A DNA stretch of 64,000 nucleotides from Acidimicrobiia bacterium (GCA_965215185.1 OZ244034.1:448001-512000), one strand, 5' to 3'. Counted from the first letter of the stretch, positions 1 through 64,000 are shown. Notes: generated by a model not told the origin, from the sequence alone. Made by a program: numbers and translations.

Positions 1-484
1 GGGACAGTTCATGCTGCCCGAGCATGTGGAGCACATAGGACTGGTCCTTGTCCAGGTCCACTCCACGTCGCAGCTTCCATCGGCCTGCCTCCCGGCTGAC
101 CCGCGCGTAGTGGCCGGTCACTAAAAGGTCGTAGTCCAGCCGGGCGGCCTCTTCCAAAAGAATCGAGAACTTGATGGAGCGGTTGCACTCAACGCACGGA
201 TTGGGGGTCCGACCGTTGCGGTAGGCATTCACGAAAGGGTCCACCACTGCCTCGGCGAAGTCATCGGTGTAGTCGAAGACGTAATAGGGTATATCCAGCA
301 CAGCGGCAACCCGGCGGGCGTCCTCGGAGTCGGACACGGTGCAGCACCCGTGAGTGGGAGCCTGGCCGCCCGGACCCTCCCATAGCTTGAGAGTTACCCC
401 GATCACCTCGTGCCCTTCCCGCTCCATAAGCGCGGCCGCCACCGAGGAATCCACCCCACCGCTCATGGCGGCCAGCACCCTCAT
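1..484 (-). CDS. mnmA: tRNA-specific 2-thiouridylase, N-terminal part (runs off the window)
   Basis: The minus strand from ATG 484 reads MRVLAAMSGGVDSS, then GCCTVSDSEDARRVA and GRTPNPCVECNRSIKF. Its start overlaps the stop of the cysteine desulfurase (ATGA). Confidence 0.95.
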   Translation of the reverse strand, partial: MRVLAAMSGGVDSSVAAALMEREGHEVIGVTLKLWEGPGGQAPTHGCCTVSDSEDARRVAAVLDIPYYVFDYTDDFAEAVVDPFVNAYRNGRTPNPCVECNRSIKFSILLEEAARLDYDLLVTGHYARVSREAGRWKLRRGVDLDKDQSYVLHMLGQHELS

Positions 485-1614
485 AGCAGGCCCTCCAACG
501 CTCTCAGAGTCAGCTCGGCGGCGCGGTCGCCATCGGCGGGACGGGTGGTCCATCCAAATGAGAAACGGACGCTTGATCGGGCTCCGGAGTCGGAAATCCC
601 CATGGCCGCCAGCACATGGGAGACCCGGGCCGCCCCTGATTGACAGGAGGACCCGGCCGAAGCAGCCAGTCCCAGCCGGTCGAGGCGGACCAGCAGGGTC
701 TGGTTGGCCACTCCCGGAAAGCGCAGGTGAGAATGATGAATCGTTCGGACGGGTTGCGAGGTGATGGCCAAGCCGGGCACCTTCTCCAACAACGCCGCCT
801 CGAATCTGCGGCGCGCCTCCCTCACCTCCCGGTGAAAACGCTCACGGTCCGACCCCGCCAGTTCCATGGCCCGCGCCATGCCGACCGCCCCCAACACGTT
901 GTGGGTTCCTGACCGGCGGCCCAACTCCTGTCCTCCGCCGTGCGCCACCGGCTCCAGCCCCACGCCGTCCCGTACATACAGCATGCCCACTCCGGGGGGA
1001 CCGCCGAACTTGTGCGCAGCCAAGGAAAGAAGATCCACTCCCAACTCATCCACCCGCAGTTCTTCGGAGACGAATGCCTGCACCGCATCGGTGTGGACAA
1101 GGGCATTGGATCCCGCTCGGTCGCGAACCGCCTCGGCGATCTTTCGCACCGGCTGGCGGGCGCCGGTCTCGTTGTTGGCCGCCATAACCGACACCACCGC
1201 CGTCTCAGGAGTGACCGCCTCCGCCACCTCGCAGGGATCAACCATGCCATCGCGGTCCACTCCCACCCTGGTGACAGAGCATCCCAGGAGCCCAAGGAAT
1301 CCGACGGAACTCAAGACCGCCTCGTGTTCCACCATAGAAGTGACCACCCCTCCCCGCCTTCCGCCTGCCAGAGCCGCTCCCTTCACCGCCAGATTGTCAG
1401 ACTCGGTTCCACCACTTGTGAAGACCACCTCCAGGGGACGGCAGTGCAATACCGCCGCAATGCGCTCCCTGGCCTCCTCCAACGCATTCTTGGCAGCACG
1501 GGCCGGAGCATGAAACCCGGTGGGGTTGCCCCACCCACGGTCGGCCAAACCCGACATTGCCTCCCAGACCTGGGGACGAATCGGAGTGGTGGCGGCATGG
1601 TCAAGGTAAAGCAT
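481..1614 (-). CDS. iscS: Cysteine desulfurase (IscS/NifS class V aminotransferase)
   Basis: Motifs YLDHAATTP, FTSGGTESDN, HTDAVQ, AHKFGGP (PLP Lys), RSGT and SAGSSC; adjacent to mnmA. Start placed at MLYLDH; the ORF track extends to 1632. Confidence 0.92.
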   Translation of the reverse strand: MLYLDHAATTPIRPQVWEAMSGLADRGWGNPTGFHAPARAAKNALEEARERIAAVLHCRPLEVVFTSGGTESDNLAVKGAALAGGRRGGVVTSMVEHEAVLSSVGFLGLLGCSVTRVGVDRDGMVDPCEVAEAVTPETAVVSVMAANNETGARQPVRKIAEAVRDRAGSNALVHTDAVQAFVSEELRVDELGVDLLSLAAHKFGGPPGVGMLYVRDGVGLEPVAHGGGQELGRRSGTHNVLGAVGMARAMELAGSDRERFHREVREARRRFEAALLEKVPGLAITSQPVRTIHHSHLRFPGVANQTLLVRLDRLGLAASAGSSCQSGAARVSHVLAAMGISDSGARSSVRFSFGWTTRPADGDRAAELTLRALEGLL

Positions 1615-1966
1615 GGAAAACCTGTTCATCAAATTATGGGTCCGTCCGGTCTATTTTCCCAGAGTTGATGGTGATCGATTGACTTCAAAGGGGCAAGTCG
1701 AGTAGCGCTCCGGTCAACCGTTGAGCGACGTTGCGAGATCTTCGTCATGCTATACCGCTGCCAGGACCGAGGGACACGACATCATCTGCCCCATTGAGAA
1801 GGTTAGACGTGTCGGCGGTTCAATCAGGTTCGGGTCCGGCCGTGAGCGGGCTGTTTTCTACCTGCTGACTGCCGGTGGACTCCCTGCCAGAATGGAGTGA
1901 GTCGAGGGAGGTGTGGCGCTCCCTCGACTCTGTATTTACAAGCGTCCGAGGAGGGGCGGGCGGCAG

Positions 1967-3586
1967 CTAATTCCCTGAATCGGTTTCCACTGTCTGTACG
2001 GAATCGGCGGCTAAGGCGGCATGGGAGAGCCCGGCTGCGTTACCTGCCCTGTCAAAAATGCTGCCCCCATTCAACGCCAGGCTGTTGGCGCTTACGCCGA
2101 TTCCGTCGGAGTCGGCATCGCCTCTTTGGATTTGATACTCGAAAACCATGTCGTTGTTGAAGCGCCGGTTCGGATTGGTTTCGGGTCGGAGCAGGGCATG
2201 CCGTATCGTTCCACCGACATCCAGTTCGAGTTGGAGGTCACCGGCTTTGGTCACCGGTTCGCTGAAGACCATTTCTACCCTGATGAACTCCCCGACTCTG
2301 TAGGCCTCCCTGTTTCCCGGCCGGGACGTGATGTAAATGCCTGAGATAGTGGGTGGAGCCGTGTCGATCTTGTGATCCGGTAGATGCCCGGTGGTCGGAA
2401 AGTGCTTCAGGTACTCTACATCGGCGCCCTTTGCCTTGATGTTGCCGCTCCCTATCACCGCGGTGGCTCCATAGGGAATCATGATGCCCCTGGTATCCAT
2501 ATCGCCTGGTTGGACGGCATAGCCGAACACCAGAGTGTCAGTGCCGGAGCCTCTGAGGTACACGGATTCTCTCCAGGCTTCTGCCCAGTTGGAACCATGG
2601 AGTCCGACGTACAGGGCCAAGCCCACGTCTCCTTCAACCACCACGTCGATGTCGAAGTTGAGGGAGATCTCGATTATCTGGTTGGCCCGATATGCCTCCC
2701 ATCCGTCCGGTGGAATCGAGGTGACCCCGACATTCATCACATAGGGTCTTCCATTCACTTTGTGGATGGAGGCATCTTTGATACCCGAGTGCACGTAATC
2801 GATCGGTACGTCTGTTCCCTTCGCATATATGTTCCCGCTGAATCCGCGGCTTGGGTTGTGATTTCTACCAACGGCGGCACTGCTGACAGTGATGCCGTCA
2901 AGGTCCCGGTCGACTGGCTGTACTTGATAGCGGAAGATCAGAAACCGGCCCCCCGAACCCTGGTGGTATCTCGCCCCTCTCAAAGTGCCACTGGCGCCCT
3001 CACCCAAGTAGAGGTGTATCAGAGCGTCTCCTCTCGCTTCCACTTCCGCTTCCTGGTCAAGGGTCACCCTGACGTCGATGCTCTCTCCGGTGCGGTAGGT
3101 GTCCCCTCTGATAGGCACGGAGGTGATTTCTACATCCGTGATCCTCGGCGCATCGTCATCATCGATTGTGATCACACAACTGTGAAACGAGCCTCCGAAC
3201 TGGGCGCCGAGTTCAAACGTCTCGTCATGTTCGGGTACCGCGTCGTCCTTCGTCATTACCGGAATCCATACGGTGTCGCTGTCTCCTTGACTGGTCATTT
3301 TGATCCTGTCATAGGGGACGAAGTCGTCGGTGTCGGCAGTGTGGTGGCTGTGGTAGCTGTACACGAACACCTGGATCTTGTGGTACCCGGGCCATTGAAG
3401 TCCCATGAAGGCTGATTCGCCCTCCGAGATCGGGTCAGGACATATCGGGATGGGATCCGGCACCGCATAGGCGAGAGACGGCGAAACAGGCATCACCGCC
3501 AGAAGGGCGAAGAGTACCGCGGCGGCTATCCACGTTGCGCTAAGTCTGCCTCGCCGCTGTCCGAACAAGGGTGCTGCACCTTTCAT
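1967..3586 (-). CDS. Secreted repeat protein: signal peptide, Calx-beta-like domain, three Ig-like repeats (putative adhesin)
   Basis: Signal peptide ending AYA; EHDETFEL...VITIDDDD Calx-beta-like motif; three repeats with GE.I.V...F...V...G.L.L...GSG...L.F.Y.VQ..D.D..GI; SD GGAGG upstream. Confidence 0.8.
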   Translation of the reverse strand: MKGAAPLFGQRRGRLSATWIAAAVLFALLAVMPVSPSLAYAVPDPIPICPDPISEGESAFMGLQWPGYHKIQVFVYSYHSHHTADTDDFVPYDRIKMTSQGDSDTVWIPVMTKDDAVPEHDETFELGAQFGGSFHSCVITIDDDDAPRITDVEITSVPIRGDTYRTGESIDVRVTLDQEAEVEARGDALIHLYLGEGASGTLRGARYHQGSGGRFLIFRYQVQPVDRDLDGITVSSAAVGRNHNPSRGFSGNIYAKGTDVPIDYVHSGIKDASIHKVNGRPYVMNVGVTSIPPDGWEAYRANQIIEISLNFDIDVVVEGDVGLALYVGLHGSNWAEAWRESVYLRGSGTDTLVFGYAVQPGDMDTRGIMIPYGATAVIGSGNIKAKGADVEYLKHFPTTGHLPDHKIDTAPPTISGIYITSRPGNREAYRVGEFIRVEMVFSEPVTKAGDLQLELDVGGTIRHALLRPETNPNRRFNNDMVFEYQIQRGDADSDGIGVSANSLALNGGSIFDRAGNAAGLSHAALAADSVQTVETDSGN

Positions 3587-3700
3587 CTGTTGCCTCCTAC
3601 TCCTACTTGGTTCCTACCGCGGTCAGGGTCCAGAGCGCCCGACGCATAGAATGGGTCAACGGTCATAGTGATGACCGGGACACGATTTGTGCGTCTGTGT

Positions 3701-5332
3701 CTAGTCCTCACGAGAGGTATCCACTCTGTGGGCTGAGTCGGCCGGTAAGGTCCCGTGGCTGAGGCCTGCGGCGTTGCCGGCGCTGTCATGGATGCTGCCT
3801 CCGTTAAGTCTCAGGCTGTTGGCACTGATACCGATGCCGTCTGTATCGGTGTCGCCCTCCTGTACGGCATAACGGAAAACCATCGTGTCCCCGTAGCTTC
3901 GCTCCTGGGTGACAGGGGCCTGCAGTTGCGCCCTCCGCGTCACTCCGCCGATGTCCAAGTCCAGTTGCAGATCTCCGCTGATGGTGACCTTTTCGCTGAA
4001 GGCCACTTCAACCTTGACCAGTTCGCCGGCGTCGTAAGCTTCACTGTTCCGAGGTTGTGATTTGAAGTTGATCGACGAGATGGTGGGCGGGGCCGTATCG
4101 ATCTTGTGGTCCGGTAAATGTCCCGTGCCCCAAAAGTACGGATACCGTTCCACATCCGTTCCCTTGGCTTTGATTTTTCCATCCCCATAGAAGCCGTTTC
4201 CAGGGCTTCCAAAACCTATCATGACGCCGTTTCGGTCCATGTTGCCCGGCCTGACGGTGTAGCCGAACACCAGTGTGTCGGTTCCGGATCCCCTTATGTA
4301 CCGTGCGTGTCTCCTCGCTGCATCCCAGTTGTCGCCGTTGAAACCGACGTACAACCCCAATGAGACGTCACCTTCCACCTCCACCTCGATGTTGAACCGC
4401 ATAGAGGCTTCAATAACCTGATTGACGCGGTAGGCATCCCATCCTCCCGGTGGCGCGGAGATGATGCGGGGATCTATGACCACGGGCCGGCCGTCAACCT
4501 GGTGGCGGGACGAATCCCCGATACCGGGGTGGGTGTAGTCGACCTGCACGTCCGTTCCCTGGGCGATAATCTTTCCGCTGAAGCCGTAGGCGGGGCTACG
4601 ATCCGCGTCCACGCCGGCGCTGCTGACGCTGACGCCATTGGTATCCCTATCGATCGCCTGCACCGTGTATCTGAAGGTCAGCGTCCTGGTCCCCGAGCCT
4701 CGGCGGTATCTTGCCCCTCGCCAGGTGTGGTCGCTGCCATCACCCACATATAGACCCAGCACAGGACTCCCTTCCACCTCAACCTCTTGGTCAAAGGTCA
4801 CCGCCACAGTGATGCTCTCACCAGCGATGTAAGCGTTTCCTACGGCCGGGGTTGATGTGATTACCACGCTCGTCACTTCGGGGGTGTCGTCGTCGAGAAT
4901 CGTGACCACACAACCGTGCCATGTGCCGTTCACCTCAAAACCGATGGAGAAGGTCTCGTCGTATTCTGGCGAATAGTCTTCTCTTGTTTCTACTGGTACC
5001 CGCACAGTGTCTTCGTCTGGGTCGCTGGTAATCGTTTCGCCGTCGTAGGGGATGTAGTCATCGCCGTCGGCCGTGGAGGCACTGTGGTCAGTGGAAACAC
5101 TCACTGAGACCGATCTGGCGCCTGGATCACGTATCTGCATGAAGGCCGTGTGACCCTCCCGGATAGAAGCCGGACACACCACATACATCTTGCTGTGATC
5201 CGCCAAGGCCGGAGGCGCAGAGGTCAGGGCAAGAAGCATCACCAATGGCAGGATGGTGAGAGCGCCGGCGGCACTGCTCTTTCCTGTTGGTCTGCCCCAC
5301 CGCCATCGGAACATTTGCGCTATTCCTTTCAT
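3701..5332 (-). CDS. Secreted repeat protein, tandem paralog of 1967..3586
   Basis: Same architecture and colinear sequence (e.g. shared TGHLPDHKIDTAPPTIS and DxAGNAAGLSH); signal peptide ending ALA; SD AGGAG. Confidence 0.8.
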   Translation of the reverse strand: MKGIAQMFRWRWGRPTGKSSAAGALTILPLVMLLALTSAPPALADHSKMYVVCPASIREGHTAFMQIRDPGARSVSVSVSTDHSASTADGDDYIPYDGETITSDPDEDTVRVPVETREDYSPEYDETFSIGFEVNGTWHGCVVTILDDDTPEVTSVVITSTPAVGNAYIAGESITVAVTFDQEVEVEGSPVLGLYVGDGSDHTWRGARYRRGSGTRTLTFRYTVQAIDRDTNGVSVSSAGVDADRSPAYGFSGKIIAQGTDVQVDYTHPGIGDSSRHQVDGRPVVIDPRIISAPPGGWDAYRVNQVIEASMRFNIEVEVEGDVSLGLYVGFNGDNWDAARRHARYIRGSGTDTLVFGYTVRPGNMDRNGVMIGFGSPGNGFYGDGKIKAKGTDVERYPYFWGTGHLPDHKIDTAPPTISSINFKSQPRNSEAYDAGELVKVEVAFSEKVTISGDLQLDLDIGGVTRRAQLQAPVTQERSYGDTMVFRYAVQEGDTDTDGIGISANSLRLNGGSIHDSAGNAAGLSHGTLPADSAHRVDTSRED

Positions 5333-5436
5333 CTCCTGTCTCCTGTCGCTGCCTGCTTGCTGTCTTTGTCGCTACCTGATGCTTCTTCGTTCTTTCATCT
5401 CTCAGCTCCAATCACGACCCGGCGCCCTTTCGATCC

Positions 5437-5868
5437 CTACCTCCACGTCTCTGTTTCCACCTCGCAGGTCGTCAGGCTGGCTGCCCGGACCTGACAGCGG
5501 GAACCGATGGCCGTAGCGAGTCGCTGATCACCGGTCACGAGATCGCACCGCAGCGCCTCGGCCAGGGCGATATAGCAGGCTTCCCGGGTTGTCGCATGAG
5601 CCCACAGCGAGAAGGCTCGAGGTAGAAGCGGTCGAGTAGGGCACGAGGACATGGGAAGGTCGTCGAGGTCCTTGATGGCCGTGCGGCAGCGTTCAGCGAG
5701 TAGAGCCCCTCTCAGCCACTGCTGACGCAGGAGATCTACCGTTTCGACGTAAGCCACATCGGGGACAAAGACGGCTGTCGACTCGGCAAAAGCCTTCCTA
5801 GCGGCCTGACCAGTTGACCCCCCGTCGGTCAGCAGGCTGACCAGCAGGGAGGCGTCGGCGACAATCAC
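5437..5868 (-). CDS. PIN-domain (VapC-like) toxin
   Basis: GTG start overlaps the antitoxin stop (GTGA). Reads MIVADASLLV...E...EACYIALAEALRCDLVTGDQRLA, a typical VapC pattern except that the usual DAxY Asp is Glu. Confidence 0.85.
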   Translation of the reverse strand: MIVADASLLVSLLTDGGSTGQAARKAFAESTAVFVPDVAYVETVDLLRQQWLRGALLAERCRTAIKDLDDLPMSSCPTRPLLPRAFSLWAHATTREACYIALAEALRCDLVTGDQRLATAIGSRCQVRAASLTTCEVETETWR

Positions 5869-6098
5869 GTCTGCTTCCGCCTTCCCTGTTCCAGGTCGCG
5901 GACGACTATTTCCATGTCCACCTTTGCGAGGCTGCGGTTCTCTATCCGCTTCAACACCTCGTCCATGGTGGGTTTTTGGGCCAGGGCGGTCAGTTCTTTC
6001 AGCAGGTATTGCTGCAGGGACTGCCCTCTGGTCTTGGCCCGGTGCTTGAGTTGAAGGTGAAGCTCGTTGGGAACTTCCCTTATCAGTATGGACTTCAT
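5865..6098 (-). CDS. Ribbon-helix-helix (FitA-like) antitoxin, 77 aa
   Basis: MKSILIREVPNELHLQLKHRAKTRGQSLQQYLLKEL fits the RHH pattern; coupled to the PIN gene; GATAAT -10-like hexamer 8 nt before the ATG. Confidence 0.85.
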   Translation of the reverse strand: MKSILIREVPNELHLQLKHRAKTRGQSLQQYLLKELTALAQKPTMDEVLKRIENRSLAKVDMEIVVRDLEQGRRKQT

Positions 6099-6224
6099 TG
6101 ACAACAATTATCAAGTAGTCGCGAAATAATGCTGGGGTATTAATAACCGAATGCGTTTGATAAAGGCGTCGCATAGATATTTGGAAGTGGTATTAAGAGC
6201 CCGGTCCCAGAAACTGAGTTCCGC

Positions 6225-6313
6225 TTGAGACTTCAGCAGACGGATGTATTCGCCGTCAAGGGCATGACCTGTGCCTCATGCGACAACGGGTGGAGCATGC
6301 CATCATGCAGAGG
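6225..6313 (+). pseudogene. Truncated, frameshifted HMA (copZ/copA N-terminal) relic
   Basis: TTG-RLQQTDVFAVKGMTCASC, then a 1-nt deletion, then QRVEHAIMQR. Colinear with the copA start at 8555 ([29 protein letters not shown]). Confidence 0.8.
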
Positions 6314-6411
6314 TGTTCCCCTCACCCAGGATGTCTTGGGGATCCGGGCATAGTGGCCGGTAAACAACTGGCCGCAGGCGGTTCGGGCCGCGCCTGCCAT
6401 AAAATGGCGAC

Positions 6412-7947
6412 ATGAAGGTTCCTCTCACCATCCGCGACCACCTCGACCGGGCCTTGGCCGTGTACCCCGACCGGGTCGCCTTCGTCGACGAGCCCGACCA
6501 GCCCGCCCCATCGATGGGGGATGTGACCTTCTCGCGTCTGGGAGAGTTGGCAGACGCCACCGGAGCTGGCCTAGACGCGTTGGGCGTGCCCGTAGGTGGG
6601 CGCGTCGCCATGGTGTCGCACAACGCCGGCCGCCTGCTCACCTCCTTCTGGGGCGTGAGCGGCAACGGCCGCATCTTCGTGCCCGTCAACTTCCGCCTCA
6701 GCACCGACGAGGTGACATACATCGTCGAGCACAGCGGCGCCGATGTGTTGCTGGTCGATCCCGAACTGGCCGACACGCTGGCGCCCATCGAGTGCCGCCA
6801 CAAGTTCGTGCTCGGCACCGAGTCCGACGAGGCCATGTTCCGCTTCGGCTCGGCCCCTCGGCCCTGGACGCCCGACGAGGACGCGGCCGCAGTTATCAAC
6901 TACACCTCCGGCACGACCGCCAGGCCCAAGGGCGTGCAGCAGACGCACCGCAGCCTCTGGCTCAACGCGGCGGTGTTCGGCTGGCACACGACGGTCAGCG
7001 ACCGCGACAATTACCTACACACCCTGCCCATGTTCCACTGCAACGGCTGGGGGATGCCCTATGCGCTGGTGGGCATGGGGGCCAAACAGGTGGTACTGCG
7101 CAAGGTGGACGGCGCAGAGATTCTGCGCCGGGTGGACGAGCACGGCATCACGATTATGTGCGGTGCGCCCGCGGTGGTGGCGGCCATCCTCGCCGCCGCC
7201 GCCGAATGGGAGGGAGCCATTCCCGGGGCGGGCCGCACCCGCATCGTGGTGGCCGGTGCGCCACCACCCACCCGCACCATCGAGCGGGTGGAAACGGAGT
7301 TGAACTGGGAGTTCATCCATCTCTATGGCCTTACCGAGACAGCGCCGCTGCTCACCATGAACCGTAGACGGGCCGAATGGGACCACCTGTCACCGGGCGA
7401 GAGGGCCCGGAAGCTGGCCAGCCAGGGTGTGCCCGGTCTGGGCGTGCGCATGACCGTGAGCCCAGACGGCGAGTTCCTGGCCCGCACCAACCATGTGCTC
7501 GAGGGCTACTGGGAGCAGCCCGACGCCACCGCGGCGGCCATCGTAGACGGCTGGTTCCACACCGGCGACGGGGGATACGCCGACGCCGACGGCTATTACA
7601 CCATCACCGACCGCAAGAAGGATGTCATTATCTCCGGCGGCGAGAACGTGTCGTCCATCGAGGTGGAGGACGCTCTGTTCTCTCACCCGGCCGTGGCCGA
7701 AGTGGCCGTTATTGGCGTTCCCCACCCCAAGTGGGGCGAAACGGTCAAGGCACTGGTGGTGCCGGCCCCCGGCGCTGAGGTGACGCCCGAGGATCTCATC
7801 GCCCACTGCCGGGATCTCATCGCCCACTACAAGTGCCCAACCTCGGTGGAGATCCGTACGGAACTGGCCCGCACCGCCACCGGCAAGCTCCAGAAGTTCA
7901 AGCTGCGGGCCCCCTACTGGGAGGGCATGGAGAAGGCCGTCAACTAG
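6412..7947 (+). CDS. AMP-binding acyl-CoA synthetase (fatty-acid/aryl-CoA ligase family)
   Basis: Motifs YTSGTTARPKG, YGLTET, GWFHTGD, DRKKDVIISGGENVSSIEVE and RTATGKLQK. Confidence 0.93.
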   Translation: MKVPLTIRDHLDRALAVYPDRVAFVDEPDQPAPSMGDVTFSRLGELADATGAGLDALGVPVGGRVAMVSHNAGRLLTSFWGVSGNGRIFVPVNFRLSTDEVTYIVEHSGADVLLVDPELADTLAPIECRHKFVLGTESDEAMFRFGSAPRPWTPDEDAAAVINYTSGTTARPKGVQQTHRSLWLNAAVFGWHTTVSDRDNYLHTLPMFHCNGWGMPYALVGMGAKQVVLRKVDGAEILRRVDEHGITIMCGAPAVVAAILAAAAEWEGAIPGAGRTRIVVAGAPPPTRTIERVETELNWEFIHLYGLTETAPLLTMNRRRAEWDHLSPGERARKLASQGVPGLGVRMTVSPDGEFLARTNHVLEGYWEQPDATAAAIVDGWFHTGDGGYADADGYYTITDRKKDVIISGGENVSSIEVEDALFSHPAVAEVAVIGVPHPKWGETVKALVVPAPGAEVTPEDLIAHCRDLIAHYKCPTSVEIRTELARTATGKLQKFKLRAPYWEGMEKAVN

Positions 7948-8056
7948 CTGTCCTACCAAGGCTTCCTGAGCTTCATGGCCAATACCGAAAAAGACTGTGG
8001 GGTGGAAGCAAGTGTCGGTAGTGGGTGCCGGCGGGGCTTCTAGAATGGGAGTTAAC

Positions 8057-8278
8057 ATGGCTTCTACTAAGACGGATGGTTTTTCGGTCGGTGGCATGAC
8101 CTGCGGTTCATGTGCACAACGGGTGGAGAACGCTCTTTTGCAGAGGGAGGACGTGACGGAGGCTTCGGTCGATCTGGCGGGTGCCAAGGTGCGGGTTACT
8201 CACGATGCGGGCACAGATCTGTCAGTGCTTTTTGATGCTGTGAGAGCCCTTGGATATGAGGTGGGTCCGCTCCTTTAG
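8057..8278 (+). CDS. copZ: Copper chaperone (HMA domain), copy 1
   Basis: GMTCGSC metal motif, 73 aa, upstream of a P1B ATPase. Confidence 0.85.
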   Translation: MASTKTDGFSVGGMTCGSCAQRVENALLQREDVTEASVDLAGAKVRVTHDAGTDLSVLFDAVRALGYEVGPLL

Positions 8279-8305
8279 CGGGCCCTTACTATTGGAGGTT
8301 TGACT

Positions 8306-8527
8306 GTGGCTATTACTAAGACGGATCGTTTTTCGGTCGGTGGCATGACCTGCGGTTCATGTGCACAACGGGTGGAGAACGCTCTTTTGCAGAGGGAGGA
8401 CGTGACGGAGGCTTCGGTCGATCTGGCGGGTGCCAAGGTGCGGGTTACTCACGATGCGGGCACAGATCTGTCAGTGCTTTTTGATGCTGTGAGAGCCCTT
8501 GGATATGAGGTGGGTCCGCTCCTTTAG
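8306..8527 (+). CDS. copZ: Copper chaperone (HMA domain), copy 2
   Basis: Near-identical to copy 1 at the DNA level; GGAGG SD then GTG; 73 aa. Confidence 0.85.
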   Translation: MAITKTDRFSVGGMTCGSCAQRVENALLQREDVTEASVDLAGAKVRVTHDAGTDLSVLFDAVRALGYEVGPLL

Positions 8528-8554
8528 CGGGCCCTTACCATTTTGGAGGTTGGC

Positions 8555-10723
8555 TTGGGCTCCACTCAGACGGATGTCTTTTCGGTCGGTGGGATGACTT
8601 GCGCTTCGTGTGCACAACGGGTGGAGAACGCTCTTTTGCAGAGGGAGGACGTGACGGAGGCTTCGGTCAACCTGATGGGTGCCAAGGTGCGGGTTACTCA
8701 CGATGCAGGCACAGATATCGCATTGCTTTTTGATGCCGTGAAAGCGATCGGATATCAGGCGGCGCCGCTGCCATCTGATCCGCTCGGTCCGGATATTGAG
8801 GAACCCTACTACGAGGAGGCCAAAAGACAGCGGCGGGTTTTTGCAGCATCGGCGCTGTTTGCAGTTCCGTTAATGGTCATCTCCATGCTGGGGCTCGACC
8901 AGCCGGTCTGGTTGGTGGTGCAAGGGGTGCTGGCCGCGGCAGTGGTGCTCTGGTGGGGGCGCCAATTCCATAGGATTGCCTGGCTGCGGGTGAAGTTGGG
9001 CCAAGCCAACATGGACACCCTGGTTTCGGTCGGATCTCTGACTGCCCTCGGATATTCGACCTGGGCAGCTTTCAGTGGCCAGGCGGTCTACTTCGAGACG
9101 GCGGGGATGATCGTCACCCTGATTCTTCTGGGCCGCTTTCTCGAGGCTCGCGCCAAGGGGCGGGCTTCGCAAGCGGTTGCAAAGCTGGTGGAACTTGGGT
9201 TTAGCGCCTCGGTGCGGGTGATGGGTGCGGACCGCGAATATGAAATCTCCCAGGACCAACTCCAAGTGGATGATCTGGTGGTGGTGCTGGCGGGGGAGAA
9301 GATACCGGCTGACGGGGTTGTAACCAGCGGGCACTCCGCAGTGGACGAGTCGATGCTCACCGGGGAGTCCCTGCCGGTGGAGAGATCCGTGGGCGACCCA
9401 GTGTTCTGTGGCACGATCAACCAGATGGGACGGTTGGTGTTCAGGGCGGAACGAGTGGGAGTTGACACGACGCTTTTCCAGATCGTGAAGATGGTGGAGG
9501 AGGTGCAATCGTCCAAGCCACCCATTCAAAGGCTGGCCGACCGGGTGTCTTCAGTTTTTGTGCCGGTGGTGATAGTGCTGGCCATTCTTACCTTCGCAGG
9601 GTGGCTGGTGGCCGGAGGTGACCTGTGGGAAGCCATCAGAAACGGGGTTGCGGTGCTGATCATTGCCTGCCCCTGCGCCTTGGGGCTGGCGACTCCCACC
9701 GCCATCATGGCAGGAAGCGGCCGAGGGGCCGAGCTGGGGGTGCTGTTCAAGAACGCCGAGGTTTTCGAGCGTACCCGGGAAGTTGACACGGTGGTGTTTG
9801 ACAAGACCGGCACTTTGACGGAAGGCAAGATGACCCTGACCGATGTCTCGGCCGATAATCCGGGCCGGTTCCTGCGGCTGGTGGGTTCGGTGGAGGGGGG
9901 TAGTTCCCATCCCATCGGTCAGGCGGTGGCGAAGGGCGCACAACAGCGTGGAGTGGAGATTGTCTCGCCCGACGAGGTGGAGACAATACCGGGCCGGGGG
10001 ATTGTAGGTGTGGTGGACGGCGTCCGGGTTTGGGTGGGTAAGCCGGACTTCCTGGCCGAGGCGGGACTAGAGACCAGCGCCGATCACTTGCAGACCATGC
10101 GGGCCCTGGAAGACGAGGCCAAGACCGCCTTCTTGGCGGGCTGGGAGGGCGATATCCGGGGTGTCCTGGCGGTGTCCGACACTCTTCGCCCGACGGCTGC
10201 CGAAGCCATTTCCCGACTGCGAGACATGGGTGTTACGTTGGCTCTGTTGACAGGAGACAACGCACGGTCCGCCTCGGTAATGGGCCAGCGCCTCGGGATC
10301 GACCAGGTCAAGGCCGATGTCCTGCCGGCCGACAAGGCTCGTGAGATAGAACGACTGAAGGAAGAGGGAATGGTGGTCGCCTTCGTGGGCGACGGGATCA
10401 ACGACGCGGTTGCGCTGGCGGCCGCGGATCTGGGGATAGCCATCGGGACCGGAACCGATGTGGCAGTGGAGGCGGGCGATATTGCTCTGATGAGCGGGGA
10501 CCCCTTGGGAGTGCCCACCTCCCTGGCGCTGGCACGAGCCACTTACCGGACAATCATTTCCAATTTGGTCTGGGCGTTCGGATATAACGTGGCTGCCATT
10601 CCCTTGGCGGCAGCCGGCGTGTTGAATCCAATGGTGGCTGCTGGGGCCATGGCCTTCTCAAGTGTGTCGGTGGTTACCAACTCATTACGTTTGCGCCGGT
10701 TCAAAGCGCCTACTGCACTCTGA
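8555..10723 (+). CDS. copA: Cu(I)-translocating P1B-1 ATPase
   Basis: N-terminal GMTCASC, TGES, CPC, DKTGT, HP, GDGIND, YN and MAFSS transmembrane metal motifs. Confidence 0.95.
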
Positions 10724-11114
10724 AAGTCCAGGTGAAATCCCCTACTTCGGGTAAACCGTAGGTCTTTTCCCACTCCACCCGGATGGTGTGCTCACCCACC
10801 TCCCAGCGACTCATGAGCAGACTCCGTTCGCCTGGTCTCCACCGGTAGATCCCCACGCCCTCGGTAAATGAAAGCTCGGATGAGGGTATCGGATACCCGT
10901 TGACGTAGATGCGTGCCTCATACCCCACCTCCAAGTCGACTTCCAGGCTGCTTTGCATCGGGACCGCGTCGTAGGGGCTGGGGGATACACCTTCCAAGGG
11001 AGGAGGCAGGGTCAAAGGGTCGCCGCCTCGTCCGAACACGTAGCAGAGCGACAGGGTGGCCACACTCAGAAGTCCCAAACCCACATATATCAACCGGTAA
11101 CGCACGCCGGGCAA
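10710..11114 (-). CDS. Hypothetical membrane-anchored protein with an Ig-like fold
   Basis: N-terminal TM helix; beta-rich domain ending FTWTFRVQ. Confidence 0.65.
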
Positions 11115-11522
11115 TTGTACGCACTGCAGGAAGTCACTAAAAGAGGGGGTCTTGCCGTCCTGTCTTGTCGGTTCGTTGGATTGCCGGTTGGCATTGCGCT
11201 GATTTGGTGGGTGTGCGGGATGACTCCTGCCTAGCGGGGCGAGAGGGGCCCAACGTCTTTGTCTCTCTTTTTCTCGATAGGTAGTTCAGCCACCGGTAGG
11301 CGGTTTGAAGGGACACACCCTGCCCGTATGAGCGGGGACCCACCGTCCAATCCCTCCGGATTGGCCTCATCCCCAGCAACTTTCTCCCAAAACGGGGTCA
11401 ATCGTGCTTCGGACTATCCGCCAAGGGACTCCTCTGGATTGGCGGGTTTGGTTACCCACAAGTCAAACCGGGAGGCCCTTACTCATGCAGACATACCGTC
11501 AACAACGCCTCGGTGAATACAG

Positions 11523-14500
11523 CTAGTTGGCTTCCTCCTCGTCGAGGATATCGCAGTATTGGTCGGCTTCGCCTGTGCTGTGGGAGATCTCACGGGACCA
11601 TTCCCCGGGCCCGTTGGCATTGAACGCTCGAACCCGAATCCTGTAGGTGGTTCTTGTGTCGAGGCTGGTAATGGTGGTCGAGGTTGCGGCGCTGCCGTGT
11701 GGTTGGATCTGCCAGTCGCTGTAGGTCGGCCCGCCGTCGACGAGGTCTAGGCGTCGGTACTGAACTTCGTAATAGTCAATCGGTGCGCCGCCCTCGAACT
11801 CGGGCGCCTGCCATATCACCGTCATGCCTGTGTCGGCGGAGCCGTGGCCATCGGCAGGGCACACTGCCCGCGTCCGTTCCGGTTGCCCGGGGGGCGCCGC
11901 CGCCGGCCCGCCGTCGTCATCGGCGATTGTCAGGGTGATCTGAGAGGGTGTACCGATCACACACCCGTTGCGCTCGCATCCGGTGATGGTCACTGTGAGC
12001 GTGCTGTCGGGATTGCCCACCGTGTTCTCGGAGATCTGCACGACAGTGTCCCAGACATCAAACCTGGGCAGGCTAAACACGACTCTCGAGATCTGCCCCG
12101 AGGTCGGCACCAGAGGCGAGTAGTGGCGCCACTGGAAGGACAACTCCACATCGGCCCCGCCCGGTGCGGGCCCGCCGTCTTCAGCCGACGCCAAGATCCT
12201 GAACCATGCCCGCTCGCCCTCCTCGAAGGTAGAGCCGTCAAGCACCGTTCCGCCTATGCTGGCCGTCGAGTTGTCGGGAATCACCGTCCCATCCGGCACG
12301 CGTACCAGGGTCACAACCACCCGTTCCATCTCCTTCTCAGCGATCGGGACCGGAACTGCGCTGACGCCGTTGGCACCGTAGTCACCCCCGGCGACGGTGT
12401 GGGTGATGGTGGCAGAGCCATTCACATTATTGTTATCGTTCCCAGCTGTCACGGTCACCGTCTGTGGGATGTCCCAGTTTTCCGGCTGGAAGGTCAGGGC
12501 TTCCGACACTGAGATGTCAGCGTTGGTGGCTTCCTGCACCCGGGGGGTCACGGTGACGTCATCGGTCGGTTCGCTGTTCAGCACCGCGGTGTAGGCTGCG
12601 GAACCGCCTTCGTCGATCTGCAACGTCCCGGTCGGTTTGACGGTGACCCCCCTGGTGTCGTCATCCACGATTACCACGGTCGACCTGCATTCGGATCGAA
12701 TGCAAGGGTCTGCTGAGGAGTCGGCGGGGATCAAGCTGACTGCGCTCGGTATGCCAGGAGACTGTTGCAACCGTACCTCGAACTTCTCATCCTCTTCATC
12801 CAGGTCGTCTCCGACAATCTGGAGGGGCACTTGAACAGACCACACATATGAGTCTCCGTCGGCGATCCAGGCTCCCGTTGAACCTCCCTCAATCTCGACT
12901 ATGCGGGACAGGGTCTCATAGTCGTCAGGCGAGATGGCAGTGCCCTTGGCCGTCACTACCGAGACGTAAAAGCCGGAGAATGGCGGGGAAACGTCAGCCT
13001 TAGTCTCTGCGATCAGGCTGACTCCGTCCAACTGGCCGGTGCTCTCGCTGACGGTGTAGGAAGAGGAGTTGAACCGCACGGTTACGAGACTGTTGCCAAC
13101 ATACACCTGCACCGAAGCAGATGACGGATCGCCGATGTCGTGGAATTCGCCGTCGCCTACGGTGGCCGTCACCTGGCCGGTCGCCGCGTCCGGATCCCGG
13201 GTGGAGGTGCTGACCGTCAGCGTGGCCGAAGTCTGGTTGGCCGCAATGGTGACAGTGTGGCTCAGACTGGTGGGATCCAGGATTCCCAGTGATATCTCCA
13301 CCGGAACCTCCAGGTCGTCGATGGTGGCGATTTCCCGGGTGACGGTGAACGCTAGGTTGTCGATTCCCTGGAGGGCAGTCGGGCGATCCGCCGTGATCGT
13401 AACCACGCCGGAATGCAGGGTGTCGCCGTCCTCCGCGTCCTTCTCAGCCACCAGGACCGAATAAGCGGTGACGCCGCCCGACCCGTAGTCACCCCCGTCC
13501 ACGGTGTGGGTGACGGTGGCAGAGCCATTCACATCATTGTCGTCGGCCCCGGCCGTCACGGTCACACTCTGCGGCGTGTTCCAGTTCCGGGGAGTAAAAG
13601 TCAAAGTCTCCGACACCGAGATGTCAGCGTTGGCGGCCTCCTGCACCTGGGGCGTCACGGAGACATCCCCAGTCGGCTCGCTGTCCAGGACCACTCTGTA
13701 GGCCGCAGTGCCGCCCTCGTCGATCTGTAGGGTGCCGGTCGCTTTGACGGTGACCCCCCTGGTGTCGTCGTCCACGATTACCACGGTTGACCTGCAATTG
13801 GATCGACTGCAAGGGTTTGCTGAGGAGTCAGCCGGGACCAACTTGACCGTCCAAGGCAGCTGGGGGATACGCTGCAAAACGAGACGGAACGTCTCGTCCT
13901 CTTCATCCAGTTCGTCCCTGATGGGCCAAACAGGCACTTGGACCGACGACACGTAGGAGTCTCCGTCAGCCCTCCATCGACCCCTGGACTCTCCCTGAAC
14001 CAAAATTGTCCGAGAGAAGCCCCGGTAGTCAACATCCCCCCTGGCGGTGCCCTGCTCTGTGATCACCGCCACGCTGAGACTCTTATATGGCGCGGGAACG
14101 CCAGGGCTGGTACGGGCGACCACTTGCACCTCGTCTGTCGACCAACCGACGCTCTCGCTAACAGGAAGTGACGACGCTTTGAAACGCAGTGTGACGAGCC
14201 CACTGCCGATGTAGACCTGCACAGAGGCGGATGACGGATCACCGATGTCATGGAATTCCCCGTCACCTACGGTGGCAGTCGCTTCCCCCGTCTTCGCCCC
14301 AAGGGCGCGAGTGGCGGTGCTGATGGTCAGCTTGGCCGAGGTCTGATTGGCCGCAATGGTGACAGTGTGGCTAAGAAGGTCGGGCGCCACGATTCCCGGT
14401 GACACCTCCACGGGCACCCGCAGTTGGTTGGTCGTGGCGACTTCCCGGGTGACGGTGAATACCAGATCGTCGATTGCCAGGAGGGCCGTGGAACGATCGG

Positions 14501-14717
14501 CGGTGATGGTCACTGCACCGGAGTGCCGGGCGTCGCCATCCTGCGCCCGAGCACTAGTCGGGACTCCAACAATGGCCACCGCGATGGCGATGATCGCCAT
14601 CTTGCGGGCGAGGGTGGCAGGACCTCGGGCCGACACTCCAGCCGCTGTCGCCTGGCGGCGGGTCCAACGCATACGTCCTATCCGACTTGATCGAAGGAAC
14701 AGTTTTGAAATGATCAT
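11523..14717 (-). CDS. Large secreted Calx-beta repeat / fibronectin type III protein (putative adhesin)
   Basis: Signal peptide (ARA-Q); two ~369-aa modules with DELDEEDETFRLVL and DDLDEEDEKFEVRL Calx-beta motifs; C-terminal FN3 (W.AP...GG.PIDYYEVQYR...Y.IRVRAFNANGPGEWS). Confidence 0.85.
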   Translation of the reverse strand: MIISKLFLRSSRIGRMRWTRRQATAAGVSARGPATLARKMAIIAIAVAIVGVPTSARAQDGDARHSGAVTITADRSTALLAIDDLVFTVTREVATTNQLRVPVEVSPGIVAPDLLSHTVTIAANQTSAKLTISTATRALGAKTGEATATVGDGEFHDIGDPSSASVQVYIGSGLVTLRFKASSLPVSESVGWSTDEVQVVARTSPGVPAPYKSLSVAVITEQGTARGDVDYRGFSRTILVQGESRGRWRADGDSYVSSVQVPVWPIRDELDEEDETFRLVLQRIPQLPWTVKLVPADSSANPCSRSNCRSTVVIVDDDTRGVTVKATGTLQIDEGGTAAYRVVLDSEPTGDVSVTPQVQEAANADISVSETLTFTPRNWNTPQSVTVTAGADDNDVNGSATVTHTVDGGDYGSGGVTAYSVLVAEKDAEDGDTLHSGVVTITADRPTALQGIDNLAFTVTREIATIDDLEVPVEISLGILDPTSLSHTVTIAANQTSATLTVSTSTRDPDAATGQVTATVGDGEFHDIGDPSSASVQVYVGNSLVTVRFNSSSYTVSESTGQLDGVSLIAETKADVSPPFSGFYVSVVTAKGTAISPDDYETLSRIVEIEGGSTGAWIADGDSYVWSVQVPLQIVGDDLDEEDEKFEVRLQQSPGIPSAVSLIPADSSADPCIRSECRSTVVIVDDDTRGVTVKPTGTLQIDEGGSAAYTAVLNSEPTDDVTVTPRVQEATNADISVSEALTFQPENWDIPQTVTVTAGNDNNNVNGSATITHTVAGGDYGANGVSAVPVPIAEKEMERVVVTLVRVPDGTVIPDNSTASIGGTVLDGSTFEEGERAWFRILASAEDGGPAPGGADVELSFQWRHYSPLVPTSGQISRVVFSLPRFDVWDTVVQISENTVGNPDSTLTVTITGCERNGCVIGTPSQITLTIADDDGGPAAAPPGQPERTRAVCPADGHGSADTGMTVIWQAPEFEGGAPIDYYEVQYRRLDLVDGGPTYSDWQIQPHGSAATSTTITSLDTRTTYRIRVRAFNANGPGEWSREISHSTGEADQYCDILDEEEAN
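12320..14525 (-). repeat. Intragenic tandem duplication, period 1107 bp
   Basis: cggtgacccccctggtgtcgtc begins at both 12641 and 13748; the protein modules HSG.VTITADR... to ...AEK are repeated. Boundaries are approximate. Confidence 0.85.
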
Positions 14718-14947
14718 TTCCGATGGTGCCTTTCCTCATCCAGATCGCGAACGACGATCTTGGGGTGAACCTGTTCGAGGCTGCGTGGCGGTCTTCGCCT
14801 CAATGCCTCTGTCATGGTGGATCTGTCGGCCAAGGCGGTCAGCTCTTGCAGCGGGCATGGCTGGAGGGGCTGTCTCTCGCTCTTGGCGCAGTGGCTGGAT
14901 CGCACGTGGAGTTCGCTATGAACTTTCCTCTTGTACGTGGACCTCAC
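14714..14947 (-). CDS. Diverged homolog of the RHH antitoxin (77 codons), coupled to the adhesin start
   Basis: Gap-free alignment to 5865..6098 (ELTALA...TM.E.L.R...RSL..V...IVVRDL); same length; same GATAAT-N8-start promoter layout; stop overlaps the adhesin ATG (ATGA). It may be a decayed gene. Confidence 0.65.
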   Translation of the reverse strand: MRSTYKRKVHSELHVRSSHCAKSERQPLQPCPLQELTALADRSTMTEALRRRPPRSLEQVHPKIVVRDLDEERHHRK

Positions 14948-15126
14948 TGCTATCAATTATCAGAACGCTTAAAACTTATGTAGGGGTAGTTTTCCCGGGT
15001 GATTCGATCACTGCGATGGTGGGTGAGTTCAGATCTGCAGGGCGATCCTGGCTGCTGTGCGGCGGGTGCTTTTGGCTGGCTCAGAACTTGCGCTTCAAGG
15101 TCTGCTTGCTGAGGGTGTTCTTTCGG

Positions 15127-15565
15127 TCAGGTCTCACTTCTGGTTGGTTCCCATGGATTCAGGATGTCAAGTTGGGGGAACCGCTGGAAGTATTGGGTGT
15201 TACGAGTCACCATCACCATGTTGTGGGCTATGGCGGTGGCGGCGATGAGGGCATCGGTGGTGGGGGCGGGATCAGGTATGTGCAAGGCTGCAGCAATGCG
15301 AGCAACCCGGGCATCGACCGAGAGGGTTCTTTGGGCGAAAATGTCGCACACGTCGTTGTCGAGCCCACTTCGGAGGGTGGCGCCTGCCACCGGGTCTCGG
15401 CGCTCGGCAAGCAGTACTCCCATTTCGAGTTCCTGGAGGGTCATAACCGAGATATAGGTGAGATCGGTTTCCACTCCGCTCACCCAAGCCATGACTTGCG
15501 GGTTAGCCTTTTCGACTCTTATCTTTGTTGATTTCGGATACGACATTTGTGTCTAGAAGAAACAT
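15127..15565 (-). pseudogene. PIN/VapC (FitB-like) toxin with a frameshift near codon 13
   Basis: ATG 15565 gives MFLLDTNVVSEI, then an early stop. The remainder (KIRVEKANPQVMAW...DALIAATAIAHNMVMVTRN..F) lies in another frame, with one extra base near 15530. Confidence 0.8.
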
Positions 15566-15828
15566 CAGTCGAAGGACGCTGGGTGAGCTACATCTCTCAA
15601 TCTGGGAATCTCTAGTTCAATGTCCCCTATCCCTGGTGTTCTGCACAGTGTGTCTATGAGGGTCGGTTTGTCTTGCACGATTTCCATGTACTGGTCGTAA
15701 CTCAACAGGACATGCGATGGCCGGTTGCGGTCCGTGATATAGACCGGCCCCTTTTGTGCGGCTCTCTTGGCTGCGCCGGTCCCTTGGTTGAATTCCCGGC
15801 TACTCATGATTTGTGCCGGATTCCGCAT
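15565..15828 (-). CDS. Phd/YefM family antitoxin
   Basis: MSSREFNQGTGAAKRAAQKGPVYITDRNRPSHVLLSY; TGATG overlap with the PIN gene. Confidence 0.9.
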   Translation of the reverse strand: MRNPAQIMSSREFNQGTGAAKRAAQKGPVYITDRNRPSHVLLSYDQYMEIVQDKPTLIDTLCRTPGIGDIELEIPRLRDVAHPASFD

Positions 15829-15940
15829 CGGGTTTGCACTCCTATACCCCGCTTGTATGTATGTTGCTACATTGCACCCCCCTCTCCTGGGCGTGCAGAG
15901 TCAAATTAAGGACAATTTGTAGGCTGGATAAGCGGCTAGC

Positions 15941-17095
15941 GTGGTGGTGATGCGGATCAATCCGGTGCTGAGGAAGATGGGAGCCTATCCGATCGCGGCT
16001 ATCCAGGATCGGGCCCGGGACATGAGAGATGCTGGGGAACGGCTCATCGACTTCTCTATCGGTGATCCCCGAGAGCCCACACCTGCGTTCATACCGGAGG
16101 CTTTGCGTGACGCTGTTCCCGAGATATCTCAGTACCCGACCACCCGCGGCCTGCGGGTTCTTCGAGAGGCGATTGCAAGATACGTGCTCCGTCGGTTCGG
16201 AAGGCAGGTGGACCCAGATACCCAGGTGCTGCCCACCACCGGTTCCAAAGAGGCGATCTTCTCCACTCCCTTCGCATTTGTGGATTCCCGTCGAGAAGAG
16301 GTGGTGATATGGCCCACGCCCGGGTATCCCATCTACGGTCGGGGCGCCCTGCTGGCGGGAGCGGTCGGGTATCCAGTTCGCTTGGAGGGTGATTTCCTGT
16401 TCCGGGCCTCTGATGTGCCTGATCAGGTTTGGGCCCGCGCTGCCTTGGTGTGGACCAACTCGCCGCACAATCCGGCCGGGTCGGTTACGAGTCGTTCGGA
16501 CATCGAAGCCTTCCACCGCAAATGCAGGGAATTCGATGTTCTGTTGTGTGCCGACGAGTGCTACGTGGATCTCTACGAAGGTGATCCGCCCTCCTCGGTG
16601 TTGGAGGTGGCTGATTCCAACTTGTCGGGGGTGGTCAGCTATCTGAGCCTTTCCAAGCGCTCGGGTATGACCGGCTATCGCTCGGCGGCCATGGTTGGAG
16701 ACGCTCAGGCGATCAAGGCGCTGGCTTCCCTGCGCACCTCCACCGGGACCGCACCCCCCGAGTTCACGCAGATGGCAGCGGTGGCCGCCTGGTCGGACGA
16801 CGCCCATGTGGTGGAGCGGCGGCGGATATTTGCAGAGAAGCGGGCAATCCTGCGGGAGGTCTTCGGTGGGATGGGATATCGGACGGTGGAGTCAACGGCC
16901 GGTTTGTACCTATGGGTGGAGGTGAGGGATGACATGGAGGCGACCACCCGCCTTTTGGAGGCAGGGGTGGTGGTCTCTCCGGGTAGGGCGTTCGGTGCTG
17001 GGGGAGAAGGTTATATAAGGTTGGCGCTGGTTCCCAGCCCCGAGGAATGTAAGCAAGCCGTGGAGGTGTTGGAAAAATGTCTGACCAAGATGTGA
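15941..17095 (+). CDS. dapC: Succinyldiaminopimelate aminotransferase (class I/II PLP)
   Basis: Motifs NSPHNPAG, DECY and SLSKRSGMTGYR; first gene of the dapD-dapE operon. The start may be ATG 15950. Confidence 0.85.
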   Translation: MVVMRINPVLRKMGAYPIAAIQDRARDMRDAGERLIDFSIGDPREPTPAFIPEALRDAVPEISQYPTTRGLRVLREAIARYVLRRFGRQVDPDTQVLPTTGSKEAIFSTPFAFVDSRREEVVIWPTPGYPIYGRGALLAGAVGYPVRLEGDFLFRASDVPDQVWARAALVWTNSPHNPAGSVTSRSDIEAFHRKCREFDVLLCADECYVDLYEGDPPSSVLEVADSNLSGVVSYLSLSKRSGMTGYRSAAMVGDAQAIKALASLRTSTGTAPPEFTQMAAVAAWSDDAHVVERRRIFAEKRAILREVFGGMGYRTVESTAGLYLWVEVRDDMEATTRLLEAGVVVSPGRAFGAGGEGYIRLALVPSPEECKQAVEVLEKCLTKM

Positions 17096-17883
17096 TAAGA
17101 GCGGCGTTTGCTGGTGAGACGGAGTTGGCCGAGGCCCGGGATTCGGTGATAGCCACCATCGACCTTCTGGACCGGGGAGAGATCCGGGTGGCGGAGAAGA
17201 TCGCCGGTGAATGGGTGGTGAACGACTGGGTGAAAGAAGCCATCCTGCTCTACTTCCAGGTCACCGGAATGGAAGAGATGGACGGGGGAGCCCTGATGTG
17301 GCACGACAAGATCCCCACCAAGCGGAATCTGGTGGAGGCGCAGGTGAGAGTGGTGCCTCCCGGAGTGGTGCGGTACGGCGCATATTGCGAGCCGGGGGTG
17401 ATCGTGATGCCCGGTTACGTCAACATCGGCGCCTATGTCGGGGGTGGGAGCATGGTTGACACCTGGGCGACAGTGGGATCATGTGCACAGGTGGGCAGAG
17501 GCGTCCACCTCTCGGGTGGGGTTGGAATCGGAGGGGTCTTGGAGCCGCCCGGCGCCCGCCCGGTGATCATTGAGGATGGGGCGTTCATCGGTAGCCGGTG
17601 CATTGTGGTGGAGGGCGTGGTGGTCCAGGAAGGTGCGGTCCTGGGCGCCAACACCACCATCACCGCTTCCACCCGGATCATCGATGTGCGAGGGGCCGAA
17701 CCCGTCGAATACCGGGGAGTGGTGCCGGCCAACTCGGTGGTGATCCCCGGCGTGCGTACCCGGTCCTTTCCGGCGGGGGAATATGCGGTGCCCTGCGCCC
17801 TGATCATCGGGGAACGGACCGCCTCTACCAATCGGAAGACGTCGCTTAACGAAGCGATACGGATATTTGGGGTGCAGGTTTGA
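17077..17883 (+). CDS. dapD: Tetrahydrodipicolinate N-succinyltransferase
   Basis: W.VNDWVKEAILLYF, DKIP, VNIGAYV, MVDTWATVGSCAQVG, HLSGGVGIGGVLEP. Confidence 0.96.
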   Translation: MSDQDVIRAAFAGETELAEARDSVIATIDLLDRGEIRVAEKIAGEWVVNDWVKEAILLYFQVTGMEEMDGGALMWHDKIPTKRNLVEAQVRVVPPGVVRYGAYCEPGVIVMPGYVNIGAYVGGGSMVDTWATVGSCAQVGRGVHLSGGVGIGGVLEPPGARPVIIEDGAFIGSRCIVVEGVVVQEGAVLGANTTITASTRIIDVRGAEPVEYRGVVPANSVVIPGVRTRSFPAGEYAVPCALIIGERTASTNRKTSLNEAIRIFGVQV

Positions 17884-18935
17884 ACAACCTTTCCGACACG
17901 CTGGCACAACTGATCAACATTTCATCGGTTACTGGCGACGAAGCCCGCATATGTGATCATGTCTCCAAGCACCTGGCCGCCAACGCTCCCCATCTTTCCC
18001 AGCAGCGGGTCAACAATTCGTTGGTGGTAGCCGCTCCCGGCGACGGACCGCTGGTGGTGCTGGCCGGCCATCTGGACACCGTTCCCGCCCAGGGCCAGCC
18101 GCCCGCCTATATCGAGGGCGAGAGGATGCACGGCCTGGGAGCTTCGGATATGAAAGGCGGGGTGGCGGTGATGCTCCATTTGATGGAGGAGGCCGAACCC
18201 ACCTGGCCCTATCGTCTGGCCGGGGTTTTCTATGAGGCGGAAGAGGGAAAGTTCGCCAACAACGGCCTGGAGCCGGTGCTAAACGAGTGCGAGTGGCTGT
18301 CGGAGGCCTCCTTCGGGGTCTTGCTGGAACCCTCAGATGGTGAGATTCAGGCGGGGTGCAATGGGGTGATCAACGCCAGGGTGTCGTTTCGGGGCAAGTC
18401 GTCTCATTCGGCGCGGCCGTGGTGGGGTGAGAACGCCATTTCCAAGGCCGGGGCTTGGCTGACGCAGATGCATGCCCGTGCTCCGGCGCCGGTAGAAGTG
18501 GGAGGGCTGGTGTTTCGGGAGGTGATGTCCGTAACTCTTGCCCAGGGCGGTTTGGCCGCCAACATCATCCCGCCGCTTTTCGAGGTGAACCTGAACTATC
18601 GCTTCGGTCCGCACCGCACCATCGCCGAGGCGGAACAGGAGGCACGAAAGGCGTGCCGGGCGGCCGACGAGGTAAAGATTGTGGACGCCGCTCCATCGGG
18701 GCGAGTGGTGACCGATCACCCTCTGGTGGAGGAACTGGCCACAGCCGGGGCGGTGGGGATCGGCTCCAAGCAAGGCTGGACAGATGTTGCCCGGCTCATC
18801 GCCCGGGGGATCCCTTCCATCAACTTCGGACCAGGCGAGACTTCGCAAGCGCACACTGCCACCGAAAGCATGCCGCTGGATCACCTGGGCCTGGTATATG
18901 AAAGTATGCGAAAGGTATTCTCCGGCTCTTCATGA
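17880..18935 (+). CDS. dapE: Succinyl-diaminopimelate desuccinylase (M20)
   Basis: GHLDTVP, GLGASDMKGG, EAEE, HSARPW.GENAI, GWTDVAR, NFGPG...AH; operon context. Confidence 0.9.
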   Translation: MNNLSDTLAQLINISSVTGDEARICDHVSKHLAANAPHLSQQRVNNSLVVAAPGDGPLVVLAGHLDTVPAQGQPPAYIEGERMHGLGASDMKGGVAVMLHLMEEAEPTWPYRLAGVFYEAEEGKFANNGLEPVLNECEWLSEASFGVLLEPSDGEIQAGCNGVINARVSFRGKSSHSARPWWGENAISKAGAWLTQMHARAPAPVEVGGLVFREVMSVTLAQGGLAANIIPPLFEVNLNYRFGPHRTIAEAEQEARKACRAADEVKIVDAAPSGRVVTDHPLVEELATAGAVGIGSKQGWTDVARLIARGIPSINFGPGETSQAHTATESMPLDHLGLVYESMRKVFSGSS

Positions 18936-19213
18936 GCCAGCGACCATCCTCAATAGACGCTTCGGAACTAGTCTCGCTTGATCTGATCACGGTAGGAAGG
19001 GTCAATTTTGATCTTTATTCACAGCAGATCGGGGCGTCCTTTGCGAAGGTAACCCGGTTCGATAGCATGGTGGGAGGAAGCCCCACCAACATCGCCATCG
19101 GCACGGCACGGTTGGGATTGCGATCGGCGGCTTTCACCGCGGTGGGGGAGAACCAGGTGGGGGACCTGATCCTGTACCAACTGGACGTTCCAACCGGCAT
19201 CCTCCGGTTTTAA
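18932..19213 (+). pseudogene. iolC: Truncated 5-dehydro-2-deoxygluconokinase (PfkB family N-terminus only)
   Basis: DLITVGRVNFDLY..QIGA.F..V..F...VGGSPTNIAIGTARLGLRSA.FTAVG is the IolC N-terminus, but the ORF ends after 93 aa. Confidence 0.75.
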
Positions 19214-19288
19214 CCAGATCGAGTCGCTTCCATTTGTCAGGGAACCGGCCGGCCGGAATAGGGTCTGCGCCCTCACGGCCGAAAGCCT

Positions 19289-20242
19289 TTAACGAAGATC
19301 GGGATGGACAATCCGGGCAGCCCGGTCGATCCACCCCGCTACGTCGTTGTTGGCAGGGTAGATCAAACTACGCCCCGCCACCAACCCCCTAACTGTCGGC
19401 GCCTCCATGGCTTCCTCCCAGGAGGCGAGAAGTTCTTCGGCTCGATCACCCGGGTCTCCTCCCAAGAGCAGGACCGGCAGGGTGGAAGCCGCGAAAACCT
19501 TGAGGGGATCGGAACTCGGAGGGGGGAGCTTCAGCCAGGTGTGAGCGCTGGTGGGACCTAGCCCCGAGGCAATGGCGATCACCCCGATCAGAGCTTCCGG
19601 ACTGGTGTCGATCCTGAGCAGTCCGTTCTCATCACGGTAGGCGGGAAGCGGTTCCAGCATCACCGCCAAAGGAACTTTCTGGCTGGTGATGACGCGGATG
19701 GCCCGGGAGCAGTAGTTGATGGTCTTCAGGCTGTTCGGGTCTTGGAGGTCGATGCGGAGAAGGAGCTTCCCACCATCAAGATTCATCTTGAAAAGGCCGG
19801 CCGTGTGGTAGGCGGTGACGGGATCGTCCAACTCCCAGGCGGAGCGGGCCAAACCGCCCCGGTTCATGGAGCCGAACACGACCTTGTCATCCAGAAGGGA
19901 GGCGCCATCTGTGAGTGATCCCAGCAGTAGCAGATCCTCGATAATGTCGGGAGTCGCCAGCAGCCCGTCCACTCCCGGACGGGAGAGAGCGATGCTCAAC
20001 CGGGAGAGAAGGTCCTGACGATCAGCCATCCGCAACGGGTCCCCGCCCACGCCAATGGCTCCGCGGGCAGGGTGGTCGGCGGCCACCAGGAACAGACGTT
20101 TGCCACGGGGAAACCCTAGATTCAACTGATCGTAGGGGACGAGAAGAGACCGACGTCGACGCATCCGGGCGAGCTCCAGCACCCTTCCCGGCGCGTGGGC
20201 GCGGATGTCGATCAGACGCTTGTGCAGGGCTTCGGTAATCAT
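19289..20242 (-). CDS. Cgl0159-like TIM-barrel aldolase of actinobacterial inositol clusters
   Basis: Motifs LVAADHPARG, GSMNRGGL, GGKLLLRID, WLKLP, LPVLLLGGDP and RGLVAGRSLIYP. Start set at MITEALH. Confidence 0.8.
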   Translation of the reverse strand: MITEALHKRLIDIRAHAPGRVLELARMRRRRSLLVPYDQLNLGFPRGKRLFLVAADHPARGAIGVGGDPLRMADRQDLLSRLSIALSRPGVDGLLATPDIIEDLLLLGSLTDGASLLDDKVVFGSMNRGGLARSAWELDDPVTAYHTAGLFKMNLDGGKLLLRIDLQDPNSLKTINYCSRAIRVITSQKVPLAVMLEPLPAYRDENGLLRIDTSPEALIGVIAIASGLGPTSAHTWLKLPPPSSDPLKVFAASTLPVLLLGGDPGDRAEELLASWEEAMEAPTVRGLVAGRSLIYPANNDVAGWIDRAARIVHPDLR

Positions 20243-20472
20243 GGGTGGGGGGCGCCTTCTATAGAGTCGGTCATGACATGTCCCCCTCCCGGAGACTAAC
20301 TGGGACGAAGCCCGGTCCCGTCCGCCTCTCGGCGCTCGGGTGGCTGGGTGCGGCAATTACGGAGGTAGGTGGAACGGCCTCCCCTCTTTGGTGTTCGCCG
20401 AAGGTACTCCCTCCGACCTGCAGGATTTGGGTGTGGAGGCTTGAAGTTATGGGCACCGCGCTAAGAGCGACT

Positions 20473-21375
20473 TCATGAATGCTCTCCAATCATCCGCGCC
20501 GCCTCCAGTAGATAGCGGGTGCTGGCGGCGGCATCCTCGATCGGTCCTTGATGGAGGGCTGGCGCTCTGTTGAGGATCTTGTCCTGTTCCAGGACGTACC
20601 AACCTTGATAACCGGTCTTCTCGAGTGCGGTTATCACTCCCTTGATATCCACGTCGCCCGTACCCAGAGGGCGAAACATCTCCTGTTTGACCGCTTGGCG
20701 AAATGTCATTTCGCCCGCCCTTACCCGGGCGGCGGCTGCCTCGTCAACATCTTTGAGGTGTACATGGGCGACCCGCTCGGGGACCACGCGGGCTACCTCC
20801 AGCGGATCGATTCCCGCCAGAAACATGTGCCCGGTATCCAGGCAGAGCGAGACTTGGGTATCAGAAAGCACCCGTTCCAGATGATGGGGTTTTTCCACCG
20901 CCATTCCCCAGTGCTGATGGAGCGCCACTTCCAGTCCTTCCTCTCCCGCTTGCTCTACCAATTGCGTGAGGTTGCGATCAAAGGTGGCCCAGTGCGTGGG
21001 GGTGAGGTCGCCCGACAGGTCGTATCCGTTTTGGGGGAGAACCGGTCCCAGCACCATTACCTGCGATCCACAGGCAGCCAGCGTCTTGATGGCCCGCTCG
21101 GCATATGCCGACTGGGTTTCCTGGTAGGAAGGGAGATGAAGCAGGAGAGGAACAAACCCTCCCACCACCGAGAGTCCGGCTGCGGCCGCGTTCTCCTCGG
21201 CTTCCTGTGGGGTATCGCCCAGGAACCCGTCGGGTCCCAACTCGGTGGCCGACAGACCGATGGAGGCCATTTCTCCCAGCACCCGGTCGCTGGGTAGTAG
21301 ATATCCCCAGCCCGGTGATCCGTCCACACCCCAACTGATGGGCGCTCCGGCGATTCTGTCGCTCAGCGGAATCAT
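20473..21375 (-). CDS. iolE: Myo-inosose-2 dehydratase-like sugar phosphate isomerase/epimerase
   Basis: GAPISWGV, ATELGPDGFL, LCLDTGH, HVHLKD, FRPLG.GDVD, GW.VLEQD; inositol cluster context. Confidence 0.75.
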   Translation of the reverse strand: MIPLSDRIAGAPISWGVDGSPGWGYLLPSDRVLGEMASIGLSATELGPDGFLGDTPQEAEENAAAAGLSVVGGFVPLLLHLPSYQETQSAYAERAIKTLAACGSQVMVLGPVLPQNGYDLSGDLTPTHWATFDRNLTQLVEQAGEEGLEVALHQHWGMAVEKPHHLERVLSDTQVSLCLDTGHMFLAGIDPLEVARVVPERVAHVHLKDVDEAAAARVRAGEMTFRQAVKQEMFRPLGTGDVDIKGVITALEKTGYQGWYVLEQDKILNRAPALHQGPIEDAAASTRYLLEAARMIGEHS

Positions 21376-22187
21376 TGGTTGCCCCCTGATCGGGGGAAAG
21401 GCTGGGGTGGGCGTCCCGCCCCGAGCACGCTCTGGTCGTAGTCGATCACCGCTCCGGTCATCAGGCCCGACGCTTCGGAGGCCAGGAAAGCGATTGCCTC
21501 GGCTATCTCATCCACCTTCAGGAGTCTGCCAAAAGGCGATCTGGCTTCCGCTCGGGCCAGCCAGTCGCTCCCGGCACCGTGGCTTCTCTGCATGACATCC
21601 TCGGCAGGGGTGTCGGACCACCCGGGTTGGAGGCAGTTAACCCGGATCCGATCCGGCATCACCGCGTAGGCTACGTTTCGGGTCAAAGCGGCCAGGGCGG
21701 CCTTGGACGCGGAGTAGGGGGCGATGTGCGGTTGCCCCCCGTGGGCGGTAATCGATCCGACGTTGACGATGGTTCCCCTCAGTTGCTGCCTTCTCATGAT
21801 CCGCACCGTCTCTTGCATCAGAAAAAAGGGCGACCGAATGTTGATCGCCATGATTTCCTCCCAATGTTCCAGGGTGGTGGTCTCGATAGACCCCCATGAC
21901 GTGCTTGCCGCGCTGTTAACCAGAATGTCGATCCGACCAAAACGCTGGTCGGCAGTCTGGATTACCCGGCGGTAGGCGGTGGGGAGTGCCAAATCGGCGG
22001 CGACGAATACGGCGTCTGTGCCTTGGCGGCTCCGGAGGGATCGGGCCACCCTTTCCCCGCGCTCGGGGTTTCGTCCGGTGATCACAATGCCAGCTGCTCC
22101 TCGGTCGGCCATCAACCGGGCGGCGGCTTCTCCTATACCGGAGGTACTTCCGGTGACGACGGCTACTTTACCCTCGAAAGGTCGCAT
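21372..22187 (-). CDS. SDR oxidoreductase, copy A (271 aa)
   Basis: TGSTSGIG cofactor motif, NVGS, catalytic YSASK. Confidence 0.92.
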   Translation of the reverse strand: MRPFEGKVAVVTGSTSGIGEAAARLMADRGAAGIVITGRNPERGERVARSLRSRQGTDAVFVAADLALPTAYRRVIQTADQRFGRIDILVNSAASTSWGSIETTTLEHWEEIMAINIRSPFFLMQETVRIMRRQQLRGTIVNVGSITAHGGQPHIAPYSASKAALAALTRNVAYAVMPDRIRVNCLQPGWSDTPAEDVMQRSHGAGSDWLARAEARSPFGRLLKVDEIAEAIAFLASEASGLMTGAVIDYDQSVLGAGRPPQPFPRSGGNQ

Positions 22188-22421
22188 GGCAGCAAACCAG
22201 AGGCCTAAACGCCCCTCTCAGCGGGATCACTGGTTGTCCCCTGATCGGGGAGGGGGCTGGGGTGGGAGTCCGCTCCGGGCACGCTGTAAGGGTATAAACT
22301 CCCAGGTAGATGAAGGTATGGGTAGGAACCATCACCACTTCCAGCACCACCACACGATCTGGGGATGGCACAGCACCCGGTAGAGCGTTGGTCATTGGTC
22401 CTCTTCGTGTTGTATCGTGTC

Positions 22422-22485
22422 GTACCCGGTGGGGAGTCGAACTCCAGCTATGACCATTCGGGTGAGGAGTGACCGCTACCGGGTC
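22422..22485 (-). other. tRNA-like structure (acceptor stem plus T-arm, shortened middle)
   Basis: GACCCGG-TAGC...TGGAG-TTCGACT-CCCCA-CCGGGTA-C: a 6-bp acceptor-like stem, U8A9G10C11 and a GTTCGA T-loop. Only 64 nt, with no recognisable anticodon arm. Confidence 0.4.
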
Positions 22486-22667
22486 ACCCTATCGTAGGCG
22501 GCTAGCTGCTGATCGTCCTGCCAGTCGGTGATGCGCTCCTGGTGGGTGCTGATGACACCACAGCTAGCGCAGATGGTTTTCTCAGGAGCCATCAGGTGAT
22601 CACACCGGAAGCAGGGTAGAACCTGCTCTGCCATCTGGTACAGGTAGGAGCCGGAAGAGTGCCACAT
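22476..22667 (-). CDS. Small zinc-ribbon orphan protein
   Basis: CFRC...CASC pair; lies inside the element. Confidence 0.5.
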   Translation of the reverse strand: MWHSSGSYLYQMAEQVLPCFRCDHLMAPEKTICASCGVISTHQERITDWQDDQQLAAYDRVTR

Positions 22668-22954
22668 TACCGATCCGGTGATAGTGCGGCTGTGACGATC
22701 TCACCGTTGGTGAGTTGATAGAGTTATAACGATGGAACAGCCACCACAACGATGGGACAAACGAGCCTACCTACAGGCCAGGAGGAGTAATAATCTAGGT
22801 GATGCACCCCACACCCATCACTAGACCAGCACCCGTACTGGCCATGGAAAAGCGGTGTATGACCCTGGCTATCTGTAGGCGTTGCGGCCACCAGGGCACC
22901 TATCACGAGGTGGTACAGACCATCAAGGTGTGCGGTCTGGTGTCTGAGTAACCC

Positions 22955-23308
22955 ATGCCATTCACAGAGATGCGCTGCTTTAGCGTGAAGTTTTCCCGAT
23001 ACGGTTCGGCAGATGAGACCATTACAACCCCTCCGGCTGAGGTCAACCTAGCAGCGTCCGTATCCGTAATACCACGGGATGCCCGGCCATTGTGGTTTGA
23101 TGCTGACTCGCCAATAGTGCCTGTCATGATTCAAGATGTCACCATGACCGATGGCATCCTGACCTGTAGGCTGATACCTAGTGAGTACCTGATGCCAGCC
23201 AATAGCCGCTACCGGCTAGCGGTGGAGTATCTCGGGCCTAGCCCTATGCTTGACTTCCGTATGCCAGACGAGGACAAACGGCTAGAGCCGGACATGGTCA
23301 TACCGTGA
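22955..23308 (+). CDS. Orphan beta-rich protein, phage-like
   Basis: 117-aa ORF with protein-like composition; its stop overlaps the next start (GTGA). Confidence 0.6.
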   Translation: MPFTEMRCFSVKFSRYGSADETITTPPAEVNLAASVSVIPRDARPLWFDADSPIVPVMIQDVTMTDGILTCRLIPSEYLMPANSRYRLAVEYLGPSPMLDFRMPDEDKRLEPDMVIP

Positions 23309-23445
23309 GGGTGTACCGGGTACCAGTTGCCATAGGGGGGCAACCTCCTGGCGTGTGCGACTGCGGTGTGAGTTGGGGCTACTCTGTGGACCGCAAGCTA
23401 AACGCTCGCCCTCGGTGTATTTACTGTGATCACTGGTGCGAATGA
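23305..23445 (+). CDS. 46-aa Cys-rich microprotein (not in the ORF track)
   Basis: MRVYRVPVAIGGQPPGVCDCGVSWGYSVDRKLNARPRCIYCDHWCE; coupled at both ends (GTGA and ATGA). Confidence 0.55.
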   Translation: MRVYRVPVAIGGQPPGVCDCGVSWGYSVDRKLNARPRCIYCDHWCE

Positions 23446-23621
23446 TGGGACGCCCCTGGATAGATAGACCGGCTGGCCGGTGTGGGTGCGGGTTTCCATG
23501 GACATGGTGGTTAGTACGTAACAGTTTGAGACCGTACCCAATGTGTGTGTGGTGCGGCCATCGGTGCGATCAGTGTCTAGCCGACACGCTCAAACCTCTA
23601 GCCGAATGCGGGGCAGTGTAG
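23442..23621 (+). CDS. Cys-rich microprotein, paralog of 23305..23445
   Basis: PAGRCGCGFPW...RPYPMCVWCGHRCD matches the PxGxCxCGxxW...PxCxxCxHxC pattern. Confidence 0.55.
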   Translation: MMGRPWIDRPAGRCGCGFPWTWWLVRNSLRPYPMCVWCGHRCDQCLADTLKPLAECGAV

Positions 23622-24014
23622 GTAGGAGTTGGCCTTATCCTCTTCAGGACATCGGAGGCGGGTGGCGTCATGGTACAGGGCCTCATGTAGCTCCTCCTGG
23701 GCAGTCTGGGCTTGACTAGCCGTGCTGCTGGGGCCATCAATTACCCGCCTAAAGCGCAGGATCAGGGACCGGTAGGTTTTCAACTCACGGCCATGGAGCG
23801 GCTGGCGGTCAGCTATACGAGCCGGGTCTACTAGGGAAGCAGCCTCAATCTCAACCCTAGCCCACACTCCCATAGCCTTGGCGGTGCGGATCATTCGGTT
23901 AGCGGCTATCAGGTGCTTACGTCCGGTGCGGGGTTGGTAGCTGTAGCCATTTGGGTAGGGATTATTACGGGACCGCTCCGGGGTGGAGCGATCGGGTGTA
24001 CGGTAGGTATAAAT
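23598..24014 (-). CDS. Orphan protein, 5' end probably interrupted by the IR-bounded insertion
   Basis: The ORF 23598..23894 stays open upstream to the IR at 24015. Confidence 0.4.
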   Translation of the reverse strand: MYTYRTPDRSTPERSRNNPYPNGYSYQPRTGRKHLIAANRMIRTAKAMGVWARVEIEAASLVDPARIADRQPLHGRELKTYRSLILRFRRVIDGPSSTASQAQTAQEELHEALYHDATRLRCPEEDKANSYLHCPAFG

Positions 24015-24318
24015 GGGGACTTATGCATAGTGGAAACAACACCACAACCCCGACATGGAACACTTTCCCTCTGAGTTGAACATGTCGCATTTCGACCGGA
24101 TGAAAATGTTCACCGACGTGAGACGAGACCATTGGGTGGGACTCCCCCGATGACAGAGCGCAATAACAATTCGGGTGGTAAGACCTGTTTTTCTTCCGAG
24201 GAAAACACGGCAACCCTGACGCTGCAGAACCATACACCAAAAACAGACACAACACCCCGTGGCCACTTAGGTATATAAGTCCCTACCTATCTACCGCTCC
24301 GACGACGCACCGCACTCC

Positions 24319-24676
24319 ATGCCTGACGAGTCACAGACCGGGAAGAAGATCAAGTCCGCCCAGCAACGACAGGACAGATGCTCAAAGAGTTCGCATCAAC
24401 ACAAGGAGACGGGCACGCAAGGTGAATGCCTTACGAAGAAGCCAGTCCAACCGCAGGCAGAACCAGCGCAACCGCATCGCTAAGGAGATAACTACTTCCG
24501 GTCATGCAGCCGTAGTAGTGGAATATCTCAAGGTGAATAACGTGGTATTCTCAGCCAGGGAACTATCAAACACCCAGGTGTGAAGGTGTCTCAGAAGAAA
24601 CGTGGGACAACGCGAGAAACAAGTGTTTTCCTGTGCGGATTGCGGAGTGGTCACTCATGCTGACCGCAACGCTTCG
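24319..24676 (+). pseudogene. tnpB: TnpB (IS200/IS605-type RNA-guided nuclease) relic
   Basis: Frameshifted segments RIAKEITT...AVVVEYLKVNNV..SA / GTIKHPGVKVSQKK (RuvC-II region) and FSCADCGVVTHADRNAS (zinc finger and RuvC-III), with an internal deletion. Confidence 0.75.
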
Positions 24677-24958
24677 CTGTATCGCAGGGTGTTTGGTGAG
24701 CGTTTAGCACAGGTGTGGCTTTTTGGGTCTAGGGCAACCGGGGTTCACCGTCCCAGTTCCGATGTTGACCTTTTGGTTGTTCTCCACGAAGAATACGCGA
24801 TAGGTTCGGAGTTGGATTTGTTGTATTCGGTAGCGGAACCGATCCGGTTGGCTCACCGGGTGTACATTGACGGGCATCCCACCACTCTGCGGAAACTCAC
24901 CACAAGCGACGACGATTTTCACTATTTCGTGAGACGCGAAGGCAAACGAGTGGATTAG
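24677..24958 (+). CDS. Minimal nucleotidyltransferase (MNT) domain, fused in frame to the TnpB C-terminal relic
   Basis: VFGERLAQVWLFGSRATG..RPSSDVDLLVVL (GS-x10-DxD) ...VRREGKRV. The native start is lost; the ORF is open from 24602. Confidence 0.75.
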   Translation: MYRRVFGERLAQVWLFGSRATGVHRPSSDVDLLVVLHEEYAIGSELDLLYSVAEPIRLAHRVYIDGHPTTLRKLTTSDDDFHYFVRREGKRVD

Positions 24959-25251
24959 CGAACATCACGTGGTTGTGTCGCATGATCTAATGGAAAGGGT
25001 GTCGCCCTCCCTCACGGCGACAAACCCCTCTTTGCTCCATTGTTTTGCTGTCAGCGTGTTTTTTTGTCGGGGTTGAACAGTGTTTTGCGTACCCGAGGCG
25101 CGATTATGGATGCCGCGGCCACCGCGATAACAACCATTATTCCGCCGAGCGACCGTCCCGCCACTTAGGTATATAAGTCCCCATATATAGATGGTACCCG
25201 GTGGGTACGATGTGTGTCGTAAAAGGTACGCTGACCTGGTCAGGTACGGTT

Positions 25252-26067
25252 TTACCTAGGTTTAGGTGGCCTGGGTTTAGGAGTAGACGGTGTGCCCGCT
25301 CCGAGCACGCTCTGGTCGTAGTCGATCACAGCTCCGGTCATTAGGCCGGACGCTTCGGAGGCTAGGAAAGCGATTGCCTCCGCTATCTCATCCGGCTTCA
25401 GGAGTTGACCGAATGGAGATCCGCTTTCTGCTTGGGCCAGCCAGTCGTCCGCTGCGCCGTGTTTCTTCTGCATAGCGTGTTGGGCAGGGGTGTCGGACCA
25501 CCCGGGTTGCAGACAGTTAACCCGGATCCGATCCGGCATCACGGCGTAGGCTACGTTGCGGGTCAGGGCAGCAAGGGCGGCCTTGGAGGCGGAGTAGGGG
25601 GCTAAGAACGTAGGCCCCCCGTGGGCCGCGATGGAACCGACGTTGACGATGGTTCCCCTCACCCCTTCCCGTCTCATGATCCGCACTGTTTCTTGCATCA
25701 GGAAGAAGGGCGACCGGAGGTTGGTCGTCATGATTTCCTCCCAATGTTCGAGGGTGGCGGTTTCGATTGAGCCTTGTGCCGTGCTTCCCGCGCTATTCAC
25801 CAAGATGTCGATCCGACCAAAACGCCGATCTGCAGCCTCGGTTACCTGGCGGTAGGCGGAAGGCAGCGCCAAGTCGGCGGCGACAAAGATGGCATCCGTG
25901 CCGGTGCGGCTACGAAGGGATCTGACCACCCTTTGTCCGCGTTCGGGGTTTCGTCCGGTGATGACAATCCCCTCTGCTCCCCGTTCGGCCATCAACCTTG
26001 CGGTGGCTTCGCCTATTCCGGAGGTACTACCGGTGATGACTGCCGCTTTGCCCTCGAATGGTCGCAT
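25252..26067 (-). CDS. SDR oxidoreductase, copy B (271 aa; last 13 aa supplied by the inserted element)
   Basis: Colinear paralog of 21372..22187; TGSTSGIG and YSASK are intact. Confidence 0.92.
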   Translation of the reverse strand: MRPFEGKAAVITGSTSGIGEATARLMAERGAEGIVITGRNPERGQRVVRSLRSRTGTDAIFVAADLALPSAYRQVTEAADRRFGRIDILVNSAGSTAQGSIETATLEHWEEIMTTNLRSPFFLMQETVRIMRREGVRGTIVNVGSIAAHGGPTFLAPYSASKAALAALTRNVAYAVMPDRIRVNCLQPGWSDTPAQHAMQKKHGAADDWLAQAESGSPFGQLLKPDEIAEAIAFLASEASGLMTGAVIDYDQSVLGAGTPSTPKPRPPKPR

Positions 26068-26075
26068 AAGGATGC

Positions 26076-27917
26076 CTAAACGCCCACTCGCTGGTGTTTT
26101 CTTTCCGCGTCAGATTGACCGCGGGCCACCCTCACCAATTCTCGTTCGCTCACCTCGGGGATACCTACTTCCCACCAGGCCCCTCCCTCGCCCCACTGGT
26201 AGGGGTGGGTCTCGATCACGATCACGTAGGTGCGGTCAGCCGCCTTGGCACGTTGATAGGCGTCGGCCAGTTCATCGACTCGCTCCACCCGCTCGGCCAG
26301 TGCCCCCATCGACCGGGCGTGCTCCACAAAGTCCACGCGGGCCAGCCGTTGATGGCGAGAGGAGGACAGCAGGTTGTTGAACTCCTCTCCTCCCGTGTTG
26401 ACTTGCAGACGGTTGATTACCGCGAAGCCGCCGTTGTCACACAGGATCAGGATCAGTTTGTGGCCGCTGAACACACTAGAATAGATGTCGGAGTTCATCA
26501 TCAGATACGAGCCGTCACCCACCCAGGTCACCACGTCCCGATCCGGAAGGGCCATCTTGGCGCCCCACGCTCCCGAGATTTCATACCCCATCGTGGAATA
26601 GCCGAACTCGGCGTCAACCGTGCCCACCTGTTTGGACCGCCACCCGAGGTTGAGCTCCCCGGGAAGCCCTCCTGCTGCCGAGAGGCAATAGTCGTCAGGG
26701 TCGCTGATCCGCCAGATGGCCTGGATCACCGACTGATAGGAGGGAGGCACGCCGCTGCGACCCTTCCAACCGTTCAGGTAGGCGTTCCACTTATCCATTT
26801 CGGTCTGGGCGGTCTGAAGCCACTCCCCGGGCGCCCGGTAGCTGCCCAATTGCTGGTCGATTTGGGTGAGGCTCAATCGGGCGTCGCCGACAACGGACTG
26901 GGCGTGTTGTTTGAGGGCGTCCCAGCGGGCGGTGTTGATCGAAACGAACCGGACCTCGGGGCGCTGGAAAGCTGTCCACGATCCGGTGGTGAAATCTTGG
27001 AGCCGGGTCCCCACCGCTATCACCAGATCGGCTCGGGCGGCCAGATGATTGGCCGAAGCTCCTCCAATAACCCCCATCGCCCCGGCAAAATTGGGATGAC
27101 CGTGCACCATGACCGACTTGCCGGCTACCGTTTCCACGACCGGGATGCCCCTTCGAACGGCGAAATCGGTCAACTGCGTGACAGCGTCCGAATAGTGAAC
27201 ACCCCCGCCGGCGATGATCAGGGGTTGGCGGGCCTCGGTGATCAGGGCGGCCGCGGCGGCAGTCTCCCTGGGGTCGGGAGCGGGACGCCGGATATAGTGG
27301 ACCCGCTCGGAGAAAAAGGCGACGGGATAGTTGTAAGCCTCCGACTGGACGTCCTGGGGAAGGGCGAGGAAAGCCGGTCCGCAGTCGGCTGGGTCCAGCA
27401 TCACCCCCAGCGCTTGGGGGAGGGATGGCACGATTTGCTCAGGGCTGGTGATGCGATCCCAGTACCGGGTGACAGGGCGGAAGGTGTCGCACACTGAAAT
27501 AGTGGGATCACCGAAGTTCTCCACCTGCTGGAGCACCGGGTCGACGATCCTATGAGTGAAGTAGTCGCCGCTGAACAGGAGTAGGGGAAGACGGTTGGCG
27601 TGGGCGGCGGCGGCGGCGGTGATCATGTTGGTGCTGCCTGGCCCGATAGAGGAAGCCGCCACCATGATCTGGCGACGGTGACGGGCCTTGGCGAAGGCCA
27701 TGGCTGCCAAGGCCATCCCCTGTTCGTTCTGACCCCGCCAGGTCGGCAACTGGTCCGAGACCGGCTGAAGGGCTTCCCCCAGGCAAGTTACGTTGCCGTG
27801 CCCGAAGATGGCGAACACCCCGGGGAACAACGGCACCCTGTTACCACCAATTACGGTTTTTTGGGCAATTAGCCATTTGACCACGGCTTGGGCCGTAGTC
27901 AACCGGATGGTTTCCAT
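26076..27917 (-). CDS. iolD: 3D-(3,5/4)-trihydroxycyclohexane-1,2-dione acylhydrolase
   Basis: TIRLTTAQA, AIFGHGNV, NEQGMA, SIGPG.TNMITAAA.AHANRLP, DPVLQQVE, TPP motif GDGSYLMMNS...DNGGF, WWEVG.PEVS. Confidence 0.95.
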   Translation of the reverse strand: METIRLTTAQAVVKWLIAQKTVIGGNRVPLFPGVFAIFGHGNVTCLGEALQPVSDQLPTWRGQNEQGMALAAMAFAKARHRRQIMVAASSIGPGSTNMITAAAAAHANRLPLLLFSGDYFTHRIVDPVLQQVENFGDPTISVCDTFRPVTRYWDRITSPEQIVPSLPQALGVMLDPADCGPAFLALPQDVQSEAYNYPVAFFSERVHYIRRPAPDPRETAAAAALITEARQPLIIAGGGVHYSDAVTQLTDFAVRRGIPVVETVAGKSVMVHGHPNFAGAMGVIGGASANHLAARADLVIAVGTRLQDFTTGSWTAFQRPEVRFVSINTARWDALKQHAQSVVGDARLSLTQIDQQLGSYRAPGEWLQTAQTEMDKWNAYLNGWKGRSGVPPSYQSVIQAIWRISDPDDYCLSAAGGLPGELNLGWRSKQVGTVDAEFGYSTMGYEISGAWGAKMALPDRDVVTWVGDGSYLMMNSDIYSSVFSGHKLILILCDNGGFAVINRLQVNTGGEEFNNLLSSSRHQRLARVDFVEHARSMGALAERVERVDELADAYQRAKAADRTYVIVIETHPYQWGEGGAWWEVGIPEVSERELVRVARGQSDAERKHQRVGV

Positions 27918-28451
27918 CCGCAGTTGTCTCCTTGTTGCGCTATTGGCCGTTGTCTAACAGGGGCCCTTGATTTTAGCCCCCAACTCCGGGAACCTCCGCC
28001 GGGCGTCGGGTAGCGGTGATTGTATTTCGATCACCCAGGGCAGCGTCTGGAAACCCAAGGGGTCTTGCCGTTCCGGTTCACACCAGCGAGGGTATGTCAA
28101 CGGTGTCGTCGGGTGTTCTCCCGAGTGGCTTTCCGGCCTGAGCGGCTGCCTCGGCGATCACGCGGTGCATGGACATAGGGGCGTTATGTCAACAATCTCC
28201 ACCTAGGGGGTGGTTGATCACCTCTTCCCACTCTGCGCCGCCTTGTTCGGACCCGAATTGCCTCACCGCGGTTTCCATCCGCTGGGGAACGGGGTCGGCC
28301 ATGCCACCAATCTCGGTTGGATATCGCTTTCGGGAAAATTGACCGGCAGGTTGCGATAGGCGTGGGTGTGGGATTGGCCCATACAGCCGAATCCGATCAA
28401 TGCGATGCCGGGGCGTTGCCGGGTCAATTGAAAGGCCTTAAAGGTATTCCT

Positions 28452-29447
28452 TTACTCCAAGAGGCTACGGTCTGCCCTGCTGAGGACTTCGGGATTGACC
28501 AGATGTTTGGGCATACGACCGGTTAGGACCGCCAGGACCTCGTCTCTGGCCGTAAACAGCATGCGCAGCTTGCCCTCGGGCGTCCAGGACGCCACGTGGG
28601 GGGTGATCAGCACATTGTCGAAGCCCAGCAGAGGGTGGCCAACTGGGAGGGGCTCGGGATCGGTGACATCCAGGCCTACCCCTCCAAGGCGGCCGGAGGA
28701 GACGGCCTCCACCAAGGCGTTGGTGTTCACCAATCCCCCCCGGGCGGTGTTGATTAAAATGACGCCGCGCTTCATCCTTCCGAGGGCTTCACTGCTGATG
28801 AGACCCCTTGAGTGGGCGGTGAGCGGAATGTGGAGAGAGACGACGTCAGCGGAGGCAAGCATGTCGGATAGGTCATCGGCTCGAGTTGCATTGAGGAACT
28901 GATCATCGGGCAGGTAGGGGTCGAAGGCGGCGACTCTCATTCCTATGGCGGCGGCGATGGCGGCAACCCTCCGGCCTATCCTGCCCAAACCCACCAATCC
29001 CAAGAGCTTGCCGTCCAGTTCGGTGGAGGTGTGAGACTCTATGATGCTGAAGTCTCCTTGGCGAAGATGATGCTGAAACGTCGGAAGCTGCTTCGCCACC
29101 GCCATCATCAAAGCCACGGCGTGCTCGGCTGTGGGTACGGTTGGCGACTCAGGTGTGTTGCACACGTATATTCCCCGTTGGGTCGCCGCCGCCACGTTCA
29201 CCGAGTCGTATCCGATTCCGGAGCGGGCGATTACGACCAGTTTGGGTGCACGGTCCATCACCTCGCGGTCGTATCGGCGTACCCCCGCCACTATTGCGAC
29301 TGCTCGTTCTACCCGGTGGTAGGGATCTTGGGAAGTCCCCGGGCTAAGGACTTTGATTCCCGCCCGGCGCACTTCATCCATACCTGGCCAATGGCTGCGC
29401 TCGAACCAGACGGGATAGGGGGTGGAGATTGGTGACAAATCACTCAT
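28452..29447 (-). CDS. D-isomer-specific 2-hydroxyacid dehydrogenase (SerA-like, no ACT domain)
   Basis: GIGYDSV, GLVGLGRIG, INTARG, LDVTDPEP, ITPHVA. Confidence 0.9.
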   Translation of the reverse strand: MSDLSPISTPYPVWFERSHWPGMDEVRRAGIKVLSPGTSQDPYHRVERAVAIVAGVRRYDREVMDRAPKLVVIARSGIGYDSVNVAAATQRGIYVCNTPESPTVPTAEHAVALMMAVAKQLPTFQHHLRQGDFSIIESHTSTELDGKLLGLVGLGRIGRRVAAIAAAIGMRVAAFDPYLPDDQFLNATRADDLSDMLASADVVSLHIPLTAHSRGLISSEALGRMKRGVILINTARGGLVNTNALVEAVSSGRLGGVGLDVTDPEPLPVGHPLLGFDNVLITPHVASWTPEGKLRMLFTARDEVLAVLTGRMPKHLVNPEVLSRADRSLLE

Positions 29448-29578
29448 GGAGTTCGGTTAGAGGTTAGAGGAGACCGTCCGCCGGTTCGGCTGAGGCTCCA
29501 GGCTGCTCCTCCTCGGTTGGTTCGGTGGGAACTGTCGCAGACTCTCGGTGTACGGCGTCATTGGACTACCGAGAATGA

Positions 29579-29917
29579 TCAGGCCGGGGGAGCGCCTCTT
29601 TTTCTGATGCGTCCCCAGAAGAGGGCTAGAGACAAAAAGATGAGGACCACCCCCGCCAGCAGCCGCCATCGCGTCAGAAGGAGGATGGCTCCCCCTCCCA
29701 CGGCCAGCACGACTCCCCACCGTATGGAGCGAAGCGACGGGTAAGCCAGCCACACCGCCGCTAAGAGAATATCCGCCCGAAGCAGTACCGATCCTATTTC
29801 CGTATTGCCTTGCCACCAGGTCACGGCGGCTGCCACCGCCAGGCACACAGCTCCCAACCCCAGTAGAAGGCGTCGATGGTCAGTGGGGGTGGGGCGTTCT
29901 CCGCTCATCTGCATCAA
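29579..29917 (-). CDS. Small integral membrane protein
   Basis: Three to four hydrophobic helices; divergent from gatC. Confidence 0.65.
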   Translation of the reverse strand: MMQMSGERPTPTDHRRLLLGLGAVCLAVAAAVTWWQGNTEIGSVLLRADILLAAVWLAYPSLRSIRWGVVLAVGGGAILLLTRWRLLAGVVLIFLSLALFWGRIRKRGAPPA

Positions 29918-29960
29918 GCTAGCGACTCCACAGATTTCGTCTTCCTAAACTTCTTCCGTT

Positions 29961-30245
29961 ATGCCTATAGATGTTGATGTTGCTCATGTCGCCAACTTGG
30001 CTCGGATAGCCCTTTCTCCTCGAAAGCTTGACCGATACCGGGAGGAATTGGGTGTCATCTTGGATCATGCTTCCCGTGTCCAGGAAGTAGACACATCCGA
30101 TGCAACGCCCCTCTCCCATCCTCTGGGACAGACCAATGTGTTCCGCGCCGATCAAGTTGGGCCGTCGCTTGACCGCGAAGAAGTTCTGGAGATGGCGCCG
30201 GAGAGCCGCGATGGCTTTTTCGTAACCTCCCCGGCGCTTGACTGA
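29961..30245 (+). CDS. gatC: Asp/Glu-tRNA amidotransferase subunit C
   Basis: VAHVANLARIAL...VDT...P..HP....NVFRAD...AP...DGFF. Confidence 0.93.
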   Translation: MPIDVDVAHVANLARIALSPRKLDRYREELGVILDHASRVQEVDTSDATPLSHPLGQTNVFRADQVGPSLDREEVLEMAPESRDGFFVTSPALD

Positions 30246-31737
30246 CTCGCCAATGTCCTCTGGACCTTTATCCATAGTTGCCGCAGGCGCGGCGTTGCGC
30301 TCGGGGGAAACAACGGCCATCGAACTTCTGGCCGCGGTGCTTTCCCGGGCAGAGATGACCGAGTCGGAGTTGCACTGCTATCTCAACCTGGATCGGGAGG
30401 GTGCCCTGGAAGCCGCGGTGAGGGCCGATCGGCAATTGGAGAGGGGTGAGGACCGGGGACCTCTTCACGGCATCCCGGTGGCGGTCAAGGACAACATGTG
30501 CACCCGAGGACTGGAGACCACCTGCTCCTCGCAGATACTGGCTGGTTATCGCCCTCCCTATGACGCCACCGCGGTCACTCGCCTGCGGGAGGCGGGAGCA
30601 GTGATCGTGGGAAAGACCAACCTGGACGAATTCGCCATGGGCAGTTCCACCGAGAACTCGGCCTATGGGCCTACTCGCAACCCCTGGGACACCGAGCGGG
30701 TGCCCGGGGGTTCTTCGGGAGGTTCCGCGGCGGCGGTGGCGACGGGTTCGGCGCTCGCCGCGTTGGGTTCGGACACCGGTGGTTCCATTCGCCAGCCCGC
30801 CTCCCTGTGTGGGGTGGTGGGGATGAAACCCACTTACGGTTTGGTGAGCCGGTACGGTTTGGTGGCCTTTGCTTCATCTCTCGACCAGATTGGACCCCTC
30901 ACTCGCACCGTGGAGGACGCCGCGGTGTTGCTGGAGGCGGTGGCCGGGCATGATCCGGCAGACGCCACCTCCTATCGCGGTCCACTCCCTGACTTCACGG
31001 CTGGTTTGAAGGGCGGTCTCAAGGGCCTGAGGGTGGGGGTGGTGAAGGAGTTGGGAGGAGAGGGTTATCAGCCACAGGTGCTGGGGGCCACCAACCAGAT
31101 GCTGAATCTATTGGCCGAGCAGGGCGCGGAAGTGATGGAAGTCTCGCTGCCGCTCTTCGAAGTAGCCCTGTCCGCCTACTACCTGATAGCTCCCGCCGAG
31201 TGCTCGGCCAACCTGGCCCGCTTTGACGGGATGCGCTATGGGCTCTCGATCAAGGGACCAACGGCTTCTGCCACCATGGCGGAGACCCGGTCCGAAGGGT
31301 TTGGTCCAGAGGTGATCAGACGCATTCTGCTGGGCACTTATGCCCTCTCGGCCGGGTATTTCGACGCCTTCTACGGGCAGGCCCAAAAGGTGCGATCACT
31401 GCTGCAGATCCAGTTCGACCAGGCATACCGGAAGGTGGACGTGTTGGTCTCCCCGACCACCCCCACCACCGCCTTCCGGCTGGGTGAGAAGACCAGGGAC
31501 CCCTTGGCCATGTACCAAAGCGACATATGCACCATTCCCTCCAACCTGTCCGGACACCCGGCCATATCGGTGCCGATCGGTCTCGATTCAGGAGGACTGC
31601 CTATCGGGTTCCAAGTAATGGCTCCGGCTCTTGGCGAGCAGGTAATGCTGAGAGTGGCTTCGGAGGTGGAGCGGTTGGCGGCATTCGATGCACTGCCCCT
31701 ACCGGCGCTGGCCCCACCCACCGGGGTGCCACTGTGA
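30238..31737 (+). CDS. gatA: Asp/Glu-tRNA amidotransferase subunit A
   Basis: Amidase signature KTNLDEFAMGSSTENS, PGGSSGGS, GSDTGGSIRQP; RRILLGTYALSAGY. Confidence 0.96.
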   Translation: MTDSPMSSGPLSIVAAGAALRSGETTAIELLAAVLSRAEMTESELHCYLNLDREGALEAAVRADRQLERGEDRGPLHGIPVAVKDNMCTRGLETTCSSQILAGYRPPYDATAVTRLREAGAVIVGKTNLDEFAMGSSTENSAYGPTRNPWDTERVPGGSSGGSAAAVATGSALAALGSDTGGSIRQPASLCGVVGMKPTYGLVSRYGLVAFASSLDQIGPLTRTVEDAAVLLEAVAGHDPADATSYRGPLPDFTAGLKGGLKGLRVGVVKELGGEGYQPQVLGATNQMLNLLAEQGAEVMEVSLPLFEVALSAYYLIAPAECSANLARFDGMRYGLSIKGPTASATMAETRSEGFGPEVIRRILLGTYALSAGYFDAFYGQAQKVRSLLQIQFDQAYRKVDVLVSPTTPTTAFRLGEKTRDPLAMYQSDICTIPSNLSGHPAISVPIGLDSGGLPIGFQVMAPALGEQVMLRVASEVERLAAFDALPLPALAPPTGVPL

Positions 31738-33176
31738 ACTGGGAACCGGTGGTCGGTATAGAGGTCCACGTGGAACTGGAGACCGTATCCAAGATGTTTT
31801 GCGGATGCCGCGTCTCTTTCGGAGATCCACCCAACACCAACATTTGCCCGGTGTGTCTGGCTCTGCCCGGCTCACTTCCCGTTCCCAACCGGGAGGCCAT
31901 CGAGCGGATCATCCGCGTGGGTTTGGCTCTCAACTGCCGGATCAATCCCCGGTCGGTATTTCACCGGAAAAACTACTACTACGCCGACCTGCCCAAGAAC
32001 TATCAGATCAGCCAGTTCGACGTTCCGGTGTGTGTGGACGGGTGGCTGGATGTGGAGACCGATGAAGGTTCATTTCGGGTTGGGATCGAGCGGGTACACA
32101 TGGAAGAGGACACGGGCAAGTCGGTTCATGTGGGGGAAGGGGGAAGAATCCACACCGCGGTGGAGACTCTGGTGGACTTCAACCGGGCGGGCACCCCGCT
32201 GGTGGAGATCGTCTCCCGACCGGATTTACAAAGCGCCGCCGATGCCCGGGCCTACGCCCAGGAACTGCGGTCGGTGGTGGCGGAGACGGGGGTTTCCGAT
32301 GCCCGGATGGAAAGGGGCTCCATCCGCTTTGACGCCAATGTCTCGATCCGCCCGGTGGGTAGCAAGCAACTGGGCGTGAAGGTCGAGATCAAGAACATGA
32401 ACTCCTTTCGATCGCTGGAAAAGGCCATCCGAGCCGAGGTCCGTCGACAGGAGGAAGTCGCAGAGGCGGGGGAGAGGGTGGTGATGGAGACGCGGCACTG
32501 GGACGAGCAGGCAGGGGTTACCCACTCAATGCGCACTAAGGAGGGGAGCTCCGACTACCGCTATTTCACCGAGCCGGACCTGGCGCCGATGGTCTTTGAT
32601 GACTCCTGGCTGGCGGCGGCCCGTTCCGCCATTCCCGAACTCCCCGCCCCTCGCCGGGAACGTTATCGACAAATGGGGCTTGGTCATTCCGCAGCTCGGA
32701 TATTGGCTGCCTCCGAGCCGGGGTTGCGTGATCTTTTCGAGGAGTCGATGGACTCGGGCGCCGAGCCGGCGTCGGCGGCAAACTGGGTGACCGGTGAGAT
32801 CACTGCTTCTCTTCGCCGCCGGGATGTCGCATTGGCTGAGGTTCCTCTCGGCGGAGCGGACATTGCCGCTCTGACCGGGATGGTGACCGAAGGCCGGGTG
32901 TCGGCCAGCGCCGCCCGGGAGGTGCTGGAAGGGGTGATGAACGGGGAAGGCAGTCCCGCCGAGGTGGCCAGAGTTCGGAACCTCGAACAGATATCGGATC
33001 ATGCCGTTTTGGATTTGGTGGTAGAGCAAATCATGTCCTCTCACCCGGAAGCGGTGGAGCGCTACCGATCGGGGGAGAAGAAAGTGAGAGGTTTTCTGGT
33101 GGGTCAGGTGATGAAAGCCACAGCAGGCCGGGCCGACCCTCGGGAGGTCAACAGGATTCTCTCGGCCCGCTTGTAG
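31734..33176 (+). CDS. gatB: Asp/Glu-tRNA amidotransferase subunit B
   Basis: GTG 31734 overlaps the gatA stop; GIEVHVEL, RKNYYYADLPKNYQISQ, HMEEDTGK, DYRYFTEPDL, GQVMKAT.GRADP. Confidence 0.97.
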   Translation: MNWEPVVGIEVHVELETVSKMFCGCRVSFGDPPNTNICPVCLALPGSLPVPNREAIERIIRVGLALNCRINPRSVFHRKNYYYADLPKNYQISQFDVPVCVDGWLDVETDEGSFRVGIERVHMEEDTGKSVHVGEGGRIHTAVETLVDFNRAGTPLVEIVSRPDLQSAADARAYAQELRSVVAETGVSDARMERGSIRFDANVSIRPVGSKQLGVKVEIKNMNSFRSLEKAIRAEVRRQEEVAEAGERVVMETRHWDEQAGVTHSMRTKEGSSDYRYFTEPDLAPMVFDDSWLAAARSAIPELPAPRRERYRQMGLGHSAARILAASEPGLRDLFEESMDSGAEPASAANWVTGEITASLRRRDVALAEVPLGGADIAALTGMVTEGRVSASAAREVLEGVMNGEGSPAEVARVRNLEQISDHAVLDLVVEQIMSSHPEAVERYRSGEKKVRGFLVGQVMKATAGRADPREVNRILSARL

Positions 33177-33207
33177 GCAGAACCTGCCGATCAAGTCTAG
33201 ACGGGTC

Positions 33208-34488
33208 CTATTCGCCGTAGGAGACGTATTCGTCGAGACGTGGGTCTGGACGATCGCCACCGCTGTAGGTGAGGACCCGGTAATTCGCCACCGAGGGTTC
33301 GCCTACATCAACAAACTCGTACTGTCCGCCTACCCCGTCGTAGTCAGGATTACCGCCGGAGAGGATGACATCGAGGCATTCGGTGAAACTGAAACACTTT
33401 TGCCCGCCGCGGGTTATGTTGTTGATCTTCCCGGCAATCACAACGGGAGCGGTGGAGCGTGCCATCTCCGCGGCCAAGGCCGTGATGATCACCGCGTCGT
33501 AGGTCTCCGCCCCATAGCCGTAAACACCGTCCAGCCCGCCTTCGTACTGGGTTTCGAGTCGGTCGGTAAAGGCGCGAATGGAGTTGAGATCCACCGAATT
33601 CTCGGCGCCTCGCATTCCAGTGAGGATGGAGGGGTCGGTGACCGACGATCCGATAGTTGTGATGTGACCCGCCGTGCCGTATACCTTGGTTTCGGAAGTG
33701 GGCCCTATCCCTCGTTCGTGCATGGTGGTCACCAAAGAGGCCGCCTCTTCAAAGCCGATGATGAATATGGCGTCCGGATCGGATGCGACCAGCAGGTCGA
33801 CCTCGCTATCGAAGGAGTCTGTGCCTGGGGCATAAGCTATGAAGGGGTCGATTGTTCCGCCGAGATGTTCAAAACTGTCGCGGAAGGCAACCGCCAGCCC
33901 GGTTCCATAGGACTCCTGTCGATAGATGACTCCCACCTTCTCTGCGCCTTCCGCCGCCATTAGTTGCGCCATCATCTCCGACAACAGCAGGTCGGGCGGG
34001 GCAGTACGGAAATAGAGACCGTCGTCGGGATAGGTGGTGAAATCTGGGGAAGTGTTCGATGGTGCGAACTGGATCACCCCGGCGCCGGTGATCTTGTCGA
34101 TGACCAGCTTGGAAACTGCCGAACTGGCGGCTCCTACGATCACGTCCCCGCCCAAATCCATCAGCCGGTCGACTTCCGGGTTGGCGACATCCTGGCTGAG
34201 GTCTCCCGAGTCGGCTTCATACAGGACCACGTCGGCGCCCAAGACTCCTCCTGCCGCATTGATGTCACCGACTGCCAGCCGGGCGGCAGCGGTCAGAGTT
34301 GGGCCGAAAGACGCTAGGTCGCCGGTTAGGGGAAAGAGAGTGCCCACCACCAAGCGCCCATCATCCCATGGTGAAGGGGGAGGGGCTGAGATCAATTCTC
34401 TGAAGGTCAAGGCCCCGAGAACCAAAACAAACAGTACGATCCCCACCAATCGTTTGGGGGTGTTCTTGGAAACGCTCTTCTCGGACAA
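33208..34488 (-). CDS. Branched-chain amino acid-type ABC substrate-binding protein
   Basis: GTLFPLTGDLA.FG, INAAGGVLG, IVGAASS, YFRTAP.D, YDAVII.ALAA; N-terminal anchor. Confidence 0.88.
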   Translation of the reverse strand: MSEKSVSKNTPKRLVGIVLFVLVLGALTFRELISAPPPSPWDDGRLVVGTLFPLTGDLASFGPTLTAAARLAVGDINAAGGVLGADVVLYEADSGDLSQDVANPEVDRLMDLGGDVIVGAASSAVSKLVIDKITGAGVIQFAPSNTSPDFTTYPDDGLYFRTAPPDLLLSEMMAQLMAAEGAEKVGVIYRQESYGTGLAVAFRDSFEHLGGTIDPFIAYAPGTDSFDSEVDLLVASDPDAIFIIGFEEAASLVTTMHERGIGPTSETKVYGTAGHITTIGSSVTDPSILTGMRGAENSVDLNSIRAFTDRLETQYEGGLDGVYGYGAETYDAVIITALAAEMARSTAPVVIAGKINNITRGGQKCFSFTECLDVILSGGNPDYDGVGGQYEFVDVGEPSVANYRVLTYSGGDRPDPRLDEYVSYGE

Positions 34489-34635
34489 TCGAACTCTTAG
34501 CCTTTTTATGCGCCCTCATATTAAAGCCTAACGGATGGTGCTTCCGCCGTGGTCGGCCTTGGAACAAGATAGACCAACCCTGGGCACGTTTGTGCGATGA
34601 ATACTGCGAAGCGCCGAAAGCTAGAATTCAGCACC

Positions 34636-34755
34636 ATGCGCACCGGGATCTATCTGTTCCTGATCTGGGGAGTTCCGGTTATCACCACCGGGGTCCTCAT
34701 CTATTTGGCGTATGCCCGCCGCACCTCACTAGGGCGGTCCCCCGAGAAGCGCTGA
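34636..34755 (+). CDS. 39-aa single-pass membrane peptide (not in the ORF track)
   Basis: MRTGIYLFLIWGVPVITTGVLIYLAYARRTSLGRSPEKR. TAGAAT lies 8 nt upstream of the ATG, and the stop is followed by the AAGGAG SD of the permease. Confidence 0.6.
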   Translation: MRTGIYLFLIWGVPVITTGVLIYLAYARRTSLGRSPEKR

Positions 34756-34770
34756 CCAAGGAGAGTTGGG

Positions 34771-35463
34771 ATGGAGTTTTTGTGGGAGGTGTTGACCGAC
34801 GCAGTCCGGAGCCTGACAAAGATAGACCCTCAACTGTGGACAGTGGTGGCTCTTACGCTGGTCGTTTCGGCCGCCTCAACCCTGATCGGGGTGGTGTTGG
34901 GAGTGCCTCTGGGTGCAGCCTTGGCTCTGGGGCGATTCCGGGGAAGGGGCGCGCTTCGCTTGGCGGTAAGTGTGGGAATGGGATTTCCCCCGGTGCTGGC
35001 TGGGCTCTTGCTCCTCCTCGTCTTTTGGCGGTCGGGTCCGCTGGGAGGACTCGGCCTTATCTTCACCCCCGTCGCCATGGTGGTGGCTCAGGTGGTCTTG
35101 GCCACACCCATAGCGGCGGGAGTCACCGCCGGGTCGATCAGGGGACTGGGAGCCGCAGCAGTGGAACAGTTGGCCGCTCTTCGCCTGAGCCGGATCGCTC
35201 GAGGAGTGGTGGCGATTCGGGAAGCCCGCGCGGGAGTGGCAGCCGCGGTGGCGGCCTGTTTTGGGCGAGTGGTGGCCGAGGTGGGGGCGGTCTTGGTGGT
35301 GGGCGGAAACATCGTGGGTGAAACTCGGGTGTTGACCACCTTGATAGTTGAGGAGTCCCGCCAGGCGCGTTTCGGGGCGGCGGTGGCGGCAGGTACCGTG
35401 CTACTGGTCATCTCGGTGGTGGTGAACATCGCGGTAGATCGGTTGGGCGGAGACGGGCTATGA
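34771..35463 (+). CDS. tupB: Tungstate-type ABC transporter permease
   Basis: GMGFPPVLAGL, RSGPLG.LGLIFTP.AMVVAQ..LA.PI, FGR..AEVGAVLVVGGNI.GETRVLTT.I. Confidence 0.85.
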   Translation: MEFLWEVLTDAVRSLTKIDPQLWTVVALTLVVSAASTLIGVVLGVPLGAALALGRFRGRGALRLAVSVGMGFPPVLAGLLLLLVFWRSGPLGGLGLIFTPVAMVVAQVVLATPIAAGVTAGSIRGLGAAAVEQLAALRLSRIARGVVAIREARAGVAAAVAACFGRVVAEVGAVLVVGGNIVGETRVLTTLIVEESRQARFGAAVAAGTVLLVISVVVNIAVDRLGGDGL

Positions 35464-36452
35464 AAGTCTCGCTGCGGTATCCCCGGGAAGACCCGATCCT
35501 CGACCTGCAAGGATTGAACTTGGCCGAGGGCCGGAGGACAATCGTGTTCGGACCCAACGGGGGGGGAAAGACCACCCTCCTGCGGCTCTTGGCCGGGACC
35601 CTTCCCGGGGGACCCGGCTGGGAGTGCGCGTATCTTCCCCAGAGTCCCCACCTTTTCCGAGGCAGCATCGGATGGAACCTCGGACTGGGTCTGGACACCG
35701 AACGTGCTGTCCTCGCCGCCCGATTGGCTGCCCAGCTTGGGATGGGAGACCGGCTGTCCGAGCCGGCAAACCGTTTGAGTGGCGGGGAGATACAACGTAT
35801 CGCCTTGGCCAGGGTGCTGGCCGGGCCAGAACGATGGGTCCTGCTGGACGAACCGTTAGCGGCCATCGACGCCGAAGACCGGGTCGAGGTGGCCAGGGTG
35901 ATTGCCGAAGCGGTTGCGGATAGGGGAGCAGCGATCGTCACCCACGACCTGGAGACCGCTGCCTCCCTTGGGTCGCACATGGCAGTGCTGGTGGAAGGTC
36001 GGCTTCGCCAGCAGGGACCAGTGGGGGAGGTGCTCTCCAGGCCGGTTGATTCGCGGGTGGCCGCGGTAGTGGGGGTCTCCAACCTTTGGGGAGGGGTGGG
36101 CATGACCAGGACCATGCGGGGAGGATTTGCCGGCGCCCGGGTGGGAGCAGTGCGGATCTGGGGAGTCGGCGCGGTTGAAGTCGGCGCGCCTTGTCGGGCG
36201 CTTTTTCGAGGGGAGTCGGTGGCAATCTTGGGACCGGGAGGGGCTGCCGGTTCGGTTCGCAACCGGTGGCTGGGAAAGATAACGGAAATGAGTCCGGGCG
36301 GTCGTTGGGTGGAACTGAGGGTTGATGTCGGAGGGGTGGAAGTTACCGCGGTCATCACCCCTGGTGCGATGGATGAGATGGAACTTGAGGTCGGATCACA
36401 GGTGGTGGCGGCGGTGAAGGCATCGGCGGTGCGGTTGCTGGCGGGCGGTTGA
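35460..36452 (+). CDS. tupC: ABC ATP-binding protein with TOBE domain (tungstate/molybdate)
   Basis: GPNGGGKTT, LSGGEIQR, LLDEP, VTHD; C-terminal TOBE (A.IT...L.VG..V.A.VKASAV). Confidence 0.78.
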   Translation: MKVSLRYPREDPILDLQGLNLAEGRRTIVFGPNGGGKTTLLRLLAGTLPGGPGWECAYLPQSPHLFRGSIGWNLGLGLDTERAVLAARLAAQLGMGDRLSEPANRLSGGEIQRIALARVLAGPERWVLLDEPLAAIDAEDRVEVARVIAEAVADRGAAIVTHDLETAASLGSHMAVLVEGRLRQQGPVGEVLSRPVDSRVAAVVGVSNLWGGVGMTRTMRGGFAGARVGAVRIWGVGAVEVGAPCRALFRGESVAILGPGGAAGSVRNRWLGKITEMSPGGRWVELRVDVGGVEVTAVITPGAMDEMELEVGSQVVAAVKASAVRLLAGG

Positions 36453-37255
36453 GAATGGGGAGCCGATGGTGGCCGCTGTTTTTCCTGGTGTGGTTGGCAT
36501 TGGGGGGATTGACGGGATGCTCTCGGCAGGAGACCAGGGTGATTGTGGTGGCGGGCACCACCCTGGTGGATGGGAAACTGTTGGCCAAGGTGGTCTCCGA
36601 TTACGAGGAACAGCGCCCTGGGGTGCAATTGAGTGTGGTGGCGGCGCCCACCGCCCGGGCGTTGGCGTTGGCCAGGGAAGGATCAGTGGATGTAACCATC
36701 ACCCATGACCCCGACCGAGAAGAAGCATTGATTGCCGAAGGCAGAGCGGAATTGGCGGTGGAGGTGTTTTCGAGCCGGTTCATTCTGGCCGGTCCCCAGA
36801 GCGCGGATCAGGCGCTTGGCGGGCTGACGGCGACCCAAGCCCTTCGGCGAATCGCCGACGAGGGGAGTCTGTTCGTCAGCCGCGCTGACGGGTCCGGCAC
36901 CTATCAAGTCGAGCGGGAGATATGGGAGCAGGCAGGGGTGAACCCCACCAACCAGGAATGGTATGTGCAGACCCGTCAGGGGATGGGGCTCACCCTGCAG
37001 GTTGCCTCGCAAAGGGAGGCCTTTGTTCTGGTAGAACTGAGTGTCTTTCTGACTGCCGAGGAAGTGATTGGATTGGTGGACGCCAGACTCGATCCGGTTG
37101 GCTTGGAGAATCCCTATCGGGCCATGGCGGTGAAGGGTTCGCCGGTCATGGAGGATGCCGTGGATTTCGTAGACTGGCTGGACTCCAAGGCCGGGCGGGA
37201 GTCGGTGAACCGAGCCAACCTGGAGTTGTATGGCACTGTGGTGTTCGTTTCCTAA
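36449..37255 (+). CDS. tupA: Tungstate-type substrate-binding lipoprotein
   Basis: Lipobox LTGC; DVTITHDP, FVSRADGSGT, E..IW..AG, WY....QGMG.TL..A, L.NPY. Confidence 0.78.
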   Translation: MRMGSRWWPLFFLVWLALGGLTGCSRQETRVIVVAGTTLVDGKLLAKVVSDYEEQRPGVQLSVVAAPTARALALAREGSVDVTITHDPDREEALIAEGRAELAVEVFSSRFILAGPQSADQALGGLTATQALRRIADEGSLFVSRADGSGTYQVEREIWEQAGVNPTNQEWYVQTRQGMGLTLQVASQREAFVLVELSVFLTAEEVIGLVDARLDPVGLENPYRAMAVKGSPVMEDAVDFVDWLDSKAGRESVNRANLELYGTVVFVS

Positions 37256-37323
37256 GCGTTATCTCACAGTTCAGGTAATCGGTCTCCAGTTTTCTCACAG
37301 AGTCGGTAGCGTTGCGGTTGTCA

Positions 37324-38796
37324 ATGGAGAGATTCACCAAAATCGTGGCCACGATGGGGCCGGGAGTGGCATCTCTGGAGAAAATCAGGCAGTTGGTGGT
37401 GGCCGGAATGGATGTGGCCCGACTCAACTTTTCCCACGGGGACCATGATCTGCACCGCCAGTTTGTGGAATGGGTTAGACAGGCCGGAGAGGACGAGAAG
37501 AAGACAGTGGCGGTGCTGCAGGACATCTCGGGCCCCAAGTTGAGGGTGGGAAAGATGGCGGGAGAGAGGATCTCTTTGGCTTCGGGCGACCGGGTCAATT
37601 TGATCCCGGGCCGGACCCCAAACGCAGACCCTCGGACCATCCCCATCAATTACTCGCGGCTGCTCGATGATGTGGGGGAGGGAGAAGTGATTGTGCTGTC
37701 CGACGGGATGATCAGGATGCGGGTCGCCGAGCGACGCTCGGATCGGCTGGTGGCGGAAGTGACTTGGGGGGGTGATCTGTCCAGCGGCAAGGGAGTGGCT
37801 TTTCCCGAGACCGTATTGAAACTTCCCAGTGTCACCGACAAGGACCGGCGTGACTTGGAGTTGGGAATCGAGTTGCAGGTGGATTACGTGGCTGCTTCCT
37901 TTGTTCGCACCGGTGAAGATGTTCGAACGATCAAGGCGTTGGCGGGTGGTGCTCCGGTGATCGCCAAAATTGAGTTGGCGGCAGCCTATCAAAACCTGGA
38001 TGAAATCCTGGCAGAGGCGGCGGGGGTGATGGTGGCCAGAGGTGATTTGGGCGTGCAACTCCCGCTGGCTCGCCTTCCCATAGTTCAGGCGGACATCTTG
38101 CGTCGCACCAACCGGGCCGGGCTGATTTCAATCACTGCCACCGAGATGCTGGAGTCGATGACTCGCTCTCCTCGTCCCACCCGGGCGGAGGTAACCGATG
38201 TGGCCACGGCGGTATCCACCGGTACCGACGCCGTGATGTTGTCGGCCGAGACGGCCGTGGGCGATTATCCCATCCGGGCCACGGAGGTGATGTCCGAGAT
38301 CTGTGTCGAAATGGAAAAAGAACTTTTGAAGGCCGAAGGGGACCCGGCGGTTGCCTATATCACAGATGGTGGCGGGACCGCGTCGGCGGTGGCGCGTTCG
38401 GCGGTGGGCGCCGCCCACAACCTTGGTGTCGACACCTTGGTGGCCTTCACCGAATCCGGTGCAACTGCTCGACTTCTCTCCAAATACCGTCCTCGGGCGA
38501 GAATCATCGCTTTCACCCCGATAACCCGGGCGCTGCGACAGGCGGCCCTTCTTTGGGGAGTAACTCCAATGTACTTCAAACGGAGAGATCACACCGACTT
38601 GATGTTCGCCGCCGCCGAGAAGATCTTGGAGAAAGAAAAGATATGCCAGCGGGGGGACCTGGTGGTGATGGTGGCGGGGGTGCCTCCCAACATGGAGGCC
38701 AGCACCAACCTCTTCAAAGTCCAATCGATCGGGGAGCGCTACCGCACTCCCTTTCTGCCTGACCGCAAGGCCCCCCGGAGCCGCAGACGCCAATGA
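37324..38796 (+). CDS. pyk: Pyruvate kinase
   Basis: TKIVATMGP, ARLNFSHG, IAKIE, MVARGDLG, AT.MLESM...PRPTRAEVTDVA, DAVMLSAETA.G.YP. Confidence 0.97.
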   Translation: MERFTKIVATMGPGVASLEKIRQLVVAGMDVARLNFSHGDHDLHRQFVEWVRQAGEDEKKTVAVLQDISGPKLRVGKMAGERISLASGDRVNLIPGRTPNADPRTIPINYSRLLDDVGEGEVIVLSDGMIRMRVAERRSDRLVAEVTWGGDLSSGKGVAFPETVLKLPSVTDKDRRDLELGIELQVDYVAASFVRTGEDVRTIKALAGGAPVIAKIELAAAYQNLDEILAEAAGVMVARGDLGVQLPLARLPIVQADILRRTNRAGLISITATEMLESMTRSPRPTRAEVTDVATAVSTGTDAVMLSAETAVGDYPIRATEVMSEICVEMEKELLKAEGDPAVAYITDGGGTASAVARSAVGAAHNLGVDTLVAFTESGATARLLSKYRPRARIIAFTPITRALRQAALLWGVTPMYFKRRDHTDLMFAAAEKILEKEKICQRGDLVVMVAGVPPNMEASTNLFKVQSIGERYRTPFLPDRKAPRSRRRQ

Positions 38797-38937
38797 AGGC
38801 GCCGCCGAATACTGGTTGCCCCAATATTCGGCGGACCTCGCGGGGGTAGCTACTCGTAAAGTCCTCGGTTGCCTGACGTGGTGGATCAAGTGGTGGATGG
38901 CCAGTTAGAATCTTCGGGCGATGAAGAAAGGGGAGAT

Positions 38938-39240
38938 TTGGGACAGCAGATAGAGGTTCTCAACACCCACTTGGTTGGTGATGTGCTGCTGATTGACACC
39001 AACCGCACCTTGGGTGGACAAGACGGGGAGGGTTATTCCGACCGGGACGCTGCTCTGTCCGGCAAGACCTTTCCTGCCCTGCTTTCTGCTCGTCTGATGG
39101 ATGTCGATCCCCAAATCAACCGGGTTTTCACCCTTTCGAACGCTCTGACGGTGCGCCGGGAGGGAGGATGGTCACCCGGACAAGTTCAGGAGATATCCGA
39201 GTCGGTTTCGAAGTTCTTTCTGTTCTACTCCTCGGACTAA
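38938..39240 (+). CDS. Hypothetical protein, weakly NifU/Nfu N-terminal-like
   Basis: SD GGGGAG then TTG; ...INRVFTLSNALTVRR..GW pattern. Confidence 0.6.
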   Translation: MGQQIEVLNTHLVGDVLLIDTNRTLGGQDGEGYSDRDAALSGKTFPALLSARLMDVDPQINRVFTLSNALTVRREGGWSPGQVQEISESVSKFFLFYSSD

Positions 39241-39249
39241 TCAACTGAG

Positions 39250-39838
39250 GTGGCCTCTGCAAAGACACAGGCCGGGGACTACCAAACAGGTCTACCTCTC
39301 CGAACGGGGATCCTGGCGAGGTTGACTGGAGAAAAACCATGCCACCAGCCGAGGCATCTGGTTGGTTTTCTATAAGAAGGCCGCACGGAAGCCGAGTCTG
39401 GAATACGAAGAGTCAGTTGAGGAGGCGCTCTGTTTCGGTTGGGTGGATAGCCGGACCCGGCGCTTGGACGACGAGAGGTACATGTTGATGTTCACGCCCC
39501 GTCGGCCCACGAGCCCATGGTCCCGTCCCAACAAGGAGCGGGTCAAAAGGCTGGTGGCAAGCGGGAAAATGGCGTCGGCGGGGATGGTCAAGATCGACGA
39601 GGCTAAGAGAAATGGCGCTTGGATTGTCTACGACCCTATTGAGGATCTGGTGGTTCCTGATGATTTGGCGGCCGCCCTGGCGAAGGAGCCATCGGCTCGA
39701 GAGAATTTCGAGAATCTGCGTATCTCGGCGCAGAAGAACGCACTGTGGTGGATTGCCTGTGCCCGCCGACCCCAGACCCGGGCCCAGCGGGTGGCCAAGA
39801 CAGCCGCGGCCGCAGCCCAGAACAAGAGTCCTCTGTAG
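39250..39838 (+). pseudogene. YdeI/OmpD-associated family protein with a damaged 5' end
   Basis: WRG*LEKNHA...GIWLVFYKK...VEEALCFGWVDS...FTPRRP.S.WS..NK.RV. TGA at 39323 replaces a conserved Trp, and the likely GTG start (39250) is out of frame. Confidence 0.75.
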
Positions 39839-39981
39839 ATAGGCGTCCTAGCCAACGCCTCTTGACGCCACTCATAGCGCTTCGGTCGCATTGGTGATTC
39901 CCACGGCCGGGGGTTGTTCAGGCCCCGCCCCGCCATCATCGCGTCCTGTTCCTGCCGATCCCGGCCTGAGGTCAGGGTGTT

Positions 39982-42111
39982 TTACTCTCCGGCATCGTCC
40001 GTGGAGGACGGCTGTTCCTCTTGGTCGGTCTGGGTCGGCTCTTCTTCTTCGATGGGTTGCTGTTCTTCTCCGTCGGCGGGGGGTGGGTCGCCTTCTTCTT
40101 CGATGGGTTCCTGTCCAAGATCTTCAGGGGCGAGTTCCGGGAACTGTTCGTACAATCCCTCGGGAAGCTCGGTGGATTCCTCTTCCTCTGGTGAGGGACA
40201 CACGACTTGGCCTTCGCCCGCGGGGGCTGCTCCATCTCCCGTATTCGGCTCCTCCGACACCGGCACCGCTCCGGACTCGGTCAACAGCGACATCACGCAG
40301 GGATGAACTTCTATGATCTCCTGCCTTGGTATATAGCGCACATTCCGGACTTGGTCGGTGATTTCCTCCCCCTGTTGGATGGTGCGGGTAACTACCACTG
40401 TCCAGCCTTCCTTGGCGGTTTGGATTTGCTCAACTTCCCCAACGGCCAACTCCGGATTGGGGCGATACAAAGTCTCGGGTGGCGCTATTTGATTGATTCG
40501 GTTGGATACGTTGGCTGTCACCACCCGGGCCAGAGGACCCCCTTCGGACACGACCTCCAGACGGTCCCTCCCATCCTTCCAGCTTCCAACCAATTTCCGC
40601 CCGTCGTTATTGCTGAAGAACTTCACCGTGATGGAGGTTCCTGTGTACTCGGTTCGGATCAACAAATGACTGGAGGTGTCATTGCGAAAGATCAAGTCCA
40701 CCTCCGGCCAGTTGATAGTGGCTTCTATTCCTTCCGGATAGCGAGAGAAGTAGAAACTATGGGTCTTGCGTCTGACTGTCTCGTAACCGCCCCAGAACAC
40801 CGCGTTGAAGAAAGTGGTGGCGAACTGACTCACGCCCCCTCCCACCGTGTCCACCAGTTCACCCCTTACCAGGGTGCCTGCTTCCACGAAGCCATCCTCG
40901 AAAGTTCGCCGGCCAACGTAGGTGTTGAGGCTGAACGTTTCGCCTGGTAGCACGAGCGCATCGTGTATTTTGTCGGCGAATAGCTGGATGTTGGATACCC
41001 GGGCGGCACAGCAGGGGTGGTAGGTGGTGTATTCGGATACCAAGTGGTGGATTCCCAGCATTTCGATGTCGGCGGTGTTTGTCTGAGGTTGGACTCCTTC
41101 CATAATGGGAAGGGTCCCCTCACGGATGTCCCCGGCGGTGAGTTGTTCCAACAAATCACCGATCTTGGTCACGTCTATGACGGTGCCGGGCATCGAGGGG
41201 TGGATAATGACTTGGTCGTCTTCGTCTATCTCGTAATAGGCATCGACCGGGGGGTTCCCTACTTGGTCGCTTATTTGGGCCACCTTGCGGGTAATCAGCC
41301 TTGGGTCGATGCTCAAAGCGATAGGGGGAGAGGCGCTTGGATCGAAGTCGAGAACGGTGGCATCGCCTATCTCCTGGGCGGTGAATATCAACTCCGCCTC
41401 TCCTTCTGGGTCTTTCAACACCACCGGGGCGGATACCCATAGTTGTACCTTGGTCAAGGCGTTCTCAACCAGGCCGAGTTCAGTCTCGGGCATCACGAGC
41501 ACCGTATTCAGCCGCACCGTTCCACCGCCACCGACGGCGGCCGCGGTGATCTTGCTGGCCGCCTCTGAGCTGTCCAACAGCCATCCTGGTGACGGGTAGG
41601 TGACGGCGGGTCGCCCGTTCACCAACTCCAAGTTCCCTTCTATGGGCGCCACTCCATATTGCTGGTCCAATTGACGGATCAGATCCTGCACCAAGTTCTG
41701 GTTGATGGACGATTGGGGGTGTAGCTCCACGGGTACGGGATCGTCAATGAGGTTTCTCAGCCACCGTCTCCATCTGGAGACCACGCCGCCGGCTCTTTCC
41801 TGTTGCAGAGCCCGGTCGAGCAGTTCTTGGGTATTGATCCGGTATCCGAACTCGGCGGCGCTGAACGTCGTAGATTGGTCGTCGACGAAGATTTTGATCA
41901 ATGCCGCGGCCTGCTCCGATTCCAATCCGTTGAGGACCGCCTCGGCATCTTCCCTTTCCAAGCCGCTCACGCTCACCCCCGAGACAGTGACCGACCCGAG
42001 GATGGTTTGGCTATTTGCTCTACTCCATAACACGAAGATGATCAGGGCGATGATGATTAACGCCGCCCCGCCGGCAACAGCGATTAGTAACGAACGAGCC
42101 GCTCTGGACAT
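39982..42111 (-). CDS. VanW family protein with peptidoglycan-binding repeats and an acidic tail
   Basis: R..NI...A..I....V.PGETFSLN..VG.RT...GF, GGGVSQFATTFFNA, HSFYFSRYPEGIEATI; N-terminal TM. Confidence 0.9.
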   Translation of the reverse strand: MSRAARSLLIAVAGGAALIIIALIIFVLWSRANSQTILGSVTVSGVSVSGLEREDAEAVLNGLESEQAAALIKIFVDDQSTTFSAAEFGYRINTQELLDRALQQERAGGVVSRWRRWLRNLIDDPVPVELHPQSSINQNLVQDLIRQLDQQYGVAPIEGNLELVNGRPAVTYPSPGWLLDSSEAASKITAAAVGGGGTVRLNTVLVMPETELGLVENALTKVQLWVSAPVVLKDPEGEAELIFTAQEIGDATVLDFDPSASPPIALSIDPRLITRKVAQISDQVGNPPVDAYYEIDEDDQVIIHPSMPGTVIDVTKIGDLLEQLTAGDIREGTLPIMEGVQPQTNTADIEMLGIHHLVSEYTTYHPCCAARVSNIQLFADKIHDALVLPGETFSLNTYVGRRTFEDGFVEAGTLVRGELVDTVGGGVSQFATTFFNAVFWGGYETVRRKTHSFYFSRYPEGIEATINWPEVDLIFRNDTSSHLLIRTEYTGTSITVKFFSNNDGRKLVGSWKDGRDRLEVVSEGGPLARVVTANVSNRINQIAPPETLYRPNPELAVGEVEQIQTAKEGWTVVVTRTIQQGEEITDQVRNVRYIPRQEIIEVHPCVMSLLTESGAVPVSEEPNTGDGAAPAGEGQVVCPSPEEEESTELPEGLYEQFPELAPEDLGQEPIEEEGDPPPADGEEQQPIEEEEPTQTDQEEQPSSTDDAGE

Positions 42112-42210
42112 GGCGAAGGGAGCAAGAAAGAGATAACTCGGTTAAAGTGTAGGGAGCAAACGAGATGTCTAAGTGTCCAATTAAAGAGACCAGAACAGGA
42201 AGTCCAGACC

Positions 42211-42753
42211 ATGTGGGAAGCAATCACCGACTGGAGTTTTATCGAGGAGACATGGGGGACCGTGCTCACCGTCGCAGGTCTTTGGATTGCCTACCTAAGC
42301 GCAAAGCGGATAGGGAAGCGGGTCGTTTCGGAGATGGCCGAACGCGGACCGGAGCATGGCGCCCGGGCCGGGACATTGTGGTCGCTGGTACGTCGGATCC
42401 TGCTAATCACGATCGTGGTCACGGGGGGACTGATGATCATCTCCGTGTGGGGATTGCCTCTGGCGCCTTTCCTGGCGGTTGGGTCGGCGGCCGGTGTGGC
42501 AATTGGCTTGGGAGCCAAGGGATTGGTTCAGGATGTCATCGCGGGTTTCTTCATCTTGGCTGAAGACCAGTACCGCATCGGGGATCAGATCAAAAGTGGG
42601 GCGGCCAGTGGGGAGGTGATCGACATCCGTCCCCGGGTGACCATTCTCCGTGACGAAGCTGGCATCACCTATTACGTTCCCAACGGATCTTTGGGTGGAT
42701 CGGTCTCCATGGTGTTTCCATCGCAACCCCCATCGGAGGGGGCGGGTACATAG
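42211..42753 (+). CDS. Small-conductance mechanosensitive channel (MscS family, short form)
   Basis: GVAIGLGAKGLVQDVIAGFFILAEDQYRIGD.I...GEV.DI..R.T.LR...G..YYVPNG. Confidence 0.85.
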   Translation: MWEAITDWSFIEETWGTVLTVAGLWIAYLSAKRIGKRVVSEMAERGPEHGARAGTLWSLVRRILLITIVVTGGLMIISVWGLPLAPFLAVGSAAGVAIGLGAKGLVQDVIAGFFILAEDQYRIGDQIKSGAASGEVIDIRPRVTILRDEAGITYYVPNGSLGGSVSMVFPSQPPSEGAGT

Positions 42754-43985
42754 GTCACCCCGGGATTGATACCCCGCAGAACGTATAGGGCAATCGCGGC
42801 AACCACCATCAGGCTGACCATGGCGACATGGCGGCTCCAGCCCACAACATCGACTATGAAACCCCACAGGAGTGGACCGAGGACAGCGGCGAAGCGGCCG
42901 ACCGTGGCGTACAAACCATAAAATTCGCCCAGCCGGTGGGGTGGAGCGAGGCCGGTCATTAGCACTCGATCGGTTGCCCACAGACCTCCCAGAGCCACGC
43001 CTCCCGAAAGTCCGGCCACCCAGATCAACACTGTTGCCCCTGACACTCCAGCCGTAACGCCCAAGGCTATGGTGACTATCCACAGTTTCATGATCAGCCG
43101 TACCCCGCGCCCGGGCCCGATACGACCCGCCAGCCAGCCACCCAGGAAACCTCCTGCTATGGAGGCGGCTATGGCGGCGCCCAGCAGAGCTGTCACCTCG
43201 GACGTGGACAGACCGACCTCCTCGGTGGCGTAGATGGCCAGAAACCCCCCAATCAGGGTGTTGACGGTCTCGGTGTAGCAAAACCTGCCCACCAAAAATC
43301 TGGTCAGTTGAGGATATTCTCTGGTCGCCTTCCAGGATTTGAACAGGTCGCCGACAATTCTCCGCAAGGGGGGAGGTTCACCCACCGCCTGGGGTCGGGG
43401 TGCGGGGCGGATCAGGAAGAAAGCCGGGAGAGAAAATACTGCGAAACCAACTGCCAGAGACCGGAACACTGCTGCATAATCTCCTCCCGAACCCAAGACC
43501 AGCGTGCCGATGCCCAGTCCTATGAAGGAGCCCACGTAGCCGATCGCCACCCCCATTCCCGAGACTCGGCTTCGGGTTTGGGGAGTGCTCACGTCCAATA
43601 GCAGGGCGTCGTAGACGGCCGATCCCACGTGGAATCCGATCAATGCCGCGGCAAAGATAAACATGGTGAGGAGGATGGGCCCCACGGCCAGAAAAGCGCT
43701 GCCGCAAACGGCTATCCCGGTGGTGAACGCCAGAGCGCGGATACGGTTTCCCTGATGGTCGGTGCGTGCTCCCACCCATGGGGCCAGGAAAGCCACGGTT
43801 AGGCCAGCGCCGGCGGTTGCCAGGGACAAGGCCGAGTCCGGGAGGTTGTTTTCCAAGATCCACTGGGGCAGGTAGAGCCCGATTACCCCCAGAGAGAAGA
43901 TGGTGTTAGCCAGGTCGTAACCAACCCAGGCCCAGACCGACGAACGGGAGGGCTGCCAATCGGGCGAAGAGGTTACCCCAGTCAC
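42672..43985 (-). CDS. MFS transporter (UMF1/Atg22-like)
   Basis: WAW..YDLANT.FS, YDALL, RVSG.G.A.GY.G, GEFYGLY...GRF.AVLGP; about 12 TM. Confidence 0.85.
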   Translation of the reverse strand: MTGVTSSPDWQPSRSSVWAWVGYDLANTIFSLGVIGLYLPQWILENNLPDSALSLATAGAGLTVAFLAPWVGARTDHQGNRIRALAFTTGIAVCGSAFLAVGPILLTMFIFAAALIGFHVGSAVYDALLLDVSTPQTRSRVSGMGVAIGYVGSFIGLGIGTLVLGSGGDYAAVFRSLAVGFAVFSLPAFFLIRPAPRPQAVGEPPPLRRIVGDLFKSWKATREYPQLTRFLVGRFCYTETVNTLIGGFLAIYATEEVGLSTSEVTALLGAAIAASIAGGFLGGWLAGRIGPGRGVRLIMKLWIVTIALGVTAGVSGATVLIWVAGLSGGVALGGLWATDRVLMTGLAPPHRLGEFYGLYATVGRFAAVLGPLLWGFIVDVVGWSRHVAMVSLMVVAAIALYVLRGINPGVTYVPAPSDGGCDGNTMETDPPKDPLGT

Positions 43986-44007
43986 CGCCTGTTCCCGGTT
44001 TGGTCTG

Positions 44008-45072
44008 TCAACAGCTGATTGCCACCGAGATCAGTTCCTCGTGCCCCAACTTGCCGGAGGTGGCTGCCAGAGCCAAGTGAGATTCGTCCAGCGGGAACTG
44101 ATGACTGATCAGGGTGTCAAGGCGAGGGTCGGTCTCCAGTTGCTGAACCCCCCACCGGAATCCTTCCTTGGAAGGTCCCAGCACCCCCACCACTTTGAGC
44201 TGCTTGGTAACGATCACATCAGAATAGAGCGAAGAGATGGGTCGCCCGCCTTTGGTGGAGGCCAATATCACCCGTCCTCCCGGTCTTACTATTTCCAGAG
44301 CTGTGTAGATAGCTTCGGGGTCGTTGGAGGTTACATCCACCACCAGATCGGGCCGGGTCCCGAGGCTGTTTGCCACCGCGTCTTGCAGGTCGTTGGCGGT
44401 GACGTCCACTGCAAGATCGGTGCCCAGAATACGGGCCATCTGCAGGCGGTCGGAGTCCACATCAAGTCCACTGATTCCCACCCATCCGGCTCCGGCGCTC
44501 CTGGCAGCCAGGAGACAGGCCAAGCCGCGGGGTCCGGGGCCGAGGATCAGCACGTTCTCTCCTGCTTGCAGCCGCGGGACATGCACCGCCCAGGTCCAGC
44601 CGTCAGCCAGGGCGTGGGCGATGGTGGCGGTCACCGCCGGGATGTCGTCGCTGATCTGATGAAGTCGTGCGTCGGGATCGATGTAGAGAGTCTCGGCCAT
44701 CCCTCCCCACAACCCAGGATGCTGGGTGGAGGGAATCAAGCCGTAGGAATTGACCGGATGGCGACGGGAGCAGAAGGACAACCCGGCCAGACAGGATGAG
44801 CAGCGGCGGCATCGGATTATCGGCTCCACCAGCACCCGGGAGCCGATTGGATAGGGCAGATCTCCGTTGATAGAGTCGGCAATTCTTCCCACTATCTGGC
44901 GGCCCAGAATGACCGGATAGTTCAGTTGAGAGATCTCCCCTGCCCAAGCCTGAGCGTCTATTCCAGAAAGGCTGGTGGCCTCCACTGCCAGCCATCCGCC
45001 TTCTTGGACCGGGCGCCTCGGCAGGGTTCTCGGGCGCAGGGTGTGGGGTTCAACCAGTATCTGGGCTTTGAC
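44008..45072 (-). CDS. Zinc-binding medium-chain dehydrogenase homolog with degenerate catalytic-zinc ligands
   Basis: Structural CRRCSSC-x6-C and GPGPRG motifs present; CGxD is SGID and GHE is GRQ. Homology begins at GTC-AAA-GCC (45072) after SD AGAGGA; the true start is uncertain. Confidence 0.75.
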   Translation of the reverse strand, partial: VKAQILVEPHTLRPRTLPRRPVQEGGWLAVEATSLSGIDAQAWAGEISQLNYPVILGRQIVGRIADSINGDLPYPIGSRVLVEPIIRCRRCSSCLAGLSFCSRRHPVNSYGLIPSTQHPGLWGGMAETLYIDPDARLHQISDDIPAVTATIAHALADGWTWAVHVPRLQAGENVLILGPGPRGLACLLAARSAGAGWVGISGLDVDSDRLQMARILGTDLAVDVTANDLQDAVANSLGTRPDLVVDVTSNDPEAIYTALEIVRPGGRVILASTKGGRPISSLYSDVIVTKQLKVVGVLGPSKEGFRWGVQQLETDPRLDTLISHQFPLDESHLALAATSGKLGHEELISVAISC

Positions 45073-45387
45073 GCCGATTCCTCTTATGGCTGACCCTCTC
45101 GCTGCTAGGCAAGAGCGTACATTTACGGCGGTATCTGCTGAAATCCCCCCGAGGCTGGTGGAAGAGAACAGTTGGTAAAGAGCAGCTACGGGCCATGGGC
45201 GTGGGGGTGGAGACCGCATCTCCAAGAGCTCATACCTGTTGCGCTCTATGCACGCCATCCAGGGTTCGCGAAATAGACAGACCGCCCTGGGTTTCCACCG
45301 ACTGCTGCCCAAGCTGTCAGCGGCGATCGGTCAGGATGCGTCGGAATCCGGGTCGACGGAGGCCAGAGATTGAGAGCCGGGCGGCTC

Positions 45388-46569
45388 CTAACTCAAGAAT
45401 TCAGCGAGGCGTTGAGTTCCCTTGGCTAAGTCGTGGTCGGAAAGGGCATAGGAAAAACGGACGAAACCCGGAGAGCCGAATGCCTCCCCGGGCACTACCG
45501 CCACTTTGATCTCCTCCAGGATGACCTCGGCCAGTTCTATGGTGTTGTTCACCGCGCGGCCCGCCAGGCTGCGCCCCAAAAGGCCCGAACAGTCGGGAAA
45601 GGCGTAGAAGGCGCCCTGTGGAACGATGCACTCCATCCCGGGGATGTTTGACAACACCTCATACATCGCGCGCCGCCGCCGGTCGAAGGCCGCTTTCATC
45701 TTGGTTACCGGTTCTTGGGGTCCGGTGAGAGCGGCCACGGCTGCCCGTTGGGCGACGTTGCAGACGTTGGAGGTCGAGTGGGACTGCAATCCGCTGGCGG
45801 CTTTGATGACATCGGGGGGTCCCACCATCCAGCCCACCCGCCAACCGGGCATGGCGTAGGCCTTGGCGACTCCGTTCACAATCACCCATCGATCCTCCAT
45901 CGAGGCGGCGATGGAGGCAAAGCGGGCCCCGTCATAGACGAAGTGTTCGTAAATTTCATCGGTTAGTACCCATATGCCCCGTTCTGACGCCCAAGCGGCC
46001 AACTCTTCGACTTTCTCGGGGCTGTACACCGCGCCGGTGGGATTGGACGGGGAGACGAAAATCAGCATTTTGGTGCGTTCGGTAATCACCTGTTCGAGTT
46101 GCTCCACGGTTATCTGGAAGCCGGTGCTCTGGTCAGCCAGCACCGGTACCGGTACGCCCCCCGCCAAGCGGATGGTCCACGGATAGGAGACCCAATAGGG
46201 TGCAGGCACGATCACCTCGTCACCAGGATCCAACAAGGCGGCGCAAGCCGCGTAAACCGCGTATTTGCCACCGTTGGTTACCAGCACCTGTGAGGGGGAG
46301 ACCTCGACATTCGAGTTGGTCGTCGTAGCGACCGCCACCGCCTCTCGCAACTCGCTCAGTCCAGCAGTGGGGGTATAGCGATGGTTCTGAGGATCCCCGC
46401 AGGCGGCAACCGCGGCGGCCACGATGTGATCGGGGGTGGGAAAGTCTGGCTCCCCTGGCCCAAAACTGATTACATCGTGTCCCGCTGCCGCCATCTGCTT
46501 TGCCTTGGCGGAGACAGCTATGGTTGCCGAAGGGGCGATGCTTCCAATCCGATTTGAGATGCGATTCAT
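45388..46569 (-). CDS. aspC: Aspartate aminotransferase-like class I PLP enzyme
   Basis: GEPDF.TP, NGGK, SPSNPTG, TDEIYEH, NGVAKAYAMPGWRVG, VAVVPGEAFG..G.VRFSYA. Confidence 0.85.
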   Translation of the reverse strand: MNRISNRIGSIAPSATIAVSAKAKQMAAAGHDVISFGPGEPDFPTPDHIVAAAVAACGDPQNHRYTPTAGLSELREAVAVATTTNSNVEVSPSQVLVTNGGKYAVYAACAALLDPGDEVIVPAPYWVSYPWTIRLAGGVPVPVLADQSTGFQITVEQLEQVITERTKMLIFVSPSNPTGAVYSPEKVEELAAWASERGIWVLTDEIYEHFVYDGARFASIAASMEDRWVIVNGVAKAYAMPGWRVGWMVGPPDVIKAASGLQSHSTSNVCNVAQRAAVAALTGPQEPVTKMKAAFDRRRRAMYEVLSNIPGMECIVPQGAFYAFPDCSGLLGRSLAGRAVNNTIELAEVILEEIKVAVVPGEAFGSPGFVRFSYALSDHDLAKGTQRLAEFLS

Positions 46570-46579
46570 AGCGGAGAGC

Positions 46580-47926
46580 CTAATAGGTTGTGCGGCGGGC
46601 GGCGATATGGATCAGATCCCACACTCCCGAGAAGGGTGGGGCGTAGGCAAGGTCAGTCCAAGCCAGTTCGTGAGCGGTCATTTCGTTCCAGATGGCGGTG
46701 GCGAACACGTCTATTCTTTTGCCGGCGCCGGGTCCTCCCACGATCTGGGCGCCGAGAATCCGGTTGGTGGCTGCTTCTGCGATGACCCGAATGGTCATGG
46801 GGGAGGCCGCAGGCCAATATCCGGCGGTGGTGGTGCCCTGGGCGTCTCCGATCACGATCTGGTAACCGGCCTCCCGCGCTGACGCGCTGGTCAATCCGGT
46901 GGAGGCGATTTCCAGGTCGCAGACCTTGGTGATGGCCGTTCCCAGCACCCCTGGGAACTCGGCTTTGCCACCGCCGATATTTATGCCGGCCACCCGTCCG
47001 GTTTTGTTCGCGATCGTTCCCAAGTGGTAGTTGACCGGCTTTCCCGTTATCCGATGAATGGCTTGAGAACAGTCGCCTGCCGACCACACTCCCTCGACCT
47101 CGGTGCGCTGGCGCCTGTCCACCGCGATGCCTCCGCTGTTCCCGATCGGTATGCCGGCATGAAGGGCCAGTTCGGTCTCTGGTCGAGACCCAAGTCCCAG
47201 CACCACCAGGTTGGCAGGAATAGTTTCGTCTTCACACCCCACACTTTCAACTTTTTCTCTGCCATTGATGCAATTCACACGCATGCCGGTAATCACTCTG
47301 ATCCCCATGTCCTCCAGGGCTTTAACCACTTGCCGGCCAAGATCCGGGTCGAGGGTACGGTCCAACACCGCTTGCCCGGATGTGATCACCACCACCGGAA
47401 ATCCCCGATGATGGAAGGCTTCGGCGGTCTCCAGTCCGATGTACCCGCCTCCGATAACCACCACCGGACCGGTAGGGCCGTCGGCTCGTTGGCGCAGCCA
47501 GGCGGCGTCGTCGAGGGTGCGCAACTCTGATACACACCGAAGGCCTATTCCCTCGATGGGCGGGCGGACTGCGGTAGCCCCGGTTGCCACCAATAGCTGA
47601 TCGAAGTCGAGATGGTAGGTGGAGCCGTTTTGTATGTCCCGCGCCGTCACCTGGCGGGTATCCAAATCAATCTCGAGCGCTTCATGGCGGATGCGAACCT
47701 CGATATCCCGGTCGCGAAACTGCTGGGGAGTACGGGCCACCAGTCGTTCCAGCGGATCGACGTAGCCGGCTACGTGGTATGGCTCTCCGCAAGCCGAGTA
47801 GGAGACGTAGGAAGAACGCTCCAGGGCGATAATCTGCAAATCATCGGCCGACCGGCGGCGACGCGCCTGACTGGCTGCCGACATTCCGGCGGCGTCCCCT
47901 CCGATCACCACCAGTCGTTCGGTCAC
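46580..47926 (-). CDS. CoA-disulfide reductase/NADH oxidase family flavoprotein
   Basis: GGDAAGMSAA, SYSACG redox Cys, GGGYIGLE, AGDC, DLAYAPPFS. Confidence 0.9.
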   Translation of the reverse strand: MTERLVVIGGDAAGMSAASQARRRRSADDLQIIALERSSYVSYSACGEPYHVAGYVDPLERLVARTPQQFRDRDIEVRIRHEALEIDLDTRQVTARDIQNGSTYHLDFDQLLVATGATAVRPPIEGIGLRCVSELRTLDDAAWLRQRADGPTGPVVVIGGGYIGLETAEAFHHRGFPVVVITSGQAVLDRTLDPDLGRQVVKALEDMGIRVITGMRVNCINGREKVESVGCEDETIPANLVVLGLGSRPETELALHAGIPIGNSGGIAVDRRQRTEVEGVWSAGDCSQAIHRITGKPVNYHLGTIANKTGRVAGINIGGGKAEFPGVLGTAITKVCDLEIASTGLTSASAREAGYQIVIGDAQGTTTAGYWPAASPMTIRVIAEAATNRILGAQIVGGPGAGKRIDVFATAIWNEMTAHELAWTDLAYAPPFSGVWDLIHIAARRTTY

Positions 47927-48228
47927 TCTTTTCCTTCAGCCCGTTTCTTGCGCCGGCGACGCCACAGCACCAGGGTTTCCCACACCACGATGGCGGCCAC
48001 TGCCACCGCTGCCATCAGGAGGATCATCGGGTATTCGCCGCTCCACCAAAACAGATTGACTTGCACGGAGTGGGAATTCTGGATGACGAACCAGATCAAG
48101 AGCAGGGCCAGCGCCCCGCCGCCGGCTACCTTCCAGGGAAAGGAGGATTTCTCCTTGTGGCTTTCAACCGTTGGTGGAACCGGGGCGGGTAATTGTCCCT
48201 CTGTAGTTTTCTGGTCACGGTCTTTCAT
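47923..48228 (-). CDS. LapA/DUF1049-like small membrane protein
   Basis: LLLIWFVIQNSHSVQVNLFWW, a second TM and a basic tail. Confidence 0.8.
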   Translation of the reverse strand: MKDRDQKTTEGQLPAPVPPTVESHKEKSSFPWKVAGGGALALLLIWFVIQNSHSVQVNLFWWSGEYPMILLMAAVAVAAIVVWETLVLWRRRRKKRAEGKE

Positions 48229-48422
48229 CTCTTAAGATTCAATTGTATAGACCTTGTTTAGACGTATTCCCCGGTTTGGGCGTGAGGGCAGGTGAGCCCA
48301 GGGCCATCGGACGCGCGGCCGGGAGTGCGGTCCATAACGGCTGTCGGGCTGGAAAACGGCTTTATGTGAGTTTTGTCAACAATTCGGCTATAACGGCGTG
48401 GGAATAAGATTAAAGAAGACAC

Positions 48423-49394
48423 ATGGCAAATCAGTCTGACCGAAACATGGAAGAACCACCGACGGCCGAGCCGGAGGTGATGGAAGCCGGGGCGCCTGCT
48501 CAGAAAGGACGCTTGCGCCGGAGTTTCGGATCCTTGGGCTCTTTTACGTTCTGGGTGCGCCTGGGAGTGGGGTTAGTGATCCTGGGAACAGGGGTCCTGA
48601 TCGGGCTAGGGATTGCCTGGTTCATAGACGACCGAGGCGCCGATGATTACGGGCGCCGGGATGGGGAGTTCTTTGCCTTCCGAGTGGACCCCTCCGGAGA
48701 GTGGATGGGCGGGCGGGGGTTTCGATTGGATGGAGAACCTTTCCCACTTCCCCGGGTTCCCGGCGGACCATCCGATTGGCAACAGGACCCCAATCCCGGG
48801 GATTACCCCGAGCGGGGGCCCAAAGGCTTTTTCAAGGATGACTCCCAGCGGCAGCGAGAGGGCTTGAAGAAGGAATGGCCCCAAGATGATGAGTCCACCT
48901 TAAAGGGTTTCGCCGACGAGAAAGGCTTCTATATCCCAGATGAAGCACTGGAGTTGGTTGAAGAACTCATCGACAAGTTGAAGCAACTAATCGACAAGGT
49001 AGTGGAGTATCTGGAAGAGGGACGATTCGGTCCCCCCATGGAATGGCCGAAGGGGTTCTTCGGTGGCGACGGTGGCCTTTGGAATGGTGATGAACAGGAT
49101 GAGGACCGCCCGGGGGACCGGGGAGACGAGGATGGGGTTGAGGAATACCAGGAAAGTGATGACGAAGGATCAGACGGCCCGTTTTCGGGTACTGGCTTTC
49201 TGTTCGGAAAATTCTTGCCAGGCTTGGCGTTCTTGGAGGACTGTGAACTCGACTTCCAAAGCCTCCTAGGAGTTCTGGAAGATCTTCCGAACTTCGAGGA
49301 CGGGCAAGTCGAAGGCGAGGAGGATCCGGATGACTTCTTTGGGCAGTTTGACGAGTTGTTCGAAGAGGCTTGCGCAACGCCGTCTGAGGGCTGA
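48423..49394 (+). CDS. Hypothetical single-TM protein with an acidic, Gly/Phe-rich domain
   Basis: 323-aa ORF, one TM, low-complexity acidic C-terminus. Confidence 0.65.
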   Translation: MANQSDRNMEEPPTAEPEVMEAGAPAQKGRLRRSFGSLGSFTFWVRLGVGLVILGTGVLIGLGIAWFIDDRGADDYGRRDGEFFAFRVDPSGEWMGGRGFRLDGEPFPLPRVPGGPSDWQQDPNPGDYPERGPKGFFKDDSQRQREGLKKEWPQDDESTLKGFADEKGFYIPDEALELVEELIDKLKQLIDKVVEYLEEGRFGPPMEWPKGFFGGDGGLWNGDEQDEDRPGDRGDEDGVEEYQESDDEGSDGPFSGTGFLFGKFLPGLAFLEDCELDFQSLLGVLEDLPNFEDGQVEGEEDPDDFFGQFDELFEEACATPSEG

Positions 49395-49573
49395 GGCTCG
49401 CTGCGGGTCTAATCGAAACGCCTGGTACGGTGTAACCCGGCCCACCGGAGTGGTCTTAACGAGCAACGACTTTCTGTAAGAAGCACTACGAAATCTTTCC
49501 CTACGGGTGCCAAGTGGTCTTGAGGCGGTTAGCTTAAACTGGAAGCAAACGGCCCCTTTAGAAGGAGGAAACC

Positions 49574-51031
49574 TTGACGCCCAAGAAATTTGATTCCGAG
49601 GTAACCCGTCGCCAGTTCCTAGGCAAGAGCTCGGCGTTGTTGAGCTTTGCGGCTATGGGTGGTCTTTCCACTCTGTTGTCGGCGTGCGGGGACGATGCGG
49701 TCCCCGGTACAACTGCCGCGCCCGGTACAACTGCCGCCCCCGGTACAACTGCGGCCCCCGGTACAACTGCGGCCCCCGCTACAACGGCTGCGCCGACCAC
49801 TATTGCGGCCGCCAGCGGCCCGAATGGCCAACTGGGAGTGTTGATCGGGACGCACATGGATCCGGTCAAGCAGTTGCTTGCGCAATACGAAGGAACTTAC
49901 GGATACGCTCCCGATGTAGAAGAGGTCACCACTCCCGATCTCAGAAGCAAGCTGACTACCTCTTTCCTGGCGCAGAGTTCTCCTTGGGATGCGGTTTTCG
50001 TCACAGCCGAGCTAGGCGCCGAACTCAGCAACCGGGAATGGCTCATCAACGCCAGTTCCTTTATGAATGAGCGGGTCCGCTCTGAGCCGGACCTTCTGAC
50101 CAGAGGAATGGGAGCGGTCGAGTTTGGTGGCCAGACCTGGGCGGTTCCCTGGACCATGGGCAGCCAGCTGCTGCACTGGAACAAGAAGCTGATGGAAGAT
50201 GCCGGGCTGGACCCGGACGCCCCGGCCGACTGGCATTCCACTCCCAACTCCTGGGACACCTTTATTGAATACGGCAAAGCTATGACCGGAGAGCGGGATG
50301 GCGTGCAGTACTACGGGTACACCGATGCCTGGGCTGACAAGCACGTTCTGTGGACCTGGGGCGGCATGCTCCACATGCATGGCGGCGCCTTCCTGGATGA
50401 GGAACAGCAGCCATCCTGGAATAGCGAAGCCGGGGTAGAAGCGCTTCAGAAGCTTCATGACCTGCTTCATGTCCATCAATGCATCGATCCGGCGGTCAGC
50501 ACCTACACGTGGGTGTTCGACGCCACCCCCGGGTTCTTTGATGGGACTCGTGGCATGTTCATCTCCTGGCCGTTCGTGGCGGGAGTGGCGGCCATCCCTG
50601 AGGCAGCCCCCGGGCTCGCCGGGCACAGTGCGTTTGCGCCCAACCCGGCAGTGGTAACCAGCGGGTCTGTGGACGGATCCGAGTTCTTCGGAGTCCCGGT
50701 CTATGCGGAGAACCAAGAGGATGCCTGGCAACTGTTGGAGTTGATCTCCTCACGCGAGGGCCAGCGGGTAGTCGCGATGGGCGGATGGGGTTCCATCTAC
50801 AGTGGAGTGCTCAACGAGCCCGAAATTGTTGAAGCCTTCCCCTTCTATCCGGCGCTGGCCAAGGCTTACGAGTATCCGGTTGAAGGAGGATGGTCGGAGG
50901 ATCGTCCTCGCTGGACGCAGTTCCTTGCTGATGAGATCCATGAGGTGTTGGCGCAGAAGAAGTCACCGAAACAGGCTCTGGACGACGCGACGGCGGCCGC
51001 TTTGGAAGCTCGTAAGCAGGACGAAGCGTAA
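49574..51031 (+). CDS. Tat-exported carbohydrate-type ABC substrate-binding lipoprotein
   Basis: TRRQFL Tat motif, LSAC lipobox, PGTTAA linker, WAVPW...L.WNK.L..AG; SD AAGGAGG before the TTG. Confidence 0.9.
   Translation: MTPKKFDSEVTRRQFLGKSSALLSFAAMGGLSTLLSACGDDAVPGTTAAPGTTAAPGTTAAPGTTAAPATTAAPTTIAAASGPNGQLGVLIGTHMDPVKQLLAQYEGTYGYAPDVEEVTTPDLRSKLTTSFLAQSSPWDAVFVTAELGAELSNREWLINASSFMNERVRSEPDLLTRGMGAVEFGGQTWAVPWTMGSQLLHWNKKLMEDAGLDPDAPADWHSTPNSWDTFIEYGKAMTGERDGVQYYGYTDAWADKHVLWTWGGMLHMHGGAFLDEEQQPSWNSEAGVEALQKLHDLLHVHQCIDPAVSTYTWVFDATPGFFDGTRGMFISWPFVAGVAAIPEAAPGLAGHSAFAPNPAVVTSGSVDGSEFFGVPVYAENQEDAWQLLELISSREGQRVVAMGGWGSIYSGVLNEPEIVEAFPFYPALAKAYEYPVEGGWSEDRPRWTQFLADEIHEVLAQKKSPKQALDDATAAALEARKQDEA
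49703..49792 (+). repeat. Five in-frame 18-bp tandem repeats (PGTTAA linker)
   Basis: cccggtacaactgc(c/g)gc(g/c) four times plus one diverged unit. Confidence 0.95.
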
Positions 51032-51047
51032 AACCTCGCTCGACTCC

Positions 51048-51986
51048 ATGACCTCCCGGATGCAGGTGGTCGAGAATCGGGTTAGTCGCTCTCGCCGCCG
51101 CGGTCGTTTGATCGCGGCGGCGATGGCGGCCCCCGCGGTGCTGCTCGTGGGTGCCGTTTACGCCTACCCGGCGGTCTCCACTCTCATCTACAGCGTCACA
51201 AAAATCGATCTGGCGCCCCGCTTCCAGATCGAGCGTTTTGTCTGGTTCCGGAACTTCATCAACCAGTTGACCAATTCCGCCTTTTGGGAGGCGACCTGGA
51301 TCACTCTCTATTTCGGGGTGATGCTCTGTTTGGTAACGGTTGTGTGTTCCTTTCTCATAGCCCTGCTTCTGAACAAAACCTTCTTCGGTCGCGGCCTCTT
51401 GCGGGTTACCGTGTTGCTCCCTTGGGCGGTACCGCCGGTGGCTTCGGGGGTGCTGTGGGTACAGATGTTCCATGCCGAGTTCGGATTCCTGAACGGGTTG
51501 ATCCGGGCGTTTGGTGGTGAGGGAGGCATCATATGGCTGGGGGGTTCGACTATCGCCCTCCATTCAGTCCTGATCGCCGAGGTGTGGCGTTGGATACCCT
51601 TTGCGACCCTGTTCATCCTGGCCGGGTTGCAGATCGTTCCCCGAGCTGTCCGGGAGGCGGCTGCCATCGACGGCGCCGGACCATGGCGGGGTTTTCGTCA
51701 TGTCACCTTCCCGCTCATGCTTCCGGTGGTGGTTCCGGTGGTGATCTTCCTGTTTGTCTGGGCTATGAAAGTGTTCGATACCATCTTCGTCTTGACCCGC
51801 GGCGGCCCTAGCCGCGGTACCACTACCCTCAACTTCCTCACCTACCGGCAGGGGTTCGAGCAGTTCGACTTCGGGAGCGCCGCGGCCACCGCCTACCTGC
51901 TGTCGGCTCTCACCGTGTTGGTGATTGCCGGTCTGAGTTGGATGCTGGTCCGGTCCCGTCGGCTGGCGGGTGTGTACGGTGACTAG
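51048..51986 (+). CDS. Carbohydrate ABC transporter permease
   Basis: LLPWAVPPV, W.W.PF..L.ILAGLQ.VP, EAAAIDGA, FDTIFVLTRGGP. Confidence 0.92.
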   Translation: MTSRMQVVENRVSRSRRRGRLIAAAMAAPAVLLVGAVYAYPAVSTLIYSVTKIDLAPRFQIERFVWFRNFINQLTNSAFWEATWITLYFGVMLCLVTVVCSFLIALLLNKTFFGRGLLRVTVLLPWAVPPVASGVLWVQMFHAEFGFLNGLIRAFGGEGGIIWLGGSTIALHSVLIAEVWRWIPFATLFILAGLQIVPRAVREAAAIDGAGPWRGFRHVTFPLMLPVVVPVVIFLFVWAMKVFDTIFVLTRGGPSRGTTTLNFLTYRQGFEQFDFGSAAATAYLLSALTVLVIAGLSWMLVRSRRLAGVYGD

Positions 51987-52830
51987 CCCCGGCCGCAGGT
52001 CGATCGTCAAGCGCTTCAAACGCCTGACGACCTACGCTGCCGCCGTCTTGGTATTGGTGGTGATGGCCTTCCCCCTCTACGGGATCATCCTGACCAGCAT
52101 TCAGACCGAACCCGACATCCGATCGCGGGACGTGGCGTTTGTGCCTACCTATATTGAAACCGAGCATTACCAGCGAATATTTGACGAGGCTTCGGGAATT
52201 CCCGTAGCAGAGTCGATGGTCAACAGTCTGGTGGTGGCGATCGCCACCGCCTTCCTGACGGTCGCTATCGCTGTGCCTGCCGCCTACGCGTTGAATCGGA
52301 TGGGGGTCCCGGGGGCGAGAGTCATCCTGGCTGGATTTGCGGCGATCTACATTCTCCCCACGCTGTTGTTCGTGTTGCCGTTGTTCATCACTGTCGTACA
52401 GTTGGGACTGTACGACACCTACATAGGGCTGATCTTGCCCTATGTAGCGTTTACCCTGCCCTTCATGGTGTGGATAATGGGTTCGTTTGTCCGGTCGATA
52501 CCGGTGGAGGTGGAAGAGATGGCCAGGACTGACGGCGCCGGACTTCCTCAGTTGATTTTCCGCATCGTCATCCCGCTGCTTCGTCCAGGCATCTTTGCCG
52601 GATTGCTTCTGGGTTTCATATTGGCCTGGGTGGAGTTTTTGACTCCGTTGCTCTTCACCAGCAATCTTTCCATGCTCACCGTGACGTTGGGATTGTTCCG
52701 GTCCACCATGGACATCGCTATCGGGCAACTGGCGGCCGCCACCGTGATAACCGCCTTGCCGGTGATCCTCATCACCGCCTTTTTCCAGCGCAATATCAGC
52801 GAAGTCATCACCGCCGGGGTGGACCGATGA
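51979..52830 (+). CDS. Carbohydrate ABC transporter permease
   Basis: NSLVVA, AAYAL.R, IPVEVEEMARTDGA, IVIPLLRPGI, AW.EFL. Confidence 0.92.
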   Translation: MTSPGRRSIVKRFKRLTTYAAAVLVLVVMAFPLYGIILTSIQTEPDIRSRDVAFVPTYIETEHYQRIFDEASGIPVAESMVNSLVVAIATAFLTVAIAVPAAYALNRMGVPGARVILAGFAAIYILPTLLFVLPLFITVVQLGLYDTYIGLILPYVAFTLPFMVWIMGSFVRSIPVEVEEMARTDGAGLPQLIFRIVIPLLRPGIFAGLLLGFILAWVEFLTPLLFTSNLSMLTVTLGLFRSTMDIAIGQLAAATVITALPVILITAFFQRNISEVITAGVDR

Positions 52831-52892
52831 TGCGTGCGATCAACTACCAGGGGGAACCTTTTGTCCTTTGACAACCTGAGAGGAGTCAACAG

Positions 52893-53654
52893 ATGCCGAA
52901 TCAGATAGACGTAGTCATCCAGCCGGTGGTGCTGAGGTTTAGCTTGTTGGATGACGAGGTCGTCTACTTCTTCGCGGCCGACACCGAGGCAGTCCTGGAC
53001 CGCATGGAGTTGATGATGGGCATTAATCCGGAGGAAGACACGCTGTTCGACTCCAACCTGGGATTCTTGCCGGTATCCACCACGGTGTTGATCAGAGGTG
53101 AGAAGAACATCCTGGTCGATCCCGGCAACCATCACACCGGCTTCTACGGGCAACTTGCCATCGGACTGAAGCGCTTCGATCTGACGCCGGCAGAGATCGA
53201 CCTGGTGGTGTGCACTCATTGCCATCACGATCACATGGGCAGCGCCTTCCGCATTCCGGGCGCCGACATCGTGCTGGGGGAGGGCGAGGCGGATTTCTGC
53301 GAGGAGTTGTATGGAACGGCCGAGACCGAAGCGCGGCTGTCGGTGATGGGGTCCCTGATCGAGGTGGGCAGGGGACAAGAGTTGGAGTTAATGCCCGGAG
53401 TGGTGGCGATTTCCACCCCGGGGCACACCCCCGGTCATATCAGCGTGATGGCCGAGAATGAAGAGGGGGAACGGGTGATAGTGGCCGGTGACACGGTGAT
53501 GACCCGCCGGGAGTACTCGGAGCGTTCGTTTTCCCACTGGTACACCGATGATCAATTGCGAGGACTTCACTCCAGCCTGGACCGGATTCATTCCCTCCGG
53601 CCCAACACGGTAATGCCGGGCCACGATCGGGCTTTCGCTCCCCGGGAGCAATAG
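52893..53654 (+). CDS. Metallo-beta-lactamase-fold hydrolase
   Basis: LVDPG, THCHHDHMG, TPGHTPGHIS, AGD, MPGHD. Confidence 0.9.
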   Translation: MPNQIDVVIQPVVLRFSLLDDEVVYFFAADTEAVLDRMELMMGINPEEDTLFDSNLGFLPVSTTVLIRGEKNILVDPGNHHTGFYGQLAIGLKRFDLTPAEIDLVVCTHCHHDHMGSAFRIPGADIVLGEGEADFCEELYGTAETEARLSVMGSLIEVGRGQELELMPGVVAISTPGHTPGHISVMAENEEGERVIVAGDTVMTRREYSERSFSHWYTDDQLRGLHSSLDRIHSLRPNTVMPGHDRAFAPREQ

Positions 53655-53655
53655 G

Positions 53656-54672
53656 ATGGCGCTCCTGCGGACCGCGGTAGTGGGAACGGGGGCCATCGGG
53701 TCGCTTCACGCCCGCATCTACGCCGAACATCCTCTTTCCCAGTTGGTAGGAATCGTCGACGCCAACCCCGAGACAGCTCAGACGGTGGCCGAAGGTTTGG
53801 GGGTGCCCTGGTTCACAAGCGTTTCGGATCTCATGGCTGCCTGCGATTTCGATGCCGCCTCGGTCTCGGTTCCCGAGCACTATCGCTACGAGACGGCCAT
53901 GCCTTTGGCCAGGGCCGGGAAGCACCTGCTGCTGGAGAAGCCGTTGGCGCCCACCTTGAATGAGGTGGACCGGTTGGTGACCGATTTGCGGGCCACCGGG
54001 GTGCTCACCATGGTGAATTTCATCCTCCGCTTCGATGCCCGGTATTCGGAGGCCAAGGCGGCGGCGGCGGCCGGCCAATTGGGGGAAATCAACACCATCT
54101 TCACCCGCCGCCGGGGCTCTTACCTGGGAGCTGATATCTATGGAGTCTGGACCGATCTATTGATCTCCACCGGCATACATGATCTGGACGCCATGGCCTG
54201 GTTGGCGGACTCCCCGGTCACCCGGGTGTATGCCGAAACCATCTCCCGCCGCCTGGCGCCCTACGGACATGACGATGCGGCCATGGTGATGGTGCGATTC
54301 GAAAGTGGGACGATCGGGGTGTTGGAGACCAGTTGGGTGCTGCCCACGTCAGTACCTGCTCCGTTGGATGCCTCCCTGCAGGCGGTAGGAACCGAAGGCG
54401 GAGTATTCATCGACGGGTCCAATCACGGATTGTCCGTGGTGGGCGGCGATCGCTATTCCATGCCCGACCTCGCCCACTGGCCGATAGTGCGGGGCCGGGT
54501 GGGAGGAGACCTGGCCGCCTCGCTGGATCACTTCATTTGCTCGGTGAGGGCGGGCGTCGCTCCCCAAATGACTCTCGAACAGGCCCGCCACGCCCATGCC
54601 ATGGTGGATGCCGCCAAGCGCTCGGCGGCTGTCAACGCACCAGTGGGGCTAACTCCACCGCCCTGCGGATAG
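53656..54672 (+). CDS. Gfo/Idh/MocA family oxidoreductase
   Basis: GTGAIG..HA, AGKHLLLEKPLA, IHDLD. Confidence 0.9.
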   Translation: MALLRTAVVGTGAIGSLHARIYAEHPLSQLVGIVDANPETAQTVAEGLGVPWFTSVSDLMAACDFDAASVSVPEHYRYETAMPLARAGKHLLLEKPLAPTLNEVDRLVTDLRATGVLTMVNFILRFDARYSEAKAAAAAGQLGEINTIFTRRRGSYLGADIYGVWTDLLISTGIHDLDAMAWLADSPVTRVYAETISRRLAPYGHDDAAMVMVRFESGTIGVLETSWVLPTSVPAPLDASLQAVGTEGGVFIDGSNHGLSVVGGDRYSMPDLAHWPIVRGRVGGDLAASLDHFICSVRAGVAPQMTLEQARHAHAMVDAAKRSAAVNAPVGLTPPPCG

Positions 54673-54687
54673 GGGCGGCGGTCGCCG

Positions 54688-56151
54688 ATGGTAAAGCCCA
54701 GGATTGGGGTGGCGTCTCTGGTTCAGGAGACCAACACCTTCAGTCCCAAACCCACGGTATGGGAAGACTTCACCGTCCTGTGGGGCAGGGAGGCGGAGGA
54801 GGCTTTGGTGAATACCAACACGGAGTTTGCCGGAGCCATGGCGGAAGTCGGGCGGTTGGGGGTGGAACCGATTCCCCTGATCGCAGCATGGGCTATTCCT
54901 TCGGGACCCGTCACGGAGGAGACCTTCCAAAGACTGGTCGGATTGCTCGGCGACGCCTTGCAGAAGGCCGGTCCGCTCGATGGGCTGGTGTTGTCCCTCC
55001 ACGGAGCGATGGTTTCCGAAAACACATTTGACGCCGATTCGGTGCTCATAGAAATTGCCCGCAGGAGGATGGGCGGGGCACCGGTGGGGGTGTGCCTGGA
55101 TCTTCATGCCAACTTGACCGCCCGGATGGTGGAGTTGGCGGATGTGATGGTGGGGTATCACACCGAGCCGCATATCGACATGGGATCGACTGGGGAGCGA
55201 ATCGCCCGTCTGTTGGCTGCCACGGTGCGAAGCGAGATCACGCCTGCCATGGCGCTGGCCAAGAGGTCACTCCTGATCCCCGCCGAGGGGATGCGCACTG
55301 ACGTGGGTCCGATGTCGGAAGTCAGAAAAATGGCCGATGGTTTGACCAGGGATCGGATCTTGGATGTATCCCTCTTTCCTGTCCAACCTTGGTTGGATGT
55401 GCCAGAACTCGGCCTGGGAGTGCTGGTGGTTACCGACGACGATCACGAAGGCGCCTCTATGGTGGCCGAGGAGTTGGCATATGAGGTTTGGAGGCGGCGG
55501 GGAAGAATGATCACCCCTCGGATCCTTTCTACCTCGGTGGCTTTTGCGACCGCCCGCCTTTCATCGACCCGGCCGTTTGTGATGGCGCACACGGCCGACT
55601 GCCCCACTGCCGGGGCTTCCGGAGATGATCCGATACTGGTGACCGAAGCTGCTCGACACGGGGCCGACTTGAGAGTAATGCACTCGGTGTTGGACCCTGA
55701 CGCCGCCCGGCACTGTGCCCGCGCCGTGGGGACCAGAACGAGGGTCGAAGTGGGGGGAGGCATCAATCCCGCCGCCCACCCGGTGACCGTGGAGGGGTTG
55801 GTGACCGGTGCTGGAGCGGGGAGCTACCGGCTGACGGGATGTTCTTTTACCGGTAGGGAAGTATCGATGGGGGAGTGGGCCGTTCTCACTACGGGCCGCC
55901 ACCATCTTCTCATCTCTTCCCGGCCCGCCATTACCGCTGACCCGGCCACCTGGCGACACGCTGGCTTGGATCCTGACCGGACGGATGTGTTGGTCGTGCG
56001 ATCCTGTAGTGACTACCGGGCAAACTTCCCGTCGGCGGCCCCCGAGGCCATCACCCTTGACTTGCCCGGCGCCAGCGCCCCCCGCCTGGAGTATCTGCGC
56101 TTTGAGAACGCCCCCCGGCCCCTCTATCCTCTCGATCCAACTTTGATCTGA
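54688..56151 (+). CDS. M81 family metallopeptidase/deacylase (MlrC-like)
   Basis: QETNTFSP, LSLHGAM, LDLHAN, Y...PHIDM, AD.P..GA.GD. Confidence 0.88.
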   Translation: MVKPRIGVASLVQETNTFSPKPTVWEDFTVLWGREAEEALVNTNTEFAGAMAEVGRLGVEPIPLIAAWAIPSGPVTEETFQRLVGLLGDALQKAGPLDGLVLSLHGAMVSENTFDADSVLIEIARRRMGGAPVGVCLDLHANLTARMVELADVMVGYHTEPHIDMGSTGERIARLLAATVRSEITPAMALAKRSLLIPAEGMRTDVGPMSEVRKMADGLTRDRILDVSLFPVQPWLDVPELGLGVLVVTDDDHEGASMVAEELAYEVWRRRGRMITPRILSTSVAFATARLSSTRPFVMAHTADCPTAGASGDDPILVTEAARHGADLRVMHSVLDPDAARHCARAVGTRTRVEVGGGINPAAHPVTVEGLVTGAGAGSYRLTGCSFTGREVSMGEWAVLTTGRHHLLISSRPAITADPATWRHAGLDPDRTDVLVVRSCSDYRANFPSAAPEAITLDLPGASAPRLEYLRFENAPRPLYPLDPTLI

Positions 56152-56543
56152 ACCCCGCCGACACGCATGAACTAGTTGATTTCTCAACCGCTGTCCTCGT
56201 GATGGCGATCATCGAAAATCACCACCACCCGAATAAATCAGCAGAGTCCTAGGGCGGGTAGCGGCCTACCAAATGGCGTTGAACCAGGTCGGCATTTTGG
56301 AACGGGTAACACAGACCAAAGCCTGAACAGCCGGTGACGCGTTTTTGCTGTCCCCGACCGACACCCCCCACCCCCATCGCACCCCCGACGGCGGCAAACC
56401 CCTCAAAACCCCCAAATTCACGGTTTTGTGTACAAAATGTCAGGTTTCGAGCGACCGTACGGCGCGTTTCGGGCGACAAAAGGCCCATCAGGAGTGGTCA
56501 AACCGCGCCCCAGCAGTGGCCCGGCCGGCCTTTAATTGAGAAT

Positions 56544-56617
56544 ATCTGTGTTCCTACACGCGCGTAGGAACACAGATCCGGCTTTTGTTTCGTGTTCCTA
56601 CACGCGCGTAGGAACAC
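56544..56617. repeat. Two identical 26-bp palindromic units (REP-like)
   Basis: GTGTTCCTACACGCGCGTAGGAACAC at 56548-56573 and 56592-56617; the first extends to a 34-bp hairpin (14-bp stem). Confidence 0.85.
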
Positions 56618-56679
56618 AACCGCCGCCCTGCGGGCCGCTGTCCTGGGCATCGCCTGGTCCCTTTTTGGGTGCCTGGTTT

Positions 56680-57075
56680 AGTGCCCCTGGGACACTGCAC
56701 TCACAGCGCTCCATGGGGTATCGCGTGACTGTTGGTGGATGATGTTGGTAAGCGCAGCGTGGCAGATGGAACGGGCTGACCGCGGTTGGGAGCGCCAAGC
56801 ATAGAAACCGGACTCTCACTTCTAATACTCGACACGCCACCTGGATGGGTAGTCCTTCGGTTCTCATGGTCTGGATCACTGCGAAGCGTCTTTTGGGGAC
56901 ACCACCTTGGTTTTCAGCAGTTCTATGGCCCGTTTCGCGGCGGGCAGCCACCGGTTCCGCCTGTTCCTCCGAAGTGGAACCCGGTTCGACACCGCGGTCG
57001 ATTTGGGCTTGACGTCGCCAGTTAGACCGTCTGGTCTCACACCCAAGATCGGCTGACAAAGACGCCACCGACCCA
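56680..57075 (-). mobile_element. IS3-family transposase relic (orfA/orfB junction)
   Basis: [10 protein letters not shown]...NWRRQAQIDRG..PG.TSEE.AE..AARR, then PKRRFAVIQTM...GLPIQVACRVLEV; degraded. Boundaries are approximate. Confidence 0.7.
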
Positions 57076-57335
57076 CCAACCTTGACATCTACTTCTGCGA
57101 CCCCCAAGCACCATGGCAGCGTGGAACCAACGAGAACACCAACGGTTTGCTCCGCCAGTACTTCCCGAAAGGCACCGATCTCAGCAGACACTCCCGGGAC
57201 GACCTCGACGCTGTCGCCGCAGCTCTAAACAGCCGACCCCGCAAAACCCTGGATTGGAAGACCCCCGCCGAGACCCTCAACGAACACCTACACTCTCTCA
57301 AACAAGGCAGTGTTGCGACGACCCCTTGAACCTGA
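57076..57335 (+). mobile_element. IS30-family transposase C-terminal relic with its right end
   Basis: [33 protein letters not shown]...[16 protein letters not shown]; end sequence tgttgcgacgaccccttga. Confidence 0.9.
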
Positions 57336-57338
57336 GCC

Positions 57339-57614
57339 AGCTACCGGAGGTTGGTGTGGTCGCCGGACAGTTCACGGCTGGTGTGCAACACACCACATGT
57401 GGACGAGGCCTCCCTGGTCTTTCTTGACCTTTCCAAGGGGGAGACGTTGAGTGTGCCCGTGGGGTGGGCACGAAAGGCGGTGTGGTCACCCGACAGCACC
57501 GGAGTGGCCTGCCACACAGACAGCGGGTTGTTCATCATTGCCGCAGGCGATGGGCGAATACACAGGGTCGTTTCCGACGGCAACATAGCGGACATTAGTT
57601 GGGTAGCAGGCTGA
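57339..57614 (+). pseudogene. C-terminal fragment of a TolB/PD40-like beta-propeller protein
   Basis: Two WSPDS repeats and a terminal ISW; the 5' part is replaced by the IS30 end. Confidence 0.6.
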
Positions 57615-57714
57615 CCCACCGGCGGCCGCCTTACCTCCATCAGAGACAAACCAGGTGCCAAGGGCTAGGCTGGCGTCCCCTTCGTCGCCCCTGTCCTCAG
57701 GCAAACCGGGATGA

Positions 57715-57885
57715 ATTGATTCGACACACCCAAGATACTCCGCGAGGGACGCCACGGACCTGCCGGCTGCAAGCCGGTCCAACACTTTGCAACGGTACTC
57801 GGGCGGATGTCGATAAGGCATGACAAACCACTACCGTTCGGCAACACCTCGCGCGGCTAAGTCCGGGGTCGGCAACTGTCCAGCA
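57715..57885 (-). mobile_element. Second IS3-family relic (left end and orfA N-terminus)
   Basis: MPYRHPPEYRCKVLDRLAAGRSVASLAEYLG; homologous to 57038-57073. Confidence 0.65.
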
Positions 57886-58344
57886 GACCGCTAACACAAC
57901 TGGCATGGCGCACACAGCAGGCAACGACCAGCGCGAGCGCTCACTTGTGGGTGTGACGACCGCCGGCGCGGAACTCTGAATAACGGGTAGTGGGCCAGTT
58001 TGACTCTCTGATCTCCGGCTTTACCCAGCAAAGCGACCCGAGTGGGGTTCCTCACCTTCGGGTTGGCCCCGCCGGTTGCATGCCCCAACCCTAAGAAGCT
58101 ACCTACGGCCAGGAAACGGTGCTCACCTATCTCACCTACGTGTCCACCGGAAACTCCACAACCGGGTACGCCCAAGTGAAACCCTAACCAAAACGGTTTG
58201 GCTAAGAACTAAAACACGCTTCAAGTATCGTCGGAGTCGTTGGTTCCGCCGGGCATTTCCGTTTCGCCTCCCACATGAATGTACCCACTCACGCGAGCAT
58301 CGCCGAACACCCGAGCATCCGCGAACACCTCGGCATGGCGAACA

Positions 58345-58865
58345 CCCCTCCCGGTGTGGGTGGGACGGGCCGGATGGTCCAAGCAAGGGGGCTTCGAGTT
58401 GTACTTGCTTGATCGCCGCCGGGCATCATCCCGGGTGCACCCAACAACGCCGAGCGTATAGAGAGTTTTCTCTTGTCCTACTGGGGTGACACTCCTGACG
58501 ACGTTGATCCTTTTGAGGCGAGACTGGAGCGTTTTCTGGATCTGGACTCGGGTATCGATTTCATCGGCAGGGATGCTCTGCTGCAAAAGGGGGCCGATGG
58601 TCTGAAGCGACAGTTGGTGGGTGTGTGGATCGAAGGCCCTGACATGGGGGCTCTGGAGCACCCTTGGCTGGTGACGGCAGGAGCCAAACCGGTGGGGAGC
58701 GTACGGGCCGCAGCCTGTTTACCGAGGCTGGCACGCAATATCGGATTGGCATTGATTGACGTCCCCCACAATCGGACAGGCACGGCTTTGACGGTTCACC
58801 ATCCCACTGGTCCCCGTGACGTCGAAGTGGCTGATCTACCACCCTGCAGCCCCGGCCGACTCTGA
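58345..58865 (+). pseudogene. GcvT-family aminomethyltransferase relic, DmdA-like C-terminal half
   Basis: GRAGWSKQGGFELYL, then a deletion/frameshift, then SYWGD...DPFEARL.RFLDLD...FIGRDAL...LKRQLVGV. Confidence 0.7.
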
Positions 58866-58904
58866 CACATAGGACATCGGGGCCTTCGCCGACAGCCCGT
58901 TTAG

Positions 58905-60182
58905 TTGGCGGCTAATGTCTTGGTCGTGCCTGAGTTAACTGCCCTTGAACATGATGTGCTTTCCTATTTGGAAGACACCGCATCCGAACAATTGGCGTTC
59001 GCCCGAGAGCTGATTGCCACCCCCAGTCCGAATCCACCCGGTGATGAGCGGGCGGTGGCTGCCATGGTGCGAGAGCGGCTGGAACGGCTGGGAATCACCG
59101 ACATAACAGAGTTAGCCGTGGTGTCCGAGCGTCCCAATCTGGTGGTGAGGATTCCCGGCGCCGGGGACGGACCCAGTCTTATTCTGTCCGGGCACCTGGA
59201 CACCAAGCCGGCGGGGGACATGGCCCGCTGGGAGACGGATCCCTGGGATCCCGTGATTCGCAACGGCGACCTCTTCGGGCTCGGTTCGGGGGACATGAAA
59301 GTAGCGGTGGCCGCCATGGTGTACTCGGCGGCGGCGCTCTCCCGTACGACGGGATGGCCGGGCGAACTCCAACTGGTGTTCACTGCCGACGAGGAGGCAG
59401 GTTCTACTTTGGGCTCCAAGTGGATGGCCAAAGAGGGATACCTGCGGGCGGATGCGGCCATCATCGGCGAGCCGTGTGGGGTGGTGGCCGAATGGGAGAA
59501 CATCGGGGTGGTTTCCCGGGGTGGGGTGCTCTTCAAGGTGGAGGTGATAGGCACCCAGATGCATTCCAGCGTCTCCGACCGGTTCGATCCGATCAACGCC
59601 ACCGTGGAGATGGCCTGGCTCATCCAGAGGATGCACACTCAGATGAAGGGCTACTTGACTTACGAACCCCATCACCTGGGTGGCTCCGGTCCAACTGTGA
59701 ATGTAGGGGTGATGTCGGAGTCAGGGGTTTTCTACGGCGTATATCCGGGGAACGGTTGGTTCGCCTGTGATATCCGTACAGTTCCCGGAATGACCGTGGA
59801 GAGCGTCACTGCCGACCTACATCGTTTTCTGGACGATGCGATGGCCGAAAACCCACGCCTGCAGGCCGCGTTGAAAATGGAGGGAGGGATCGAAGCTACT
59901 GAGATTTCCTTTGATCATCCGGTAGTGAGCGCCATTCAGCACGCTTCCTCCCATGTGTTGAGAAAACGGCTGGCCCCGGCCATATTCCCCGGCGCCACCG
60001 ACGCCTACAGCTTTCAGGCCACGGCCGGCATCCCTTCGATAGCGGCTTTCGGACCCGGTTATCTACCCCGTGCTCACTCACCCAACGAACACCTGGCAGC
60101 CACCGGCGTGTACGAAGCCTCTCGCATATACGCCCTGGCCGCCCTGCGTTACCTCACCGACACTGAACGGGAAGGGATCTGA
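58905..60182 (+). CDS. M20 family (ArgE/DapE-like) deacylase
   Basis: SPNPPGDE, SGHLDTKP, GLGSGDMK, ADEEAG, GEP, GATD, FGPG....AHSPNE. Confidence 0.9.
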   Translation: MAANVLVVPELTALEHDVLSYLEDTASEQLAFARELIATPSPNPPGDERAVAAMVRERLERLGITDITELAVVSERPNLVVRIPGAGDGPSLILSGHLDTKPAGDMARWETDPWDPVIRNGDLFGLGSGDMKVAVAAMVYSAAALSRTTGWPGELQLVFTADEEAGSTLGSKWMAKEGYLRADAAIIGEPCGVVAEWENIGVVSRGGVLFKVEVIGTQMHSSVSDRFDPINATVEMAWLIQRMHTQMKGYLTYEPHHLGGSGPTVNVGVMSESGVFYGVYPGNGWFACDIRTVPGMTVESVTADLHRFLDDAMAENPRLQAALKMEGGIEATEISFDHPVVSAIQHASSHVLRKRLAPAIFPGATDAYSFQATAGIPSIAAFGPGYLPRAHSPNEHLAATGVYEASRIYALAALRYLTDTEREGI

Positions 60183-60230
60183 GCCGTTTCTCGGGTGCCG
60201 AGCGCCGGGGCCCTATATCGGGACCCAGGA

Positions 60231-60620
60231 GGAGGGAACGAGTTCGCCTGTAAGCCGGATTCTGTGAGGGCCGCTTCCGACCCCCGGTGACCATCCATCT
60301 GGGGGCACCGTTGCCGGTGACCTCATGCGGCTCACCCGGGACGATTCAACGGGCCATTTCGTTCCTGCTTAGCCTTGCTCCGAGTGGGGTTTACCGAGCC
60401 GCCCCGGTTGCCCGGGGCGCTGGTGGTCTCTTACACCACCGTTTCACCCTTACCTGTGCGCTCTTTTCAGAGGCCATCGGCGGTCTGTTCTCTGTGGCAC
60501 TTTCCGTCGGGTCGCCCCGCCTGGGCGTTACCCAGCACCCTGCCCTATGGAGTCCGGACTTTCCTCAAGCGTCGAGAGTAAACCCGCCGCCCGCGGCCAC
60601 CCGGCGAACTCGTTCCCTCC
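60231..60620 (-). ncRNA. rnpB: RNase P RNA (type A)
   Basis: The minus strand has GAGGAAAGTCCGGACTC, GGAAAGTGCCACAGA, AAGGGTGAAACGGTGGTGTAAGAGACCACC, GGTAAACCCCACTCGGAGCAAG and ACAGAATCCGGCTTA. Terminal 18-bp complementarity (P1) between 60231-60248 and 60603-60620. Confidence 0.97.
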
Positions 60621-60708
60621 ATATGATATGTTCACCTTTGCCGCAACGCTGTGGGGTTGGAGAGAGGGAGACTGGATTTGGTTTGGGTGGTACTCCGTGG
60701 ACGCTCGG

Positions 60709-61095
60709 TCAACGGCGGCCGGTCCACCATCCGGCCAGGCCGCCGAAGACTGTTCCTAGGGCTGCTGCTGAGAGGACTTGCAGGGATGTGACGTTGGCTC
60801 CTCCACTGGCGGCAAGCATGACCAGGGCTGCGACTATCAGCAGTCCGGTCAGCGACCCGTGGAAACGCTGGCTCACCGCGACTGATCGCCCGGACACCCA
60901 TCCACCCACCAGGACCCCTACCACTAAACCCGCCACCGCCCCACCACCGCGACTGTCAGCACTTCCGAAGCCGGGAAACACTTCCCATCCGAGAGCGCCC
61001 AGCCACCATTCGATCAGGGTTACGAATGCCACCGCCAGCAGTCCCACCGCGGTCCCCATCACCAGTGCCCGCAACCTGATTCGTGGAATTATCAC
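60709..61095 (-). CDS. Four-TM Gly-rich membrane protein (TIGR04086-like)
   Basis: GGWVSGR.V....RFHGSLTG...GGLAGWW; four hydrophobic helices. Confidence 0.65.
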   Translation of the reverse strand: MIIPRIRLRALVMGTAVGLLAVAFVTLIEWWLGALGWEVFPGFGSADSRGGGAVAGLVVGVLVGGWVSGRSVAVSQRFHGSLTGLLIVAALVMLAASGGANVTSLQVLSAAALGTVFGGLAGWWTGRR

Positions 61096-61190
61096 CCTTT
61101 TCGCCTCTCTGTTGGACGTTGGCCCTCAACCTGTAAGTTGAGAAAGGTAAAGTCTTGCATTGTTCATCGTATAGGCAGGAGGACAGTTCT

Positions 61191-61823
61191 ATGAAGCAGT
61201 CGTACGTCGCCGAGTTAATCGGAACCTTCATTTTGGTGGCAATGGGATCGATGGCTGCCCTTGCCTCAGGGGGGAATCTGCTGATCGTCGCATTCGGCTT
61301 TGGGTTTGCTCTAATGATCGCTCTCTATGCGGTCGGCCACATCTCCGGGGGACATTTCAACCCTGCAGTCAGCTTGGCAATGCGTCTGGGGGGCGCCCTC
61401 CGCACCTCCGACATGATCGGATACTGGGTTGCCCAGGTGGTGGGTGCAGTGCTGGCCTCCTTGGCAGTGCTGGCCATGCTGGGATCGGATGCGGTGGCCG
61501 ACACGATGAACACCTTCGCGGATGCGGGGCCGGCTTTCGGCGCGGAGATCCTTCTCACCGGCGCCTTTGTGTTGGTGATCATGGTGGTGGGTAGCCAAAA
61601 CCTTGGGCACGCCCGGACTGTGATATCCCTGGCTCTGGTCGGAATCCATCTGGCCGGGGTCCACATTTCCGGTGCGTCGGTCAACCCGGCCCGCTCGCTG
61701 GGCCCGGCGTTGGTGGCCGGTGACTTGAGCGACATGTGGCTGTATATCGTGGCTCCGTTGATCGGTGCGGCGGTGGCTTGGCTGATCACCAAAGTGGCGC
61801 GCACCGAAGCGGTCGACGCTTAG
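61191..61823 (+). CDS. aqpZ: Aquaporin (MIP family)
   Basis: AELIGTF, ISGGHFNPAVS and SVNPARSLGPA (two NPA motifs); SD AGGAGG. Confidence 0.88.
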   Translation: MKQSYVAELIGTFILVAMGSMAALASGGNLLIVAFGFGFALMIALYAVGHISGGHFNPAVSLAMRLGGALRTSDMIGYWVAQVVGAVLASLAVLAMLGSDAVADTMNTFADAGPAFGAEILLTGAFVLVIMVVGSQNLGHARTVISLALVGIHLAGVHISGASVNPARSLGPALVAGDLSDMWLYIVAPLIGAAVAWLITKVARTEAVDA

Positions 61824-61835
61824 AGGAGTCCGGCG

Positions 61836-62846
61836 ATGGACTGGTCCGAAGTCCTCGGAAAACTGACAACCGGTGTGGATTTGAGCCGCGCCGAAGCGCG
61901 GGCAGCTTTGAACGACATCATGAGTGGTGGAGCAACTGCCGCTCAGACTTCGGCCTTCATAATCTCCCTCCGCATCAAGGGCGAGACCGCTGAAGAGATG
62001 GCGGGGCTGGTAGAGACGATGAGGGCGGTGGCCGTCACGGTTTCCATCGGGGAGGCGGTGGTGGACACGGCCGGCACCGGAGGCGACCGCTCCGGCACCT
62101 TCAATATCTCCACAACTGCTGCCCTGATAGCAGCAGGGGCGGGGGCCAAAGTGGCGAAACACGGCAACCGGTCGGCCTCTTCCCAATGTGGATCGGCAGA
62201 TGTGCTGGAGGCGCTGGGAGTGGGGATCGAACTGGCGCCGGAACAAACCGCAGAGATGGTGCGTGAAGCCGGATTCGGGTTCTTTTTTGCTCCTCGTTAT
62301 CACCCGGCAATGAAATACGTGGTCCCCATTCGCCGACAACTGGGTATACCCACTGTCTTCAATTTTCTGGGACCGCTGACCAATCCGGCGGGCGCCACCC
62401 GTCAGCTGATAGGGGTGTACGACAGCCGGATGGCCGAAAGGATGATCGGAGTGCTATCTCGCCTGGGAACCGAACGCGTCTTGGTAGTCCATGCCGACGA
62501 CGGGCTGGATGAAGTGTCCGTTTCGGGACCTACTCGCGGCTTCGAACTATTAGAAGGACGGATATCCCCCGTTGTGCTGGTTCCAGAGGATTTCGGTGTG
62601 ACTGCGTCGGATGTCTCCGCGTTGGTGGGCGGCGATGCCGAAACGAACGCCCGGATCCTACGTTCGGTGCTCTCGGGCGAGGTGGGCCCCCGCAGAGATG
62701 CGGCGGTAGTTAACGCCGCGGTCACCCTGATGGTGGCCGGATTGGCGGAAACTCCGGTGGAAGGGGCGCGGTTGGCGGCCGGGTCTATTGATTCGGGAGC
62801 GGCGGACCAGGTACTCAACCAGGTAATCGCACTCAGCAGTGTGTGA
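61836..62846 (+). CDS. trpD: Anthranilate phosphoribosyltransferase
   Basis: DTAGTGGD...TFNIST, KHGNRSASS..GSADVLE, HPAMK, FNFLGPLTNP, DGLDE. Confidence 0.97.
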   Translation: MDWSEVLGKLTTGVDLSRAEARAALNDIMSGGATAAQTSAFIISLRIKGETAEEMAGLVETMRAVAVTVSIGEAVVDTAGTGGDRSGTFNISTTAALIAAGAGAKVAKHGNRSASSQCGSADVLEALGVGIELAPEQTAEMVREAGFGFFFAPRYHPAMKYVVPIRRQLGIPTVFNFLGPLTNPAGATRQLIGVYDSRMAERMIGVLSRLGTERVLVVHADDGLDEVSVSGPTRGFELLEGRISPVVLVPEDFGVTASDVSALVGGDAETNARILRSVLSGEVGPRRDAAVVNAAVTLMVAGLAETPVEGARLAAGSIDSGAADQVLNQVIALSSV

Positions 62847-62941
62847 TAACCCCAGAGTGGGCACCACTGGCTGAACCCGGGATACGCTGAAGTGTTTCAC
62901 AAAAGGGGTAATGTCTGATCACTCACCTATACTTTTCCAAT

Positions 62942-63631
62942 ATGAAACGCGGCGGGCGCTGGTCAAAGATAGCCGGGTTGCTGCTGGTGGCGATGGTTGC
63001 ATCCTCCTGCGGTGGTGGGGATTCGGGCAGCAGTGAAACGGCGGAGACTGTCGCTGCGGTAACCAGCCCCCCTGAAACCACCACCCCAACCACCTCCGCG
63101 GCGACAGCTGGCACCGCGGCAGTTACCGAAAATTCGCAAGCCGTGCCTGAAACCACCGCTGCCCCCAACTCGACCGCGGCTGAGCCTGCCACCACCACCA
63201 CCGCTGAACCTCTCGGTCCGCCCGCTCCGGATTTCACTTTGGAGTTGGCCAACGGTGGTACGTTCGTTCTCTCGGAGCACACGCAGCCGGTGGTGGTTTT
63301 CTTCTGGGCTGAGTGGTGACCGTCCTGCAAGCGGGAGTTGCCCGCTGTCGACCAGTTGGCAGGAGAGTACGAAGGCCGGGTTGTGGTTGTTGCGCCCGCT
63401 TGGAAGTCCAGTTTGGAAAACACCACTAAGGTTGCGGAAACGCTGCTGCCTTCGGGGAAGGTGTTGTGGGGATTAGATGCGACTCAGGAGATTTTCGCCG
63501 CCTACGGTGTCGGAGGTCAGCCGGCCGGGGCGATTGTCGCTGCTGACGGTTCCCTTGTCTCCACTTGGCGCGGAGCCAGGAACCCCGATGCGATCCGGGA
63601 GGTTCTGGACACCCTGTTGGGTGATGCCTGA
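62942..63631 (+). CDS. TlpA/redoxin-family lipoprotein with an in-frame UGA (UxxC), probable selenoprotein, 229 aa
   Basis: ORFs 62942..63319 and 63338..63631 are one frame: APDFTL...PVVVFFWAEW-TGA-PSCKRELP...YGVGGQPA..IV..DG. Lipobox ASSC; hairpin directly after the UGA. Confidence 0.85.
63320..63364 (+). promoter_or_regulatory. Candidate bacterial SECIS element
   Basis: Stem AGCGGG/CCCGCT (63330-35/63341-46) with loop AGTTG starting 16 nt after the UGA; outer pairing TCCTGC/GCAGGA. Confidence 0.65.
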
Positions 63632-64000
63632 TGAGCCGGACAAGGCTTTCCAAACCCGCCGGCCGGGTGATGATGGCCGTTTGGATTCTTTCCGGGTTGG
63701 TGTGGGGCTCTTGCGGATCCGCTGACACTACCCCGCAAGTGGATACCGCTCCTCCCACGACAACCGCTGCATCCCCAACCGAACAGCCGGTGGAGCCACC
63801 TGCTTCCGATGTTGAGGCTCCTCCCGACGAAAGCGAGCCCTCTCCAACCACCGAGGCGGCAGAGGAGGCTTCGTCCACTCCGACTACTATCGCCGCTGAT
63901 GCCTCGGCTGGGACGGCGACGGACAGCGAAGATACTTCTACCGGTGGGGCCGAAACCACCACCACGGTCGCTCCCACAACTACGGTGGTGACTGAAGATA
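63631..64000 (+). CDS. Thr/Ala/Pro-rich putative lipoprotein, partial (runs off the window)
   Basis: ATG overlaps the previous stop (TGATG); MSRTRLSKPAGRVMMAVWILSGLVWGSCGSADTT followed by a low-complexity linker. Confidence 0.65.
   Translation, partial: MSRTRLSKPAGRVMMAVWILSGLVWGSCGSADTTPQVDTAPPTTTAASPTEQPVEPPASDVEAPPDESEPSPTTEAAEEASSTPTTIAADASAGTATDSEDTSTGGAETTTTVAPTTTVVTED

Follow-up and report, generated by a model that had tools for sequence, protein, structure and literature searches.

Within the window, a stretch of 64,000 nucleotides from an Acidimicrobiia bacterium (GCA_965215185.1, OZ244034.1:448001-512000; this genome is termed G000, and its relatives G002, G006, G007, G010, G013, and G015), two loci begin with an open reading frame of the antitoxin type (Table 1). 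At locus 1 the antitoxin gene AT1 is followed on one strand by the toxin gene PIN1 and by two repeat-protein genes, adhA and adhB, in the order given by the initial annotation. At locus 2 the paralog AT2 is followed by adhC.

Table 1. Positions of the features at the two loci and in the adjoining toxin-antitoxin (TA) pair, counted from the first nucleotide of the window.
Feature	Position	Strand	Description
adhB	1967..3586	-	Secreted repeat protein, tandem paralog of adhA, 539 aa; own Shine-Dalgarno sequence, GGAGTAGGAGG, before the ATG
adhA	3701..5332	-	Secreted repeat protein, 543 aa; 104 nt after PIN1; own GGAG-rich Shine-Dalgarno sequence
PIN1	5437..5868	-	PIN-domain toxin, VapC-type, 143 aa; Pfam PF01850
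AT1	5865..6098	-	FitA-like ribbon-helix-helix (RHH) antitoxin, VapB-type, 77 aa, intact; Pfam PF22513
AT1 palindrome	6099..6113	-	Imperfect, TGATA-ATTGT-TGTCA; ends 0 nt before the AT1 ATG; putative -10 (GATAAT) and putative RHH operator
adhC	11523..14672	-	Secreted Calx-beta/fn3 protein, 1049 aa from the likely start, ATG 14672; longest frame reaches 14717
Junction	14673..14717	-	Copied from the TA module: start codon of the toxin gene with about 2 more codons (ATGATCATT); the remainder, as far as the adhC start, is unrelated
AT2	14714..14947	-	Decayed orphan paralog of AT1, 77 codons, open frame, GTG start
AT2 palindrome	14948..14962	-	Palindrome/-10 copy, TGATA-ATTGA-TAGCA; directly before the AT2 GTG
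PIN2	15127..15546	-	PIN toxin (Pfam), frameshifted
Phd2	15565..15828	-	Phd2 antitoxin (Pfam); with PIN2 a second, decaying TA pair (15127..15828) just upstream of AT2

AT1 matches the Pfam family FitA-like_RHH (PF22513) with 30.7 bits (cut-off 27), its family profile matches the PDB entry 7e4j ('Antitoxin', E 4.7e-8), and all of the family-invariant residues are present (22/22). The dN/dS ratio is 0.20-0.31 across the AT1 orthologs and 0.31 (bootstrap 0.16-0.57) on the AT1 branches. PIN1 scores 32.6 bits against the Pfam PIN family (cut-off 23.6), and its GTG start overlaps the AT1 stop codon by 4 nt, as GTGA. In the alignment of PIN1 with seven other sequences D5, E42, and D114 are invariant, and column 96 is E in PIN1 and D in the seven others; these are the positions that we take to be the four catalytic acidic residues of PIN toxins. 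The TGATA-N5-TATCA layout of the palindrome is common to AT1 of G010, the relic of G013, and AT2, and the GATAAT element is placed 8 nt 5' of the antitoxin start in both AT1 and AT2. No Shine-Dalgarno sequence is present between the palindrome and the AT1 start, nor before the AT2 start. Judged by these sequence characteristics, locus 1 is an ordinary intact type II TA pair of the VapBC type, in which the RHH antitoxin is FitA-like and the toxin a PIN RNase. The AT1/PIN1 family is widespread in Actinomycetota. Out of 321 loci of the AT1 family 80 were retained for a survey; a PIN1 homolog follows the antitoxin gene in 78 of these, and in 72 it is near full length.

The tandem genes adhA and adhB encode proteins that are 54-56% identical, and a strong Shine-Dalgarno sequence lies directly 5' of the ATG in both and in three of the four homologs read. 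The coding strand has no terminator-like site in the interval from PIN1 to adhA, so that the two may be co-transcribed. The description of both loci as adhesin loci applies in part. In the case of adhC, which contains two internal repeats of ~370 aa and shows no homology to either adhA or adhB, Calx-beta (34.3 bits, cut-off 27) and fn3 (53.7 bits, cut-off 25) are both found above the cut-off, but the Calx-beta score of adhA, only 21 bits, falls below it, and adhB matches no adhesin family, neither Calx-beta nor fn3, in the Pfam search. The products of adhA and adhB would be 'Calx-beta-like' at best. Signal-peptide-like N-termini were seen by eye, including that of adhA, and no LPXTG-type C-terminus was spotted by eye in the surface proteins; for all three genes, 'adhesin' is a label that we infer.

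The origin of AT2 from an RHH antitoxin gene, with the toxin position vacated, is supported by its alignment with AT1, which is free of gaps over the 234 nt of both reading frames, with identity at 157/234 nucleotides and 35/77 residues. The match (within-genome tblastn, E = 1e-13) is far beyond chance, and no further copy of AT1 or AT2 was found in the genome by tblastn. Both copies share TGATAATTG-N6-start, as noted in the initial annotation, with ATG as the start in AT1 and GTG in AT2, and the copied segment extends from ~35 nt 5' of the antitoxin start to ~9 nt into the toxin gene. The number of AT2 residues identical to family members is 33-39/77 for the clade of 77-aa proteins and 16-21/76 for the clade of 76-81 aa. 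Between the palindrome blocks of AT2 and AT1, 12/15 positions agree, a match that does not stand out from the reading frame's background of 67%, and each block has one mismatch in the right arm.

The AT2 stop codon overlaps an ATG as ATGA, and this ATG opens the longest frame (11523..14717, minus strand, 1064 aa), which had been proposed to start exactly where the toxin starts at locus 1. The overlap and the vacated toxin position stand, but the public gene calls start at ATG 14672 (MRWTRRQ), 41 nt downstream of the overlap ATG and preceded by an AGGA motif (GGATAGGA). The exact 1049-aa product is present in the protein collection and the 1064-aa version is absent; in the adhC cluster (10 members, 94-100% identity) all the full-length members start with MRWTRRQ. 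From the gene callers and the motif, ATG 14672 is the likely start of adhC. The beginning of the junction matches PIN1 of G010 at 8/9 positions, while past the first ~9 nt the homology to PIN1 is not significant (p 0.06-0.19). No terminator-like site is found on the coding strand between AT2 and adhC, so that co-transcription is possible also here.

In respect to its protein sequence, AT2 departs strongly from the family. It has no Pfam match at E≤0.01 and no NCBIfam match, and it keeps 10 of the 22 family-invariant residues; the losses include I6, P10, L17, R20, G25, S27, Q30, Y31, L32, P43, and I52, and E53, which is at least 90% conserved in the family, is lost as well. The 27 homologs in this alignment (of 40 hits, the remainder being near-duplicates) each keep every invariant position tested (22/22, or 22/23 in five). 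The changes from SILIREVP to STYKRKVH and from QSLQQYLL to QPLQPCPL are as described in the initial annotation, and five prolines are present in the former helices. On the AT2 branch dN/dS is 0.73, with a bootstrap range (0.37-1.66) that includes 1. The changes at the three codon positions of AT2 (21/27/28) are compatible with a uniform distribution (p 0.57) and differ from those of true orthologs (114/73/186; chi-square p = 0.008). The substitutions in AT2 look neutral.

The exact length of AT2, without indel or stop, was correctly reported, and it had been read as the sign of a reading frame kept as a translational-coupling leader. The dN/dS value, the even codon positions, the loss of family residues, and the separate AGGA motif and ATG of adhC do not bear this out. 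An AT2 frame without an internal stop was obtained in 20-41% of the neutral simulation trials (P 0.20-0.41), and in substitution-only simulations P is 0.03-0.17 for the open frame, start, and stop all being retained. In positions 1..20000 of the window, 63 of the 79 reading frames of at least 77 aa are non-genic, two of the 63 overlapping AT2. Open frames are commonplace in this G+C-rich DNA, and that of AT2 is weak evidence for a function. The lack of indels in AT2 is no more than suggestive and can be set beside the homologous copy in G007, which gained one small indel and large deletions over the same time; a rough estimate of the probability of no indel in AT2, resting on that single observed event, is ~0.2. 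No AT2-like protein is on record in a collection of 5.8 billion proteins, and AT2 is not called by gene callers in any assembly.

The G007 copy is a dead remnant of the AT2 junction, with 80% identity over 151 nt, in which the 5' half and the entire adhC are deleted, the TGA stop and the ATG are lost, and an in-frame stop and a 1-nt deletion are present; the junction itself is 80% conserved. At 72 polarisable sites, 13 changes are common to both copies (including the loss of the invariant I52 and of E53), 6 are specific to G000, and 11 to G007. From these shared and lineage-specific counts, the decay of AT2 is older than the G000/G007 split and has continued at an approximately neutral rate, the G000 copy changing about as fast as the dead one (6 versus 11). 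In all likelihood AT2 is what remains, still drifting, of a copied antitoxin gene without its toxin, and not an adhesin leader kept for a purpose.

Decay is also observed at the other TA loci of G000, which has only three PIN loci. A +1 nt insertion in PIN2, relative to G002, G006, and G015, shifts the MFLLDTNV N-terminus into another frame, and the third PIN is truncated at its N-terminus; TA decay is general in this genome. Among the relatives, G010 has an intact TA pair and an adhesin gene reduced to a fragment of 41 aa, while G013 shows the reverse, a broken antitoxin and toxin with an intact adhesin gene. In G007 the TA pair at locus 1 is intact and followed by TnpB, and in G015 AT1 is intact, PIN1 is cut after VIVADA (6 codons), and an HNH/DUF222 gene follows. 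The cargo behind AT1-PIN1 varies by species: it can be adhA/B, one adhesin gene alone, TnpB, or HNH/DUF222. Within the genus the TA pair and the surface gene decay independently.

A failure of the RHH/PIN arrangement upstream of Calx-beta/fn3 genes to recur had been named as grounds for refutation, and outside this genus such a failure is observed. A homolog of adhA, adhB, or adhC was found in 1/80 AT1-family loci, this being the same-genus fragment in G010, and the pairing does not recur in the 78 family loci outside the genus. None of 34 first same-strand downstream reading frames at the family loci contains a Calx-beta, fn3, or Ig-like domain, and at the four loci beyond the genus where an adhA/B homolog comes with upstream sequence, neither AT1 nor PIN1 is present. 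Of the four reading frames in G000 that match Calx-beta, two have an RHH copy immediately 5' of them on the same strand, which is unlikely under random placement, the two copies not being independent of each other. All the sequence observations of the initial annotation were reproduced, and its functional reading is mostly unsupported.

We consider it probable that a variable islet in the window holds a VapBC-type module along with the orphaned relic of an antitoxin gene, and that adhC is read from its own ATG. Locus 1 borders such an islet between conserved housekeeping genes. From what is known of the family, AT1 dimers would bind the TGATA-N5-TATCA-like palindrome, which extends over the -10 region as well as the start codon, and would thereby repress their own promoter, and the AT1 C-terminus would neutralise PIN1. 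Locus 2 would be a paralogous copy that covers the antitoxin gene together with the promoter-proximal region before it and 2-3 codons from the start of the toxin gene; with the toxin gone, it would have been degenerate already before the G000/G007 split and have drifted since as a relic. Translation of adhC would begin at ATG 14672, and that of adhA and adhB at their own ribosome-binding sites in the islet. The adjacency of TA and surface genes would reflect shared residence in accessory DNA visited by mobile elements, where TA modules may persist as selfish or stabilising elements. On this reading, the TA and surface genes are not a regulatory or translational unit.

The explanation above leaves room for a variant that differs only as to origin: in place of a local duplication of AT1, AT2-adhC would have been acquired through recombination with a related species, where adhC lay as cargo downstream of AT1-PIN1, and the toxin would have been deleted later. 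The species-specific cargo described above is in line with it, and AT2 is about as far from AT1 of G000 (synonymous distance pS 0.40) as is AT1 of G010 (0.37). A fragment of an HMA gene flanks AT1 in G000, which indicates that flanking DNA moved with the AT1 cassette, and homologs of adhA/B with ~50% identity are found on contigs titled Chloroflexota/Dehalococcoidia. However, no AT-PIN-adhC donor was found, and neither the 121 genomes of the family nor the metagenome contigs contain an adhC ortholog; we regard this origin as possible, with the doubts prevailing.

The reading of locus 2 as an exapted promoter and leader we judge unlikely. According to it, the fossil antitoxin promoter would still be active and yield an mRNA that is leaderless or nearly so. 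The relic frame would be kept open only to have the 5' region covered by ribosomes, avoiding Rho polarity or allowing re-initiation at adhC, and both palindromes would be repressed by the intact AT1(-PIN1) produced 9 kb away; adhC and adhA/B would then be tied to TA status. The retained start, stop, and exact length of AT2 would fit, as would the palindrome/-10 block with its single arm mismatch, as in AT1, the missing Shine-Dalgarno sequences at both antitoxin starts, the missing coding-strand terminator-like sites ahead of adhC and adhA, and the position of both RHH copies at the head of Calx-beta-type genes in a genome with so few PIN loci. TA transcripts of M. tuberculosis are reported as predominantly leaderless (PMC8485053). 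However, the openness of AT2 and the conservation of the promoter block (12/15 against 67%) are within the neutral expectation, and the G000 copy changed approximately as much as the dead one. The AGGA-preceded ATG of adhC is the start on record, AT2 is uncalled in every assembly, an intact adhesin gene stands behind a broken antitoxin and toxin in G013, and the pairing is absent outside the genus.

It is very improbable that AT2 is a neofunctionalised small protein, either a spare, non-DNA-binding antitoxin sequestering PIN1 by its C-terminal half or a new basic regulator: the open frame, the better conservation of residues 44-77 (19/34, versus 20/43 in the RHH half, against the nearest homolog), and a dN/dS near or above 1, expected also under positive selection, would agree with it, but the C-terminal half has likewise lost family residues (P43, I52, and the at least 90% conserved E53), the former helices carry five prolines, derived states are common to the dead G007 copy, and no similar protein exists among the 5.8 billion.

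Under the preferred explanation of an intact module and a drifting relic, both loci resemble known systems. Locus 1 agrees with VapBC/FitAB-type II TA modules in the antitoxin-first order, the 4-nt overlap, the palindrome at the promoter, the Pfam matches above cut-off for both proteins, and the PIN partner that is usual in the family; nothing categorical separates it from them, PIN1 having E for D at one of the four acidic positions. TA modules stabilise integron cassettes and genomic islands, and AT1-PIN1 is similarly placed where a variable segment ends, with species-specific cargo and visits by transposase and HNH genes, from which a stabilising role may be suggested.

AT2 resembles orphan antitoxins and TA relics in being antitoxin-derived and without a toxin, and G015 shows an AT2-type event at an earlier stage. 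Orphan antitoxins are described as abundant in E. coli lineages, which is attributed partly to gene loss, and anti-addiction or trans-regulatory roles have been suggested for them (PMC10790755). Unlike those orphans, for which at least 75% identity was required, AT2 is far more decayed and fails its own family model. The MqsA antitoxin, as described in PMC4894380, represses csgD/curli, outside its own operon. Under the exaptation reading, locus 2 would be similar in having an antitoxin on the palindrome of a second promoter driving a surface-structure gene; the difference is that the putative site at AT2 would be what is left of a duplicated TA promoter and not an independent palindrome.

The genome under study (G000) is a single contig of 3.12 Mb, of which the window is C1:448001-512000. 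Locus 1 holds an ordinary module of the VapBC type within an accessory islet, with the RHH antitoxin gene AT1 and the toxin gene PIN1 followed by adhA and adhB, tandem paralogs of 54–56% identity. The adhA profile has no match among PDB sequences. Residue 96 of PIN1 is Glu, at a conserved acidic position occupied by Asp in 7 other aligned homologs, which, judging from the alignment, could mean an attenuated toxin.

Coordinates and properties of the features in the two loci and their surroundings (window numbering)
Feature	Position	Strand	Properties
adhB	1967..3586	-	separated from adhA by a 114-nt spacer
adhA	3701..5332	-	separated from PIN1 by a 104-nt spacer
PIN1	5437..5868	-	PIN, 32.6 (cut-off 23.6); GTG start overlaps AT1 stop as GTGA
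AT1	5865..6098	-	77 aa; Pfam FitA-like RHH, 30.7 bits (cut-off 27)
HMA gene fragment	~6240..6310	+	QTDVFAVKGMTCASC; between AT1 and the AMP ligase gene
Tandem HMA-domain copies	~8050..8760	+	three copies of ~70 aa
P-type ATPase	8543..10723		preceded by the HMA copies
adhC, as on record	11523..14672	-	1049 aa
adhC, long ORF	11523..14717	-	Calx-beta and fn3
AT2	14714..14947	-	234 nt
PIN2	15127..15546	-	frameshifted; 180-nt spacer before AT2
Phd2	15565..15828	-	intact

The ORF of locus 2 (AT2) is most probably an orphan antitoxin relic. The initial annotation had described the two loci accurately: AT1 and AT2 have the same length and align without gaps (157/234 nt and 35/77 aa identical), and TGATAATTG-N6-start precedes both. 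The similarity starts ~35 nt 5' of the start codons and stops ~9 nt inside the toxin gene, where locus 2 reads ATGATCATT vs ATGATCGTT of PIN1 in G010, another genome of the genus; the copied segment thus includes the start codon of the toxin, and this is the ATG that overlaps the stop of AT2. Of the claim that the adhesin begins exactly where the toxin does, the overlap stands, and the apparent start at the toxin position is explained by this copied codon. Past these ~9 nt, none of three PIN1 genes is significantly similar to locus 2 when set against the genomic background (p 0.06–0.19), and the candidate reading of the long adhC ORF as opening with 15 codons left over from the PIN N-terminus was rejected as unproven. 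A genome-wide search for TGATAATTG with the palindrome described below found no additional relic, and Rfam and tRNA scans of window positions 1..20000 were empty.

In public gene calls adhC begins at the ATG at 14672 (MRWTRRQ...), 41 nt after the AT2 stop and preceded by GGATAGGA; these calls contain no 1064-aa form. Ten members of the adhC cluster (94–100% identity) occur in other assemblies, the full-length ones beginning at the same Met. GGAGG-type motifs are found immediately 5' of the ATG in adhA, adhB, and three of the four homologs read. Over 10259..15900 the DNA contigs X2 and X3 do not differ from the window. One X5 contig, covering 13492..15351, shows 8 mismatched letters and 21 gapped ones somewhere in that span. 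The adhC gene contains two internal repeats of ~370 aa (roughly residues 60–430 and 430–800 of the long ORF), with 79% identity over a 239-nt DNA stretch.

The AT1 query against ~5.8 billion proteins gave 40 hits, all with PF22513. In the alignment of AT2 with 27 of these homologs (near-duplicates omitted), 22 columns are invariant across the 27, and AT2 retains 10 of them; with leave-one-out, each of the 27 homologs retains every tested position, 22/22 (22/23 in five). AT2 itself matches nothing in Pfam and NCBIfam, and no AT2-like protein is on record among the ~5.8 billion.

The proposal that the AT2 frame is kept as a translational-coupling leader does not agree with its pattern of substitution. 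Five genes, all of 234 nt, were compared (AT1 and AT2 of G000, and AT1 of G007, G010, and G015 from the same genus). The dN/dS is 0.20–0.31 in AT1 ortholog pairs and 0.70 for AT2 against the AT1 of G000; as a three-point branch value it is 0.73 for AT2 (bootstrap 2.5–97.5%: 0.37–1.66) and 0.31 for the AT1 branches (0.16–0.57). The AT1/AT2 differences by codon position, 21/27/28, fit a uniform distribution (p 0.57) and differ from the 114/73/186 of the pooled orthologs (p 0.008). The open frame is likewise compatible with neutrality: in a substitution-only simulation from an AT1-like ancestor, with 40–77 changed sites, 20–41% of the sequences have no internal stop and 3–17% also keep start and stop. 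Within window positions 1..20000, 63 of the 79 ORFs of at least 77 aa lie outside any assigned gene frame, two of them overlapping AT2 on the opposite strand. Only the absence of indels is mildly unusual; in the G007 copy there is ~1 small indel for every 11 lineage-specific substitutions, and from this ratio we estimated the probability of no indel in G000 as roughly 1/5, a value that is suggestive only, since it derives from a single observed event.

A dated control is offered by G007, whose chromosome carries, in the corresponding place, a remnant of the AT2/adhC junction that aligns over 151 nt with 80% identity and spans the 3' half of AT2 plus the very beginning of adhC. This remnant has lost both TGA and ATG and contains a stop in frame as well as a deletion of 1 nt; the AT2 5' half, the entire adhC gene, and Phd2-PIN2 have been deleted. 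Rooting on the AT1 genes made 72 sites usable: 13 derived states are common to both copies, including the loss of the invariant I52 and E53, while 6 are specific to G000 and 11 to G007. The shared states place the toxin-less, degenerate condition before the split of the two species; from that point on, the amount of change in the G000 copy is similar to that in the certainly dead copy of G007. This remnant is all that was found in 17 genus genomes searched for adhC/AT2 orthologs, and its contig is the only metagenome contig with the 23-nt junction pattern. No adhC ortholog was found among 121 family genomes, nor adhC in metagenome contigs searched with the N-terminal adhC protein.

The gene pairing behind the suggested regulation of surface adhesins by the intact RHH(-PIN) does not recur in the loci scanned outside the genus. 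In a scan with one genome per species, 321 AT1-family loci were found and 80 kept; a PIN1 homolog lies directly 3' of the antitoxin in 78 of these (near full length in 72), and just one of the 80 loci has any adhA/B/C homolog, the same-genus G010 fragment. The first same-strand downstream ORF of at least 150 aa, available in 34 AT1-family loci, encodes, among others, transposases, an integrase, Fic, GNAT, and housekeeping enzymes; none of the 34 has a Calx-beta, fn3, or Ig-like domain, and 15 have no Pfam match. Conversely, at four loci with adhA/B homologs that lie outside the genus and have upstream DNA (L044, L046, L047, L049), tblastn found no AT1/PIN1. Homologs of adhA/B with ~50% identity are located on contigs titled Chloroflexota / Dehalococcoidia (L047 and L048), and this assignment to another phylum suggests lateral transfer of the secreted repeat protein. 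On L044–L046 and L048 the homolog is followed by a conserved pair of small genes (~71 aa and 100–183 aa) without Pfam match.

In the genus, the two loci fill two variable gaps of a conserved backbone (aminotransferase, (AMP ligase), HMA copies and P-type ATPase, 131-aa membrane protein, PIN2-Phd2, further genes). The gap contents differ between species: intact AT1-PIN1 and only a 41-aa adhesin fragment in G010, broken AT1 and PIN1 relics before an intact 537-aa adhesin in G013, intact AT1 with PIN1 cut after VIVADA in G015, and intact AT1-PIN1 followed by a PIN-like fragment in G007. Mobile-element genes stand right behind the locus in two of these species: a TnpB-family gene in G007 (NF040570, 124.8 bits; L021:2..1135, minus strand) and an HNH/DUF222 gene in G015 (L023:15115..16353, plus strand). 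Elsewhere in the genus the second gap contains a DUF4143 ATPase or ORFs with no family assigned. An HMA (heavy-metal-associated) gene, the type of gene of which the window holds a fragment, directly adjoins AT1 in G010, G013, and G015, so the DNA flanking the TA-adhesin cassette appears to have moved together with it. The first two of the tandem HMA copies are nearly identical (DNA repeat period ~250 nt), and the third appears to be the N-terminus of the P-type ATPase itself. In PIN2, one extra base near 15505, in an A-rich stretch, is seen in comparison with G002, G006, and G015, which start MF/YLLDTNV...; it shifts the frame of the initial ~20 codons and, with them, of the N-terminal Asp. 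Contigs X2 and X3 read the same as the window here. The third and last PIN match of the genome (C1:2314543-2314893, minus strand, outside the window) is N-terminally truncated (profile positions 23–118), its neighbor being a 387-aa ORF, with no antitoxin-like ORF beside it.

There is a slight chance that the fossil AT2 promoter has a passive or even selected role in adhC transcription, with cross-repression by AT1. It is left to this reading because the palindrome TGATA-N5-TATCA stands right before the start codon of AT1 in G000 and G010, of the G013 relic, and of AT2 (one right-arm mismatch each in AT1 and AT2 of G000), no Shine-Dalgarno sequence precedes AT1 or AT2, the coding strand before adhA and adhC has no terminator-like site, and, in a genome with only three PIN matches, both RHH copies lie upstream of two of the four ORFs matching Calx-beta. 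Scans for consensus promoters and terminators yielded no useful result on the coding strand. In its full form, which we regard as quite improbable, the dead antitoxin's promoter/operator would drive a near-leaderless transcript, with AT2 as ribosome cover only and the 1049-aa adhC expressed from it, and AT1 (with PIN1), 9 kb away, would repress both palindromes, placing two unrelated surface-protein loci under one TA switch. If true, this would be a concrete case of TA promoter/operator reuse wiring surface-protein genes to such a switch. By analogy with one account of MqsA at csgD (PMC4894380), a regulation disputed in another (PMC6918082), such cross-repression by AT1 would be mechanistically plausible.

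In general, the orphan relic makes the locus a clear example of TA-module decay, in which a deletion, truncation, or frameshift first removes the toxin (seen three separate times within ~10 kb here and again in G015), and the orphaned antitoxin then drifts. AT2 also shows why, in G+C-rich DNA, selection should not be deduced from a frame being open. Orphan antitoxins are described as a known and common result of TA decay (PMC10790755).
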